A stretch of DNA of 64,000 nt from Candidatus Oxydemutator sp. (GTDB lineage Bacteria > Pseudomonadota > Gammaproteobacteria > Poriferisulfidales > Oxydemutatoraceae), in NCBI GenBank assembly GCA_965203445.1, contig OZ241883.1, positions 1,024,001 through 1,088,000 on the forward strand, written 5' to 3'. The position numbers and the translations under genes are program-made. Shown here one piece after another: positions 1 to 64,000 of this stretch. The notes below the pieces were generated by a model. It had not been told where the DNA came from. It made no database searches and was given only the letters and a program-made list of their open reading frames with translations. Positions within the stretch are counted from its first letter, which is position 1; the number at the start of each line of letters is the position of its first letter.

Positions 1-332
1 AGGACGGACACCCCGTCGCGCTCGATTGCCTCCCGGTAGGGCGACCGCAGGGCCTTGAGTCGGTCCCATTCGGCCTGCGTATACGCCATGATGGAGGGTA
101 CGGCATATGATACCGCGGCCAAGTCGTATCCGATCTCCCGCAATGGAATCTTGAGGTGGCCGGCGCCGTCCCTGACCACGAGAAGGACGTCCAGGTCGCT
201 GTCTTCCCGGGCGTCGCCACGCGCTTTCGAGCCGTATATGACCATGCGCAAGACCGTGCCGGGGTGTCGTTCGTCGAGCACCTTCCGGTATTCGTCCAGC
301 CAAGTTTGTTCTTCGGGATGGAGCGTCAGCAT
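1..332 (-). CDS. Minimal nucleotidyltransferase (MNT) domain protein, runs off the window edge
   Basis: Not in the ORF track (no stop inside window). Manual translation from ATG 332: MLTLHPEEQTWLDEYRKVLDERHPGTVLRMVIYGSKARGDAREDSDLDVLLVV..., with the Pol-beta-type GSxARG...DSDxD motif. Confidence 0.85.
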   Translation of the reverse strand, partial: MLTLHPEEQTWLDEYRKVLDERHPGTVLRMVIYGSKARGDAREDSDLDVLLVVRDGAGHLKIPLREIGYDLAAVSYAVPSIMAYTQAEWDRLKALRSPYREAIERDGVSV

Positions 333-381
333 TGTTCTATACCTCGACATTGTAGTCTTGCGACGTGTCGTTGCTTATGCC

Positions 382-419
382 GTCGGCAATAATCAATGGA
401 AACGCCGACGAACGGTATC
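382..419. repeat. 38-bp intergenic element with stem-loop, copy 1
   Basis: gtcggcaataatcaatggaaacgccgacgaacggtatc; 34/38 identical to 16585-16622; contains GTCGGC...GCCGAC inverted repeat. Confidence 0.8.
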
Positions 420-446
420 AAGCCGTGCACCATGCGGTCGTTCGCG

Positions 447-3431
447 TCAGGCGAAAATCGCTTGGGGGGTGGCGTGCCAATAGCGGCGGTACTCCTCGGC
501 GGGTTGTTTGTCCGCATCGGGGTTGAAAAGCACGAGGTCCACGCTTACGTTCAGCGCCGGGCGGGTGCTGGTTTGGAACGTGCGGCATCGCCCGTTTTCC
601 CGGAACAGTTTTGAGTAGCCGTCTATCTTGCGATAGGCGGCGGTGTGGGCCATGCCTTTGGGGTCGACGAAAACGATCCGGTATTCGTTTCCTCTGCACA
701 TCCAGAAAACGAAGTCGGGCAGGAAACGGCGGTACGCGTTCACGGAACGGTCGTAATACGGGACGTGGACGTCGTCCAAAACCTCGTCAATTTTGCTGAA
801 CATCCAGGCGTCCCATGGCGGTTTGTTTTCTCTCAGCCAGTCTTCCAGCTGGGTGAGAAAATTCACTTCGCTTGCCGTTTTTACGACGTGGCGGATAAAG
901 TCGGCCTTGCCGCTTTTTGCGATGATAATCGGCAGGTAATAATGCTCGGCGATGTATTTGATCGTCAGCCCTTTGAAGGAAGTTTCGGATTTCCCGCTTG
1001 TCAATTCCTCGAACTTTTCCGTGGTGAGCTTGCCGGCGCCGTATTCTCCCGCCAGGCGCCGGTATTCCTCCACCGAAATCCCGCCCTTCGCCGTCCGCCT
1101 TATTTTCTCGTTCAGATCGTTGCGATCTTCATAAGACAAATGCGCCCGGATTTCGCGGAAATGCACGATGTCGTTCTCCTCGTCGAGTTCGCGCACCCCG
1201 TCGCTTGCTTTCTGATGGGAATGAAGATGGTTCACGAGGCGGCTTTGCAGAAACAGGAGGTCGGTGTAATCCCTGCCCGACTCCAGCGAAAGATTTTCCC
1301 GCCGCGCGACCAACCCGCGCAAACCGGTTATCTGCTCCGGCGGCAGATCGTCCCTGACTGCAAGCAGCGAATCGGACGTTCCCTCAAGCTGGGTCGTCAG
1401 CTTGCGCAAGGAGTTTTCGCCGACCGCGAAGTTTTCCCGGGTCGCGGCGTCGCTCGGCACTTCTTTGTACACGGGGACGAACAGCGGCATCTGGCAGCCG
1501 TGGATTGTCGGCCTTTCGGATCTTTTGAAGTTTTCCAGCTTCTCGAACGCGCCGCTTTTCTCCGGCGTCAGGCCCTCCAGGACATGGGAAACCGCGCTTC
1601 GGTTGGTGGCGAACAGTGCAAGGGTTTCCACTGGCGCGACCAGGTTTTGCAACGGCTGGAGTGCCCGTCGTTTCTCTTTGCTCAGGGACGACGCCCGCAG
1701 CAATTCGGCGAGGCGTTGCCGGTGGTTTTGCAGCGGTTCGATCCGGACGCCGCGCCCGACCGACTGCACGACAAACTTCTTTGCGTCGCTGCCGCCGATG
1801 TTGATGAAGTTGATCACGTTGGGGCGGTTGGAGTCCCAGCTTTCAAAGAACGAGCGCGAACCCATCAGTATCGTGATCGGACTTTTCTCCAGTGCGTCGA
1901 AGAACGATTTTTCGCGCAACGCCGTGACTTCCTCGAAGTCCGCCAGGAGCATATTGCGCCATTTGGACGTGTTGCCGATGCGGATCAGCGCAAAAGGGGC
2001 GTCGGCGTTTTTCATCTGAAAAGCCAGCTCCTTGTCGTCCTTGCTGCGTATGAATTGCAGAGCGCCCCGCCTGCGGCTTGAAAATACCGCCTCGCGCAAG
2101 TCGGTTATTTTCATGTTCTTGAGCAATGCCGTATCGGTTTCGGCAACGCCGTCGCCACCCCCAAAAAACAGCCGCCCCCGCATCCAATCGCGTGCCAGCT
2201 CATCCCTGCTCGCCCGGAACAGTTTCTCGTCCACTTCGCCGGAGGCGATTTTGCGCAACGTCGAGAAAAACGCCCACAAGTCGTTGCCTTCGTTCTGAAC
2301 GTCGGTGTTGACCGAGTTGACCAGAGTCAGCATCAGCGGCAGGTGGTAGAGGTCGTCGCTTGCGGCCTTCGCGCGCAATTCGAGGGCGCGCATTTTTGCG
2401 CAGGCCAGCGTGAGCAGCGATTTCAGCACGATTTTTGTTTTTTCGCGCCCGCTGATTTCCTCGCCGCGTTCCTTGAAGGCGCTGTATTCGACTTCGTTCA
2501 GGTGGATGTTTTTGCCGTGCCCGTTTTTGATGAACTCTTCCAGGTTGTATTTCTTGACGGTGGTGGCGATGTCTTGCGGGTCGGTGAAGGTCGCCGAGAA
2601 GTTGAACAGAAACCCGGCGCGCGCCATCAGCGCATAATACGCCTGCCGCCTGGAACCCTCCTTGCCGCCCTTGTGCGCCTCGTCGAGCAGCACGTACCAT
2701 CTGCCGTCGTTTTCGTATCGGCGGTAGTCGGTGAGCGCCTCTTTCTGCACGTCGGAGATATTGTCGCTGCGGTGGTAATAGACCGTTTCCACGTCGCCCA
2801 AGCGCCCCTGGCGACGCTCGCCGTCGCGCAGCGGCACGAAGTCCACGTGCAGTCCGGTGCTCGCGTTGAACTCCTCTATCGTGCGGCGTATCTGCCCGAT
2901 CAGGTGGTTGCTCGGCGCGAGCACGAGGATATTGTGGGGCGGGATCTGCCGGTGCCGTTTCAGCCGGTGCAGGTATTCGATGATCTTGACCATCACTAAA
3001 GTCTTGCCGCTGCCGGTCGCCATCCAGAAACACATGCGGTTGATGAGATGGTGATACGGGATGACGTCGCCCTGCGGCGTTATGTATTCGGCGAGGATTT
3101 TGAAGATGGGGTTTTGTCTCCGGTTTCTCCGGTCGGCGTTGCCGTCGTAGCGGTGTATCGCAAACTCGGCCGTCTGATTCGCGTAGTAGCGGTCGGCGAA
3201 GTTTTGTTTGCGCCGGCTATCTGCTTGGGTGGGTTCGGCGGGTTGCCAAGCGTGCTCCTCGCCGTAGTAGAGATACAGCGCCCGCGCCGCGTTTTTCAGC
3301 GCGTCGGTCTGGTAATCGTAGAGCGATTTTTGTGCCGAGAAACGCCCGCTCTCCGGCACCTGCCAGGTTTCGGGCAGGTCGTCGTAGGGCAGGGACCGGG
3401 CGGTGGATTCGAGGATGGGCGGTGTGCTCAT
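447..3431 (-). CDS. res: Type III restriction-modification system restriction (Res) subunit
   Basis: 994 aa; SF2 helicase motifs MATGSGKT, LDEAHK, FSAT, QSVGRGVR; C-terminal PD-(D/E)xK motif FLPDF...FVDPKG; co-oriented with the type III mod gene. Confidence 0.9.
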   Translation of the reverse strand: MSTPPILESTARSLPYDDLPETWQVPESGRFSAQKSLYDYQTDALKNAARALYLYYGEEHAWQPAEPTQADSRRKQNFADRYYANQTAEFAIHRYDGNADRRNRRQNPIFKILAEYITPQGDVIPYHHLINRMCFWMATGSGKTLVMVKIIEYLHRLKRHRQIPPHNILVLAPSNHLIGQIRRTIEEFNASTGLHVDFVPLRDGERRQGRLGDVETVYYHRSDNISDVQKEALTDYRRYENDGRWYVLLDEAHKGGKEGSRRQAYYALMARAGFLFNFSATFTDPQDIATTVKKYNLEEFIKNGHGKNIHLNEVEYSAFKERGEEISGREKTKIVLKSLLTLACAKMRALELRAKAASDDLYHLPLMLTLVNSVNTDVQNEGNDLWAFFSTLRKIASGEVDEKLFRASRDELARDWMRGRLFFGGGDGVAETDTALLKNMKITDLREAVFSSRRRGALQFIRSKDDKELAFQMKNADAPFALIRIGNTSKWRNMLLADFEEVTALREKSFFDALEKSPITILMGSRSFFESWDSNRPNVINFINIGGSDAKKFVVQSVGRGVRIEPLQNHRQRLAELLRASSLSKEKRRALQPLQNLVAPVETLALFATNRSAVSHVLEGLTPEKSGAFEKLENFKRSERPTIHGCQMPLFVPVYKEVPSDAATRENFAVGENSLRKLTTQLEGTSDSLLAVRDDLPPEQITGLRGLVARRENLSLESGRDYTDLLFLQSRLVNHLHSHQKASDGVRELDEENDIVHFREIRAHLSYEDRNDLNEKIRRTAKGGISVEEYRRLAGEYGAGKLTTEKFEELTSGKSETSFKGLTIKYIAEHYYLPIIIAKSGKADFIRHVVKTASEVNFLTQLEDWLRENKPPWDAWMFSKIDEVLDDVHVPYYDRSVNAYRRFLPDFVFWMCRGNEYRIVFVDPKGMAHTAAYRKIDGYSKLFRENGRCRTFQTSTRPALNVSVDLVLFNPDADKQPAEEYRRYWHATPQAIFA

Positions 3432-3511
3432 GGTGTCGGTTTGGAATGCAACCGGGATGGCGTCGGGATCGCGGCGTCGGATTCTTCCCGGCAGTTTTCG
3501 ATGGTTTTCAT
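3428..3511 (-). other. 27-codon linker mini-ORF, probably a gene remnant
   Basis: MKTIENCREESDAAIPTPSRLHSKPTP*; ATGA overlap with the ParA-like stop upstream and with the res start downstream. Confidence 0.4.
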
Positions 3512-4497
3512 GGGTTTTCGTTCAGTCGCTCGATGATTGTATTCGCCAGGTTTCTGAAATCTTCGTGGCAACTCGCCGCGGCCCTTTGATAGGCGCCTAT
3601 GACGCCGTCGGCGGGCTTCAACCGGAACATCGGCTTGTTCGCCTCCTGCGCCATCGGCATCAGCGCGCTGTAGTCCTTCAAATGCGCCAGAAGATTGCGG
3701 TCGTCGGCGTCCTCGCCGGAAGGTGCGCCCGCCTCTCCGATGACACACCTGGCGTACTCCCCCGGCATCTTTCCAATCCAATGCTCGAACGCCATGGCGG
3801 GTCGGTCCAGTCTGATTGTACGATGCATGACAATGTAGCCGAGCGGTGCCATTCTGCCCGCCGGCAGCTCGATGTCCAACTCCGGCGGCTTCTGCCCGAT
3901 GCGCTTGCGCCAATCATCCCGCCATTTTCTCAAGGTAGGCCCGACGTTGCGCAACCCCTGCAAGGAAAATAAATCCGGGGCCAGCGGCATCACCACGTGA
4001 TCGCTGGCGATCAGGGCGGTTCGGTTGATCGCTCCCAGATTCGGGCCGACGTCCACCAACGCCAGATCCGCCTCGAATTGTTCCCCGGCGCGCGCGATCA
4101 GTCGTGCGAAAGCAGTCGTAACGCGAAAGGCGCGCGCGTCGCCGTCCAGACATGCAGGCCACTGTGTGGAGAGTTCCTCTTCCCGTTTGGAGAGGGCCAA
4201 GTCGCCCACCAATAGTCCGATGCGCTCGCTGACCTTCTCTACGTGGGGGGATTCGACAATGTCCCCGGTGCCCTCGAACAAGGGGGAGATACTTCCCTCG
4301 ATGGTTTTCCTGCCGTCGCCTCCCCATGTTTCTTCGGGTTTCTTCTCGCCTGAAAATGCCTCGCTCAGGCTGGCCTGGGGGTCCAGGTCCGCGCTTAAGA
4401 CACGGTGCCCAAGCTCATCCAGCATCCAGGCCAGATGATAGACAAGCGAAGTCGTGCCGACGCCGCCCTTGTTGTTAAAAAAAGCGATGGTCTTCAC
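3508..4497 (-). CDS. ParA/MinD-family ATPase with altered Walker A
   Basis: GTG start at 4497 overlaps the upstream TGA; MKTIAFFNNKGGVGTTSL, ADLDPQAS, LVDVGPNLG motifs. Confidence 0.85.
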   Translation of the reverse strand: MKTIAFFNNKGGVGTTSLVYHLAWMLDELGHRVLSADLDPQASLSEAFSGEKKPEETWGGDGRKTIEGSISPLFEGTGDIVESPHVEKVSERIGLLVGDLALSKREEELSTQWPACLDGDARAFRVTTAFARLIARAGEQFEADLALVDVGPNLGAINRTALIASDHVVMPLAPDLFSLQGLRNVGPTLRKWRDDWRKRIGQKPPELDIELPAGRMAPLGYIVMHRTIRLDRPAMAFEHWIGKMPGEYARCVIGEAGAPSGEDADDRNLLAHLKDYSALMPMAQEANKPMFRLKPADGVIGAYQRAAASCHEDFRNLANTIIERLNENP

Positions 4498-5684
4498 GGT
4501 CGCCTCCCGATGGTGGCGAAGACGAACGTGTCTCCGACGGCGAAGTCGGGCGGCGGATTGCCGTTTTCCGCAAGTGCCCGACGCGCCGTCGGGATGCCCC
4601 TCCCGAAGCGCTCCATAAAGCCCTGGCTTTTCATGGCCTCGGCGATGGATGGATTGCGGTAACTGGTGACGTCTGGCTTTCCGAAATTCTGTTTTGTCAC
4701 CTCTCCGTACACGCTGCCCGGGCTGCTGATTTGTACGCGGTCGTTGAACCACGTGATCCGCACGGGCGTGTTCGAGTTCTGATAATTCCGGTGGATGACC
4801 GCGTTGCGGACGAGTTCGCGCAGCGCTTCCAGCGGATAGTCCGGTTTCTCGATGTTCCTGTCCTCTCGCGTGTCCAGTACAGTAGAAACTTGCAGTTTCA
4901 GCAGTTGATCCACCTCGCGCAGCTGATCCGGAAGCGCACCTTTCAGTTCGGACTGATCCACAATGGGGGAAGGGATCTCCTCGCCGTCGTAGCGAACGAA
5001 CTGGATGTAGGCACCGGGGAACCAGATGCGCGGATTTTTGCCGAGCATGAGAATCGCCGTGACGGTCGGCGTGCCGTCTCGCGTGACAAGACGCAACGCC
5101 TTCATCTGCTCGCGTTCATCGCGCTCGTTCTGCGCCAACACCTCGGGGGAAACCGTGGCGGGGAGATACTCGTTCCTGAACCTCTGCACGTCCAAGTCGT
5201 CTTCGACGGTGGCGCCGGCAACGCCTTGCATGTCGTAGGGAACGTTCCCCCAGCGTCTCTTTTCGGTGAGACGGCGCTCCTCCTCAGGGTTGGCCTGGGC
5301 GCGGCGCGGGCCGGTGCGAATCCAGCAACGGCCATCCATTTTTACCGGCGGATTGTCCGACGGTGCCACCTGGATTACCGCAACGTCGCAACCGCCCAAG
5401 TTTCTTTTGGCAACCTCCATAACGGGGAAAGGAAGTATCTTGCCGTCGCCCCGAAGCCCGCCGAGTTTTTGCAGCAGCTCATCATCAACGACCACGTCGG
5501 CACAACGCCCGTCATCTTCCAACCCGACAAAGAGAATGCCCGGCTTCTCGTGGCGCGGCAAGTCGTTGGCGAACGCGCAAATCGCCTTCCGCAGCTTGTC
5601 CAGATCTTTCACCGCACCCGTGAACTCCACACGGTCGCTTTCGCCGCCTTCGATCAGGCGTATAAGTTCTTCATCGTTCAGCAT
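4494..5684 (-). CDS. AlbA_2 (Schlafen-like) plus HATPase_c_4 ATP-binding protein
   Basis: N-terminal GESDRVEF...ICAFAN...GILFVG; C-terminal YPLEALRELVRNAVIHRNY, ISSPG, RNPSIA, ERFGRGI. Confidence 0.85.
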   Translation of the reverse strand: MLNDEELIRLIEGGESDRVEFTGAVKDLDKLRKAICAFANDLPRHEKPGILFVGLEDDGRCADVVVDDELLQKLGGLRGDGKILPFPVMEVAKRNLGGCDVAVIQVAPSDNPPVKMDGRCWIRTGPRRAQANPEEERRLTEKRRWGNVPYDMQGVAGATVEDDLDVQRFRNEYLPATVSPEVLAQNERDEREQMKALRLVTRDGTPTVTAILMLGKNPRIWFPGAYIQFVRYDGEEIPSPIVDQSELKGALPDQLREVDQLLKLQVSTVLDTREDRNIEKPDYPLEALRELVRNAVIHRNYQNSNTPVRITWFNDRVQISSPGSVYGEVTKQNFGKPDVTSYRNPSIAEAMKSQGFMERFGRGIPTARRALAENGNPPPDFAVGDTFVFATIGRRP

Positions 5685-5739
5685 GGTGTTTGCGTGCCGT
5701 GTTGTCTTACCGGTTTGGTTATTTTCGCAGGATCACCCG

Positions 5740-5936
5740 CTAAAATCTCCAGTTTTCCGCCTGCATGAATCCTACAAGATTTACACATTGGATATTATAG
5801 TTCCTGCAACTGAAACGATTCGTTGTTCATATACAAGCGCGTCGAAGTTTTTCCACAGAGTCGGGAATACATCCCTATCGTAAATTCCGTCCCGAAATAA
5901 TGTGATAAAAGCACTTGTGTCGAAAATATATCTCAT
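5740..5936 (-). pseudogene. DUF4411 (PIN-like) gene with large internal deletion
   Basis: From ATG 5936: MRYIFDTSAFITLFRDGIYDRDVFPTLWKNFDAL..., then after a junction near 5805 a different frame reads CRNYNIQCVNLVGFMQAENWRF*. These resemble the two ends of DUF4411, the usual downstream partner of HTH-ImmA/IrrE genes. Confidence 0.7.
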
Positions 5937-5941
5937 CCGCG

Positions 5942-7120
5942 CTATGCAAATTGCTTGTTCACGAGATACTCCTCGAGCTTCTCGACGTTCTTTATTTTCA
6001 TATTCAATATGTCGGCCGTCTCATATTCACCAATTTTGTTCTGATACCGGGCTTGCAGCACGTTGTGCAAAAATGCTTTTCCCCAGTAGGACAGCTGGTT
6101 CGAGTAATAATCCCCGCCACCTTCTTTGGGGTAGCCACCGCCCGCTTCCGAACGACTTGCCATCAAGGATTCTTTCATATCTGTATAAACGCCGTAAGGA
6201 ATTAAATCGGCTGACATACATCTCACCAGGAACATCGAGGAACTGACTTTGTAGCACTTTGCCTGGTGGGTGTAAAAATCTTTATCGCTGATATTGCCCC
6301 TGGCTATCTGTTTTCTCAGATCATCCTCCGGCACAAGCACGGCACCGGCAATATAGTCAATGTCATGCTCATCCCCTTGTCGGGAAATTTCCAGTCCGTC
6401 CTTGGCCAGAGTCACGCTGCTCTCTCCACGCAACAGGTGAACCCATTCGTGCATCATGGTGAAAATTTGCCGGCCTTTGGCCTCTTTGCTATCGAGGCAG
6501 ATAACGGGAAACTCCTCATCGTAGAGACAAAATCCGGATATATGCTCCGACTGGAATGGCCAGCGAAAGACAAAAATTCCCTGCCCCTCTATCGCATCTC
6601 TCCAGGCCCAAAGCGCGTCCATGTAGGTGTTCCACTCTTGCTGCTCCTCTAAAGAGACGTTCAGAAATTTTTCACTTCGCAATTCCGAGACCAGGGATTC
6701 AATGTCTCCGTTCACGGGCAAGTTCAGATTTGTGTGCAGCGGATGCGATACAGGGTTAATCCCGTCATTGATTTCCTTCAATGCCATTTGCGTGGCCTGC
6801 ACCCGGTGGATGACGTTCAGGGTTTCAGGCGGGATCGAATCCAGGTCGAACCCGGGAACGCTTCTCAGTGAGGCGGCCGCGTCTTCAATTTCCGGCGGCT
6901 CCGGGAAGAAAAACACCGCAATCGGCACCTTGTAGCAATCTGCCAATTTCTCCAGCTGCGGGTAGGTCGGTGCTTTTCTGCCCGTCTCCCAATCGGTAAG
7001 AATCTCTTCAGACTTGATATGCAGCTTCCTGACAACGGCGACAGGGTCGTAGTTCATGCGCTCCCTGGCCCATTGCAAGACGGAAGGATTGATATTTTGT
7101 ACTGAGGCCCTTGCCATCAT
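5942..7120 (-). CDS. XRE-family HTH plus ImmA/IrrE-family metallopeptidase
   Basis: N-terminal HTH (LQWARER...WETGRKAPTYPQLEKLA); zinc-peptidase motif FTMMHEWVH. Confidence 0.9.
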   Translation of the reverse strand: MMARASVQNINPSVLQWARERMNYDPVAVVRKLHIKSEEILTDWETGRKAPTYPQLEKLADCYKVPIAVFFFPEPPEIEDAAASLRSVPGFDLDSIPPETLNVIHRVQATQMALKEINDGINPVSHPLHTNLNLPVNGDIESLVSELRSEKFLNVSLEEQQEWNTYMDALWAWRDAIEGQGIFVFRWPFQSEHISGFCLYDEEFPVICLDSKEAKGRQIFTMMHEWVHLLRGESSVTLAKDGLEISRQGDEHDIDYIAGAVLVPEDDLRKQIARGNISDKDFYTHQAKCYKVSSSMFLVRCMSADLIPYGVYTDMKESLMASRSEAGGGYPKEGGGDYYSNQLSYWGKAFLHNVLQARYQNKIGEYETADILNMKIKNVEKLEEYLVNKQFA

Positions 7121-7174
7121 TTTGCGGTACTCACCGTACCGTTCGCCTTTCGCAGGACTGTTCCCACGTTAGTG

Positions 7175-7354
7175 CTATCGCTTGAGATCAGGCATGGTTA
7201 TGGGAGACACATATTCCTGCTTTTTCAGCAGTCCCCTGGCCCTGAGGTCGTCAATTTTCTTTTGCACGCGCCGAAGCTTTTCAGCACGACCCGGGGCAAT
7301 GGAGGCCTTAGCCATATCTATGGCCTTCTGGTACTTATTTTTCATAGTATTCAT
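7175..7354 (-). CDS. Small basic hypothetical protein (about 59 aa)
   Basis: MNTMKNKYQKAIDMAKASIAPGRAEKLRRVQKKIDDLRARGLL...; co-oriented with neighbours; no recognised motif. Confidence 0.45.
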   Translation of the reverse strand: MNTMKNKYQKAIDMAKASIAPGRAEKLRRVQKKIDDLRARGLLKKQEYVSPITMPDLKR

Positions 7355-7551
7355 TCTTCTCGCAGTAATTCTACAAATTTCCGAAAGACTTTTTGCTCTG
7401 CTGTCGGTCGTCTTTGATGGATAATCTGTGCGATTGTCCTGGCCAAGTATACATGACCCTATGCTTCCGATAAGCCACCACGGTTCAGGCATTCCGGCGA
7501 GCTATCCTGGTGTAAGGGCTTAGGCCATGGCTTATAGGGGGGTAGTTCCCT

Positions 7552-8055
7552 TCAGTTCTTTTCTCTTATTCGGATTGCTTCTTCTACTGCATTAGACAAA
7601 TGTTTAGAAATCCAAGCATAAATTTCTTTGCTGTTACTGCCCTGAGGGTTATAGCAATTGGCTATTGAGGATAATTTCCTCCCGCTTCCTCCATATTTTA
7701 TGTAATCAAGAGGGTTATCTCCTTGAAAGGATGTATATCCCGTTCGATCTTCCAGGCCGTGGATATGAATGCCAACAACGCCCATATTATCGTTCCACGC
7801 CTTAATTATTTCATAGTTTATCCATTTTCTGTTTGCGGTGTTGCTCCCGACAAGAACCACAGCGCATGACCTATAGTTCATCTGTTTGTTTATCCATCGC
7901 TTAATTGCTTCATTACCTCCTCCTTTAATCGTCTCCCAATCATTGTCAGAAACAGGATTATTGCCTTCAATCACACCTATATTGCGAACCTGCGATGCAC
8001 GCCAGCTATCCGGCTGATAGTGGAAGCTGTAAAACACTTGTCTTTTTGTTGCCAT
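7552..8055 (-). CDS. TIR domain protein, Thoeris ThsB/DUF1863-like
   Basis: RQVFYSFHY...WRASQVRNIG...VVLVG...KWINYEI; putative catalytic Glu retained. Confidence 0.9.
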   Translation of the reverse strand: MATKRQVFYSFHYQPDSWRASQVRNIGVIEGNNPVSDNDWETIKGGGNEAIKRWINKQMNYRSCAVVLVGSNTANRKWINYEIIKAWNDNMGVVGIHIHGLEDRTGYTSFQGDNPLDYIKYGGSGRKLSSIANCYNPQGSNSKEIYAWISKHLSNAVEEAIRIREKN

Positions 8056-8066
8056 GTTCAGTCTCC

Positions 8067-8507
8067 TTATCTTCCTGCTTGTCGAGCAGCTTTTTCTATC
8101 CAGTCGCCCATGTTCTTGTAGCCATCATCTTTATTCCATAAGTAGAATGGATAGCCTTGGGGTATTTTGTCACATCGTTGGCTAGTATTCCTATCAAGAT
8201 CCTTGATTTTGCTTATGTCTATGCCCAAAAGTCCGTTGCCAATTTGGCGGCTTTTTTCAATTTCATATTTTACCCAACGACTATTGCAAGTATTTTGTCC
8301 GACCAAGACAACTGTTACAGAAGTGCCTATTAGTTGGTTATCAATCCAGTACTGGATTGCTCTATCGCCTTGTCTTTTAATTTCTTCAAAATCCGCTGCA
8401 TCTATAAAACCCGCGGCTTCTTTGCCTTGGGCAACCCAACTGTTTCTGACAACCATTGCCCTTGAAACATCATCTTTATACTTAAAACTGAAAAAGACTT
8501 TTCTCAT
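8067..8507 (-). CDS. TIR domain protein, Thoeris ThsB/DUF1863-like
   Basis: RKVFFSFKY...SRAMVVRNSW...GTSVTVVLVG...RWVKYEI...GNGLLGIDI. Confidence 0.9.
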   Translation of the reverse strand: MRKVFFSFKYKDDVSRAMVVRNSWVAQGKEAAGFIDAADFEEIKRQGDRAIQYWIDNQLIGTSVTVVLVGQNTCNSRWVKYEIEKSRQIGNGLLGIDISKIKDLDRNTSQRCDKIPQGYPFYLWNKDDGYKNMGDWIEKAARQAGR

Positions 8508-8526
8508 TATTCAATTCCTCCGAATT

Positions 8527-8937
8527 TTATTTGAGAATAAAAAACACTCCGAATACAAACAGAACTTCAATTCCATAGAATAGATTCAGCGTTACGGAGA
8601 ACATAGAAGCTATCCAGTTGCACTTCGGTTTGTTTTTATGTTTCATGACATTCATTGCAAAATCTGTAGTTTCTTGCTTTCTCATGTCATCATAAACTTT
8701 ACGAAACAATCGCTCTTGCCATAGAAAATAACCGTCTAAAATCCAGAAACCAGCTACAGGAACAAGAAATGTCAATATGATCCACTCTGACAGAGTCCCA
8801 CTCCGTACAATAAGAACTATTCCGGCGGCTAAAATAGTCATGCTCCAGCCTTTTATCAGAAAGGAGTCATGTCCCAAGCGATTGATAACGCCTTGTATCA
8901 TCTCCAAATGTTTTATTACTTGTTCTTTGCCGTTCAT
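8527..8937 (-). CDS. Small membrane protein with three predicted TM helices
   Basis: 136 aa; KHLEMIQGVINRL followed by three hydrophobic segments and FWILDGYFLWQER; lies between TIR genes. Confidence 0.75.
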   Translation of the reverse strand: MNGKEQVIKHLEMIQGVINRLGHDSFLIKGWSMTILAAGIVLIVRSGTLSEWIILTFLVPVAGFWILDGYFLWQERLFRKVYDDMRKQETTDFAMNVMKHKNKPKCNWIASMFSVTLNLFYGIEVLFVFGVFFILK

Positions 8938-8959
8938 TTGAGACCTCTACCGTACATGG

Positions 8960-9628
8960 TTAATCGGATATAGTTTTCACAACATCGTAATCTTCGATAT
9001 TGCCATTTATATATTCTGCCTTTTTAAGATACTTCTCACTATCTGCTATAAAGTCATACCATTTTACTGAATCTATGTATGAATGGAATCCAGTGTAAAC
9101 TGTTCTAGGCGAATGATATTTACAATCTGAAAAGGTCGGAGCTTTCACATTGAACATGTTGTTCCTTAGTATTCCGAACAAAGTGTCTATTTTCAATGTT
9201 CTGCAATTACAGTGGAGGCAAGTATTTTCTTTAAGATAGTACCTGTAATCAGAGTTATAGTCTGGCAACACTATCGCCAGCATCGCATTGGCGTGACTTG
9301 TGCGGTCATTGCGTGAAATTTCTTTGAGAGAGTATGAAACTTCCCAAGGTATCCACTGGTCAGATTCGTTGTTATAAGGATCTTTCATACAGGGCGAAAT
9401 AAAAACGAGTGTCATACTGCTATCGTATATCTTATCTTTCAGATGAGTGGCAATAGTTTCATCTTTGAATTGGCTCAGGTCTTCATTGCCTTCTCCCTTG
9501 TAGATTTCATCTCCTTTGAATAACTTGATTAACTCGTCCACATAGCCGCGTGCAGTAGTGGCTATACCGTTCAAAGGTGCAACGGTGCTATCGTTATGCT
9601 TGTACGTAACGAATATCTTTCTAGCCAT
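8960..9628 (-). CDS. TIR domain protein, ThsB-like, longer form
   Basis: RKIFVTYKH...LKDKIYDSSMTLVFISP...DQWIPWEVSYSL; includes a CxxCxC stretch. Confidence 0.85.
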   Translation of the reverse strand: MARKIFVTYKHNDSTVAPLNGIATTARGYVDELIKLFKGDEIYKGEGNEDLSQFKDETIATHLKDKIYDSSMTLVFISPCMKDPYNNESDQWIPWEVSYSLKEISRNDRTSHANAMLAIVLPDYNSDYRYYLKENTCLHCNCRTLKIDTLFGILRNNMFNVKAPTFSDCKYHSPRTVYTGFHSYIDSVKWYDFIADSEKYLKKAEYINGNIEDYDVVKTISD

Positions 9629-9640
9629 TTTTATTTTCCT

Positions 9641-9724
9641 TTACTCCCCCCACCACAAATAGGGTTTGAGCAGGGCTATGAAGTGTTGTTTTTCTTCTGC
9701 GGTCATTTTGGCGGGGTTGATTTT
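9641..9724 (-). repeat. Direct-repeat copy of the last 84 bp of mod
   Basis: 80/84 identical to 11606-11689; reads ...INPAKMTAEEKQHFIALLKPYLWWGE* versus mod ...TNPAKMTAEEKQHFITLLKPYLWWGE*. Confidence 0.95.
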
Positions 9725-11601
9725 CAGAGTTTAGCATTACTTGAAGCTTGGGCTTCAGCTTCCGCTGGAATTATTTCCTTCAACAAATCAAATATTACTT
9801 GGAAATGTTTGAAGTCATCAGGTGTTCCATTCTCGCAAAGCCAGTTACAAAGATTGTCCTTTTCATGCTCGTTGATATTCCATTCCTCCGGGATTATTTT
9901 TTCTTCTCCTCGTTCGATCTTTGGGTGTTCCGGAGTAATGTCTATGAATGCAGGTTTGCTTTCTATTGCCTTTTGCAAGGTTGCTTTCTCGAATAGATTT
10001 TCAATACCTTTCTTCAAGGGATGATCTTTCTGTTCAGGAATGTTTAGTCTAATTACATTCCCCTCGGCTTCCTCTTTCGGTTCATCACAATCATAGAGAA
10101 GCATTACCTTCTTATGCTCAATTATTTCGGAAAGTTTAGAAGAACGTCTGTATTTCCAAATATTACTCAAATTCCCATGCCCGCCTCCGTCTTTTAATTG
10201 AACCCTTTCCAGGAACTCTTTTTCATTAAGCAATTCTGCCGCTCGCTCCAAATATTTTATGTCAGTCTTTCCCTCCATGAATACAATGGGGTTTTGGGCC
10301 TCGCGGATCGCTTGTTGAATGGCATCCAAAAATGTTTTGGTCCTGGTAAGGGAATCATAGGCGTTGCCAAATTCGCCGAATTCCTCCGGACTGATCTGCC
10401 GCCCCTGGGGCAACTCGTACAGGGCGAACCCATCTGTCCCTAAGGCTTTTTCCATTCCGAGTACAAACAACGGGGAATGGGTGGTAACAATGAATTGAAC
10501 CCGTGGAAACATTTGTATCAGTTTAGGCAGCACTTTATATTGGTGAACAGCATGCAAGTGCAGGTCAATCTCATCAACAACGACAATGCCACGCACGTTG
10601 TCGGCGTTAGTAAAAGATGCTTTAGATAAATCAAAATCCCGGAGGATGGATAAGAACAGATTCAACAGCGAAGTTTCTCCACTGGATAATTGGAAAATAT
10701 TTGGGACAAGAGTTTGATTGTTATGCATCAAAGAAACTTGTCTGTTCTGCCTATTGCCAATTCCTAACCGTAAATTTTCATCCGCCTGAAAGATAACCTG
10801 AATAATACTAAGGACAATTGCATAAAGAGAATTTGCCGGTCCCTGGTATCCAAGCAATAGAGGCAGATTCACACTATGCGCGGGCTGATTGTTAGAATGT
10901 TTTGGATTAGCAACGGATACAGAGACAGGCCGGGTATGCATTTCAAAAACAGAATAGTCGTAAATCAGATCAAATAACCAGTTTCGATTATGGGAGAGAG
11001 GGGAATACTGAATAATTCTGCGATCGGTATATCCTTGCATATGCCTCATATCTGTATATTCAGCTTTGCTTCTTAAGTTCTCTTTATTCAGCCATGCGGG
11101 TTCCTCAAATCTATCAGGCGGGAAATAGAGAATACAGCTACTTTCAAAAATCTTTTTTAGAGCATCATTTTGAGTAGAAATGCTCCCATCGATCCAATCT
11201 GCTCCCGCATCAGAGATACCACTCCATAATTGATCAATGCTATCAGCACAAAATGAAGGCTTTTGAGAAAAATCTTTCTTTGATCGAATTAAACATAATT
11301 CTTGAAGATATAAATTTTGTTCGAAATCCACTTTTGCATAGGAATATTCATCTCCTAACCTGATGTAGAAAGGAGACCGTAGCTTGTACACTCTATTCTG
11401 TTCCATCTCGCTATTTTCAGGATAAATGACGCTTTGCGCTGACATCAAACCATTGACAATATGAGACAAGAGAATGCTTTTGCCCGAACCATTTTTACCA
11501 ACCAGTAAAACCGGTTGGGGATTGTCCCCGGCGAAAGGGAAGGTAATATCAAGATGGTCAATCGGACCATAGTTTTCTATTTGAATTCTTTTGGTGTACA
11601 T
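9724..11601 (-). CDS. ABC/AAA_21-type ATPase with C-terminal TOPRIM-like domain (OLD-like architecture)
   Basis: Walker A GKNGSGKS, signature LSSGE, Walker B/D-loop VVDEIDLHLH, TTHSP; TOPRIM-like FMEGKTD...LYDCD; AT-rich. Confidence 0.85.
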   Translation of the reverse strand: MYTKRIQIENYGPIDHLDITFPFAGDNPQPVLLVGKNGSGKSILLSHIVNGLMSAQSVIYPENSEMEQNRVYKLRSPFYIRLGDEYSYAKVDFEQNLYLQELCLIRSKKDFSQKPSFCADSIDQLWSGISDAGADWIDGSISTQNDALKKIFESSCILYFPPDRFEEPAWLNKENLRSKAEYTDMRHMQGYTDRRIIQYSPLSHNRNWLFDLIYDYSVFEMHTRPVSVSVANPKHSNNQPAHSVNLPLLLGYQGPANSLYAIVLSIIQVIFQADENLRLGIGNRQNRQVSLMHNNQTLVPNIFQLSSGETSLLNLFLSILRDFDLSKASFTNADNVRGIVVVDEIDLHLHAVHQYKVLPKLIQMFPRVQFIVTTHSPLFVLGMEKALGTDGFALYELPQGRQISPEEFGEFGNAYDSLTRTKTFLDAIQQAIREAQNPIVFMEGKTDIKYLERAAELLNEKEFLERVQLKDGGGHGNLSNIWKYRRSSKLSEIIEHKKVMLLYDCDEPKEEAEGNVIRLNIPEQKDHPLKKGIENLFEKATLQKAIESKPAFIDITPEHPKIERGEEKIIPEEWNINEHEKDNLCNWLCENGTPDDFKHFQVIFDLLKEIIPAEAEAQASSNAKL

Positions 11602-11605
11602 CTTC

Positions 11606-14230
11606 TTACTCCCCCCACCACAAATAGGGTTTGAGCAGGGTTATGAAGTGTTGTTTTTCTTCGGCGGTCATTTTAGCGGGGTTGGTTTTTTCGGTGGTGC
11701 CGTCGGCGAAGGTTACCTGGTCGGCGGTGCGGCGGCGGATGGGTTTGCCGAGGGCGTTGGAGAAGGATTCGGCGATGTCCAAGTCGGGGTACAGGTCGTG
11801 GAGGTTGATTTCGAGCCTTTCTTTGTTCACCACTTGGACGGCGTGGGCGAGTTTGTCGTCGTTGAAGAAGACGTATTGCTCGAACGGGGATTTGAGGCTG
11901 TCTATTTCTATTTGTTCGCCGTCTTTGTAGTGCGAGTTTTTGAGGGTTTCCTCGTATTGTTCCAGGGTGTAGTACTTGAGGCAGTGGCTGCTGCCTTCAC
12001 GCGATACAGGCTGGCCGTCTTTCCAGTCTTTGGAATATACGACTTTCTTGATGCGCGGGAGCAGGACGGTATGGAAGTAATCGCCCATTTCGACGAGCAG
12101 GTATTTGCGGTTGCCGCCGTCTTCTCTGTTCAGGTTGATGACGGCATGGGCGGTGGTGCCGGAACCGGCGAAAAAATCTAAAACCACCTCCTTATCCTCG
12201 TGAACGCAAGACTTTATACAGTCCTCAACGTTATAAATTGATTTTGGATAAGAAAAAGTGCCTGCTTTACCCATGATGGCGGTAAGAAGATTACTTCCAT
12301 GCACACCAGCGTTATACTTTTTGTCAGTCCAGTTACTAAAAATTGGTCGCCGTCGGTCAGTTTCCTCAATGAGTTGGTAAATGGACATACCATTTTTGCA
12401 GATAATGTTCCCTTTCTTATTTTCATTGAGAAAAGATTTGTAGGAACGACGCCATACACGTTCTGTTCCGTCCGTGCCAATGGGATATATGCGAATCCAC
12501 CCCTCAGATGTGTTTTCTTCAGGATAGTCAGCGCCCTGTGGAGGCTCTTCGGCACCCATGACCTTGAAATTTTTGGGGTTCACCAGGATCGCATAAAAGC
12601 TATTCGGACGGCCAATACGCAAATTACTTTCGGCTGTACCAGTTCGGACAAAGCCGCGCTCAGTCTGTCCTATGTCTTTCTTTTCTCCTCGTAGTATCTT
12701 TACATCCGGTGGGGTCATAAAAATCGCATACTCGTGGGTACAAGATATGTTTGTTCCCTCTAGTCCCGCTCCGGCCGGATGATGATTGACAACTACCATA
12801 TTCCGTTCCCACATTGGCAAGCAAATTTCCAAAAGGTGGGAAAGAAGTACCATTTCGGTATCATCAATTGCTGCAATAAAGACGCCTTCAGTCATTAAGG
12901 TGGATGCCGAATGAACGATTCTATTCTCCAGCAATGTTATCCATGAAGAATTTTTGTATCCGTTTTTGTAGGCAATTTCAGATGCGTCGGTGTTATACGG
13001 CGGATCAATATAAATGCACTTCACCTTCCCCCGATACCGCCTCTGCAAAGTGTTCAGCGCCTGCCAATTTTCGCTGTGCACGAGTTCGCCGTCCAGGGCT
13101 TCGTCCAGGTTGCCGAGGGCGTCTAAAATCTCCAGTTCCAAATCTTTGAAATGTCTGGTGTCCAGGGGGAGGTGTTGCCATTTTTCCTTCGCCCCTGCCC
13201 CTTTCCCAGAGGGAGATAAGTTGAATCCGTTCTCCACCATGCCCAGTTGGCGCCATTCTTTTGTCTGCGCTTTGATGCCCTTGTGTTCGGTGATTTTCTT
13301 CAGTAGTTTGGCGGGCAGTTTGTCCAGCGTCACCACGTAATGCACGCCGCGCACGAACTTCGGTTTTTCCCACGCGCGCCGCAGTTCATCCTCGAACTGG
13401 GCGATGAAGTCTATGACGTCGTAGGCGGTTTTCTGGATCGCCTGTAATTGCTTGACCCTTTCCGCCTCGAAGATGCTTTCCTCTCTGAACATGAATTGAT
13501 ACAGCCACAGGTCGAACTGCTCGCGCAGAAAGCCGCGCGCGTCCTTGTTGATAAAGAAGTCCACTTCGGTCTGCCCGCGGAAGACGCGAAAGGCCTTTTC
13601 CAGTTCATCCTCGCTCAGCCGCAGGCGGCTTTTGCGCGCCTGTCTGATAATGTCGTCGGACTTGGTCTTTTTTCCTTTCTCGGAGTAGGAGACTTTCAGG
13701 TGCAGAACCGGCCATCCGTCTGCGTCGTCCACTTTGTCGAACGCAAACACGAACTCGCGCTTTTCGTTGTTGCGCTTGTGCTCGATTTCGGTGGCGTCGA
13801 AGTAAAACCGCCTGATGTCTCCCAAGTGGTCGCGTTCGGGCAGCTTCACCGGCATCGAGCGCACCAGCACGTCGGACTTTACGTAGTAGAGCATCTGCGT
13901 TTTCCACGCCAGGGCCACGTCCTTGTCGTCGGCATAGACGCGCTCGTACGTCTTGGCGAAGGCCGGCAGGTGGCGGAAATAGATCGAGCCGCTCTCGCTG
14001 AAATAACGCCTGAAGAACGTCCATAGCTTGTCGAACAATTCCTCGCGGAAACTGGTTTCCGGTGCGGCGCGTCGGTCTATGGCCGCCATCAGCATGGGCT
14101 GGATGGACTCGAAGTATTGGCGCTTGATGCGCATCAGATTGACGAAGCCGGAGTCGCCTTCCACCTCGGCCCCGATGAACAGCGCCTCGAGCGCGTCTAA
14201 AAACCGTTTTTCTTTGTGTCCGATGGCCAT
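11606..14230 (-). CDS. mod: Type III R-M DNA methyltransferase (Mod), beta class
   Basis: HSENWQAL, motif IV IYIDPPYNT preceding motif I LDFFAGSGTT, with an AT-richer target-recognition region between them (about 12180-13010). Confidence 0.92.
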   Translation of the reverse strand: MAIGHKEKRFLDALEALFIGAEVEGDSGFVNLMRIKRQYFESIQPMLMAAIDRRAAPETSFREELFDKLWTFFRRYFSESGSIYFRHLPAFAKTYERVYADDKDVALAWKTQMLYYVKSDVLVRSMPVKLPERDHLGDIRRFYFDATEIEHKRNNEKREFVFAFDKVDDADGWPVLHLKVSYSEKGKKTKSDDIIRQARKSRLRLSEDELEKAFRVFRGQTEVDFFINKDARGFLREQFDLWLYQFMFREESIFEAERVKQLQAIQKTAYDVIDFIAQFEDELRRAWEKPKFVRGVHYVVTLDKLPAKLLKKITEHKGIKAQTKEWRQLGMVENGFNLSPSGKGAGAKEKWQHLPLDTRHFKDLELEILDALGNLDEALDGELVHSENWQALNTLQRRYRGKVKCIYIDPPYNTDASEIAYKNGYKNSSWITLLENRIVHSASTLMTEGVFIAAIDDTEMVLLSHLLEICLPMWERNMVVVNHHPAGAGLEGTNISCTHEYAIFMTPPDVKILRGEKKDIGQTERGFVRTGTAESNLRIGRPNSFYAILVNPKNFKVMGAEEPPQGADYPEENTSEGWIRIYPIGTDGTERVWRRSYKSFLNENKKGNIICKNGMSIYQLIEETDRRRPIFSNWTDKKYNAGVHGSNLLTAIMGKAGTFSYPKSIYNVEDCIKSCVHEDKEVVLDFFAGSGTTAHAVINLNREDGGNRKYLLVEMGDYFHTVLLPRIKKVVYSKDWKDGQPVSREGSSHCLKYYTLEQYEETLKNSHYKDGEQIEIDSLKSPFEQYVFFNDDKLAHAVQVVNKERLEINLHDLYPDLDIAESFSNALGKPIRRRTADQVTFADGTTEKTNPAKMTAEEKQHFITLLKPYLWWGE

Positions 14231-14264
14231 CTGCCTTACCCTAAGTTTTCAAGCACGTCCTCTT

Positions 14265-14287
14265 AAAAGGAATTATCAGAGGTTCCC
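14265..14287. repeat. IS-end-like repeat, copy of the right end of the 14636-14722 element
   Basis: aaaaggaattatcagaggttccc versus aaaaggaattctcaagaggttccc at 14699-14722. Confidence 0.6.
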
Positions 14288-14293
14288 TTGCGC

Positions 14294-14599
14294 TTAACGC
14301 CAATAATTATTGGCGATGGCGATAGTTTTGAATTCTATGGCGACCAGCTCCGTTGCCTGCATCAACAATGCAGGATCATCCTGGTATTTCTGGCGGACCG
14401 CCATTTTTATGCCTGAGTCTCGCTGAATGGTGCCTATGGTTTTTCTGACTATTTTTATAGCGAGCATGCGTCCCTCAAGGGGCGTTTTGGTAATGAGGCT
14501 CGGCATGTAATCCGCAGGTTTCTTGGCCTCTTCGGCATATCCGATGGTTCCGACGAACAAAAAAGGCAGGATAAATATGGTTTTCAGCATACGACGCAT
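14294..14599 (-). CDS. Hexameric tyrosine-coordinated heme protein (HTHP) family with signal peptide
   Basis: PSLITKTPLEGRMLAIK...KYQDDP...EFKTIAIANNYWR matches the HTHP pattern as I recall it; hydrophobic N-terminal leader ending GYA. Confidence 0.75.
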   Translation of the reverse strand: MRRMLKTIFILPFLFVGTIGYAEEAKKPADYMPSLITKTPLEGRMLAIKIVRKTIGTIQRDSGIKMAVRQKYQDDPALLMQATELVAIEFKTIAIANNYWR

Positions 14600-14635
14600 T
14601 GTGTACTCTCCTATAGTTCTGGTTTGGGAATTGCA

Positions 14636-14722
14636 GGGAATCTCTAAAAACCCCCTGTATCAGTTTTCATTATAAGCCCTTGCCATTACTCGACTTGAAA
14701 AAGGAATTCTCAAGAGGTTCCC
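14636..14722. mobile_element. Putative MITE or IS remnant (87 bp) with terminal inverted repeats
   Basis: Ends gggaatctct...agaggttccc (9/10 inverted match); no transposase in the window. Confidence 0.5.
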
Positions 14723-14784
14723 GCTAATCCTTCGCGGATTTTTCGTTGTGCTTGCGCGGCCGGATCAGCCTGGTCTTGATGGTG

Positions 14785-16494
14785 TCAGTTTTCGCCATTG
14801 GTTGAATCTCCCGAGATCTGCTTCAGGCGTTTTTTTCCTGCCTGCGTCAGGCGGTAGCGCTGCTTGCTGCTGCGCGGCTTGTCCGGGATGGTCATTTCGA
14901 TCAGGCCGGCTTGCAAGGCAGGGAGCAGATAGACTTCGCTGAAGTGCTCCCGGTGTTTCAGGCCAAGAGCCTCCTGGAGGCTTTGCCTGGTCATTTCCCC
15001 CGACAGCATCCGTAGTAGTCGGACTTCCGGAGTATCCTGCTCGGCGACTTGTCCGGTGACTTGCTCGGTGACTTGCTCGGTGACTTGCCCGGTGACTTGC
15101 CCGGTGACTTGCCCGGTGACTTGCCCGGTGACTTGCCCGGTCACTTGCTCGGTGACTTGCTCGGTGACTTGTCCGGTGGCTTGCTCGGTGGCTTGCTCGG
15201 CGACTTGTCCGGTGACTTGCTCGGTAGCTTGTCCGGTGACTTGTCCGGTGACTTGTCCGGTGACTCGTCCGGTGGCTTCCGGGGAGACTTCCGGGGGCAC
15301 TTGAGGGGTAGTTTGGGGGACGACTTCCGGGGTCGCCCGATCCTCCCCCGATACCTCCTGAATCTCCCGAACTTCTGGGTTCGGGCGGAAGGTGACGGTG
15401 ACGAAATTGCCGGCCACGAACTCCGGCTTCGGGCAGTCCTGCGCCTTCGCGCCGTCCCGGATGCGACGGATCCCCGTGCCCGCTTTCTCGATGAAGTCAA
15501 TGCGGTGGAGCAGGTCGGCGATGAGCGGGTTGCGGCGGATGCTCATGCGCCCGAGGTCGGTCAGGGCCAGGCCCTTGGGCAGGCCGCCGGGGCTGATCAC
15601 CTCGATCCGATCCGCGTAGACCTCGACGAAGACGTTGGCGCCGTCGAAGAACCAGTCGCGGTGCATGACCGCGTTGGTGATCGCCTCGCGCACCGCCTCC
15701 ATCGGGTACTCCGGGATGTTCTGTCGCCGCAAGCCCTCGATGCGGTAGGCGGTGCGGGTGTTGCGCTCGACGAAGCGCATGGCGTCCTCGACGTCGGCCA
15801 CGATGCCGCCGTCGAAGTCTTTGCGGTCCAGGATGTGCACCTTGTCGGTGCCCCGCCCCAGCAGGCAGGTGACGTACGCCTCCGGGAAGAAACGACGCAC
15901 TTTCCTGGCGAAGAAGAGCACGCCCGCGTTGCGGAAGAGCAGCCCGTCGCCGGTGCGCTCGGCGACCTCGATGTTGACCAGCACGTCCTCGACCGGCGGC
16001 TTTCCGGTGATGCCGGACAGGGCGAGCCAGGCGTCGAACTTCTCGCGGTCGAAATCCTCCGGGTAGCGGAAGCGGGGGCAGGGGGAGAGATCGAACCGGA
16101 TCACGCCCTCGGTGCGGAAGAAATCGCGGATCTTGTCACGGCTCATCTTCTGGGTCATCGCTCCTTGACGCCAGAAGAAGCCGTCTCTGCACTGCACCGG
16201 CTTGGCGTCGCTCTCGCGGACGTGGACCACGAGCACCCCGGCCACCGGCTCCACCAGCACCTTCACCGCCGGATCGCAGTTGCGGGCGATGTCCTGGACG
16301 CGGGCGCGCAGGGCGTTGGTGTCATTCGCCCCGATCACGTCGCCGTCGTCACGCACGCCGAGGAGGATCTTCCCGCCGACAGTGTTGGCCAGAGCCACGA
16401 CCTCGCGCGCGAACGACGAAGACAGGCGTTCCTTGAACTCCAGCGTGGTGCCTTCGCCCTGCTGGACAAGAATTGCAAGATCGGTCGGTTTCAT
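14785..16494 (-). CDS. AlbA_2 plus HATPase_c_4 protein with repeat linker and C-terminal HTH
   Basis: Start moved to ATG 16494 (MKPTDL...[10 protein letters not shown]...VALANTVGG); [25 protein letters not shown]; C-terminus [29 protein letters not shown]. Confidence 0.85.
15035..15274. repeat. In-frame 12-bp tandem repeat, about 20 units (TGQV/TEQV)
   Basis: Repeated gacttg(ccc/ctc/tcc)ggt units; boundaries approximate. Confidence 0.92.
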
Positions 16495-16584
16495 GAGAAT
16501 TTCCGCGCTCCTCCGATAACTGTATGTCTCAGCACTTCCCGGATACGTCCGGAAGCAACCTCGAGGACGCAATGTTATCGCATT

Positions 16585-16622
16585 GTCGGCAATAATCAGT
16601 GGAAATTCCGACGAACGGCATC
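16585..16622. repeat. 38-bp intergenic element, copy 2
   Basis: gtcggcaataatcagtggaaattccgacgaacggcatc; same orientation as 382-419. Confidence 0.8.
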
Positions 16623-16709
16623 GGAACCAAGCCGACTATGTAGAAAGCATGGATGCGCGGCATTTTGCCCGTCGCTGCCGCTTCTGGTCTTTGCGGCGAA
16701 TCGGGTAGT

Positions 16710-18458
16710 TCAGGCTTCGCCCGTGCGCGGCTTCGCCTCGCCTGCGACGCGCACAATCGCCTCCAATTTTTCGCGGATTTCCGGGTCAATCTCGTTTGCG
16801 GGCACGTGCCGGGCGAGTTCGTAGAAACTATTTTTGGCCATCGCGTTCGGAAGCCCTGTTTTTTGGAAGTAGGCACGGAACAGGGGGGTCAGAAAGTCAT
16901 TGCTCGCCTTGGTGCCGGCGTCCCAGGGGGAGCCTTTGCCAAGTTTCTCCATTGCCTCGGTGATTTCAGTGATGGCCTCGCGCATGGCCTTCATGCGCTT
17001 TTCGGTTTCGGATTGAGAATACAATGTATCCTCGCCGAAGTCCGTCCGTACGGACGCCAGCACGTATGCCTCCAAAGTGGCCGGCGAGCACAGGTAGTTT
17101 TCGATCTCCCGCCGTCGCCACGTCAGGCAGGCGACGGACTTTATGTCGGGCTCCACTTTCAGCCGATCAAAAAGAGCCACGCCTTTCAAATCCGGCCATG
17201 CCTCGCGCAAGCCGTGATAATGCGAGATGGCTTTCTTCGGCTTATCCTCCACGTAGTGCACAAACGGCTTGCGCAGTGCTTCTATCGCTTCGCCGTATTC
17301 GAGACGTTCGGCGAAAGCCTGCAACACCGCAAGGTCGGTCGAACCTTCGAGGTAGAGAACCCAGCCGGTCTGCTAGGCCTGGTAGTACTGCTCGAACCCG
17401 ATCTTTCTCAGCGCCTTCAGAACCTGGCCGCCGCGATCGGCAATCCGGTGCGGCTTGCCGACGAAGGCGATGACCAGGTCTTTGCCCGCCGCCTCGTTCA
17501 GCAGCACCTCGGAGTGGCTTGCGATTATGATCTGGCTGCCGCTGTCCGCGGCCGCGTCCGCAAGCAGCTTGTAGGTCTGCCGCTGGCGCAGAATCTCAAG
17601 GTGCGCGTCGGGTTCGTCCAACAGCAGCACCGCGCCGGGGTTGGCATACAGATAGGCCAGCAACAGCAGGGTCTGTTGCAGCCCGCGGCCGCTGGACGAG
17701 AGATCGAGGCTGACGGCCCGTTCCCGATATTCGCGGTAGCTCATCGCAATCTCGCCGCGCTCCCGAATGTAGCGCGCGTCGTCGAGTTCCGCCCCGAAGA
17801 GGTCCTTTATCCGGCTTTTTAATTCTTTCCATTTGTCCGGCTGTCTCTCCTGAATGCGGAAGCACAAATTGCGCAGCACCTCGGCCGTGCGGCCTTCGCC
17901 GACGCGTACGTTCATCGCCCCGTCGTCCAGGCGCGTCTCGGTCGCCGCGAGGCCGGACATCGGCGGCAGGAAGGCGATCCGGGTGGCGACGGCATCTTCC
18001 GGCACCGGCATCCGCGAGTCGCCCTTGTCATCCAATCGCAAAGGCCGGCAGTAGAAAGACTCCGGGTTCGCATAATCGAACTCCAGACCGCATTTCCACC
18101 GCCGGCCTTTGGCGGTTCCTTCGACGATGACGTCAATCCGGACGTTGTCGGTCTTTTGTTTGCCGCCGACTTTCTGCGTATTCCGCACGTGCAGCCCCTG
18201 CCACAGCAGATTCGCGTCCGGCACCGGAACGGCGACGAGGTCCTGGCGGTTGACGGTGACGCCGGGGCGCTTTTCCGGCGCGCTTTTGCCTGCGCGTTTC
18301 TCGCTCCAGCGCTTCGCCCCGACGTCCCACAACGCCAGCGCCTGCATGGCCGAGGTCTTGCCCGAATTGTTCGGCCCGATGAACACGACCGGGTTGCCCA
18401 ATTCGATCTCGACCTCGCCGAAGCATTTGAAATTGCGGATGGTGATTCTGGTGAGCAT
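16710..18458 (-). pseudogene. ABC-type ATPase plus TOPRIM-like gene interrupted by one in-frame TAG (17373-17375)
   Basis: GPNNSGKT, LLLDEPDAHL, ASHSE in the 5' part; the frame continues ...FEQYYQA*QTGWVLYLEGSTDLAVLQAFAE into the 16710-17327 ORF. Confidence 0.85.
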
Positions 18459-18539
18459 CGGAAAGCGGATTATATACTTGCGGCCCGAACCGACGCCCGG
18501 CGTTGGCCAATCCGGTTATTTTCCCGTACACTTCGCACC

Positions 18540-19541
18540 ATGCTCGACCCAAAAGAGAAAAAGAAGATCGCAATCCTTGTTGCTGGAATGCACCGGAGCG
18601 GTACGTCGGCGCTCACGCGCGTGCTGAACCTGTCGGGGTGCGATTTGCCGAAGACCATACCGGGGCCGGACCCTTATAATCCGAAAGGCTACTGGGAGTC
18701 GCCGAGGTTCATGGACTTGAACGACGACATCCTCGCGTCCATAGGCGCGATTTGGTACGATTTTCACTCCTCCTTCGATTCGTCCTGGTATGCCTCGCCC
18801 GTGGCCGATGCTTTCCGCAAACGTGCCCTGGCGGATCTCTACCATGAGTTTGGGGAAAGTCGCCTGTTCGTGCTGAAGGACCCCCGCATATGCCGCCTGC
18901 TGCCTTTCTGGATTGAGGCACTGAATGCTTTCGATGCCGAAGTGCGGATTGTCTTGCCACTGCGAAGCCCGCTTGACGTCGTGGCGTCCTTGAGAAGCCG
19001 AAGCCACCCACGGGGGCTTCCCCCTGCTTTCGGCCATTTGCTGTGGCTGCGGTATGTTCTCGAAACCGAGGCGGCTTCGCGTGGCTTCAAGCGTGTCTGG
19101 CTGCGTTACGACACATTCTTGGAGAAGCCCCATGAAAGCATAGACAGGATCAGTGCTGCGCTCAACCTCCCTTATCTAAAGCAGGCATCCGCGCGGAGCA
19201 AGGTCGAACTATTCCTCTCCCGAGACCTGCGCCACCATCGCAGCGGTGACGCTTGGCTTCTGGCGCCTCCCGAGGTTCTGCACCCCCAGATTAAATCGAG
19301 TTTTGAGATTCTCGATCGCTGGTGCCGCGATGACGTTTCCTCGGCCGATACGACGACACTTGATATGATTAAATCTACCTTCGACGCAATGACTCTACCC
19401 TTTTCGTATATCTTGCAGCAGGAAAAGGAGAAACACGCGTGTGAACTTGCAGAACTGCTCGCTTCCAAGAGTTGGCGGATAACCGCCCCACTCCGCTGGT
19501 TGCGCAGGAATTTTTTCAACAGGCCTACGACGCCAGCCTGA
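18540..19541 (+). CDS. Sulfotransferase-family protein
   Basis: Start moved to ATG 18540; AGMHRSGTSAL PAPS-binding loop, NPKGYWES, VLKDPRIC, C-terminal SWRITAPLR. Confidence 0.85.
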   Translation: MLDPKEKKKIAILVAGMHRSGTSALTRVLNLSGCDLPKTIPGPDPYNPKGYWESPRFMDLNDDILASIGAIWYDFHSSFDSSWYASPVADAFRKRALADLYHEFGESRLFVLKDPRICRLLPFWIEALNAFDAEVRIVLPLRSPLDVVASLRSRSHPRGLPPAFGHLLWLRYVLETEAASRGFKRVWLRYDTFLEKPHESIDRISAALNLPYLKQASARSKVELFLSRDLRHHRSGDAWLLAPPEVLHPQIKSSFEILDRWCRDDVSSADTTTLDMIKSTFDAMTLPFSYILQQEKEKHACELAELLASKSWRITAPLRWLRRNFFNRPTTPA

Positions 19542-19551
19542 CTATTCAACT

Positions 19552-20298
19552 ATGCCCGACCCGTTCATCCAGGGCGTCGTCGTCGAAAACAGGCACTGGA
19601 CCGACCAGCTGTACTCGTTCAAGATAGACGCCGATGTCAAGCCGTTCACGCCCGGCCAGTTCGGCAGGGTGGCGCTGGACGTCGGCGACAAGCGGGTGGC
19701 GCGGCCTTATTCGTTCGTCAACGCGCCCGGCGAGGCGCACCATGAGTTTTACTCGATCATCGTGCCGGAGGGCTTGTTGTCGCTGCGCCTGCACGCGCTT
19801 GTGCCTGGCGACAAGGTGTGGGTGGCGTCGTCCGCGGCCGGGTTTTTTACGCTCGACGAGGTGCGCGCCGGCAACGAGTTGTGGATGTTGTCCACCGGCA
19901 CCGCGCTCGGTCCGTTTTTGTCCATCCTGAAGAGCGACGAGGTCTGGCGGCGGTTCGTGCGCATCGTGCTGGTGCACGCGGTGCGCAGGGTCGAGGAACT
20001 GACCTACCGCGACGTGATTGCAGGCTTCGAGAAGCGCGACGCCGAGCGTTTTGTGATGGTTCCGTTCGTAAGCCGCGAGGCGTGCGACTTTGCGTTGGGC
20101 GGGCGCGTGCCGGCGGCGGTTGAGAGCGGGGCGCTTGAGGAGCGCGCCGCAACAAAGTTCGACGCGGCGACTTCGCAGGTGATGATCTGCGGCAACCCGG
20201 GCATGGTCGAGGATACCAGCCGCGTGCTGAAGGCGCGCGGCTTCAAGAAGAATCGCCGCCGCGATCCCGGCAATATCACGACCGAGAATTACTGGTAG
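19552..20298 (+). CDS. fpr: Ferredoxin--NADP+ reductase
   Basis: RPYS, TGTALGPF, MICGNPGMV, C-terminal ENYW. Confidence 0.93.
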   Translation: MPDPFIQGVVVENRHWTDQLYSFKIDADVKPFTPGQFGRVALDVGDKRVARPYSFVNAPGEAHHEFYSIIVPEGLLSLRLHALVPGDKVWVASSAAGFFTLDEVRAGNELWMLSTGTALGPFLSILKSDEVWRRFVRIVLVHAVRRVEELTYRDVIAGFEKRDAERFVMVPFVSREACDFALGGRVPAAVESGALEERAATKFDAATSQVMICGNPGMVEDTSRVLKARGFKKNRRRDPGNITTENYW

Positions 20299-20325
20299 GC
20301 GCCGCCGCCCGTCGCGTCCCCGCCG

Positions 20326-21240
20326 TCACTCCCCTTTGCCGCCGCCCCCGTCCGCCGCGACGATGCGGTTCGCCAGTTTGCCGACGCTCTCGACCTCGCA
20401 TTCGATCAGATCGCCCGGTTGCAGATATTCCGGCGGGTTGCGCGCGTAGCCGACGCCGTCCGGGGTGCCGGTCGAGATCACCATGCCCGGTTCCAGCGCT
20501 AGGCCGCGCGACAGGATGGCGATCACCGTCGCGACGTCGAAAATCTGCGAGGCGGTCGTGGAGTTCTGTTTGATGACGCCGTTCAACGTGCTCGAGAGCG
20601 CCAGGTTTTGGGGGTCGGGAATCTCGTCGGCGGTGACGATGCACGGCCCCATCGGGCACGAACCGGGCAGGCTCTTGCCGATGAAAAACTGCCTGTGTCT
20701 TTTTTGCAGGTCGCGCGCGGTGACGTCGTTGATCACGGTGTAGCCGAAGACGTGCGCAAGCGCCTCGTGCTTGCCGACCTTGCGCGCGCCGCGTCCGATA
20801 ACGACCCCCAGTTCGACCTCCCAGTCCATCCGCCGCGACACGTCGGCGTCGTACACAAAGTCGTCGTAGGGGCCGGCGACGCTCGACGCGTCCTTTGTGA
20901 ACACGACCGGATGCTCCGGCAGTTTGCTCTCGCGCCCGGCCTTGGCCGCGGTCTCCTGGACGTGGTCGGCGTAGTTCCAGCCGAGGCAGATGACGTTCTG
21001 GCGCGGGCGTGGGATCGGCGCCAGCAGGCGCACGTCGCGCCCGGCGACCGCGATGCTGGCGCCGGCCGCGGCGATGAACTCGCGCACCTCGTCCAGGCCG
21101 CGCGCGCCGGCGTCTATCAGCGCCAGCATATCGGGATAGCGCGCGCGCCAGTCGCGGTGCAACGCCGGCAACAGCGCACGCTCGCCGTCCATCACGCCTA
21201 TATGCGTTTTGTTCCGGTAGCGGCAGGTGATGAGTCTCAT
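20326..21240 (-). CDS. Fumarylacetoacetate hydrolase family protein
   Basis: CLGWNYADH, DWEVELGVVIG, NDVTARDLQ, STGTPDGVG. Confidence 0.92.
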   Translation of the reverse strand: MRLITCRYRNKTHIGVMDGERALLPALHRDWRARYPDMLALIDAGARGLDEVREFIAAAGASIAVAGRDVRLLAPIPRPRQNVICLGWNYADHVQETAAKAGRESKLPEHPVVFTKDASSVAGPYDDFVYDADVSRRMDWEVELGVVIGRGARKVGKHEALAHVFGYTVINDVTARDLQKRHRQFFIGKSLPGSCPMGPCIVTADEIPDPQNLALSSTLNGVIKQNSTTASQIFDVATVIAILSRGLALEPGMVISTGTPDGVGYARNPPEYLQPGDLIECEVESVGKLANRIVAADGGGGKGE

Positions 21241-21250
21241 CGGATGGGCC

Positions 21251-22939
21251 TCATTGCTCGGACGGGCGCCGTGCGGACGGCGGCAGTTGCGCGAAGTAAT
21301 CGCCGATGTAGCGCTCGAGGGTGCGCTCGTCTTCGTTTTCTATTTCGGTCTGGCGGCGGTGGCTGTCTTGCGCGATACGGTCGAACGCCTCGCGTTGCGC
21401 GTCGTCGGGGGAACGCGCCTTATAGTGGCTGCGAAAGCGCGCCGCCTGGTTCTCGACGAAGCCGACGAAACTCCAGCCGCCCTCGTGCATCGTGTCGAGC
21501 ATCCGCGCCGACGGGCACAGCGAGGAATGCCGGAACTTGTCCATCTGTTCGCGCAGCGCCGCCGCGTAACTGACGGCGCCGTCGCGGCTGTCGCCATCGT
21601 TGTCGTCGTCGCCCGCGGCCCCGCCGTTCGTGTCCCCGCTCGCGCCGCCGTCGAACAATTCGCACACCGGCCACAGCCGCTCGCAGATCTCCAGCCCCCA
21701 TTCGCGCAGCGCGATCGTCCGCCCGTCGCGGCTGAGCCCAAGGCCCGACCGCCGCCCCTCGTGCGCGGTTATGATCTCGTTGTGGTCTATTTCCTTGCGC
21801 GCGGCGTCGTCCATCGCCGGGCTTCGCGCGAGCAGGCAGAAAAACGCGAGCATCTCGATGAACTTCAGTTGCGCCTCGCCGACGCCGGCGGGCTGGAAGA
21901 CGTCGACGTCGAGCGAGCGCAACTCGACGTACTCGACGCCGCCGCGGTAGAGCGCGGCGAGCGGCATCTCGTCTTTTGCCGAAGTGCGCTTGGGGCGCAT
22001 CGTGCCGTAGTACTCGTTCTCGATTTGCAGTATGCAGGCGTTGATCTGGCGGTATTCGCCGCTGACTTTGACGCCGACCTCGCGGTACGGCGGGTGCTCG
22101 GTCGTCACCGCGCGCGCGAGACTTGCGACGTAACCGTCGAGGCTGTTGTAATCGGCGCGTAGGCCGATGGCGGCCTCCTGGTTGTTCTGGTAGCCGATGT
22201 CGCCCATGCGCAGCGAAGTGGCGTGGCGCCCGTAGAGCGTCGTCTCGTCGAATTTCTCGAGCCGGCGATGCGCCGACGAACCGAGAAAAGAGCGGCAGAT
22301 CGCGGGAGACACGCCGAACAGGTACGGAATCATCCAGCCGATGCGCAGGAAGTTGCGGATCATCCCCATGTAGCGCGCCGAGCGAAACGCCGCGCTCGCC
22401 TCGCCGTCGCGCGCGCCCGAACCCGGCAGCGCGGCCAGCGCGCGCCAGCAGTCGTCGCCTGGCGAGTAGTTGAAGTGGACGCCGGCGATGACCTGCATCG
22501 TGCGCCCGTAACGATAGCCGAGGCCGCGCCGGTAGATCGTCTTCATGCGCCCGACGTTCGACGCGCCGTAGCGCGCGAGCGGTATTTCGGTCTCGTCCTT
22601 GACGATGCACGGCATGCTCGCCGGCCACAGCAGTTCGCCGTCGAGCCGCGCATAGACGTGGGCGTGGCTTTGTTCGAGAAACGCGAGCGCGTCGCGCGCG
22701 CCCGGCAGCGGCGGCGTTACGAACTCGATCATCGCCTCGGAGAAGTCGGTGGTGATGGACGGGTGCGTCAGCGCCGAGCCGAGCGCGCGCGGGTGCGGCG
22801 TCTTTGCGAGCAGCCCGCGCGGGCCGACGCGCAGTGCCTCCTTCTCGAGGCCGATGCGCCGTCCGGCGCGCACCAGACGCGCGCCACCGCTTGCGGCGAG
22901 CGCCGCGGCGTGCTTTTCGACTTCGTGGTAGCGTTCCAC
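21251..22939 (-). CDS. gshA: Glutamate--cysteine ligase
   Basis: GLEKEALRV, LGSALTHPSITTDFSE, GVHFNYS, LQIENEYY, VEYVELRSLD; start codon uncertain. Confidence 0.93.
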   Translation of the reverse strand: MERYHEVEKHAAALAASGGARLVRAGRRIGLEKEALRVGPRGLLAKTPHPRALGSALTHPSITTDFSEAMIEFVTPPLPGARDALAFLEQSHAHVYARLDGELLWPASMPCIVKDETEIPLARYGASNVGRMKTIYRRGLGYRYGRTMQVIAGVHFNYSPGDDCWRALAALPGSGARDGEASAAFRSARYMGMIRNFLRIGWMIPYLFGVSPAICRSFLGSSAHRRLEKFDETTLYGRHATSLRMGDIGYQNNQEAAIGLRADYNSLDGYVASLARAVTTEHPPYREVGVKVSGEYRQINACILQIENEYYGTMRPKRTSAKDEMPLAALYRGGVEYVELRSLDVDVFQPAGVGEAQLKFIEMLAFFCLLARSPAMDDAARKEIDHNEIITAHEGRRSGLGLSRDGRTIALREWGLEICERLWPVCELFDGGASGDTNGGAAGDDDNDGDSRDGAVSYAAALREQMDKFRHSSLCPSARMLDTMHEGGWSFVGFVENQAARFRSHYKARSPDDAQREAFDRIAQDSHRRQTEIENEDERTLERYIGDYFAQLPPSARRPSEQ

Positions 22940-22940
22940 G

Positions 22941-23519
22941 TCAGCGCCGAGCAAGCCCGGCCGCGGCCAGCCGCCCCCAATCGAAGAAATCGCCCGGGTC
23001 GGTCTTGCGCCCGGGCGCTACGTCGCTGTGGCCGACGACGCGCTTCGCGTCCAGCGTCGGATAGGCGTCCATCAACGCGCGCAGCATCTCGATCAGGCGC
23101 TCGTATTGCGCGGGTTCGTAAGGTTCGGAGTCGCTGCCCTCGAGTTCGATGCCGATCGAGAAATCGTTGCATTGCTCGCGGCCGCGGTAACTGGACTCGC
23201 CGCAGTGCCACGCGCGCCCGTCGAACGGCACGAACTGCACGATCTCGCCGTCGCGCCGGATGAACAGGTGCGCCGATACGCGCAGGTCGTGCAATTCCTG
23301 ATAAAGCGCGTGCGCCTCCTCGGGGGCTTGCGCGTCCGGCGCCTCGAGCGTGTTTGTGAACAGCCGTTCGATACCGTCGCCGCCGTATTCGCGCGGCGGC
23401 ACGCTGATGCCGTGGATGACGATCAGCTCGGGCACGACTCCGTCGGGGCGTTCGTCGGCGTTTGGCGACGGCACGTAGCGCGCCTCCGCGAGCAGGTGGC
23501 TTTCGGCGTCAATTCTCAC
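22941..23519 (-). CDS. ampD: 1,6-anhydro-N-acetylmuramyl-L-alanine amidase
   Basis: SPNADERP, VIHGISVPP, RVSAH, CNDFSIGIELEG, GHSDVAPGRKTDPG. Confidence 0.93.
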   Translation of the reverse strand: MRIDAESHLLAEARYVPSPNADERPDGVVPELIVIHGISVPPREYGGDGIERLFTNTLEAPDAQAPEEAHALYQELHDLRVSAHLFIRRDGEIVQFVPFDGRAWHCGESSYRGREQCNDFSIGIELEGSDSEPYEPAQYERLIEMLRALMDAYPTLDAKRVVGHSDVAPGRKTDPGDFFDWGRLAAAGLARR

Positions 23520-23524
23520 GTCGT

Positions 23525-24043
23525 CTATTCGGAGGGCTGCTTCAGGCTGCGGCGATAGAGGTCGAGCATTTCGTCGCCGAAACAGACGAAGATGATTTCG
23601 AGGTCGGCGGGCGCGTGTTCGGCGCAGGTTGCGACCGCGACCGCGGCCGCCCGCTCCGGCGGGTAGCCGTAGATGCCGCAGCTGATCGCCGGAAAAGCGA
23701 CGTGTCGCAGCGAGTGCTCCGCCGCCAGCCGCAGGCAGTCGCGGTAACAGGATGCGAGCAGTTCGGCTTCGCCTTTATCGCCGCCGCGCCAGACGGGGCC
23801 TACGGTATGGATGACGTGGCGTGCCGGCAGGCGGTGGCCGGACGTGATGCGTGCCTGGCCGGTCGGGCAGCCGCCGATGCGCCGGCATTCCTCGAGCAGT
23901 CCGGGCCCGGCGGCGCGGTGGATCGCGCCGTCCACGCCGCCGCCGCCCAACAGCGACTCGTTGGCCGCGTTGACGATGGCATCCACCGCGAGGGTCGTGA
24001 TGTCGCCCTCGAGCGCACGCCAGTTTCTGGTAACCGAACCCAT
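23525..24043 (-). CDS. Macro domain O-acetyl-ADP-ribose deacetylase (YmdB-like)
   Basis: GDIT...[37 protein letters not shown]. Confidence 0.92.
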
Positions 24044-24126
24044 CGCTACAAGTCCGCAAAGCGGGAGCAAATTATATGCCGTAATCCGCCCGCCTGCCCA
24101 CCGCCCTTGGTTCTGCAACCCGCAAA

Positions 24127-24154
24127 AGAAAGCCCCGCGTTTGCGGGGCTTTCT
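24127..24154 (-). terminator. Rho-independent terminator of groESL
   Basis: agaaagccccgc-N4-gcggggctttct hairpin followed by T residues on the minus strand, just downstream of the groEL stop. Confidence 0.85.
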
Positions 24155-24175
24155 CCTAAGTCACCTCGGGAGCGC

Positions 24176-25864
<1,689 letters not shown>

Positions 25865-26155
25865 TCAGGACTCGATGACGGCCATGATGTCGTCTTCGCG
25901 CATCACCACCAGATCGTCCCCGTCCAGCCTGACTTCGGTGCCGGAATACTTGCCGAACAGCACCGTTTCGCCGACTTTGACGGTAACCGCGCGCACTTCG
26001 CCGTTGTCCATGACGCGGCCGTCGCCGACCGCCAGGACTTCGCCCTTCATCGGCTTCTCAGTGGCGTTGTCCGGGATCACGATACCGCCCGGGCTGGTTC
26101 TTTCTTCTTCCATGCGTTTGACCACAACGCGGTCGTATAAAGGTCGAATCTTCAT
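25865..26155 (-). CDS. groS: Co-chaperonin GroES
   Basis: [26 protein letters not shown]. Confidence 0.99.
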
Positions 26156-26263
26156 CGCTGAGATTCCTCCGAGTCTTTTTGTTCTTATGTTGATTTTGAC
26201 GGATGAATTTCACTGACCGTGCGGCTTCGAGAGCGCCGCTTGGGACAGCAATGCAAGCCCACT

Positions 26264-26291
26264 ATATAGGGACGGGCCTCAGAAAATCAAG
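26264..26291 (-). promoter_or_regulatory. Sigma-32-type heat-shock promoter of groESL
   Basis: CTTGAT-N14-CCCTATAT on the minus strand, close to the RpoH consensus CTTGAA-N13-17-CCCCATnT. Confidence 0.75.
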
Positions 26292-26320
26292 GCAGGCGGG
26301 TGTAACTTATTGTCATGGAG

Positions 26321-26794
26321 TTATTTTTTTGTAGTTCCCGAATCGGGGTCGCGGCGCCGGTATTCGCCCTCGATCACGTTCGGGCCGCGCGCGTGGCCGT
26401 GCCCTCGGTCATAGCGGCGCACGACCCAGGTCCACGGCAGCCACGGCAGCAGAAAGCGAATCAGGAAGGCGCGGCTCGCCGGCAGCAGGCACGACAGCCC
26501 GAGGGCATCGGTGAAGAAGCCGGGCGTCAGCATCAGCGCCCCGCCGGCCAGCACGAACGCGCCGGTGAGCAGCTCTTGCGCCGGCGACTCGCCGCCGGAC
26601 ATTGCCATCCCCAGCCTGACGAGGACTTCCGGCCCCTGCCGGCGCAACAGCGAGACGCCGACGGCCGCCGTCGCCAGCGTCAGCAGCACCGTCGCAAATA
26701 CGCCGATCTCGCCGCCGACCGAGATAAACAGCGAAATCTCGACGAGCGGCACGAGAAAGAACACGATGAGCAACAACAACGGTTTCATGCGCAA
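26321..26794 (-). CDS. fxsA: FxsA family membrane protein
   Basis: PLVEISLFISVG, LLRRQG, LTPGFFTD, VIEGEY; conserved position next to groS. Confidence 0.9.
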   Translation of the reverse strand: MRMKPLLLLIVFFLVPLVEISLFISVGGEIGVFATVLLTLATAAVGVSLLRRQGPEVLVRLGMAMSGGESPAQELLTGAFVLAGGALMLTPGFFTDALGLSCLLPASRAFLIRFLLPWLPWTWVVRRYDRGHGHARGPNVIEGEYRRRDPDSGTTKK

Positions 26795-26878
26795 CCCCCT
26801 GGGGGGAATTATAGATTAGTTTTCCTTTTCTAAAGGGTTGCCTGCCAACCCCCTTATTTCCCCTATAATCCCACGGTC

Positions 26879-27217
26879 ATGAAAAACACGCCCGATGCAA
26901 GCCTCGAGGAGCTGCTGCTGGTGCAGACGACCGTCGGGGAGGCCGAGCAGGCCGAGACTATCGGCAAGTTGCTGGTCGAGGAAAACCTGTGCGCCTGCGT
27001 GCAGGTCGGCGGGCCGGTCTCGTCGGTTTATCGTTGGCGCGGGCGCGTCGAGAATGAGCGCGAATACCTGCTGACGGCGAAGACGACGCGCCCGCGCTAC
27101 GCCGAGCTGCGCGCCCGCCTGTTGCAAGTCCATCCGTACGAGCTGCCCGAGATCGTCGTGGTCGCGGTGCGGGCCGACGCCGCTTATGCCGGCTGGGTTC
27201 AGGAGCAATGCCGATGA
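26879..27217 (+). CDS. cutA: Divalent-cation tolerance protein CutA
   Basis: LCACVQ, SVYRWRG, HPYELPEI. Confidence 0.93.
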   Translation: MKNTPDASLEELLLVQTTVGEAEQAETIGKLLVEENLCACVQVGGPVSSVYRWRGRVENEREYLLTAKTTRPRYAELRARLLQVHPYELPEIVVVAVRADAAYAGWVQEQCR

Positions 27218-29181
27218 ACGTGCGGCGCGCCCTCGCGGAAGCCGTCGTCTTGTGCGCCCTCGCGTTGCCGTCGGCGGTGTTCGCGCAACTGCCGCTCTCC
27301 CAGATCGGCGGGCAGAGCGGCGGCGAGTTCCTGCCGCCCGAGCAGGCCTTCGTGCTGTCGCTCGCGCGCGCCGACGGCGAACGCTTCGTCGCGCGCTGGC
27401 GCATCGCCGACGGCTATTACCTCTACCGCGACAAGACCGCGTTGGTGGCGAACGGCGAGGCCGTGGCGCTGGACAAGCCGCAAGGCGAAATGATCAACGA
27501 CCCCTATTTCGGCGACATCGAGATCTGGCGCCATCAGGTCGCGGTGCATTTCGAGACCGCGGCGCGCACGGCCGAACTGACGTGGCAGGGTTGCGCCGAC
27601 GCCGGCCTGTGCTACCCGCCGATTACGCGCCAGGTGCGGTTCGACGACGTCGCCGTTGCCGCCGCCGCCGTGCCGGGCGCGCCCGAAGCCGCCGCCGCCG
27701 CACCACGCCGGTCGGAGCAGGATCGACTCGCCGACTACTTGGCGGACGCGCGCCTCGGCCTCGCCGTGCTGGTCTTTTTCGGGCTGGGCCTGTTGCTCGC
27801 GTTCACGCCGTGCGTGTGGCCGATGCTCCCGATTCTGTCCGCGGTCATCGCGCCCCCCGCGCGTGAACGCGGCGCGACCTCGCGGATGCCCGCAAAGAAG
27901 GCATTCGCATTGTCGTCGGTCTACGTGTTGGCGATGGCCTCGACTTACAGCGCCGCCGGCGTCGCCGTCGCCGTCTCCGGCCAGAACTTGCAGCTCTGGT
28001 TCCAGCGTCCCGCGGTCATCGTGCCGTTCGCGGCCGTGTTCGTGCTGTTGGCGCTTTCGATGTTCGGTCTCTACCGGCTCGAGTTGCCGGCGTCGCTGCA
28101 AACGCGGTTGTCCGGCGTTGGCGAGCGGCGCCGCGGCCGCTACGCCGGGGCCGCGGTCATGGGGGTGTTGTCGGCGCTGGTCGCAAGCCCGTGCGTAACC
28201 GCGCCGCTGATCGGCGCGTTGCTGTTCGTCGCGCGCACCGGCGACGCCGCCACCGGCGGTCTCGCGTTGTTCAGTCTGGCGCTCGGCATGGGGGCGCCGC
28301 TGCTGGCGTTCGGCACGTCGCTGGCACGGTTCATGCCGAAGCCGGGGCCGTTTCTGAACGCGGTGCAGACCTTGCTCGGCTTCGTCCTGGTGGGGTTCGC
28401 AATCTGGCTGCTCGACCGGATCATATTGGGCCACGTTACGATGTTGCTCGCGGCCATGCTGCTCGGCGCGGCTTCCGTCTGGCTGTTCGGCGTCCTGCGC
28501 GGCGTCACCGGTGTCCGGGCGGTCGTCGGCGGGACGCTCAACGCGCTGCTGATGGCCTATGCGGTGCTGCTCGCCGCCAACGCCTCGATCGGCGGCGAGC
28601 ACTGGCTGCGGCCGTGGCATTTCGAGGCGCGCTACGCCGCCGCGCACGCGCACGCGCTTGCGTTCGAGCGCCACCGCACAATCGGCGACGTCAACCGCGC
28701 GATCGCCTCGGCCGCCGACCGAGGCCAACACACGATGCTGGTGTTCTACGCCGACTGGTGCGTCAGCTGCAAGGAACTGGAGGCGTTCACGTTCAGCGAC
28801 GCCGGCGTGCGGCGCGCGTTGGACGGCGTCGCGCTGCTCGAGGCCGACGTCACCGACGCCACCGAACAAAGCACGGAACTGCTGCGAGAGTTTTCGCTGT
28901 TCGGCCCGCCGGCGCTGTTGTTCTTCGACCGCGACGCGCGCGAAGTCGCATGGGCGCGCCTCGTCGGTTTTATAGACGCCGACGATTTCACCGAACACCT
29001 CGGCCGGGTGTTCGGCTTACAGCAAAGTATCAAGCCGCTCGATCAGCTCGGTCTTCGACAGTTCGCCGGCCTTGACGAAACGGATGACGCCGTCGCGGTC
29101 CACGAGCACGCTGTAGGGCAGACCGCCGCTGCGGTTGCCGAGAGCGCGGCTGAGCGCCATCGCGTCGTTGTAGCCGATTAG
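27214..29181 (+). CDS. dsbD: Thiol:disulfide interchange protein DsbD
   Basis: QGCADAGLCYPP, AFTPCVWPM, ASPCVTAPL, YADWCVSCKE; C-terminus overlaps the convergent gene. Confidence 0.92.
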   Translation: MNVRRALAEAVVLCALALPSAVFAQLPLSQIGGQSGGEFLPPEQAFVLSLARADGERFVARWRIADGYYLYRDKTALVANGEAVALDKPQGEMINDPYFGDIEIWRHQVAVHFETAARTAELTWQGCADAGLCYPPITRQVRFDDVAVAAAAVPGAPEAAAAAPRRSEQDRLADYLADARLGLAVLVFFGLGLLLAFTPCVWPMLPILSAVIAPPARERGATSRMPAKKAFALSSVYVLAMASTYSAAGVAVAVSGQNLQLWFQRPAVIVPFAAVFVLLALSMFGLYRLELPASLQTRLSGVGERRRGRYAGAAVMGVLSALVASPCVTAPLIGALLFVARTGDAATGGLALFSLALGMGAPLLAFGTSLARFMPKPGPFLNAVQTLLGFVLVGFAIWLLDRIILGHVTMLLAAMLLGAASVWLFGVLRGVTGVRAVVGGTLNALLMAYAVLLAANASIGGEHWLRPWHFEARYAAAHAHALAFERHRTIGDVNRAIASAADRGQHTMLVFYADWCVSCKELEAFTFSDAGVRRALDGVALLEADVTDATEQSTELLREFSLFGPPALLFFDRDAREVAWARLVGFIDADDFTEHLGRVFGLQQSIKPLDQLGLRQFAGLDETDDAVAVHEHAVGQTAAAVAESAAERHRVVVAD

Positions 29182-29559
29182 GTGCGGATAGCGCACGTGC
29201 GGCATTTGCGCCAGGAAATCCTTGATGTTGTCCTCCTCGTCCAACGCGATGCCGACGACCTCGAAGCCTTGGTCGCGGTAGAACTCGCGCACCTCGCTCA
29301 GATCCGGGATCTCGCGCCGGCACGGCGGGCACCACGCCGCCCAGAAGTTGTATAGCACGATCTGCCCGTCCCAGGTCGAAGACGACGTCAGCGTACCGTC
29401 GCCCAAGGCGCGCAGCCTGAAGTCCGGACGTTTGGTGCCGACCGGCGGCGCTTCCCCACCGGCCGCTTGCGGCACCGAATGCTGCTGCACGTAGTAGGCC
29501 GAGAAAGCACCAATCGCGGCGGCCAGCACCGCGGTCATGATCAGAAATTTGGTGCGCAT
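29017..29559 (-). CDS. TlpA-family disulfide reductase
   Basis: N-terminal hydrophobic anchor, NFWAAWCPPCRREIP, GLPYSVLVDRDG. Confidence 0.9.
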   Translation of the reverse strand: MRTKFLIMTAVLAAAIGAFSAYYVQQHSVPQAAGGEAPPVGTKRPDFRLRALGDGTLTSSSTWDGQIVLYNFWAAWCPPCRREIPDLSEVREFYRDQGFEVVGIALDEEDNIKDFLAQMPHVRYPHLIGYNDAMALSRALGNRSGGLPYSVLVDRDGVIRFVKAGELSKTELIERLDTLL

Positions 29560-29864
29560 TGCGGCGCAATCATACCATTGCCCGTAGGGCGGCAGCCGGG
29601 ATGGCCGGGAAACTGGGTCGGATTCGGATAATACGCCGAGCAAGCACCGATCACGGCGGCCGACGCATATGGCATAGTCTCGATGACGGCCTCTTGCACG
29701 GAACCGGTCCGTCAATGATGAACCGGCGGTGGCCGATGGCGGGCCGGGGAAAGTATGAACGACGGCCGGTTCGGGCATTTCCTTGCAAGCGGGGGCATAC
29801 TGTTGTAAGTTGAGGGGTAATGCCGCCATGATGTGGATAGATCGAAGCAGTTGGCGACACAATT

Positions 29865-30305
29865 ATGCCGAAACTATTGCTTATCAACGGCCCGAACCTG
29901 AATCTGCTAGGGCGGCGTGAGCCGGAGATCTACGGCACGAAGACGCTCGCCGAAATCGTCGCCGACGCGGGCGAAGTGGCCGCAGGCCGCGGCGCCGAGC
30001 TGGATCATTTTCAGTCCAACGGCGAGGGCGAGATTATCGGGCGCATCCAACGGACGATGGACGACGGCAGCGATTTTCTGATCATCAACCCGGGCGCGTT
30101 CACGCACACCAGCATCGCAATGCGCGACGCGCTGCTTGGCGTCTCCAAGCCGTTTATCGAAGTTCACCTGTCCAACGTGTTCGCGCGCGAGGAGTTTCGC
30201 CGGCGCTCGTATCTGTCCGATATTGCAGTCGCGGTGATTTCGGGCGCGGGCGCCAAGGGCTACGAGTTGGCGGTGCTGGCGGCGCTCGAGCGGCTCGCAA
30301 AGTAG
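29865..30305 (+). CDS. aroQ: Type II 3-dehydroquinate dehydratase
   Basis: [32 protein letters not shown]. Confidence 0.97.
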
Positions 30306-30317
30306 CGCGGCGCGAAG

Positions 30318-30755
30318 ATGGACATACGCAAAGTCAAGAAACTGATCGAACTGCTCGAGGAGTCGGGTGTCGCCGAGATAGAGATCAAGGAAGGCGAGGA
30401 GTCGGTTCGCATCAGCCGTTCGAGCGGCGTCGCCGCGCCGCCGCCCGCGGTGCCGTTGCAAGCGCCGCCCCCGGCCGCGCCGCAACCGGCGCAAGCGCCC
30501 GCCGCCGACAAGCCGCCGGGCCGCGTCGTCGAATCGCCGATGGTCGGCACTTTCTACCGCGCGCCGACGCCCGACGCCCGACCGTTCGTCGAGGAAGGCG
30601 ACGAGGTCGCCGCCGGCGACACCTTGTGCATCATCGAGGCGATGAAGATGATGAACCGCATCGAGGCACCGGTTGGCGGCGTCGTGCGCAAGATCCTGGT
30701 CGAGAACGGCAACCCCGTCGAATTCGGCCAGCCGCTGCTTACGATAGACGCCTGA
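30318..30755 (+). CDS. accB: Biotin carboxyl carrier protein
   Basis: [25 protein letters not shown]. Confidence 0.97.
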
Positions 30756-30773
30756 CGCGCGGGGCGCTGCGCG

Positions 30774-32123
30774 GTGCTCGACAAGGTAGTAATCGCCAAC
30801 CGAGGGGAAATCGCGTTGCGCATACTGCGCGCGTGCCGCGAACTGGGCATAAAGACCGTCGCCGTCTATTCACAAGCCGACATCGGCCTGATGCACGTCA
30901 AGCTGGCCGACGAGTCGGTCTGCATCGGCCCGCCGGCGGCCGCGGACAGTTACCTGAACATCCCGGCCATCCTGAGCGCCGCCGAGGTCACCGACGCGGT
31001 CGCGATTCATCCGGGCTACGGCTTTTTGTCCGAGAACGCCGACTTCGCCGAGCAGGTCGAGACCAGCGGTTTTCTGTTCATCGGCCCGCCGGCGGCGGCG
31101 ATCCGCCTGATGGGCGATAAAATTTCGGCGAAGCGGGCGATGCGCGAGGCCGGCGTTCCGTGCGTGCCGGGCACCGAACGCGCGCTCGACGACGACCCCG
31201 ACGAAAACCTGGCGTTGGCGCGCGACATCGGCTATCCGGTGATCTTGAAGGCCGCCGCTGGCGGCGGCGGGCGCGGTATGCGCGCGATACACGCCGAGGG
31301 CGCGCTGCTGAACGCGATTCAGCTGACGCGCGCCGAGGCCAGGGCGGCGTTCGGCGACGACGGCATATACATGGAGAAGTTTCTCGAGAAGCCGCGCCAC
31401 GTAGAGTTCCAGGTGTTGGCCGACGCGCACGGCAACGTCATCCACCTGGGCGAGCGCGACTGCTCGATGCAGCGCAAGCACCAGAAGGTGGTCGAGGAGG
31501 CGCCGGCGCCCGGCATCAGCGACGAGCAGCGCCGCGACACCGGCGAGCGGGTGTGCGAGGCGTGCCGGCGCATCGGCTACCGAGGCGCCGGCACTTTCGA
31601 GTTTTTGTACGAGGACGGCCGCTTTTACTTCATCGAGATGAACACGCGCGTGCAGGTCGAGCATCCGGTTACCGAGATGGTGACCGGCGTCGACCTCGTG
31701 CGCCAGCAGTTGCTGGTGGCGGCCGGCGAGCGGCTCGGCATCGCCCAGCGCGACGTGCGCATCGAGGGGCACGCGATCGAGTGCCGCATCAACGCCGAGC
31801 ACCCGAAGACCTTCCACCCGTCGCCGGGCACGATCGAGCGCTCGCATTTTCCGGGCGGCCCGGGCATCCGCTGCGATTCGCACGTGTACGACGGCTACAA
31901 GGTGCCGCCGTACTACGATTCGCTGATCGGCAAGCTGATCGCGCACGGCGACGACCGCACGATCGCGATACGGCGCATGCAAAACGCGCTCGATGAGATC
32001 TTCATCACCGGCATAGACACCAACCTCGCTTTGCACCGGCAGATTATTGACGACTCGGCGTTCGCCGCCGGCGGTCTCGACATCCACTACCTGGAAAGAA
32101 AGCACCCGCACTACAATCTTTGA
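30774..32123 (+). CDS. accC: Biotin carboxylase
   Basis: [38 protein letters not shown]. Confidence 0.98.
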
Positions 32124-32267
32124 GGCGCGGCCCGGCTTGGGTATAATTCACCGCGTTCACGCCCCTCGCCCGTCGTTCCCGCGCGCGGGAACTCGAACGA
32201 GACGCGGGCGGCGACGCCGCCGCCGCATATACAAAGAGACGGGCACGGAAGATCGGCGTGCCTCCTG

Positions 32268-32825
32268 ATGGAGAAAGAAGCCACGTTCAGAGTAGACGCG
32301 GGCGGCGCCGCCCCGACGGCCGCGATCAAACGCCGCGCGCCGCGGCGTGCGCCGGGCGCGTTGTCCTGGCTGGCGTCGCTCGTATTGGCGGTGCTGGCCG
32401 CGGGCAGCCTGTTCGTCGCCTTCGAGCTTCCGGTCGAGCCGCCGCGAAGCCCCTCGACGCCGCTGTTGCGCAAGTTCTGCGACCACGCGGACTGCGCCTT
32501 TTTAGGCGCCGAGGTCGTCGCGCGCGACGTTCGCTTGGCGGCGCCCGCGATGCGCGCGGCGGCCGCTACGGGCACGCTGGTGTTCAGCGCCGGGGCGACC
32601 GCGGCAAACGCGCGCGCGGAACAACCCTGGCCGACGTTGGTGTTTGAATTTTTCGACGCCGACCGGCGTTCTTTGCAGGTGCGCCGGGTCGCCGGCGATG
32701 AGTACGCGCCGCCCGGCGGCGCGCCGGAGGATGCATCGTTCGCGCTCGAGATTACGTTCGCGGGCGTGCCGTCCGAGGCTACGCACTATTCGATAACGCA
32801 GGCCGCCGGGGGTGCGCGCCCATGA
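32268..32825 (+). CDS. Short, divergent DUF3426-like membrane-anchored protein
   Basis: One TM helix, CxxxxC, AEQPWPTLVFEFFD; sits between accC and fis where DUF3426 genes usually lie. Confidence 0.55.
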   Translation: MEKEATFRVDAGGAAPTAAIKRRAPRRAPGALSWLASLVLAVLAAGSLFVAFELPVEPPRSPSTPLLRKFCDHADCAFLGAEVVARDVRLAAPAMRAAAATGTLVFSAGATAANARAEQPWPTLVFEFFDADRRSLQVRRVAGDEYAPPGGAPEDASFALEITFAGVPSEATHYSITQAAGGARP

Positions 32826-33145
32826 CCGCGGCGGCCAGGAAGAAAAAGAAGGGCGCGGCCGGGAGACGCCCGGAAGGCATCAACGGCGTTTTGAAGAAGG
32901 GGCTTGCGCGGTATTTCGCGCTGCTCGACGGTCAGCCGCCGGCGCGTCTGCACGGCATGGTCATGGGCGAGGTCGAGAAGGCGCTGCTCGAACACACGAT
33001 GAAGAACGCCGATTTCAACCGCACGCAGGCGGCCCGCATACTCGGCATTAGCCGCGCCACCCTGAGAAAGAAACTCGCGCGCTACAAAATCACCGAAGGC
33101 GGCAACCGGACGCCGAAAAACCGCGCCCGAACCGGCGCAACGTGA
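32822..33145 (+). CDS. fis: Fis-family DNA-binding protein
   Basis: VMGEVEKALL...NRTQAARILGISRATLRKKLARY. Confidence 0.88.
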   Translation: MTAAARKKKKGAAGRRPEGINGVLKKGLARYFALLDGQPPARLHGMVMGEVEKALLEHTMKNADFNRTQAARILGISRATLRKKLARYKITEGGNRTPKNRARTGAT

Positions 33146-33183
33146 CAAATGCGCTATCCGCTCCCCGACGTTTTGGAAAACCC

Positions 33184-33819
33184 CTATGGCTGCCTGCTCT
33201 CGCGCTCGACCAGATGGTTCAGGAGCCGCACCAGCCTGGCGTAATTGCCGGCCATGCGCGGTGACGTCAGATACTTGCCGTTGACGACGAAAGTCGGCAC
33301 GCTCTTGAGGTTGTAGCCCTTGACGCGCGCGTCGGCGCGCCGGACTTTGGTATCCACCAGCAGCGAGTGATACGCCTGCCGGAACTTCTTCTCGGGAACG
33401 TCGTAGCCGGCGAAAAATCCCGCCAGCGACGACAGGTCGTTGAGCCGCAGCTTGCGCTTGTGCAGCGCCTCGAAGAACACCGGGTGCAGATCGGGAAGCC
33501 GCCCCAGCCCCTCGAGCACGAAATACACGCGCGCGTGGGTCGTCCACAGCTCGTTGAAGGTCGCCGGGGTGCGCACGAACTCGGCGTTTTCCGGCACCGG
33601 CCAGTTGTCCAGATACGGTTCGAGCACGTAGCAGTGCGGACACCCGTACCAGAAAAACTCGCGCACCTCGATCTTGTCCGCGGTCTCGGTCTGTTGCGGC
33701 GGTGACACGCGCAGGTAGTGCCGGCCCTCGACAAAATCGGCCGCCTTCGGCGTCTGGGCGACGGCCGGCTGGACGACGGCCACGGCCGCCAGCACCGCCA
33801 AGTGCAGCAGCGTTCCCAT
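33184..33819 (-). CDS. dsbA: Thiol:disulfide oxidoreductase DsbA
   Basis: Start at ATG 33819 overlapping the cytochrome stop; EFFWYGCPHCY, SVPTFVVNGKY. Confidence 0.92.
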   Translation of the reverse strand: MGTLLHLAVLAAVAVVQPAVAQTPKAADFVEGRHYLRVSPPQQTETADKIEVREFFWYGCPHCYVLEPYLDNWPVPENAEFVRTPATFNELWTTHARVYFVLEGLGRLPDLHPVFFEALHKRKLRLNDLSSLAGFFAGYDVPEKKFRQAYHSLLVDTKVRRADARVKGYNLKSVPTFVVNGKYLTSPRMAGNYARLVRLLNHLVERESRQP

Positions 33820-34412
33820 CAGTGCAGACCCTGGATGTAGGAGGCCACCGCCTCGATTTCCTCGTCGGTTATCCGCGCCGAGATGCCGTTCATGATTTCC
33901 GCGCCCGGATAGGTATAGGCGCCGGCGCGGTAGTTGCGCAGGCGGGTTGCGACGTAGGCCGCGTGCTGGTGGGAAAGTTTCGGGAAACCCGCCGCCGGAT
34001 TGCCGTTGCCGCGCGGGCCGTGGCAGGCGATGCAGGCCGGCACTCCGGTTTGCGCGTTGCCGCCCTGGTACAGATGGCGCCCGCTTTCCACCAGCGCCTC
34101 GGCGGCGGCGCCGGGGGAGATTTTCATGGATGCGTAATAGGCCGCGAGGTCGTGCATGTCCTGCTCGGACAAGCCTGCCACCAGCGCGTTCATCAGCGGA
34201 TTGACGCGCTCGCCGTTTTTGAAGAACTGCAAGTGTTTGTAGAGATAGGCCGCCGCTTGCCCCGCGATCTTCGGCCACTCGGGATTGACGCTGTTGCCGT
34301 CGGTGCCGTGGCATGCGACGCAGCTTTGCGACTTCTCCCGCCCCTGCTCGACGTCGCCTTGCGCCCACGCCAAGCCACACAGCAGCAGGCCGGAAAGAAG
34401 TACTCTCTTCAC
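33819..34412 (-). CDS. Diheme cytochrome c4
   Basis: Signal peptide plus two CxxCH motifs (CVACHG, CIACHG). Confidence 0.93.
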   Translation of the reverse strand: MKRVLLSGLLLCGLAWAQGDVEQGREKSQSCVACHGTDGNSVNPEWPKIAGQAAAYLYKHLQFFKNGERVNPLMNALVAGLSEQDMHDLAAYYASMKISPGAAAEALVESGRHLYQGGNAQTGVPACIACHGPRGNGNPAAGFPKLSHQHAAYVATRLRNYRAGAYTYPGAEIMNGISARITDEEIEAVASYIQGLH

Positions 34413-34623
34413 AAGATTCCTGTTTTTTCAAGGGTTTTTAGCCGGGTGAGGCACCGCGCACACGTACGCCGTACGCAATGTATTGTATTCGTCGCCGGCG
34501 GAAAACTCAAGCGCGTGTATGAGGCCACCACATTCTGGTGGCACGCCGGTCGCTCGTCCGCCAAAGCGGCGCGTTCGTCGGCCAAAACCGCGCGCGGGCG
34601 GGTTCGCGTGTGTACTGCGAGGC

Positions 34624-35211
34624 ATGGGCAAATCACGTCCACGCCGCGCGCCCGGGTCCGGTTTCACGCTGCTCGAACTGTTGATCGTGCTGTCGTTGGC
34701 GGCCGTGTTCCTGACCGCGGCCAGCGGCTTTCAGAGCGGCTGGCGGCAGCAGAAACTATTGGACGACAACGTTCTGGCGTTGGCGCGGACGCTGCGTTTT
34801 GCGCGTGGTTACGCGGTCGTGTCCGGCGCGCGCACCGTCGTCTGCAAGAGCGCCGACGGCGCTGCCTGCGGCGGCGACGGTTACGAGCACGGATGGCTGA
34901 TCTTCGCCGAGAGACCGGCGACCGAAAACGGCAGGCTCGACGCCGCCGAGCGCCTGCTGCGCGCGCGCCGTAACGCGCACGGCGGCGCGCGCACCACGAT
35001 CCGCGCCAACGCTCATCTCGAGGACTACGTCGCTTTCAACGCGCGCGGACGTTCCGAGCGCGACGGGCGTTTTATCGTCTGTCTGGACGGAAAAGTGGAC
35101 GGCGCGGCGGCACTGGTCGTAAGCAAGGGCCGGCTGCGCTTGGCGTCGGACGGTGACGGCGACGGCGTCGTCGAGGTGAACGGTGCGAATATCAAGAACT
35201 GCCTGCTGTAA
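34624..35211 (+). CDS. GspH/FimT-family minor pilin
   Basis: Prepilin motif GFTLLELLIVL; VVCKSADG..C...W.IF. Confidence 0.85.
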   Translation: MGKSRPRRAPGSGFTLLELLIVLSLAAVFLTAASGFQSGWRQQKLLDDNVLALARTLRFARGYAVVSGARTVVCKSADGAACGGDGYEHGWLIFAERPATENGRLDAAERLLRARRNAHGGARTTIRANAHLEDYVAFNARGRSERDGRFIVCLDGKVDGAAALVVSKGRLRLASDGDGDGVVEVNGANIKNCLL

Positions 35212-35671
35212 CGGCGTCCGCGCGCGGGTTGCCGGCTACAGCCTGCTCGAACTGCTGGTCGCGCTGGCGCTGGCGGGCGTCGGTCTTTTCGGTTTCGCGC
35301 ACCTGCAGCACCAGGGTCTGATGGCCGAGCGCGAGCAGGCGACGCGCATACACGCGGTGCTGCTGCTCGACGAGATCGCGCGCCATCTGCGCGCCGTCGA
35401 CCATGCCTCGGCCTATGCCGCCGGCTACCGGCGGATGAAGAGCGTGCCCGACTGCCGGGCCGCGGCTTGCACCTCGTCCGCGTTCGCGCGTTTTCAGGTG
35501 GCGGAGTGGAAATGCCGCGCCGGCGGCGGCGCATGCGCAAAACCCCCGGGCACCGCGCCGGCGCAGTTGGAAATAGCGATCTCCGCCACTGGCTTTACGC
35601 TACGCCTGCGGTGGAAGGATGCAAACGGCCGGCGCCGGATCGCGCACCGAAGCGGGGTGCTTTACTTGTGA
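35183..35671 (+). CDS. PilV-like minor pilin
   Basis: GYSLLELLVALAL prepilin motif, CxxxxC; start uncertain. Confidence 0.7.
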   Translation: MRISRTACCNGVRARVAGYSLLELLVALALAGVGLFGFAHLQHQGLMAEREQATRIHAVLLLDEIARHLRAVDHASAYAAGYRRMKSVPDCRAAACTSSAFARFQVAEWKCRAGGGACAKPPGTAPAQLEIAISATGFTLRLRWKDANGRRRIAHRSGVLYL

Positions 35672-35739
35672 CCGCGAACTGCCGCCGGCGCGCGCCGTGC
35701 ATGCGGATACTTCCGGCAGCCACGAAATCGCCCCGGTGT

Positions 35740-36336
35740 TCACTCCCGCTCCAGGCGGTATATCGCGATTTCCCCCATCAGGTTCGGCAGCAGGCGCGCG
35801 CCCGCCGACGCCTGGTGGTTGACGTCCACGGTGGTGCGTTGCAGGCGCCGGTATCCCTGCTCCCGGCACAGCGCCTCGAAGTCGCGCAGCGTGCACAGGT
35901 GGATGTTCTCGGTGTCGTACCACTGCGCCGGCAGCGCGCGCGTCACCGGCATGCGCCCGCCCCAGAGCATTTGCCAGCGGCTCTTCCAGTGCCCCATGTT
36001 GGGGAAGGTGATGATCGCCTGCCCGCCGATGCGCAGCATGTCGTCCAGCAGCAGGTCGGGGCGGCGCATCGCCTGCAGGGCCTGGGTCATGACCACGAAG
36101 TCGAAACTGCGGTCGTCGAAGTACTCGCGCAGCCCCTCGTCGAGGTTGATCTGAATGACCTCGACGCCGCGCTCGATGCAGCGCACGATGTTGTCGTCGT
36201 CTATCTCCAGCCCCAGGCCGCCGACGTTGCGGTGGCGCTGCAAATACCACAGCAACTCGCCGTCGCCGCAGCCCAGATCGAGCACTTTCGATCCGGGAGT
36301 GATCCAGGCCTGGATGATCTCGAGTTCCGGTCTCAT
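35740..36336 (-). CDS. metW: Methionine biosynthesis protein MetW
   Basis: VLDLGCGDG, ITFPNMGHW, WYDTENIHLCT; follows metX. Confidence 0.93.
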   Translation of the reverse strand: MRPELEIIQAWITPGSKVLDLGCGDGELLWYLQRHRNVGGLGLEIDDDNIVRCIERGVEVIQINLDEGLREYFDDRSFDFVVMTQALQAMRRPDLLLDDMLRIGGQAIITFPNMGHWKSRWQMLWGGRMPVTRALPAQWYDTENIHLCTLRDFEALCREQGYRRLQRTTVDVNHQASAGARLLPNLMGEIAIYRLERE

Positions 36337-37475
36337 CAGGTCTCTGCCAGAATACGGTCGGTGTAGGCGCGCAGCACCGCGAGGTACTGCGGCACCGGCA
36401 TCAGAAACGCATCGTGTCCCTGGCGCGCGCGGATCGCGCAGTAACTGACGCGCTTGCCGGCGCGCAGCAACGCATGCGTGATCTCGCGCGAGCGCGACGG
36501 CGGGAAACGCCAGTCGCTGGTGAACGAGGCGACCAGAAAGCTCGCTTGCGCCGCTCTGAGGGCGGCCGCCAGGTCGCCGCCGAAATCCGCCGCCGGATCG
36601 AAGTAATCGAGCGCCTTGGTCATCAGCAGGTAGGTGTTGGCGTCGAAGCGGTTCACGAAAGACTCGCCCTGATAGCGCAGATAGCTCTCGACCTGAAACT
36701 CGACGTCGAAGCCGAAGTTCAGCTTGCCTTCCTTCAGGTCGCGCCCGAATTTTTCACGCATCGCGTCGTCGGACAGGTAGGTGATGTGGCCGAGCATACG
36801 CGCCAGCATCAGCCCCTTCTTCGGCACCGCCAGATCGTAATAGCGCCCGCCGTTGAAGTCCGGGTCCGACACGATGGCCTGGCGCGCGACCTCGTTGAAG
36901 CCGATGTTCTGCGCCGACAGCTTGGGGGCGGCCGCGATCACCAGCGCGTGGCGCAGACCGTCGGGGTAGTCTATCGCCCACTGCAACGCCTGCATGCCGC
37001 CGAGACTACCGCCGATGACCGCGGCCCAGCGGCCGATGCCGAGCGCCTCGGCCAGGAGCTTCTGGCTTCTGACCCAGTCGCGCACGGTGACGATCGGAAA
37101 GTCCGACGCGTAAAGCTCGCCGCTTTCGGGATTGGTCGTGTTCGGCCCGGTGCTGCCCTTGCAGCCCCCGAGGTTGTTCGGGCACACGACGAAGAATTCG
37201 CGCGTGTCGAAAGGCTTGCCCGGCCCGATGCAGCTGTCCCACCAGCCGGGCTTGGCGTCGTCCATCGAGTGGTAGCCGGCGGCGTGCTGGTCGCTCGACA
37301 GCGCGTGGCAGATCAGCAGTGCGTTCGATTTGTCCTCGTTCAGCGTACCGTAGGTCTCGTAGGCCAGCGTGAAACCGGGCAGGCTGTGCCCGCAATCGAG
37401 CGCCAGCGGCGCGGCGAACGAATGGTGCCTAGTGTCGACGAGGCCGACCGAATCGGCTGGGATTTTTTCCGGCAT
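36336..37475 (-). CDS. metX: Homoserine O-acyltransferase MetX
   Basis: [28 protein letters not shown]. Confidence 0.95.
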
Positions 37476-37529
37476 GGACGTTTCACCCGCGCTTTGCGCG
37501 GCGTGGCCATTGTATTACAACGGGTTTGT

Positions 37530-38354
37530 TCACGCGCGCCGCCGGGCCGCAAACGTCAGGACTTCGTAGCTGGCCGGCACCAGGCCGCGTACGCCGTAGC
37601 GCCGCTGGTAGTTCGCCTCCAGCGCGCGTAGGGCCGCGGGCGTCGTCAGGCCGCGACGACGCGCGGCGTGGTGGTTGGTCGCACCGCTGTTTTTCAGGTT
37701 GCGCAGCAGTTCGCCGACGCCGCGATGGTGGACGACCTCGAGCTGGCGCGTGCACAGGTCGACGTCGAAGCTGCTTTGCCGCAATTTCTTTTTCAGCTCG
37801 GCGGCGTCGGCGAAGTCGAGCGTGTGGCGGTAGCCGTCGGCCTCGCTCCAGCTCCGCCGCAGTTCGTCCAGCGTCTTCGGCCCGTAGGTCGAGAACACCA
37901 GGCGCGCGCCGCGCCGCGCGATGCGCGCGAATTGTGCGAACAGGAAGCCGGGATCGGCGAACCACTGCACCAGCGAGCTGGAGTAGATCAGGTCGAACGT
38001 TCCGTCACCGAACGGCGGGCGCTCGGCGTCGGCGCAGACGAAACGCGACGCCGCGTCGCAGCCTTGCGCGGCGCGCCGGATCATGCGCGGCGCGAAGTCG
38101 AGGCCGACGAGGAAGGCGCGCGGGAAGCGGTCGCGCAGCAGGCGCACGCCGTAGCCGGTGCCGGCGCCGGCGTCGAGTATCACGCGCGGGCCGCGCGCGT
38201 CCTTCGCGCACACGTCCGCGCACGTCTGGATCAGGTCGCAGGCGATTTTCTGCTGCACGCCGCTGTATGCATCGTAGCGAGCCGCGGCCCGGTCGAACGA
38301 ATGCCGCACCGCCCGCTTGCTGATCGAGCGCTCCGGTTTCGATACGATTTTCAC
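37530..38354 (-). CDS. bioC: Malonyl-ACP O-methyltransferase BioC
   Basis: FDRAAARYD, LDAGAGTG, STYGPKTLDEL; GTG start overlaps the bioH stop. Confidence 0.88.
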   Translation of the reverse strand: MKIVSKPERSISKRAVRHSFDRAAARYDAYSGVQQKIACDLIQTCADVCAKDARGPRVILDAGAGTGYGVRLLRDRFPRAFLVGLDFAPRMIRRAAQGCDAASRFVCADAERPPFGDGTFDLIYSSSLVQWFADPGFLFAQFARIARRGARLVFSTYGPKTLDELRRSWSEADGYRHTLDFADAAELKKKLRQSSFDVDLCTRQLEVVHHRGVGELLRNLKNSGATNHHAARRRGLTTPAALRALEANYQRRYGVRGLVPASYEVLTFAARRRA

Positions 38355-39124
38355 GCCGCCGCCTTTGCGCGCCCGCGTTCCACGCGTCGTTCGATAATCT
38401 GGCACACCTCGGCGGGGTGCGAGAGCACCAGCGCGTGGCCGGCGCCAGCGACGCGGTGAAAATGCCCGCGTTTCGCCAGGCTGGCGCTTTGCGCAAGCGC
38501 CGCCGGCGCCGCCAGCCGGTCTTGCGCGCCGGCGACGAAGTCCACGTGCCGGCGACAACCGCGCAGCTCCTCGCGCAAGTCGCAGTCGCCGAGAAAGCGC
38601 AGCGCCGCCGCCGCCTCGCGTCCCGGGCGCGCGGCGGCCGCCGTCAATCGCCGCAATACCGCCTTCGCGTTCCCGCACCCGGCGACCTGCCAACCGAGGA
38701 AGCGCGCCACGGCACTTTCGGCGTCATCCGCGAAAGACGCCGCGAAGTCGTCGAACGCGGCCCGCTCGATGCCGTGCGGCCAGTCGTCGCAGGCGACGAA
38801 ACGCGAGGGCGAGGCGAGGCAGACGACGCCCGCGGCGCGCTTTGGATGACGGCAGGCCACCGCCTGCGCCAGCAAGCCGCCGAGCGACCAGCCGACCCAC
38901 AGCGCGGGGCGCGCCACGGCCTCCGCCAGCGCGGCCACCAGCTCGTCGGGACGCGAAAACGACAGGTGCCCGTCGGCGCCCGGCACGCCGCCGGGCAGCG
39001 CGATGGTGACCAGCCGGTGGCGCTTTCGCAGGCGCGTGGCGACGTCCTCCCAGCAGCGGCGGGTCATCATCCAGCCGTGCACCAAAACGACGGGTGGGCG
39101 GATTCCGGCATCGGGCAATTTCAT
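38351..39124 (-). CDS. bioH: Pimeloyl-ACP methyl ester esterase BioH
   Basis: VLVHGW, GWSLGG, GAGHA; upstream of bioC. Confidence 0.85.
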   Translation of the reverse strand: MKLPDAGIRPPVVLVHGWMMTRRCWEDVATRLRKRHRLVTIALPGGVPGADGHLSFSRPDELVAALAEAVARPALWVGWSLGGLLAQAVACRHPKRAAGVVCLASPSRFVACDDWPHGIERAAFDDFAASFADDAESAVARFLGWQVAGCGNAKAVLRRLTAAAARPGREAAAALRFLGDCDLREELRGCRRHVDFVAGAQDRLAAPAALAQSASLAKRGHFHRVAGAGHALVLSHPAEVCQIIERRVERGRAKAAA

Positions 39125-39155
39125 AATTGGATTGTATCCGTAGAATAGCCGCATC

Positions 39156-39758
39156 GTGCCCGTCCCGGAAATTGTCGAAACCTTAGCCGTGTTGCTGGCC
39201 GCCTATCTGGTCGGCTCGATTTCGTTTGCGGTTTTGATCTGCCGTGCGCACGGTCGCCCCGATCCGCGCTCGATCGGGTCGGGCAATCCGGGCGCCACCA
39301 ACGTCGCGCGCGCCGCCGGCAAAACCGCCTCGGCGCTGACGTTGTTGGGCGACGCCGGCAAGGGCTGCGCCGTGGTGCTGGCGGTGCGTTACGCGCGTTT
39401 TTCCGAGCTTGTGGTCGCGCTCGCGGCGGTCGCCGTGTTTCTCGGCCATCTGTATCCGCTGTACCACCGGTTCGAGGGCGGCAAGGGCGTGGCCACCTGC
39501 ATGGGCTGTCTGTTCGGCCTGCATCCGCTCGCGGGCCTCGCCTGGGTCGGCGCGTGGCTGGTCGTCGCCGGCGCGTTTCGCTACGTCGCGCTCGCCGGCG
39601 TCGCAGCCGGCCTGGGCGCGCCGCTGCTGGTCTGGTGGAGCGCCGGTTGGGGGCCGCCGGTCGCAGCCGCGGCCGCGATGGGCGCGCTGATTCTCGTGCG
39701 CCACCGCGACAACCTGCGGCGCATACGGTGCGGCGAGGAGGAAAAACTATTCTCGTAA
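39156..39758 (+). CDS. plsY: Glycerol-3-phosphate acyltransferase PlsY
   Basis: YLVGSI, GSGNPGATN, GGKGVAT, RHRDNLRR. Confidence 0.95.
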   Translation: MPVPEIVETLAVLLAAYLVGSISFAVLICRAHGRPDPRSIGSGNPGATNVARAAGKTASALTLLGDAGKGCAVVLAVRYARFSELVVALAAVAVFLGHLYPLYHRFEGGKGVATCMGCLFGLHPLAGLAWVGAWLVVAGAFRYVALAGVAAGLGAPLLVWWSAGWGPPVAAAAAMGALILVRHRDNLRRIRCGEEEKLFS

Positions 39759-39831
39759 ATGACCACCGCCCGTTGCTTCCACTCTCTTGCCCCCCAGGTG
39801 CGTCGTTACACCCGGCGGCAACGCCGTCTTC

Positions 39832-40860
39832 CTATAATGCGGGTGTCGGCGGGCGCAATTCGGTCAGCGGCCAGCGCGCGTGTACGTGCGGCGCCGGGTC
39901 GGCGGTCTGGCCGGCTTGCAGGCGCAACATTCCGGCGTTGGCGATCATGACGCCGTTGTCGGTGCACCACTTCCTCTTCGGATACGTCACTTCGCAGCCG
40001 TCCGCGCCGAGCTTGGTGAGTTCGGCGCGCAGGCGTTTGTTGGCGGCGACGCCGCCGACGGCGACCAGGCGGTCCATGCCGGTGCGTCCGAGCGCGCGTC
40101 GGCAGCGTTGCGCCAGGGCGCCTACCGCCGCCGTCTCGAAGGCACATGCCAGGTCGGCACGGTCCTGTTCGTCGTCGCCGCCGTTGTCGTGCCGCAGTTT
40201 GTGCAGGGCATGCAGCGCATGGGTCTTCAGGCCGCTGAAGCTGAAGTCCAGGCCCGGATGGTTCGCCATCGGACGCGGGAACACGAGGCGTCCGGCGCGC
40301 CCGCGTCGCGCCAACCGTTCCAGCTCCGGGCCGCCCGGATAGCCCAGGCCCAGCATCCGGGCGACTTTGTCAAAGGCCTCGCCGACCGCGTCGTCGAGCG
40401 TATCTCCGAGCAGTTCGTAGCGGCCCAGGCCGTGCGCCGCGACCAGCTGGGTGTGGCCGCCCGACACCAGCAGCGCCAGGTACGGCAGCGGCGGCGCCTG
40501 CGGCAGCGTGCACGCGAGCATGTGCGCCTCCATGTGGTGCACGCCGATGGCCGGTTTGCCCAGTGCCCACGCCAGGCCGTGTCCGAATACGGCGCCGGCC
40601 AGCAGCGCGCCGCTCAGACCGGGACCGGCGGTGTAGGCCACCGCGTCCACCCGTTCGAGCGGCTCGTCGCAGAGCGCCTCGCGCAAAAGCGGCAGCAATT
40701 TGTGCACGTGGTCGCGCGCCGCCAGTTCCGGCACGACGCCGCCGTGCGGGCGGTGCGTCTCGATCTGGCTGAACAGCGCCTCGGCGACGACGCCTTCCTC
40801 GGAGTCCACCAGTCCAATGCCGGTTTCGTCGCACGAGGTCTCTATGCCGAGAACGCGCAC
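39832..40860 (-). CDS. tsaD: tRNA threonylcarbamoyladenosine biosynthesis protein TsaD
   Basis: [32 protein letters not shown]. Confidence 0.97.
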
Positions 40861-40863
40861 GAG

Positions 40864-41424
40864 TCAGTAGAGCGAGCGCAGCGCGTTCAGCGTCAGGTAC
40901 AGCAAAAGCAGCACCGCCAACGCGCTGAAGTCTATCGCTCCGAACGGCGGCAGCAGGCGCCGCGCTGGCTCCAGCAGCGGCTCGGCTATGCCGTGGAGCA
41001 ACGACAGGAACGGGTTGGCAAACGCCTGCGCCCCGCTGACGAACCAGCTGCTGACGGCTATGATAAAGATGCTGACCATGTACGTTTGCACCAACAGTTC
41101 GCCAAGCTGTATCAGCCCCACCGTCAGCAGCGTCGGCGCCGGCGGCGAATATCCCTGAAAGCCGGCGACGAGGAACAATTCGAGCACCTTCACCAAATAG
41201 GCCAGCAGCCAGCAAGAAGAGTCCCATCTGCCGGTGCTTGGAATGATCTTTCGCGCCAGCGCGAGCGGCGGTTCGGTCAGCCGCACGATGGTCTGCGACA
41301 ACGGGTTGTAGAAGTCGGCGTGCGCCATTGCCAGCAGGCCGCGCACCACCAGCAGCAGCGCATAGAAGGTCAGCAGCGTGTCGGTTGCGAACAGCAGGGC
41401 GCGCTCGGGCGTGCCTTCGAACAT
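40864..41424 (-). CDS. yggT: YggT family membrane protein
   Basis: ADFYNPLSQ..VRLTEP, EPLLEPARRLLPP..IDFS. Confidence 0.9.
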   Translation of the reverse strand: MFEGTPERALLFATDTLLTFYALLLVVRGLLAMAHADFYNPLSQTIVRLTEPPLALARKIIPSTGRWDSSCWLLAYLVKVLELFLVAGFQGYSPPAPTLLTVGLIQLGELLVQTYMVSIFIIAVSSWFVSGAQAFANPFLSLLHGIAEPLLEPARRLLPPFGAIDFSALAVLLLLYLTLNALRSLY

Positions 41425-42257
41425 CAGTCGTGCTCCGGTGCCGCGACGTTCGCGGCGATCTCGGCGGCGCGCGCGGTCGCGGCCGCCAGCACCGCTTCGG
41501 CGAGTTCGGCGATGCCCGCTCGCTCCATTGCCGCCAAGCCGCGTTCGGTGGTGCCGCCCGGCGACGTCACCTGGCGGCGCAGCGCGGCGACGTCGCCGCC
41601 GGCCGCGTCGGTCAGCGCGGCGGCGCCGCGGAAGGTGCCGACCGCGAGCCGCCGCGCGGCGTGCGCTTCAAGCCCCAACCTCGCGGCGGCGTCCGCGAAT
41701 GCCTCGGTTACGCGAAAGAAATAGGCCGGGCCGCTGCCGGACAGCGCGGTGACCAGGTTCATTTGTGTCTCGTCGTCCAGCCATACCGTGGTCGCGGCCG
41801 TGCCCAACAGCGCCTCGACCTCGTCGCGTTGCGCCTGCGACACGCGCGCGCCGGCGCACAACGCGGCGACGCCGCGCGCGGCCGCGACCGGTGTGTTCGG
41901 CATACAACGGATAATCGCGAGGCGTGCGCCGCTCCACGCGTCGAGCAGCGCCAGCGGCACGCCGGCGGCGACCGAGACCAGCGGCGCGCCGCGCCGCGCC
42001 AGCACGCCGGAGACGTCGCGGCAGACCGCCTGGACGGCGTCGGGTTTGACGCACGCGAAGGCCACGTCGCAATCCTCGACCGCGTCGCGGTTCGAGGTCG
42101 CCGTCGCAAGCCCCGGATGGCGCGCGGCCAATTTCGCCAGCCGCCCGGCGTCGGGGTCGGATACGCGAAACGAACCGGCCTCGAGACCGCCGGCGGTGAG
42201 GCCGTCCACCAGGCAGCGCGCTATATTGCCGGCGCCGAGGAACGCGACCTTCGGCAT
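41424..42257 (-). CDS. proC: Pyrroline-5-carboxylate reductase
   Basis: FLGAGNIA, RCMPNTP, TALSGSGPAY, VTSPGGTT. Confidence 0.95.
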   Translation of the reverse strand: MPKVAFLGAGNIARCLVDGLTAGGLEAGSFRVSDPDAGRLAKLAARHPGLATATSNRDAVEDCDVAFACVKPDAVQAVCRDVSGVLARRGAPLVSVAAGVPLALLDAWSGARLAIIRCMPNTPVAAARGVAALCAGARVSQAQRDEVEALLGTAATTVWLDDETQMNLVTALSGSGPAYFFRVTEAFADAAARLGLEAHAARRLAVGTFRGAAALTDAAGGDVAALRRQVTSPGGTTERGLAAMERAGIAELAEAVLAAATARAAEIAANVAAPEHD

Positions 42258-42760
42258 CACGCGGTCTCGCGCTTTTTCAGCAACACCGAGGCGCATACCA
42301 GCGCCAGCGCGATGAACAACAGCAGCGTCTGCTGTGCGAGGGTCAGGCCGAGAAAAGTCCACGCGACTTCAGCACATTCGCCGGCGCTGTTCAGCACCGT
42401 TTGCAGCGCCTCGAGCAGGGGGAATTGGTCGAACAGGTAATCCAGCCCCGGCGTGCACTCCGGCAGTTCCTCGGGCGGCAGGCTTTGCAGCCAGACGTGG
42501 CGTCCGGCCAGACCGATGCCGGCGGCGCAGACCAGCAGGCCGGCCGCGGCGTAGAGGCGTTGGCCGAGCACGCCCGGGTCGTGCAGCGCCGCGGCCAGGA
42601 ACAAGGCCGCGGCCAGCGCGACGACCCAGCGGGCGAGGATGCAAAGCGGGCACGGTTCGAGACCGAGCGCGCCTTGCAGCAGGAAAACCGCGACGGTCAG
42701 CGCGCCGGCGGCGAGAACGAATCCGCCCGTGTGCAGGCTGCGGCAGGAAGGCAGAAGCAT
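42257..42760 (-). CDS. dsbB: Disulfide bond formation protein DsbB
   Basis: LEPCPLCILAR, RHVWLQ, second Cys pair. Confidence 0.92.
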   Translation of the reverse strand: MLLPSCRSLHTGGFVLAAGALTVAVFLLQGALGLEPCPLCILARWVVALAAALFLAAALHDPGVLGQRLYAAAGLLVCAAGIGLAGRHVWLQSLPPEELPECTPGLDYLFDQFPLLEALQTVLNSAGECAEVAWTFLGLTLAQQTLLLFIALALVCASVLLKKRETA

Positions 42761-42997
42761 GGCCGCGCATTATACGCCGCCGCAACCGGCCAAAAAACTT
42801 TGTCGTTGTTGGCACTCCGATTGTCGGCGGGCCACTCTCGGTTCTTTTGCGGCGGCCACGGCCGTCGTCGGCGCAACCGTCGTTGGTGTCGGTGTCGGTC
42901 TCGGCGATGCCGATTGATTGTGGCGGGAGGCTGAAAACGGCGCGGATCGTCGGCACGTTGTGCCTCCAGCGGATGATTAAGTGAGGAAGCGCGGGTC

Positions 42998-43027
42998 AAA
43001 AAAGGTGGCGCCCCGGGCGGGGCGCCT
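42998..43027 (-). terminator. Rho-independent terminator downstream of nrdB
   Basis: Minus-strand ggcgccccg/cggggcgcc hairpin followed by a T6 tract. Confidence 0.7.
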
Positions 43028-43086
43028 TGCTCAAGGAAGAGCAAAAAGATGGAGGAGGAAAGGAATGGAGGAGAAAATGCGGTGGT

Positions 43087-44331
43087 TCAATCCCAGTTGA
43101 GCGCTCCGCCGGTCTGATATTCGATCACCCGCGTCTCGAAGAAGTTCTTCTCTTTCTTCAGGTCCAAGATCTCCGACATCCACGGAAACGGGTTGGTCGC
43201 GCCCGGGAATTGCTCGGGCAGCTCGATCTGCGACAGCCTGCGGTTGGCGATGAACTCGACGTACTGCTTGAACAGGTTGGCGTTCATGCCGAGCATGCCG
43301 CGCGGCATCGTGTCCTCGGCGTAGAGCTGCTCGTAGCGCACGCCCTCCAGAATCAGCTCGGTTACCTCCCGCTGGAAGTCCTCGTTCCACAGGTGGGGGT
43401 TCTCGGTCTTGATCTGGTTGATTACGTCTATGCCGAAGTTCATGTGCATTGACTCGTCGCGCAGGATGTACTGAAACTGCTCGGCCACGCCGGTCATCTT
43501 GTTGCGCTGCCCCATGGACAGGATCTGCGCGAAGCCGACGTAGAAGAAGATGCCCTCGAACACGACGTAGAAGGCGATCAGGTCGCGCAACAGGCGCCGG
43601 TCGTTGTCGGGAGTGCCGGTGCGGAACTCAGGATCGCCCAGGCTCCGCGTGTAGGGCAGCGCCCATTCGGATTTGCGCGCCACCGACGGCAGCTCGCGGT
43701 ACATGTTGAACACCTCGCCCTCGTCCAGGCCGAGCGACTCGATGCAGTACTGGTAGGCGTGGGTGTGCAGCGCCTCCTCGAACGCCTGGCGCAGCAGGTA
43801 CTGGCGGCATTCGGGGTTGGTGATATGGCGGTAGAGCGCGAGCACCAGGTTGTTTGCGACCAGCGAGTCGGCGGTCGAGAAGAAGCCCAGGTTGCGCTTG
43901 ACCACCATGCGCTCGTCCTCGCTCAGGCCGTCCTCGCTCTTCCACAGCGCGATGTCGGCGGTCATGTTGATTTCCTGCGGCATCCAGTGGTTGTTGCAGG
44001 CGGCCAGGTATTTGTCCCAGGCCCACGTGTATTTGAACGGCACCAGCTGGTTCAGGTCGGCGCGGCAGTTGATGATCCGCTTGTCGTCCACCTGGATGCG
44101 CGAGGCGCCCATTTCTATCGCCTCGAGACCGGTGGCGCCGCCCGCGCCCCGCCGGCCCGCGCCGTTGGTGTCCTTTCCGGTCTTGCGCGGCGCATCCGGC
44201 GCGTCGGCGGCGGGCGCCGTCGGCGGCACCGCGCCCGGGGAGGGCGGAGGGCGCGCCGTGCGCGCGCGCATCGGCGGCGGCGCCAAGTCTGCCAGCGGGT
44301 CTTTCCATTCGGACGGGTTTATCGTCTGCAT
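43087..44331 (-). CDS. nrdB: Ribonucleotide reductase class Ia beta subunit
   Basis: [16 protein letters not shown] (radical Tyr present), [14 protein letters not shown]. Confidence 0.95.
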
Positions 44332-44356
44332 GTTCGCCTCCTCCTTTTGGGTATCG

Positions 44357-47266
44357 TCATTGGCAGGCCTCACATTCGGCGTCGTCCAGCAGGCACGCGC
44401 GCGACGCGTCGCCCGTGGCGGACGCCTCGGCCGCGGGCGCGGTCGGCACCGCGTTGAGGTTGCCGTCGGTTTTCTCCATCGTGCTTTTCTCGACGTGCGT
44501 GGCACCCAGCGAGCGCAGGTAGTACGTCGTTTTCAGGCCCCTGAGCCACGCCAGCTTGTACAGGCTGTCCATCTTCCTGCCGTCCGGCTCGGCCATGTAC
44601 AGGTTCAGCGACTGCGCCTGGTCTATCCATTTCTGGCGCCTGGCCGCGGCCTCGACCAGCCAGCGCGGGTCAATCTCGAACGCGGTCGCATAGAGCGACT
44701 TGATCTCGTCGGGCACGCGGTCGAGCCGCTGGATGCCGCCGTCGTAGTACTTCAGGTCGTTGACCGTGACCTCGTCCCATAGCTCGAGCTTTTTGAGGTC
44801 GTCCACCAGGTACGAGTTGATGACCGTGAACTCGCCCGACAGGTTGGATTTGACGAACAGGTTGCGGTAGGTCGGCTCTATGCTCTGGGTCACGTTGCAG
44901 ACGTTCGAGATGGTCGCGGTCGGCGCGATCGCCATCGTGTTCGAGTTGCGCATGCCGACCGTCTTGACGCGCTTGCGCAGCGCGTTCCAGTCGAGCGTCG
45001 AGGAGTCGTCCACCTGCAACAGGCCGTCGCGCGCCTTGGCGAGCAGGCGCAGCGAATCAATCGGCAGCACGCCCTGGCTCCACAGCGAGCCCGGGTAGCT
45101 CTGATAAACGCCGCGCTCCTCGGCCAAGTCGGTCGAGGCCTTGATCGCGCAGTAGCTGACCGCCTCCATCGAGCGGTCGGCGAACTCCACCGCCCGTTCG
45201 TCGGCGTACGGCAGGCGCAGCTTGTAGAGCGCGTCCTGAAAGCCCATCAGCCCGAGTCCGACCGGCCGGTGGCGCAGGTTGGAGTCGCGCGCCTTGCGCA
45301 CGCTGTAGTAGTTGTAGTCGATTACGTTGTCGAGCATGCGCATCGCGGTGCCGACGGTTTTCTCGAGCCGCTCCATCAGCAGGCCGTTCTCGTCCACGTG
45401 CAGCGCGAGGTTGACCGATCCTAAGTTGCACACCGCGATCTCGTCGTCCGACGTGTTCAGCGTGATCTCGGTGCACAGGTTGGACGAGTGGACGACGCCG
45501 GCGTGGCGTTGCGGCGAGCGCAGGTTGCACGAGTCCTTGAAGGCCAGCCACGGGTGGCCGGTCTCGTAGAGCATGTTCAGCATCTTGCGCCACAGGTCGG
45601 CGGCGCGCACGCGCTTGAAGTTGGCAATCCTGCCGGCGTCGGCGTCGGCCTCGTACTCGGCGTAGCGCTTCTCGAATTCCTCGCCGCAGAGCTCGTGCAG
45701 ATCGGCCGTCTCGCTCGGCGAGAACAGCGTCCACGTGCCGTCTTCCTTGAGGCGCTTCATGAACAGATCCGGGATCCAATTCGCGGTGTTCATGTCGTGC
45801 GTGCGGCGGCGGTCGTCGCCGGTGTTTTTGCGCAGCTCGAGGAACTCCTCGACGTCCAGGTGCCAGGTTTCGAGGTAAGCGCACACCGCGCCCTTGCGCT
45901 TGCCGCCCTGGTTGACCGCGACCGCGGTGTCGTTGGCCACTTTCAGGAACGGGACGATGCCCTGCGACTTGCCGTTGGTGCTTTTGATGCGCGAACCCAT
46001 CGCGCGCACGCGCGTCCAGTCGTTGCCGAGACCGCCCGCGAACTTCGACAGCATCGCGTTGTCCCGCACGGCCTCGAAGATGCCGTGCAGGTCGTCGGCC
46101 ACCGTGGTCAGGTAGCACGACGACAGTTGCGGGCGCAGCGTGCCGGAGTTGAACAGCGTCGGCGTCGAACTCATAAAGGCGAACGACGACAGCAGATCGT
46201 AGAACTCGACGGCGCGCCGCTCGCGCTCCACCTCGTTCATCGCCAGTCCCATGGCCACGCGCAGGAAGAACGCTTGTGGCAGCTCGAAGCGCACCTCGTC
46301 CCAGTGGATGAAGTAGCGGTCGTAGAGCGTTTGCAGCCCGAGGTAGTTGAAGGCGTGGTCGCGCTCGGGCTTGATGGCCGAGGCCAGGCGGTCGAGGTCG
46401 AATTCGTCGCGCAGCCTCGGGTCGAGCAGCTCCAGCTCGCAGCCGCGCTCGACGTAGCGCTTGAAGTAGTCGGGGTAGCGCGCCGTCATCTCGCCGTGCG
46501 TCGCCTCGTCGGGGCGCCCGGCCAGGAAGCTCAGCGCCTCGCGGCGCAGTTTGTCCAGCAGCAGGCGCGCCGAGACCAGACTGTAGTTCGGCTCCCTCTC
46601 GACCATCGCGCGCGCGCTCATGATCAACGCGACGCTGACGTCCGCGGCCCTCATGCCGCTGAACAGGTTGCGCAGCGTCTCCTCGACGATCGGCTGCGTC
46701 TCGACGCACGCGGTGTCACGGCATGCCTCCTCGACGATAGTGCGCAGGCGCGCGAGGTCGAGCGGCTTCATCGTTCCGTCCTCGTGCTCGACCGCGATCT
46801 CGCCGTCGGTGCCGGCGTCGTCGTCGCGTCGCCGTTGGTCGTCGTCGAGGCGTTCCCGGGCGCGCTGCTCGCGGTAGAGGACGTAGGAGCGCGCGACTTT
46901 GTGGTGGCCGTCGCGCATCAACGCCAGTTCGACCTGATCCTGTATATCCTCTATATGAAAGGATTCTCCGCCGCTGCGATTGCGCGCCAGCGCGGCCACG
47001 ACCTGAGCGGTCAGGCCGTGGACGATCTCGTGGACGCGCGGGGACGCCGCCGCGCTTCTGCCCTCGACGGCCAGAAACGCCTTGGTCAGCGCGAGCGTGA
47101 TCTTCGACGGATCGAACGCGGTGACCTTGCCGTTGCGGCGTATCACCTTATACTGCGTCGCCGCCGTCGTTGTCGTCGCGGTCGTGGAGGGGGCTTCGGT
47201 CGTGGCGACGGCGGCCGGATTTTCGGCGTTCGTGGTCGCAGCCGGCGCGGTCGGTTGTGTTTGCAT
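44357..47266 (-). CDS. nrdA: Ribonucleotide reductase class Ia alpha subunit with N-terminal ATP cones
   Basis: VIRRNG ATP cone plus a second cone, [29 protein letters not shown]-terminal CEACQ. Confidence 0.96.
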
Positions 47267-47311
47267 AAGGAAAAATGCCCCGTCTGGTTGATGAAAGTAA
47301 GGGTTGAAAAG

Positions 47312-47358
47312 CACAACATATGGTAAATAAACCGTCCCGTCAATACAATATGTTGAGT
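47312..47358. promoter_or_regulatory. Tandem NrdR boxes upstream of nrdA
   Basis: cacaacatatggtaaa (47312) and atacaatatgttgagt (47343), 31 bp apart, resembling the NrdR-box palindrome acaCwAtATaTwGtg. Confidence 0.75.
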
Positions 47359-47392
47359 TTTTCTTGTTATTTCCGGTCGCAAAGCTTGTCTA

Positions 47393-49393
47393 ATGCCTGT
47401 GGATAACCGCGAGAGACCCCATCGCCATAAGGCACATATCGGCGCCGACACCGGGGGTACGTTCACCGACCTCGTCCTGTTCGACGGCAAGCGCCTGCGC
47501 ACGCACAAGATTCTGTCGACGCCGGACGGCCCGGAGCGGGCGATAGTCGCCGGGGTGCGCGCCGTCGGTGCCGACGTCGGTGGCGCGCTCGAGCTGACGC
47601 AAGGTTCGACCGTCGGCACCAACGCGGTGCTCGAAGGCAAGGGCGCCAGGACCGCCTACGTCACGAACCGCGGCTTCGCCGATACGCTGGCGATAGCGCG
47701 CCAGGCGCGCACTGGACTGTATAACTTGAAACCGGCGCCGCGACCGAACCCGGTGCCGCCGCAACTGTGCCTGGAGACCGGCGGGCGCGTGGCCGCGGAC
47801 GGTGCGGTGTTGGAGGACTTGAGCGTCGCCGACGTCGCGGCGCTGGGGCGGCGCCTGAAGGCATTGGCGCCGGACGCGGTCGCCGTCAACCTGCTGTTTT
47901 CGTTCCTCGACGCGCGTTTCGAGGAGCAACTGGCGGCGGCGTTCGGGTGCGACTACTTTGTGTCGTTGTCGTCGCGCGTCTGCCCGATGCCCGGCGAATA
48001 CGAACGCGGCGTCGCCACTTGGTTGAACGCCTATATCGGGCCACTGATGCGCGCGTGGCTCCTGAAGTTATGCTCGGCCCTGCCGCGCGCGACGATCCGC
48101 GTGATGCAAAGCCACGGCAAGACCGCCGCGGCCACGCGGGCCGCCGACCAGGCGGTGCATCTGTTGCTGTCCGGCCCGGCCGGCGGCGTCATCGCGGTGG
48201 ACTATCTGGCGCGCCTGATCGGCGAGCGCAAGGTGCTCAGCTTCGACATGGGCGGCACCTCGACCGACGTGTCGGTGTTGAACGGCGGCGTCGCGCTGAC
48301 GACCGAAGGGAGCGTCGGCCCTTACCCGGTGGCGGTACCGATGGCGGACGTGCATACCATAGGCGCCGGCGGCGGTTCCATCGTGCGTGTGGACGAAGGC
48401 GGGCTGCTGCAAGTCGGCCCCGAATCCGCCGGCGCCTCGCCCGGCCCCGCCTGCTATGGTTTGGGCGGGCTGCGTCCGACGGTCACCGATGCCAACCTGC
48501 TGCTCGGGCGCCTGCCGGTCTCGCTGCGCGGCCTCGAGTTGAGCCGCGCCGCGGCCGCGCGCGCCTTTCACCCGCTGGCGGCCGCGTTGGGAAAGGATGA
48601 GACGGAGACCGCGCACGGCGTCGTTGCGACCGTCAACGAACAGATGATACGCGCGCTGCGCGCGATGTCGGCGGAGAGGACCTACGACCCTTCGGAGTTC
48701 CTGCTGGTCGGTTTCGGCGCCGCCGGCGGCTTGCACGTCTGCGCGCTGGCCGACGGTATCGGCATCAGGCGGGCGCTGGTGCCGGCGCACGCGGGCGTGC
48801 TGTCGGCGCTCGGCATGTTGGTCGCGTCGCGCGGCCTGGAGAAGACTGCCGCCGTCTGCGAGTTGCTGCGTGAGTTGTCGGCCGGGCGCGCGACGGCGGT
48901 GCGTCGCAGGTTGGAGACCGCCGCCGCCGCCGATCTGCGCGCGCAGGGAATCAACGACTATGAAACGCGCCTGTTTGCCGATCTGCGCTATCGCGGACAA
49001 TGGTCGTGCCTGACGCTGCCGTGGCAGTCTCTGGTGCGCCTCGAGGAGGCTTTTCACGAGGCGCACGAGGCGCGTTACGGCCATCGTTTGAAAATTCCGG
49101 TCGAGCTGGCGGCGTTGAAACTCCAGGCGTACGCGGCCGCTGCGGTGGACGTGGCCGCGGCGCTGCGGCGCGCGGCGGCCGACGTCAATCGGGCACGCAC
49201 TTTGCAACGGAAGACAGCCTTTGCGGTTGGTGCCGAGTTGCCCGTCTATCAACGCCGCAACCTGTCGTTGACCGGGGTCGTGTCGGGCCCCGCGGTCATC
49301 GTCGAGGACACCGGGACGGTGTACCTGGCGCCCGGTTGGAACGCGCGCCTTGATGATTACGGCAATCTGACGTTGGCCGGATCGTCGGACTAA
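47393..49393 (+). CDS. Hydantoinase/5-oxoprolinase family subunit A
   Basis: DTGGTFTD, SGPAGG, DMGGTSTD, GAGGGS, PTVTDANL. Confidence 0.92.
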   Translation: MPVDNRERPHRHKAHIGADTGGTFTDLVLFDGKRLRTHKILSTPDGPERAIVAGVRAVGADVGGALELTQGSTVGTNAVLEGKGARTAYVTNRGFADTLAIARQARTGLYNLKPAPRPNPVPPQLCLETGGRVAADGAVLEDLSVADVAALGRRLKALAPDAVAVNLLFSFLDARFEEQLAAAFGCDYFVSLSSRVCPMPGEYERGVATWLNAYIGPLMRAWLLKLCSALPRATIRVMQSHGKTAAATRAADQAVHLLLSGPAGGVIAVDYLARLIGERKVLSFDMGGTSTDVSVLNGGVALTTEGSVGPYPVAVPMADVHTIGAGGGSIVRVDEGGLLQVGPESAGASPGPACYGLGGLRPTVTDANLLLGRLPVSLRGLELSRAAAARAFHPLAAALGKDETETAHGVVATVNEQMIRALRAMSAERTYDPSEFLLVGFGAAGGLHVCALADGIGIRRALVPAHAGVLSALGMLVASRGLEKTAAVCELLRELSAGRATAVRRRLETAAAADLRAQGINDYETRLFADLRYRGQWSCLTLPWQSLVRLEEAFHEAHEARYGHRLKIPVELAALKLQAYAAAAVDVAAALRRAAADVNRARTLQRKTAFAVGAELPVYQRRNLSLTGVVSGPAVIVEDTGTVYLAPGWNARLDDYGNLTLAGSSD

Positions 49394-49449
49394 GCCGGAT
49401 GGCGCGCGAATATGGACAACGGCGGATGATACTGGTTTAATCGGCGACT

Positions 49450-50436
49450 ATGGAATCTCGCGTGGAAACGATCACCCGACGTTATCCGATCACACTGGTG
49501 ACGGCGTACTTTAATCTGGGAGACAGGTCCGGGTTGGGAAGAGACCATCATTTTTATGATGACCGGATGCGTTACTTTTTCCCGCATATACAATGGCCTC
49601 TGGTGATTTTCTGTGATAAGGAATCTTTGGATGGAATCAAGCAGTTAAGGGGGGGGAAGCCGGCGACCTATATCGTCACCACGCTCGAAGAGTTCCACGT
49701 CTATAAGTACTATGGGCGCTTCTATTACGAGGGCATCTGTGGGCAATGGGCTTTTGGATACCAGGATTTACTTATGGTCTGGAATGAAAAGCTCAATTTC
49801 GTTCGACGCGCGATAAAGTTGAATCCCTATGAATCGGATATGTTTTTCTGGTGTGACGCGGGCTGCTTCAGGGGAGCAGGGGTAGGCGGGGCTGGCATTA
49901 TGAGACTGTCTGATCGAACGGAGTGGCCTAATTTTCAAGTCTGTCGAAAGCTGCCCCAGGACAAGGCCATTTTTATGCGAGCAAGTCAAGTCGGCGAAAA
50001 AATTTACGTTCGCGCGACTTTTTTCGGTGGTGCAGCCAAACCCATGCTGCGGTGGTGTGATGCTTTTTATCAGCACCTTGCTGATCGGGTTGATAAGAAC
50101 CTGCTGTTATTCGCTGATGAGCGTAGCATGTCTGACGTTTGCGACGAGCGGCCGGACGTTGTACACCTGCTGTCTCCGGACGATGTTGCATGGGTAACAA
50201 AGGTGGTAGGAAATGATTGGCAGGGAGATTGGCAGGGCTTTTTCAAGTGGTATTTTTTGAACGGCGGTAAGTTTCCGTTGGGCTTTTTGTGCATAAGAAT
50301 TTCTTATTACCTGAGGAACCGACAATTGATGAAGTGGCTGCTGTCAGAACTTCTTTATCAATCGAGGCGCTGGTTAAGAAGTTCACCGGATCGGTCACCG
50401 CAAAATCTTCGCATGAGACCGCCGCGATGGAAGTGA
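49450..50436 (+). CDS. HtrL/YibB (WlaTC)-like putative glycosyltransferase
   Basis: ITLVTAYFNL, WNEKLNFV..AI..NPY.S..FFWCDAG, FFGG; lower GC than its neighbours. Confidence 0.65.
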   Translation: MESRVETITRRYPITLVTAYFNLGDRSGLGRDHHFYDDRMRYFFPHIQWPLVIFCDKESLDGIKQLRGGKPATYIVTTLEEFHVYKYYGRFYYEGICGQWAFGYQDLLMVWNEKLNFVRRAIKLNPYESDMFFWCDAGCFRGAGVGGAGIMRLSDRTEWPNFQVCRKLPQDKAIFMRASQVGEKIYVRATFFGGAAKPMLRWCDAFYQHLADRVDKNLLLFADERSMSDVCDERPDVVHLLSPDDVAWVTKVVGNDWQGDWQGFFKWYFLNGGKFPLGFLCIRISYYLRNRQLMKWLLSELLYQSRRWLRSSPDRSPQNLRMRPPRWK

Positions 50437-50649
50437 CGTTCGGCGATGGACTCGACCGCGCGCAGTGCTCGTGTGTCCGGCGATGATTTCCGCGATGTGC
50501 AAGGGCCTGCGCGCGGGGCTGGAGGGAGTAGAAGGCGTCGAATGCGGCGCGCGTCGGCCAAGTCCCCTTTCGACATGTGCGCGGCGGACGTCGGGAACCG
50601 CTTCGTCGCGCGCGGATTTCGCGTGCCTGATCAAGAGCAGTGTTTTCAC
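50395..50649 (-). pseudogene. Degenerate histidine phosphatase (SixA-like) remnant
   Basis: VKTLLLIRHAKSA...SSPARR...AEIIA, far shorter than a full SixA and scrambled between motifs. Confidence 0.6.
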
Positions 50650-50718
50650 GAGGGCGGGGCGGGCGCGGACGAGAACGGGGACGCGCCTCATGCGCCCGGG
50701 ACGGTGCTCTCGCTCGAA

Positions 50719-51918
50719 TCAGCGTTTGGCCGTGTGTTTCGGAACCCGTTCGCGCGCCTCTTTGATGAGAACCCTCTGATTGTTGCCCAACCCCTCGACG
50801 TCGCGCAGCACGATGCGCTCGCCCGCTTTGAGGCCGTGCTCGATGATGATTTCATCGCCGTTGCGTCCGCCTACGGTGACGCGGCGACGCAACACGATTT
50901 CGTCTTCCTCGACGAACACGAACGGTTGGCCGTTGATGTATTGGATCGAGGTTACCGGCACGACGACGGCGCCCGTGCGCGAGTGCCCCGGCAGACGCGC
51001 CTGCGCGGCCGCGCCGGCTTGCAGGCCGTCCCCTTGCAACCTGATCTTCGCGGCATGGGTGTAGGTTTCGCGGTTGGGATCGGTTTGCAGCGACATCAGC
51101 GTGCCGATGTGCGTCCGCCCGCCGACCGTCACCTCGACCGCAAGCCCCAGTTCGAGCGCCGCGGCCCGTTCGTTGCTGACGTTCAGAAACAGGTCGAGTT
51201 CGTCTGCCACCACCAATTCGGCGACCGACTTGTCCTTGCCGACGTAGTCGCCGACGTCGGCCTCGATTTTGTTGACGGTGCCGGCGAAGGGAGCGTGCAG
51301 CGTGGTGCGGTCGAGGTTGCGCCGCGCCTGGTCGTGCAGGCTGCGGTTGAGCCTGGCGTTGAGCTTGCCTTCCTCGACCGCGTGCGTGAGCCGCACCCGT
51401 TCGGAGCGCAAGTCCACCAGTTTTTGGCGTTCGGCGTCGAGCAGCGAGGACGAGGCCAGCTGCTGTTCGCCTAGCCTCTCGATGCGCGCGACTTCGCGCT
51501 TGCGCAGTTCGACGTTTTGCGCGGCGAGTTCGAGCAGGCGCGCGTCTCTTTCGAGTTTCTTCTCGATCAGTTCGAGGCGGGTTTGCGCCTGCACCAGGGC
51601 GTCGCGGTAATCGCCGTCGTCGAGTTGCAGCAGCGCCTGCCCCTGGCGCACGCGCGTGCCGGCCTCGACGTTTTTGGCGACGACGCGCCCCGCCACCTCG
51701 AACCGCAATTCGCCGACGCGCGCCGGTTGCAGGCGTCCGGTCAGCAGATGGCTCGGCGTGATTTCACGCGCGACGATCCGGCCGACCTCGACCAGCCGCG
51801 GTGCGTCCACGACGCTTTGCTGCGCTCCTTGTGGACGCAGCCACGTCAGCAGACTGGCGACGACTGCGATGGTTACGGCGACAATCGCGCCTGAGGCGAG
51901 CTTTTGTGACATGCGCAT
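50719..51918 (-). CDS. RND efflux periplasmic adaptor (membrane fusion protein)
   Basis: N-terminal anchor, lipoyl-like EVAGRV...G..V..GQ.L, coiled coil, LHAPFAGTV, GLKAGERIV. Confidence 0.88.
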   Translation of the reverse strand: MRMSQKLASGAIVAVTIAVVASLLTWLRPQGAQQSVVDAPRLVEVGRIVAREITPSHLLTGRLQPARVGELRFEVAGRVVAKNVEAGTRVRQGQALLQLDDGDYRDALVQAQTRLELIEKKLERDARLLELAAQNVELRKREVARIERLGEQQLASSSLLDAERQKLVDLRSERVRLTHAVEEGKLNARLNRSLHDQARRNLDRTTLHAPFAGTVNKIEADVGDYVGKDKSVAELVVADELDLFLNVSNERAAALELGLAVEVTVGGRTHIGTLMSLQTDPNRETYTHAAKIRLQGDGLQAGAAAQARLPGHSRTGAVVVPVTSIQYINGQPFVFVEEDEIVLRRRVTVGGRNGDEIIIEHGLKAGERIVLRDVEGLGNNQRVLIKEARERVPKHTAKR

Positions 51919-51989
51919 GTCCCCTGAAAGGGATTATATACGCGAGGGATGGAGGATGAACGGGGACTTCAGGACGACGCACCGCAACT

Positions 51990-53216
51990 TCAGACGTTTT
52001 CGACGGGCAGGCGGGCGACGGCGAGCGTCGGTTTCAGCGCGTAGCCCTGGATCCTCCTCGAAAACTCCTGAAGTTTGTGCAAACCGGTCGCTTCGGCCTG
52101 GGTGCACCACTCGCGCAGCGAGCTGCACAAGTGGTGGTGGTCGCCGTGGTGTGTGCTCCACAGCTTGTGCAGCCTGTGGTTGAACTCGTGCACCTGTTTC
52201 AACCTCGGATTGTTCACCAGCACCCGTTTCAGGGTGGCACGGTCTTTCGCGCTGACGTGGCGCTCGTGGCGCAGCATCGCGCGCCTGGCTCTCAACAGCA
52301 GCTGGCGATGGGCGCCTTCGGCGACCGCCAGCTCGGCGCGTACGACCGGCACGACCACGGTCGCGGCGTATTCACGCATCACGTGAAGGCGGCCGTGGAA
52401 CAGCGCCGCGGCGGTTTTCAGATCGAGGGGGCCGTCGTGCGCCGAAGTGCGCTTCGGCATCGGCGCAAGACGCAACACCCGCGCCAAACCGAGTGCGCGC
52501 AACACGCGGATGTAGAGCCAGCCGACGTCGAACTCCCACCACTTGATCGAGAACTTCGCGGAACTCGGAAAGGCGTGATGGTTGTTGTGCATTTCCTCAC
52601 CGCCGATCAGGACGCCGACGTTGCAGAAGTTGGTCGAGTCGTCGTCGGTGGCGAAGTTGCGGTAACCGCCGAAATGCCCGATGCCGTTGACGACGCCGGC
52701 GGCGAAAAACGGTATCCACATCATCTGCAAGGCCCACAGGGCGATACCGAAAAAACCGAGCAGGACGTATTCCAGCACCAGTAGCACCGCGATGCCGATA
52801 CTCGGATGACGCGAGTAGAGGCGCTGCTCCAGCGCGTCGCCCGGCGTGCCGCGCCCGTAGTCCTCAAGCGTCGCCTCGTTGTACGCCTCGTTGCGGTAGA
52901 GGTCGGCACCGCGCAGCAGCACCGAGAGTATGCCCTTGAAGGCGGGGCTGTGCGGATCGTCGGCGGTCTCGCACTTGGCGTGGTGCTTGCGGTGTATCGC
53001 AACCCACTCTTTGGTGACCATGCCGGTCGTAAGCCACAGCCAGAAACGCATCACGTGGTTGACGGCGGGATGGAAATCCACGCTGCGATGCGCCTGCGAA
53101 CGATGCAAAAACAACGTTACACAGGCTATCGTCACATGCGACAACGAGAGCGCCAGGATCAGATAGCCCCACCACGGGAGTTGCACCAGCCCGTGTCCGG
53201 TCAGTAATTCAAGCAT
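51990..53216 (-). CDS. desA: Membrane fatty-acid (acyl-CoA delta-9 type) desaturase
   Basis: His boxes HRSQAH, HRKHH, HNNHH; WWEFDVGW. Confidence 0.9.
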   Translation of the reverse strand: MLELLTGHGLVQLPWWGYLILALSLSHVTIACVTLFLHRSQAHRSVDFHPAVNHVMRFWLWLTTGMVTKEWVAIHRKHHAKCETADDPHSPAFKGILSVLLRGADLYRNEAYNEATLEDYGRGTPGDALEQRLYSRHPSIGIAVLLVLEYVLLGFFGIALWALQMMWIPFFAAGVVNGIGHFGGYRNFATDDDSTNFCNVGVLIGGEEMHNNHHAFPSSAKFSIKWWEFDVGWLYIRVLRALGLARVLRLAPMPKRTSAHDGPLDLKTAAALFHGRLHVMREYAATVVVPVVRAELAVAEGAHRQLLLRARRAMLRHERHVSAKDRATLKRVLVNNPRLKQVHEFNHRLHKLWSTHHGDHHHLCSSLREWCTQAEATGLHKLQEFSRRIQGYALKPTLAVARLPVENV

Positions 53217-53404
53217 AGCGCGCTACGATACCCCAAAAACGCCGCCAGTCAACCGACAATGTCTCCGGCCGCCCAGGCGTCGCTTATGCCAGATGTTTTT
53301 GAGCGGCAAAACGGGGCAAAAGCCGCGCCGGCGCGTGTATAATCCGGCAACGGGGTTTGCTTCATGCCGAACGCATTGTGCGAGCAAAACAAATGGAGGG
53401 ACTT

Positions 53405-53776
53405 GTGAACCAGGATAAAACACCAGTAAGCTTCCTGAAGACAAAGGAAACTATGGCAATAGCAGTGGCCGATCGCTATTGTGGGGATGAAAAATTCCGG
53501 AACCTGTTTGACCATGATCCGAAAGCGGCTTTCGCCCAGTATTTGGATATTGATCGTAAACATTGGCCGCCCGACATGGGGCTGGTAATACTGCGCAACG
53601 ATGACAAATGTATGCATATAGGAGTACCGGCGTCGCATACGGACGACAATGCGGAAATTTCCGATTCGGATCTGGACAATCTGTCGGGAGGTTCTGGCTA
53701 TGCCCTGTACTTCGCCCTATGGGGGAGACCCCCGACGGCGGCGGTAAACGATGGTTCGGGGTGGAGGTACATTTAG
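53405..53776 (+). CDS. NHLP (nitrile hydratase-like leader) RiPP precursor peptide
   Basis: GTG start after GGAGGG; leader D.KFR..F..DPKAA...PP.MGLVIL...MHIGVP...EISDSDLDNLSGG, then core SGYALYFALWGRPPTAAVNDGSGWRYI. Confidence 0.8.
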   Translation: MNQDKTPVSFLKTKETMAIAVADRYCGDEKFRNLFDHDPKAAFAQYLDIDRKHWPPDMGLVILRNDDKCMHIGVPASHTDDNAEISDSDLDNLSGGSGYALYFALWGRPPTAAVNDGSGWRYI

Positions 53777-53944
53777 TGACATCGCAGACGTGATACGTCC
53801 AGTTCCTGATCGAGGAGCAACAACTATAAATACTACCCATGAAGGCACATGGAGCGATACGCTACTCGATAAGGCGATACTGAACACCGGCCGCTACAAA
53901 CTCGAACTATGCTTGGCATAGTCGTACATGGAAAGGAGTATCCG

Positions 53945-54307
53945 ATGCCCACAATAGAAATTACCCACGACAACTTTCAGCAGACGCTGCAAGACAACGA
54001 CGTCGTGGTGCTCGATTTTTGGGCCTCGTGGTGCGGGCCGTGTCGTTCGTTTGCGCCGGTGTTCGAGGCGGTTTCCGACAATCACGCGGACGTTGCGTTC
54101 GGCAAGGTCAACACCGAGGAGCAGCAGGATCTGGCCGCGGCCTACCGCATCCGTTCGATTCCGACGCTGATGCTGTTTCGTGAGCGCGTGGTGTTGTTTT
54201 CGCAGCCGGGTGCGTTGTCGGCGGCGCAGCTTGAGGATCTGGTTGCAAAGGCCCAGGCGCTCGACATGGACGAGGTGCGCGAGGAGATCAGGAAGCAGGC
54301 GGAATAG
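53945..54307 (+). CDS. Thioredoxin
   Basis: LDFWASWCGPCR, RSIPTLM; AAGGAG before ATG 53945. Confidence 0.95.
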   Translation: MPTIEITHDNFQQTLQDNDVVVLDFWASWCGPCRSFAPVFEAVSDNHADVAFGKVNTEEQQDLAAAYRIRSIPTLMLFRERVVLFSQPGALSAAQLEDLVAKAQALDMDEVREEIRKQAE

Positions 54308-54328
54308 CGCCGCCCGCGGCCCGCGCCT

Positions 54329-55624
54329 CTACGCCGATTCCTGAGCCAGCCCCCGAAACGCGATCTCCGCCGCGTGCAGCGTATCGTCGACGTCGTCGCG
54401 GGTATGCGCGGCGGACACGAAGCCGGCCTCGAACGGCGACGGCGCGAGATAGATTCCTTGTTCGAGCATGCGCGTGAAGAAGCGCTTGAACTTTTCGTCG
54501 GCGCAGCGTTGAACCTGCTCGAACGAGACCACCGGCGCCTCGTCGGTGAAGAAGTAGCCGAACATCGCACCTTGCGCGTCACAGTAAAACGGCACGCCGG
54601 CGGCGGCGGCGCGCTCGCCCAAGCCGCGCGCCAGCGCGCTCGTCCTCTCGGCGATGGCATCGAACGTGCCGGGTTGCAGCAGCAGTTCGAGCGTTTTCAG
54701 GCCGGCGGCGGTCGCCACCGGGTTGCCGGACAGCGTGCCGGCCTGATAGACCGGGCCTTCGGGCGCCACGCGATCCATCACTTCGGCGCGCCCGCCGAAG
54801 GCGCCGACCGGCAGGCCGCCGCCGATGATTTTGCCGAACGTCGTCACATCGGGCGCAATCCCGTACATCGCCTGCGCGCCACCGGGCGCGACGCGAAAGC
54901 CGCTCATGACCTCGTCGAAAATCAGCAGGGCGCCGTGGGCGCGGCAGCATTCGCGCAGGGTTTGCAGAAACTCGCGCGCCCCCGGCACGAGGTTCATGTT
55001 GCCGGCGACCGGCTCGACGATGACGCAGGCGATTTTGTCGCCCTCCCGCGAAAACGTCTCGCGCACCTGGGCCGCGTCGTTGTAGCGCAGCACAATCGTT
55101 CGTTCGGCAAACGCCGCGGGCACGCCGGCAGAATCGGGAACGCCCGACGTCAGCGCGCCCGAACCGGCACCGACCAGCAGCGAGTCGGCGTGGCCGTGAT
55201 AGCAGCCCTCGAACTTGACGATGCGTTCGCGCCCGGTATAGCCGCGCGCCAGGCGAATCGCGCTCATCGTCGCCTCGGTGCCGGAGTTGACCAGGCGCAG
55301 CTTCTCGACCGACGGCACCGCCGCGCGGATTTTTTCGGCGAGCAGGGTCTCGGCCTCGGTCGGCGCGCCGAACCCAAGCCCGTTGCGCGCCGCCTCGCAC
55401 ACCGCCGCGACCACTTGCGGGTGGGCGTGGCCCATGATCATCGCCCCCCACGAACCGACGTAATCAATGTAGCCGCGCCCGTCGGCATCGAACAGACGCG
55501 CACCTTCGGCGCGGCGCATGAACGGCGGCGAACCGCCGACCGCGCCGAACGCGCGCACCGGCGAGTTGACGCCGCCGGGAATGGACAGGCAGGCGCGACG
55601 ATACAGTTGTCGTGACAGGTTCAT
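54329..55624 (-). CDS. hemL: Glutamate-1-semialdehyde 2,1-aminomutase
   Basis: [45 protein letters not shown]. Confidence 0.97.
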
Positions 55625-55741
55625 GCGGCGCAGCCGCGCAAAGTCAATCGTTTTCCGAAGTCGCGAGGTCCTGTTGCTTTTTGGCGTCTTTTCGACCGGT
55701 AATGAGGAGGGTGGCAAGGCCGATCAGTGGCACGGCGAAAA

Positions 55742-56230
55742 TCAAGCTGGCATAGCGGTTGCTTTGATTTGTCGTTGTCCTCCGACACGCCTGTTTTCGA
55801 TTGTCCGTGCTTCTTTTAAGAATGCCAGATAGAAATCCTCAAAAACATTGGCCCAGTCCGATTGTATGCCGTCGGCCGAGTCTGATTCCCAGTCAGCCGT
55901 TTGCATATCATGTTGAGAATCATATTGGGGATATGGGGGCATGAGACGAAATGAGGATATTATATTCCGCCAGGAGGACCTTTTCCCTTGCCATTGTCGC
56001 TGTCTCTTTTCTAAAAGCCGGGCCAATTCTTTGTCATAGATTTCCAGTGTCTTGGCGGCGTTGTCTTCCCGGTCGGGAGATGCAAAAAGATCCAACTGTT
56101 TGTCCACCATCAGCGTCTTGGCGTCTTTGATCTGGTTTGATTGCTCGACGTAGCGGACAAGCAATTCGGCGAGTTCGATATAGTTTTTTTCCATGATTCT
56201 CGCAAGAACCTCTTTTTCCGCGAGTCTCAT
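55742..56230 (-). CDS. Hypothetical protein, lower GC
   Basis: 162-aa ORF with protein-like composition; no family recognised. Confidence 0.55.
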   Translation of the reverse strand: MRLAEKEVLARIMEKNYIELAELLVRYVEQSNQIKDAKTLMVDKQLDLFASPDREDNAAKTLEIYDKELARLLEKRQRQWQGKRSSWRNIISSFRLMPPYPQYDSQHDMQTADWESDSADGIQSDWANVFEDFYLAFLKEARTIENRRVGGQRQIKATAMPA

Positions 56231-56455
56231 TGCTCGCGGGTCGGGTTATTGTAGCACCGACGGCCACAACGCCAGGATCGGGAACATCGGTGCCCCCCGC
56301 CACTCGCCGTTCCTGGTTCGGTCGTCGTCCACCGGCGTCCGCGCGCAAGCGCCACGCGCAAGGGCTTGGTGTAGAATGCCAGGCACTGGAAGCGTCGCTT
56401 TTCAACGCCGCTAAGGCGCCGGTGACGTGGTCTCGACGGTCGCCTCCCGAACCCG

Positions 56456-57808
56456 ATGCTGATTCGTCTCAAGAAAGGTCTTGAAATTCCGATCCCCGGC
56501 GCGCCACAACAGCGTATCGAGGAAGCGCCGCCGGTGTCGCGCTTTGCATTGACGGCGCACGAGTACCGTGGTCTGTCGCCGAAGATGATGACCGAGGTCG
56601 GGGCCAAGGTGGCGCTCGGCCAGCCGCTGTTCGCACACAAGGCGCACCCCGAGATCCGCTACGTCGCGCCGGCGGCGGGCACCGTCGTCGCGATCAACCG
56701 CGGCGCGCGGCGCGTCCTGCAATCCATCGTCATCGAGGCCGAAGGCGACGAGCGCCGCGAGTTCGAGCCGCACCACGTCACCCGCGCGATGAGGCTAGAG
56801 CGCGACCAGATTGTCGAGCATCTGCTCGCGGGCGGTCTGTGGCCGGCGTTCAGAACGCGCCCGTACAGCAAGACACCGGTACCCGATGCCGTGCCGCAAG
56901 CCATCTTCGTCAATGCGATGGACACCGAACCGCTCGCCGCCGACCCGCAGGCCGTCATCGCCGTCGTGGCCGAGCATTTCAACCTCGGTCTGCATCTGAT
57001 CGAGAAGCTCACCGACGGCCCGGTGTACGTCTGCGTCGCCCGGGGGTCCGATATCGAGGCGGCGCCGGAAGAAGCGCAGGTGCATCGCGTTGAGTTCGGC
57101 GGCCCGCACCCCGCCGGCCTGGCCGGCACCCATATCCATCACCTAGACCCGGTGCACGGCGACAAGACCGTATGGACGATTCATTACCAGGACGCGATTG
57201 CGATTGGCGAGTTTTTCCTGACCGGAGTGTATCCGACCACGCGCGTCGTCGCGCTCGGCGGCCCCGCGGTGCGCGAACCGTGCCTGCTGCGCACGCGCCT
57301 GGGCGCCTCGATAGAGGAATTGTGCCGCGACCGCCTGAGGCCGGGGCAGGTTCGCCTGATCGCCGGTTCGCCGTTGTCCGGTTGCAAGGCGCAGGGCTGG
57401 TCGGCCTACGTCGGGCGCTTCCACTTGCAGATCGCGGCGTTGCTCGAGCATGGGGAAACTCCGTTTTTGGCGTGGATCCGCCCCGGCCTGCGCCTGTTTT
57501 CGATCAGCCGCGCGTTTCTGCCGGCGTGGTTGCGGCGCAACAAGCGGCTTGCGTTCAGCTGCATGCAAAACGGCAGCCCGCGCGCGATTGTGCCGATCGG
57601 CCTCTACGAGCGCGTGCTGCCGCTCGATTTGCCGGCGACGCAACTGCTGAAGGCGCTGGTGGTGATGGACACCGACGTGGCGCAGCAGCTCGGCTGTCTC
57701 GAACTCGACGAGGAAGATCTGGCGTTGTGCTCCTACGTGTGCCCGAGCAAGCACGAGTTCGGGCCGTTGCTGCGCGCGACCCTCGACAAGATCGAAAAGG
57801 AGGGCTGA
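56456..57808 (+). CDS. nqrA: Na+-translocating NADH:quinone reductase subunit A
   Basis: IRLKKGLEIPIPGAP, INRGARR, GPHPAG, ELDEEDLALCSYVCPSK. Confidence 0.96.
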   Translation: MLIRLKKGLEIPIPGAPQQRIEEAPPVSRFALTAHEYRGLSPKMMTEVGAKVALGQPLFAHKAHPEIRYVAPAAGTVVAINRGARRVLQSIVIEAEGDERREFEPHHVTRAMRLERDQIVEHLLAGGLWPAFRTRPYSKTPVPDAVPQAIFVNAMDTEPLAADPQAVIAVVAEHFNLGLHLIEKLTDGPVYVCVARGSDIEAAPEEAQVHRVEFGGPHPAGLAGTHIHHLDPVHGDKTVWTIHYQDAIAIGEFFLTGVYPTTRVVALGGPAVREPCLLRTRLGASIEELCRDRLRPGQVRLIAGSPLSGCKAQGWSAYVGRFHLQIAALLEHGETPFLAWIRPGLRLFSISRAFLPAWLRRNKRLAFSCMQNGSPRAIVPIGLYERVLPLDLPATQLLKALVVMDTDVAQQLGCLELDEEDLALCSYVCPSKHEFGPLLRATLDKIEKEG

Positions 57809-59019
57809 TGGCGCGGTTGCGGAACATGCTCAAGTCGAAGGCGCCGCTGTTCGAGCCGGGCGGGCGCTGGCAGCGGTGGTATCCGATCTACGAGATGGTG
57901 GACACCTTCCTCTATTGGACGCCCGCGACCACCGCGCGCGCGCCGCACATACGCGACGGCCTGGACATCAAGCGCGTCATGAGTTACGTCGTCGTCGCGA
58001 CGCTGCCGTGCGCCGTGATGTCGTGGTTCAACACCGGCTATCAGGCAAACGTCGCGCTCGCCGAGATGGGGTTGGCGTCGCTCGCCGGATGGCGCGGCGC
58101 GCTGACCGCGGCTTTCGGCGTCGGCCACGATCCGGCCAGCGTGCTCGCGTGCCTGTGGCTCGGCTTCGCCCACTTTCTGCCGGTCTACGTCGTGACGCTG
58201 CTGGCCGGCGGCTTGTGGGAGGTCGTGTTTGCGACGGTGCGCGGCCACGACGTCAACGAGGGCTTCTTCGTAACCTCGATATTGTTCACGCTGACGCTGC
58301 CGCCCGATATTCCGCTGTGGATGGTCGCGCTCGGCATCTCGTTCGGCGTCGTCATCGGCAAGGAGGTGTTCGGCGGCACCGGCAAGAATTTTCTGAACCC
58401 GGCGCTGACCGGGCGCGCCTTTTTGTTTTTCGCCTATCCCGCCTTTATGTCCGGCGACGAGGTGTGGGTCGCGGTCGACGGCTACAGCGGCGCGACGCCG
58501 CTCGCCGCGGCCGCCGTCGGCGGCATGGACGCCGTCGCGCGCGAGGGCTACACCTGGTGGCAGGCGTTCGTCGGCGTCATTCCGGGTTCGCTCGGCGAGA
58601 CTTCGACGCTCGCGTGCCTGCTCGGCGGCCTGTTTCTGGTGTACACGCGCATCGCGTCGTGGCGCATCATACTCGGCGTGCTCTTAGGCATGGTCTCGAC
58701 GTCGTTGTTGTTCAACTGGATCGGCGGCACCAACCCGATGCTCGCGACGCCGTGGTACTGGCACCTGGTGCTCGGCGGTTTCGCGTTCGGCACGGTGTAC
58801 ATGGCGACCGACCCGGTGTCCGCGGCCGCCACCGACGCCGGGCGCTGGATCTTCGGTTTTCTGATCGGCTTCATGACGGTGCTGATCCGCGCCGTCAACC
58901 CGGCTTTCCCGGAAGGCATCATGCTGGCGATCCTGTTCGCCAACGTCTTCGCGCCGACGATAGACCACTTCGTGGTGCGCGCCAACACCCGCAGAAGAAG
59001 GAAGCGCTACACCCGCTGA
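57808..59019 (+). CDS. nqrB: Na+-translocating NADH:quinone reductase subunit B
   Basis: PHIRDGLDIKR, FGGTGKNFLNPAL, DGYSGATPL FMN-attachment site, MATDPVS. Confidence 0.96.
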   Translation: MARLRNMLKSKAPLFEPGGRWQRWYPIYEMVDTFLYWTPATTARAPHIRDGLDIKRVMSYVVVATLPCAVMSWFNTGYQANVALAEMGLASLAGWRGALTAAFGVGHDPASVLACLWLGFAHFLPVYVVTLLAGGLWEVVFATVRGHDVNEGFFVTSILFTLTLPPDIPLWMVALGISFGVVIGKEVFGGTGKNFLNPALTGRAFLFFAYPAFMSGDEVWVAVDGYSGATPLAAAAVGGMDAVAREGYTWWQAFVGVIPGSLGETSTLACLLGGLFLVYTRIASWRIILGVLLGMVSTSLLFNWIGGTNPMLATPWYWHLVLGGFAFGTVYMATDPVSAAATDAGRWIFGFLIGFMTVLIRAVNPAFPEGIMLAILFANVFAPTIDHFVVRANTRRRRKRYTR

Positions 59020-59064
59020 CGGATTGGGGACGAAGCAGGGAAGCGGCGCCGCACGCAACAAAAA

Positions 59065-59099
59065 TCCCTCTCCCTTTGGGAGAAGGGCAGGGGTGGGGG
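59065..59099. repeat. REP-like palindromic element
   Basis: tccctctccctttgggagaagggcaggggtggggg hairpin; 22/25 match to the reverse complement of 13192-13216 inside mod. Confidence 0.6.
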
Positions 59100-59186
59100 C
59101 AGCGCCGTCCCTGCGACTGCGTCGGGCCGGGAACTTTCTTTGGTGGCGCCGGGGCCGAAGCAAAAAGAGGGAGAGACTATGCCGGC

Positions 59187-62054
59187 TTAGTTTGCCGCGT
59201 GATGAGATTCCATCGGGCGCGTATACGTACACGGCGGTTCGGCCCGATACTCGGAACATCCCCAGAACGAGCCGTATTTCCCCTCGATCATCCGCAGGAC
59301 GCCGATCTTGCATCTCGGGCAGACGCGAGCGGCAGCACCGCATGCGTCGTTGGAGCATTTCGCCTGGCGGCCTGCGACGATCAGGTAGCCTTCGGAACAT
59401 TCGTCGCAACGCGGTGCCCGGTAATCGCAGAGCGGGTGATTGGTGCAGCGTCTTGTCCTGCCGCTCCGTGATACAACCAGGCTGCCGCCGCAGCGCGGAC
59501 GCGGACAGGGCGGCGCGTCTTCGTCCATGAACCGGCCGATCCGGCGAACGTCGTGATGCTTGCGGCGCAGTTCCTGCACAAACACGGATGGACGCGCGGC
59601 GTCGGTGATCAGATAGACTTGACGTCGCGCCCGCGTCATCGCCACGTAGAAAAGACGGCGTTCCTCGGCGTGCGCGAACGTGCCTGGTTCGCTGCGCACG
59701 ATGTTGAGCAGCGGATCGTCTTCTCGTTTCGCCGGGAGGCCGTAGAAACCGTCCATCAGATCGAGCACGATGATGTAGTCGGCCTCGCGCCCTTTGGCAC
59801 GGTGGATTGTGCTGAGCTCGATGCGAATGTTCGGGCGCGGCGAGCGATACCTTCTTTCCTCCAAGCTTTTTCGGTAGCGCCCCAGCAGCAGTACCGAGGC
59901 CTTCCGTGACGGCGGGACACGACGGACGACGTCGGCGAGCGCATCGGCGACGCCCGCGGGTTGTTCGTCCGTCGCGACGATGGTCACGCCGTCGTCCGCG
60001 CCCGCCGTTTTGCCGCGCAATGTGCGTCGCGTCTGCTCCGGGTTGCGCTGGATGAACGCGCTCGACGGGCGAATGATCGGCTCGCCGTAACGGAACGTGC
60101 GCGTCAGCTCGCGTCGCTGCACAAAACCGAGATGATCGCCGCACGAGGTCATAAGATTGACGTCGCTGCCCGCGAATCGGTTGATAGACTGCCAGTCGTC
60201 GCCGACCAGAAAGTAGCGGACGTCGGGCGCGTTCAACGCCTGGATCAGGGCCATGCGTCCCGCCGAGATGTCCTGAAACTCGTCGACAAGCACGTAGCGG
60301 AACGGCGACGCCCAGCGCCCGCCTCGGATGGCGTCGACGGCACGGTTGATCAGATCATCGAAATCAATCGCGCCTTCCTTCTTGAGTATTTTCTCGTAAC
60401 GATCCCAGACCTGCTCGAACAGGTTGAGAAACGCGGTGCTGCGCAGCGCGTGCGGCAGAGCCTTGGCGCGCTTGCGCAATTCCTCCATCGTGAGCCCGGC
60501 CGTCTTGACCAGACTCAGGAACGTCGCCAGCAGTCGTGCCAGCCACGACTCGATGATTTTGCGCAGATTGTCTATGAAACGCTCAATCGGTGTCGGTTTG
60601 AAATGCACACCTTGTTCTCGCAGTTGTTGCTCCAGCTCCGGGAGCAGCGTGTTGTCCTGGTTTTGCCAGCTGAACGTCTCGATCAACCGCGTTCCGTATT
60701 GTTCGTGAATACTGCGTTTCCAGCGGACGCTCTCGAGGTAGCCCTTGAACCACGGTGGCGCCTGCCCGTCTGCGTTCAGCGCGAAGTGCTCGATGTAGAT
60801 GTCGTGCCCAGGCAGGTAGAAGTCGGGTTGATACTGACGGTGCCGCGACGTGGCCGTGTCGACCTGGTAGGGCGCTTCGTATCGGTAAGAAACCCCTTTG
60901 AGCGCGAGGAAGTTGGCGATCTTGAGCTCCTCGTGGCTCTTGACCAGCTCGCCGTTCAAGGTCCGCTTTTCGATGCCGCGCACGTGGTTCATATAGTCGG
61001 AGAGGTTGTTGAATTCAAACGGCGAGCGGTACGGCTGGCCGTGGTAGACCGCGAACTCGGCAATCTCTTTCGCGTCGGTGGGAGAGATCAGCAGGCCGTC
61101 GAGGATTTTGTCGAACGCCCGATTGCGCACCCGCTGATCCTCCGCCAGGAGCGAGATTGTCGGGGCCGTGGAAACTTGGCCGATGATGTAGCGCCCGAAG
61201 GCGTGAAACGTGCTGACCGCGGCGCCGGCGAGGTCGCGTCCGAGGCGTTTGTGGATTTCTTTCGCCGCATCCCGGTTGTAGGCCAGGACGAGAATCTCAT
61301 CGGGCCGCGCGCCCTCGTTGTGGATGAGGTGCGCGATCTTGCCGGTGATCACCCCCGTCTTGCCGGTTCCCGCGCCCGCCAGCACCAGCGTGGTGTCCTC
61401 GTCGGTGGCGATGGCCTTCGCCTGCTCGTCCGTCGGCGTCATATCGAGTGACGTCTTCATCGCATCGCCTACGTCGGCGACCGCCGTCGTGATATATCGG
61501 TTGTTCGCGTCTTCGCGCGCGCGCGCAAAGTCGTCGGCTGCGGCCACGGAGTGAAGATGACCGAATGCCCGAAGTGCCGCCTCGTCCAGCTGGGCGCGCA
61601 CGATTGTAGATGTGACCAGCGACAACGTCCGCTCCATCTCTTCGCGCAGTCGTTCGCCGTCGCCGTACCGCAGATAGCGCTCGCCCGCGAGCGAGCGTTC
61701 CAGTTGCCTCTGTCGTTCGACCAGTTGCCCGCCATGGCGCTCGGCAAGTGCATGGGCCTCGTCGCGCAACGACGCCGCAAGCGATGCGGCCGCTCCTTTG
61801 GGCAGTCCGCCGATGGAATACTCAAGTCCGTCCAGGCGACGAAACGTCAGCCGCGTCCAAAACCATGACGGTTTTTCGATGACCTGGTCGAGCGCGTCAA
61901 ACGGCAGCTCAACGCGCCCGCGCCGCGGCACGCCTTCGATACTGAGCAGCCGTTCAGAGAACGTGACGGAGGCCGCGGTGCGGGCGATAAGGCGGTACGG
62001 CCACCACGCACGAGCGACAATGGCGGGGGCCGGGCATTCAGCGGTCATCCGCAC
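59187..62054 (-). CDS. UvrD/helicase IV (HelD)-like SF1 helicase with inserted nuclease-like domain and C-terminal Zn ribbons
   Basis: AGAGTGKT, VDEFQD, VGDDWQSI, HRAKGRE, EERRLFYVAMTRA; insert YQPDFYL...IEHFAL; several CxxC motifs at the C-terminus; start uncertain. Confidence 0.88.
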   Translation of the reverse strand: MRMTAECPAPAIVARAWWPYRLIARTAASVTFSERLLSIEGVPRRGRVELPFDALDQVIEKPSWFWTRLTFRRLDGLEYSIGGLPKGAAASLAASLRDEAHALAERHGGQLVERQRQLERSLAGERYLRYGDGERLREEMERTLSLVTSTIVRAQLDEAALRAFGHLHSVAAADDFARAREDANNRYITTAVADVGDAMKTSLDMTPTDEQAKAIATDEDTTLVLAGAGTGKTGVITGKIAHLIHNEGARPDEILVLAYNRDAAKEIHKRLGRDLAGAAVSTFHAFGRYIIGQVSTAPTISLLAEDQRVRNRAFDKILDGLLISPTDAKEIAEFAVYHGQPYRSPFEFNNLSDYMNHVRGIEKRTLNGELVKSHEELKIANFLALKGVSYRYEAPYQVDTATSRHRQYQPDFYLPGHDIYIEHFALNADGQAPPWFKGYLESVRWKRSIHEQYGTRLIETFSWQNQDNTLLPELEQQLREQGVHFKPTPIERFIDNLRKIIESWLARLLATFLSLVKTAGLTMEELRKRAKALPHALRSTAFLNLFEQVWDRYEKILKKEGAIDFDDLINRAVDAIRGGRWASPFRYVLVDEFQDISAGRMALIQALNAPDVRYFLVGDDWQSINRFAGSDVNLMTSCGDHLGFVQRRELTRTFRYGEPIIRPSSAFIQRNPEQTRRTLRGKTAGADDGVTIVATDEQPAGVADALADVVRRVPPSRKASVLLLGRYRKSLEERRYRSPRPNIRIELSTIHRAKGREADYIIVLDLMDGFYGLPAKREDDPLLNIVRSEPGTFAHAEERRLFYVAMTRARRQVYLITDAARPSVFVQELRRKHHDVRRIGRFMDEDAPPCPRPRCGGSLVVSRSGRTRRCTNHPLCDYRAPRCDECSEGYLIVAGRQAKCSNDACGAAARVCPRCKIGVLRMIEGKYGSFWGCSEYRAEPPCTYTRPMESHHAAN

Positions 62055-62167
62055 TTCAACTGTTTCTTAACCATATCAAGATGTACAAGTATAAGGCCAG
62101 TAAAGACACCAGACGAGGCCTTGCGCGAAAAAGAGTGGCCGACGCGCAAATCAATTTCTTCTTTTGG

Positions 62168-63169
<1,002 letters not shown>

Positions 63170-63351
63170 TCAAGTGAAAAGTAGATTGAAAAAATCTGCA
63201 TAATCAGTATAAATGTTCTATCAAGTTCTCTTGCCTTTTTTCGCTCAATAGTTTGTCTATGTTTCTGGTCTTATACACTTGTTGGAGGAGGCGGCTTGAT
63301 ACAATGGGATTCCGCTCAACAATGGTGGGCCTGATTCAGGGGGAATAGCTG

Positions 63352-64000
63352 ATGGATTGCCGATACTGCGGGCAGCCGGCCGGTTTCCTGCGCACGAAAC
63401 ACAAGAAATGCGAAACTCGGCACGAGGAAGCGGTCGCCGAGGCGGTGCTTCTGGTGCAGCGCGCCGCCTGCGGCGGAAGGCGATGGCCCGATGTCCGGGG
63501 CGCGGTGCGACGGGTCATGAGCGCGGGCGCGGTGGAGGACGGGGTGCTCACTGGCATCGTTGTCCAGGGGCTCGCCGCGGCCGAAGCCGAAGTGCTCGAC
63601 GACCACCATCTCGACGAGACCGAGGAGGCGCATGTCACCGCGTTCCTGAATTCCCTGGAGAAATCCGGGATCAGGAACGAGGACCTGGATCTCCTGCGCG
63701 AGCGCATGGCCAAGGCGTCGGTGCTGCGGCGCGTGATGCAGGGAGAAAACCCGGCGGCGGCGCAGGGAATCGAGCGCTATCCGGGGTTCCGGTTCATGAA
63801 GTCCGAGTCCCCGATCTGGATGTTCGAGGGCGTGGCGTACGAGATCACAAAGACGCGGGTTCGCTATCGCGGCGGCAGCCGCGGAATGTCGGTGCGCGTG
63901 GCGCGCGGGGTCTATGTGCGCGCCGGGGGATTTCGCGGCGAGCGCGAACTCGAGGAAGAGCGGCACATCGTGGACGAGGGCGACCTGGTGGTCACCACCA
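63352..64000 (+). CDS. Hypothetical protein with N-terminal Cys/His motif, truncated by the window end
   Basis: Not in the ORF track (no stop). MDCRYCGQPAGFLRTKHKKC...LDDHHLDETEE...YRGGSRGMSVRVARGVYVRAGGFRG...DEGDLVVT. Confidence 0.75.
   Translation, partial: MDCRYCGQPAGFLRTKHKKCETRHEEAVAEAVLLVQRAACGGRRWPDVRGAVRRVMSAGAVEDGVLTGIVVQGLAAAEAEVLDDHHLDETEEAHVTAFLNSLEKSGIRNEDLDLLRERMAKASVLRRVMQGENPAAAQGIERYPGFRFMKSESPIWMFEGVAYEITKTRVRYRGGSRGMSVRVARGVYVRAGGFRGERELEEERHIVDEGDLVVTT

Follow-up and report, generated by a model that had tools for sequence, protein, structure and literature searches.

An intact NHLP-type precursor gene in a Candidatus Oxydemutator genome, probably stranded without a recognisable processing and export machinery

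Proteusin precursors such as PoyA, OspA, SrpE, MprE7 (8TB1) and DprE2 (9CJX) carry a leader of ~95 aa that is homologous to nitrile hydratase alpha, and a leader of the same kind was found in the open reading frame (ORF) described here. As in NHLP/proteusin precursors, a Gly-Gly site comes after an acidic [LI]xxxx[LI] stretch in the ORF, and the core is short and variable. Haft 2010 (PMC2887384) describes an NHLP/N11P motif with acidic residues at positions 1, 4 and 6, Leu-type residues at positions 2 and 7, a Ser or Thr in position 3, Val/Leu at position 10 and Gly-Gly at positions 12-13, and notes that the cluster of metal-binding Cys residues found in catalytic nitrile hydratase is missing from NHLP leaders. 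The same paper reports a correlation between leader and exporter across genomes, from which the handling of NHLP precursors by the NHLM transporter was inferred. Proteusin leaders were found to be a folded domain by NMR, and an LXXXXL element is described as recognised by proteusin-modifying enzymes and by the LahT peptidase (PMC10858898). A review reports srp clusters from sponge microbiomes (PMC12426817). In this study the NHLM exporter was defined by three genes, represented by the models TIGR03794, TIGR03796 and TIGR03797.

Class II double-glycine bacteriocins and microcins leave the cell by C39-ABC/HlyD/TolC export, as colicin V does through CvaAB-TolC. As in the NHLP system, their Gly-Gly site is cut by the peptidase domain of the transporter and the cores may be unmodified. 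Their leaders are different, as they comprise 15-30 residues compared with 96 in the ORF and are unrelated to nitrile hydratase, and the cognate transporter and immunity gene normally adjoin the precursor. In prochlorosin systems, which combine Nif11-leader ProcA precursors with C39 export, a single ProcM serves many ProcA precursors. Prochlorococcus marinus has 29 N11P precursors (Haft 2010, PMC2887384).

The window analysed here is a stretch of 64,000 nucleotides of contig OZ241883.1, and coordinates refer to it unless another sequence is named. The precursor gene (53405..53776, + strand) runs from GTG 53405 to TAG 53776 and encodes 123 aa. Two alternative starts lie upstream in the same frame: ATG 53393, which gives 127 aa and corresponds to the gene call in the protein collection (P0001), and TTG 53357, which gives the longest form of the ORF (53357..53776, + strand, 139 aa). 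A Shine-Dalgarno-like GGAGGG (53395..53400, + strand), read from the sequence, ends 4 nt upstream of GTG 53405, and in the alignments the N-terminal ends (MNQ[DN]K...) of P0002 and P0003, the two nearest relatives, fall at this start. The scan for promoters and terminators on the + strand upstream of the gene gave nothing above the level of shuffled sequence.

Residues 1-96 (53405..53692, + strand) form the NHLP-type leader, as seen with TIGR03793, the leader alignment A1 and an AF2 model. The leader ends EISDSDLDNLSGG and is followed by the 27-aa core SGYALYFALWGRPPTAAVNDGSGWRYI (53693..53773, + strand), which contains three Tyr, two Trp and one Phe (22% aromatic) and neither Cys nor Glu. An initial annotation, made from the DNA alone, had described this NHLP-like leader and aromatic-rich, Cys-free core, and the composition was exactly as claimed. 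Within the leader the only Cys residues, C26 and C69, are isolated and form no clustered motif; the metal-binding Cys cluster is missing, as described for NHLP leaders. The core differs from azole-type proteusin cores by the missing Cys/Ser/Thr runs, and it had no counterpart in any relative in the alignment of family members. With an intact frame, a Shine-Dalgarno-like site and a perfect double-glycine motif, the gene was without sign of decay. The third-position GC of the ORF was 0.55. Judged by the relatives detected with phmmer (E 4e-27 and 6e-27), a chance ORF is ruled out.

Against TIGR03793, the model of the NHLP leader, the ORF scored 22.2 bits (E 9.2e-5, profile positions 9-77 of 77) compared with a cut-off of 50.9 bits, and against TIGR04509 it scored 20.9 bits (cut-off 34). 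A Pfam search of the ORF gave no match. All six NHLP-like ORFs of this genome stayed under the TIGR03793 cut-off (22.5-45.7 bits). Profile A1, an alignment of the leaders of the ORF and 17 relatives, matched the solved proteusin leaders 8tb1 (E 3.7e-12, 49 bits) and 9cjx (E 9.1e-10); the next matches were nitrile hydratase alpha chains (1v29, E 1.6e-4, and ~25 further alpha chains listed). A1 scored the ORF at 122 bits, the ORF itself being one row of the alignment, and all 13 columns with a conservation of 90% or more were kept in the leader of the ORF. The final 13 leader residues, E-I-S-D-S-D-L-D-N-L-S-G-G, fit the published NHLP/N11P motif at each position, and the I-x4-L part is the counterpart of the LXXXXL element.

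In the AF2 model (mean pLDDT 69.5) residues 11-70 had a pLDDT of 74-92, and the core, at values below 50, was predicted to be disordered. The leader was predicted to consist of three helices, a beta-hairpin and a short helix, followed by I-S-D-S-D-L-D-N-L-S-G-G. Foldseek placed 8tb1 and 9cjx at ranks 1 and 2 for this model, but the matches were non-significant (E 0.79 and 1.0, TM 0.32-0.43). In the VIA comparison the same two structures were the only ones among 424 chains with a Z of at least 2, and here too the similarity was weak (Z 2.6, rmsd 4.0-4.1 Å over 61-70 residues). The ORF differs from NHLP/proteusins in its score below the curated cut-off and in a 3-residue insertion that is common to the ORF, P0002 and P0003 only. 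We concluded from the homology and the motif that the ORF belongs to the NHLP clan as a genuine, though divergent, member and is, as judged at the sequence level, a proteusin-type precursor. The search with NHLP leader models that had been proposed in the initial annotation thus gave a weak but real match: the NHLP-type leader was upheld by homology and by the Gly-Gly motif, at a strength below that implied, given the 22.2 bits on TIGR03793.

When 1.84 billion cluster representatives were searched exhaustively with phmmer, 30 proteins were obtained at E <= 1e-3, the query included. P0005, an 868-aa repetitive protein without a Gly-Gly leader, was dropped as a relative, and P0019 and P0021 (803 and 882 aa, with 4-5 stretches) were left out of the family set. 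The 26 other relatives (103-165 residues) have one architecture, a conserved leader with the pattern Y..D..FR..FD.DPK...HRND.KCWH..LP...D.D...[SA]GG followed by unrelated tails. P0002 and P0003 were closest to the ORF, with 53-56% identity by phmmer and 47-51% in a three-way alignment. Neither of them could be placed in any genome, and a scan of metagenome and genome contigs with alignment A2 detected no relative; a homology search of the protein collection, with 2 candidates, yielded the query alone. The composition of the core had been regarded as special in the initial annotation. Within the family it is less so: the core is Cys-free in 22 of the 27 representatives, query included, and three other cores are as aromatic as that of the ORF (P0003 and P0007 with 23%, P0004 with 21%; mean 9.8%).

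The genome under study (G000) was compared with three sister genomes of the same genus (G011, G012 and G013). When the single protein was used as query against 19 genomes of the GTDB family, only the three other genomes of this genus matched, and 0 matches were found in the 15 genomes of five other genera. On this basis the leader family is nearly confined to one genus, and it combines a conserved leader of ~95 aa with a hypervariable core. With A1 at E <= 1e-3 we detected 6 matches in G000, 11 in G011 (85% complete), 30 in G012 and 32 in G013. The copies in the sister genomes often stand in tandem arrays, for example directly behind the nqr operon, and their cores differ entirely from gene to gene; the ORF shows 30-42% identity to the precursors of these arrays. 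Order-wide, A1 matches at E <= 1e-5 were found in 17 of 53 genomes, namely in 4/4 of this genus and 13/16 of one other genus, where one genome has 41 leader copies. Loci of the same family were found in records titled 'uncultured candidatus Porisulfidus sp.', 'Gammaproteobacteria bacterium' and 'Arenicellales bacterium'. A narrow full-text literature search found no printed description of this leader family.

As in the NHLP/proteusin set, YcaO, a PoyD-like radical SAM protein and the NHLM proteins ABC1, ABC2 and HlyD co-occur with the family in the sister genomes. Exactly one C39 peptidase domain (128-134 bits) and one YcaO were found per sister genome (3/3 for both), and the three-gene NHLM exporter was present in 3/3. 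The export cassette of G013 contains, in this order, genes for a TolC-like protein, NHLM HlyD, ABC1, ABC2, two ThcOx/SagB-type proteins and a sulfotransferase, with a histidine kinase and a response regulator upstream; the gene order in G012 is identical. Scores in G013 were above the cut-offs for HlyD (220 bits, cut-off 156), ABC1 (957, cut-off 853) and ABC2 (752, cut-off 709), and ABC1 consists of peptidase, permease and ATPase. The two SagB-domain proteins (510 residues) scored 153 and 157 bits compared with a cut-off of 78, with the Pfam domains ThcOx and Nitroreductase. The YcaO of G013 is a fused leader-binding/SagD-type cyclodehydratase (TIGR03604, 260 bits, cut-off 219). It is located with the PoyD-like gene in a cluster between dsbB and RNR beta, together with two NHLP precursors of Cys/Ser/Thr-rich core. 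The PoyD-like radical SAM gene was found in 3/3 sisters, the copy of G012 being cut by a contig end, and the proteins scored just under the TIGR04517 cut-off of 325 (319-324 bits; 319.6 in G013).

Among the 53 genomes of the order, NHLM_micro_ABC1 was over its cut-off in 15, all within the 17 genomes with A1 leader matches, and in none of the 36 genomes that have no leader match. Leader matches without ABC1 were found only in G000 (6 matches) and G049 (1 match). Because G049 keeps its leader match without ABC1, the persistence of the leader without the exporter is not unique to G000. In the second genus a single precursor lies ~2-5 kb from ABC1 in the cases compared. Judging from these profile matches, the leader-exporter correlation of Haft 2010 repeats here in a new clade.

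In the sister species the leader would most likely be read by two systems, a shared set of maturases and the NHLM export machinery. The maturase set would comprise the fused YcaO cyclodehydratase, the PoyD-like radical SAM epimerase, two ThcOx/SagB-type flavin oxidases and the sulfotransferase. During export, the C39 peptidase domain of ABC1 would cut after the Gly-Gly site, and ABC1/ABC2-HlyD-TolC would export the core. From the presence of these genes we infer that the machinery of the sisters modifies Cys-free cores, and epimerisation of family cores in the sister genomes is plausible. It had been suggested in the initial annotation that the core of the ORF is suited to cross-linking, halogenation or epimerisation. 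Of these, epimerisation agrees with the PoyD-like enzyme of the sisters but is not plausible for G000, where no cross-linking or halogenating enzyme was found either.

The sister genomes resemble the prochlorosin systems, since both have dozens of precursors with a conserved leader and unrelated cores, partly arrayed and partly scattered, and single-copy enzymes and exporter. They are different in that the leader is NHLP and not Nif11, and YcaO, radical SAM and oxidases are present instead of a lanthionine synthetase; most cores of the family, unlike those of prochlorosins, are Cys-free (22/27). From G000 the system is gone. As the sister genomes show, a gammaproteobacterial genus with small genomes has at least 30 NHLP precursor genes per 1.8-Mb genome together with a single YcaO, PoyD-like protein, set of oxidases, sulfotransferase and NHLM exporter. 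Such libraries correspond, among proteusins, to those of the prochlorosins and are well worth expressing in a heterologous host. The more interesting material is therefore found in the sister genomes, with their hypervariable NHLP libraries and single-copy enzymes.

The G000 genome consists of one contig of 2,378,814 bases (2.38 Mb) and is rated 100% complete. In a genome-wide profile search no C39 domain was over the cut-off. A C39-like match at genome position 1,134,092 (15 bits) was rejected, as it is the GspA C39-like domain within a type II secretion operon and no exporter. Genome-wide family searches of G000 detected no YcaO, PoyD-like protein, LanC or P450, and with the Trp-halogenase model only FAD motif matches (profile positions 1-36) and no true halogenase were seen. 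The best match to TIGR03796 reached 297 bits at positions 160-708, thus missing the peptidase part, compared with the cut-off of 853. In tblastn searches the HlyD of G013 had no match in G000, and ABC1 and ABC2 of G013 gave only matches of ~27-38% to generic ABC genes. Ten radical SAM genes were found in G000, none of them in the window; nine are MoaA, MiaB, BioB, PqqE, HemW, LipA, PA0069-family, QueE and EpmB, and the tenth, located near paralogue F, was over the cut-off of no family.

Within the families searched, G000 was thus found to contain neither the three-gene NHLM exporter nor a tailoring enzyme for the core, and it differs in this from described NHLP/proteusin systems, as no maturase or exporter was found. 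The initial annotation had stated that no maturase or C39 exporter gene is present in the window, which is correct and holds genome-wide for the families searched. It had also proposed a scan of the whole genome, which gave 6 leader matches and no recognised RiPP maturase. Its proposal of a precursor that is processed in trans, which needs a maturase and a C39 exporter somewhere in the genome, has no support: none of the searched families was found in the complete genome. It had itself named, as outcomes that would speak against an NHLP precursor with a maturation route, the absence of an NHLP match, of a maturase and of a C39 transporter: no candidate maturase and no C39 transporter were found in G000, and the NHLP match is real and weak.

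The sites corresponding to the gene sets of the sisters were located in G000. The export cassette of G013 (L035:3693-18328, 14,636 bp) corresponds to 88 bp at genome positions 1,301,995-1,302,082. At this site Slt, O-acetylhomoserine sulfhydrylase and the anti-sigma-type kinase are present with 65-87% identity, and the 88 bp are flanked by residues 344-386 of the response regulator, a 43-aa C-terminal remnant, and by residues 58-237 of the 333 residues of the sulfotransferase. Because the flanking genes are truncated, we concluded that the 14.6-kb difference is a deletion in the G000 lineage. The YcaO/PoyD cluster (G013 L055:3348-8569, 5,222 bp) is replaced by a 215-bp stretch between dsbB and RNR beta (42783..42997, no strand assigned), ~10 kb upstream of the precursor gene. 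Positions 40006-42782 and 42998-44998 of the window match the flanks of the cluster in G013. No remnant of it is left, and for this reason the polarity of the 5.2-kb difference is not proven. The junction at 42783-42997 was bridged without difference by contigs of runs X1 and X3, which may represent the source sample. In run X2, from a second study, a contig of 1,096 bases with depth 3 was identical to the window at 52909-54004. These contigs confirm only the assembly of the gene and of the junction.

The precursor gene stands alone among housekeeping genes, in agreement with its description as an orphan, and the lower-GC patch between desA and thioredoxin that had been noted with it was confirmed. 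The GC content is 0.49-0.53 over 53250-53999, compared with 0.63-0.73 in the flanks and 0.636 in the genome. The DesA-family desaturase (51990..53216, - strand; NF049918, 535 bits) belongs to a block whose homology to the sister loci ends at 53255, and homology of the thioredoxin-hemL-nqr block begins at 53942 (blastn). The 686-bp low-GC segment between them (53256..53941, no strand assigned), which carries the gene, had no DNA match in the sister loci L025, L027, L030 and L053 and is specific to G000. In G013 the two blocks are ~200 kb apart, and thus the gene sits at a rearrangement junction. The orthologues of desA have NHLP precursors as neighbours in 3/3 sisters, and the gene may descend from desA-linked precursors or may have entered from outside. 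No meaningful repeat flanks the segment, and neither an integrase nor a tRNA marks it. The sole Rfam match, PYLIS_2 with 24 bits compared with a gathering score of 36, was taken as chance. An RND-type periplasmic adaptor (50719..51918, - strand; TIGR01730, 173 bits) is located near desA, two genes from the precursor, and could be mistaken for a part of an exporter. It was rejected as an NHLM HlyD: at E <= 0.001 it gave no match to TIGR03794, and it had no homologue in the sister loci examined.

We consider the gene to be, with fair probability, a stranded survivor of an NHLP repertoire that is left with no recognisable route to modification, cleavage and export. According to this reading, G000 would have lost both gene sets of its sisters, which are absent at the syntenic sites, one of these being a clear deletion scar, and its repertoire would have shrunk from roughly 30 copies to 6; the precursor could be a remnant of those that flank desA in the sisters. 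As no double-glycine peptidase or RiPP maturase of the families searched was found in G000, the precursor would be translatable but would have no recognisable processing route. Nucleotide divergence between G000 and its sisters is ~20%. A frame of 123 codons that had been neutral for long should have gained stops, yet it is intact, so that either the loss is recent or selection is still acting. The pristine state of the gene would fit a recent loss and leaves room for a retained, unrecognised function. Since exporter and maturase were both missing at the level of the system, the gene should be left out when biosynthetic loci are counted.

The position of the gene would also fit a recent horizontal transfer on the 686-bp segment into a lineage that never had the cognate machinery, and we regard this origin as unlikely. 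The segment without a DNA match in the sister loci lies exactly at the junction of the two blocks, its GC is low for this genome, and the gene groups with P0002 and P0003 (47-56% identity and the shared insertion) and not with the sister arrays (30-42%). On the other hand, the third-position GC of the sister precursors is also low, roughly 0.56-0.82 compared with 0.8-0.9 in housekeeping genes; low GC is thus a trait of the precursor family, is no proof of transfer and does not decide the origin. Neither repeat, integrase nor tRNA marks the segment, and precursors adjoin desA in all three sisters. Transfer and survival have the same outcome, a precursor without machinery. Quite unlikely in our assessment is a live, dispersed precursor that is modified, cleaved and exported by enzymes encoded elsewhere in G000 and gives an undescribed peptide. 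In its favour, the gene is intact, as are its leader motifs and Gly-Gly site, and precursors far from their enzymes are described as normal for this class (Haft 2010, PMC2887384). Against this stand the complete genome, in which no C39, YcaO, PoyD-like protein, LanC, P450 or true halogenase was found, and the syntenic sites, from which the machinery that co-occurs with the leader family is gone; among the ten radical SAM genes, nine belong to housekeeping types and the tenth was over no family cut-off. PqqE, which is present in G000, cross-links Glu and Tyr of its own substrate. It is dedicated to PqqA, however, and the core of the ORF has no Glu; nor does this core have Cys, whereas Cys-repeat peptides are the substrates of hvf-type MNIO enzymes.

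We give little credence to the view that this precursor and the other Gly-Gly precursors of G000 are still used, be it through an unrecognised protease/exporter outside the known RiPP families or as uncleaved NHLP-fold proteins, selection having preserved leader and cleavage motif after the canonical maturase and exporter were lost. In a narrower form, the product would act uncleaved in the cell as a small protein of the NHLP fold, in a role unrelated to secreted peptides, and this we hold to be very improbable. We know of no intracellular function of such kind for the NHLP fold. Several NHLP-like ORFs have been kept in G000, three of them without Gly-Gly site or core, which favours such a role, and the predicted folding of the leader (pLDDT 74-92 for residues 11-70) agrees with the NMR data on proteusin leaders (PMC10858898). 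The conserved motif up to the Gly-Gly site is, however, the part described as recognised by peptidases and maturases (PMC10858898; PMC2887384), and for the variable tail the model predicts disorder. If the precursors were indeed still in use, G000 would be a natural knockout, in which an exporter-independent function of proteusin-type precursors could be seen in a likely sponge-associated bacterium.

Under the reading of a stranded precursor, which we prefer, a well-formed precursor is not equal to a product, and where a deletion has removed the machinery, mining that counts orphan NHLP ORFs as undescribed peptides would give too high a number. The sisters with the system and G000 without it would provide a natural contrast bearing on the purpose of the peptide libraries and on the rate at which stranded precursors decay.

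The other leader matches in G000 are single genes among housekeeping genes. At least three of the NHLP-like ORFs lack the Gly-Gly site and the core, and one of these abuts an integrase-core gene. The paralogues C and E matched the class IIb model of lactobin A/cerein 7B with 19.0 and 20.6 bits, below the cut-off of 21.5.

The sister genomes G012 and G013 of the same genus each carried 30-32 NHLP-leader genes in a genome of only 1.8 Mb. Many of these genes were arranged as tandem arrays, one of them positioned immediately after nqrE. In G013 such genes were located at L025:9720-13217, L026:10107-11895, L027 and L029, and in G012 at L030:9753-12041 and L031. The encoded cores comprised 15-70 residues, were mutually unrelated and mostly Cys-free. 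In G052, a genome from another genus of the same order, 41 NHLP-leader genes were found. The genes for YcaO, a PoyD-like protein, a ThcOx-type oxidase, a sulfotransferase and the NHLM exporter were present as single copies in each library genome. This arrangement, NHLP arrays combined with single-copy enzymes, looks like a proteusin equivalent of the prochlorosin libraries.

In G000, the genome holding the window, 14.6 kb were replaced by an 88 bp deletion scar, outside the window at C1:1,301,995-1,302,082 (L036:5995-6082). The replaced segment contained genes for a response regulator, a histidine kinase, TolC, the NHLM components HlyD, ABC1 and ABC2, and two SagB/ThcOx proteins. A 43-aa piece of the response regulator and a sulfotransferase fragment remained at the scar.

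Other leader-type ORFs were detected in G000. A Nif11-type leader ORF was found at C1:1,151,259-1,151,777 (+; L011:5259-5774), matching Pfam Nif11 and TIGR03798 (35.4 bits, cut-off 32.3), with NHLP paralogue B 3 kb downstream. The core of paralogue B, THVQFDTFWRSPQYYGYP, is Cys-free and aromatic-rich like that of the main precursor; the Nif11-type ORF and paralogue B were equally without machinery in G000. Three NHLP-like ORFs, at C1:2,114,887-2,115,252 (-), C1:1,854,543-1,854,893 (+) and C1:1,310,855-1,311,205 (+), had neither Gly-Gly site nor core and stopped shortly past the conserved 'LP' or 'MP' position, the first adjoining an integrase-core (rve) gene. These could be truncated precursors or a distinct class of stand-alone NHLP-fold proteins.

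Paralogues C (C1:419,008-419,382) and E (C1:93,035-93,454) have hydrophobic, Gly/Ala-rich cores resembling class IIb bacteriocins, with TIGR03949 scores of 19.0 and 20.6 bits, respectively, below the cut-off of 21.5. The same core type was seen in G013 at L027:240-833 and L029:5077-5616, and a left-handed beta-helix transferase-like ORF adjoins both the former and paralogue C.

Within the window, the desaturase gene at 51990-53216 (-), beside the main precursor, gave a Pfam ISL3 transposase match that was caused by its 'DesA/ISL3 alpha-bundle tail' (NF049919, 92 bits); desaturases of this family are known to carry that domain, and a transposon was rejected. Because homology to the contiguous nqrA-E operon of the sisters ends at 59009, the end of nqrB, the operon seems from this comparison to have been split by rearrangement in G000 (break region 59009-59190); the next gene, on the opposite strand, encodes a UvrD-type helicase (59187-62054).

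At 5942-14599 (-), about eight consecutive genes combine a very low GC content at third positions (0.40-0.65) with the absence of any NCBIfam match at E <= 1e-30; this stretch is probably a foreign island. Two further low-GC genes (about 0.47-0.52) encode a 328-aa product with a faintly YibB/HtrL-like N-terminus (49450-50436, +; 28 bits, cut-off 265) and a 162-aa protein (55742-56230, -), the latter 50% identical to the product of a G013 gene at the equivalent site between hemL and nqrA.
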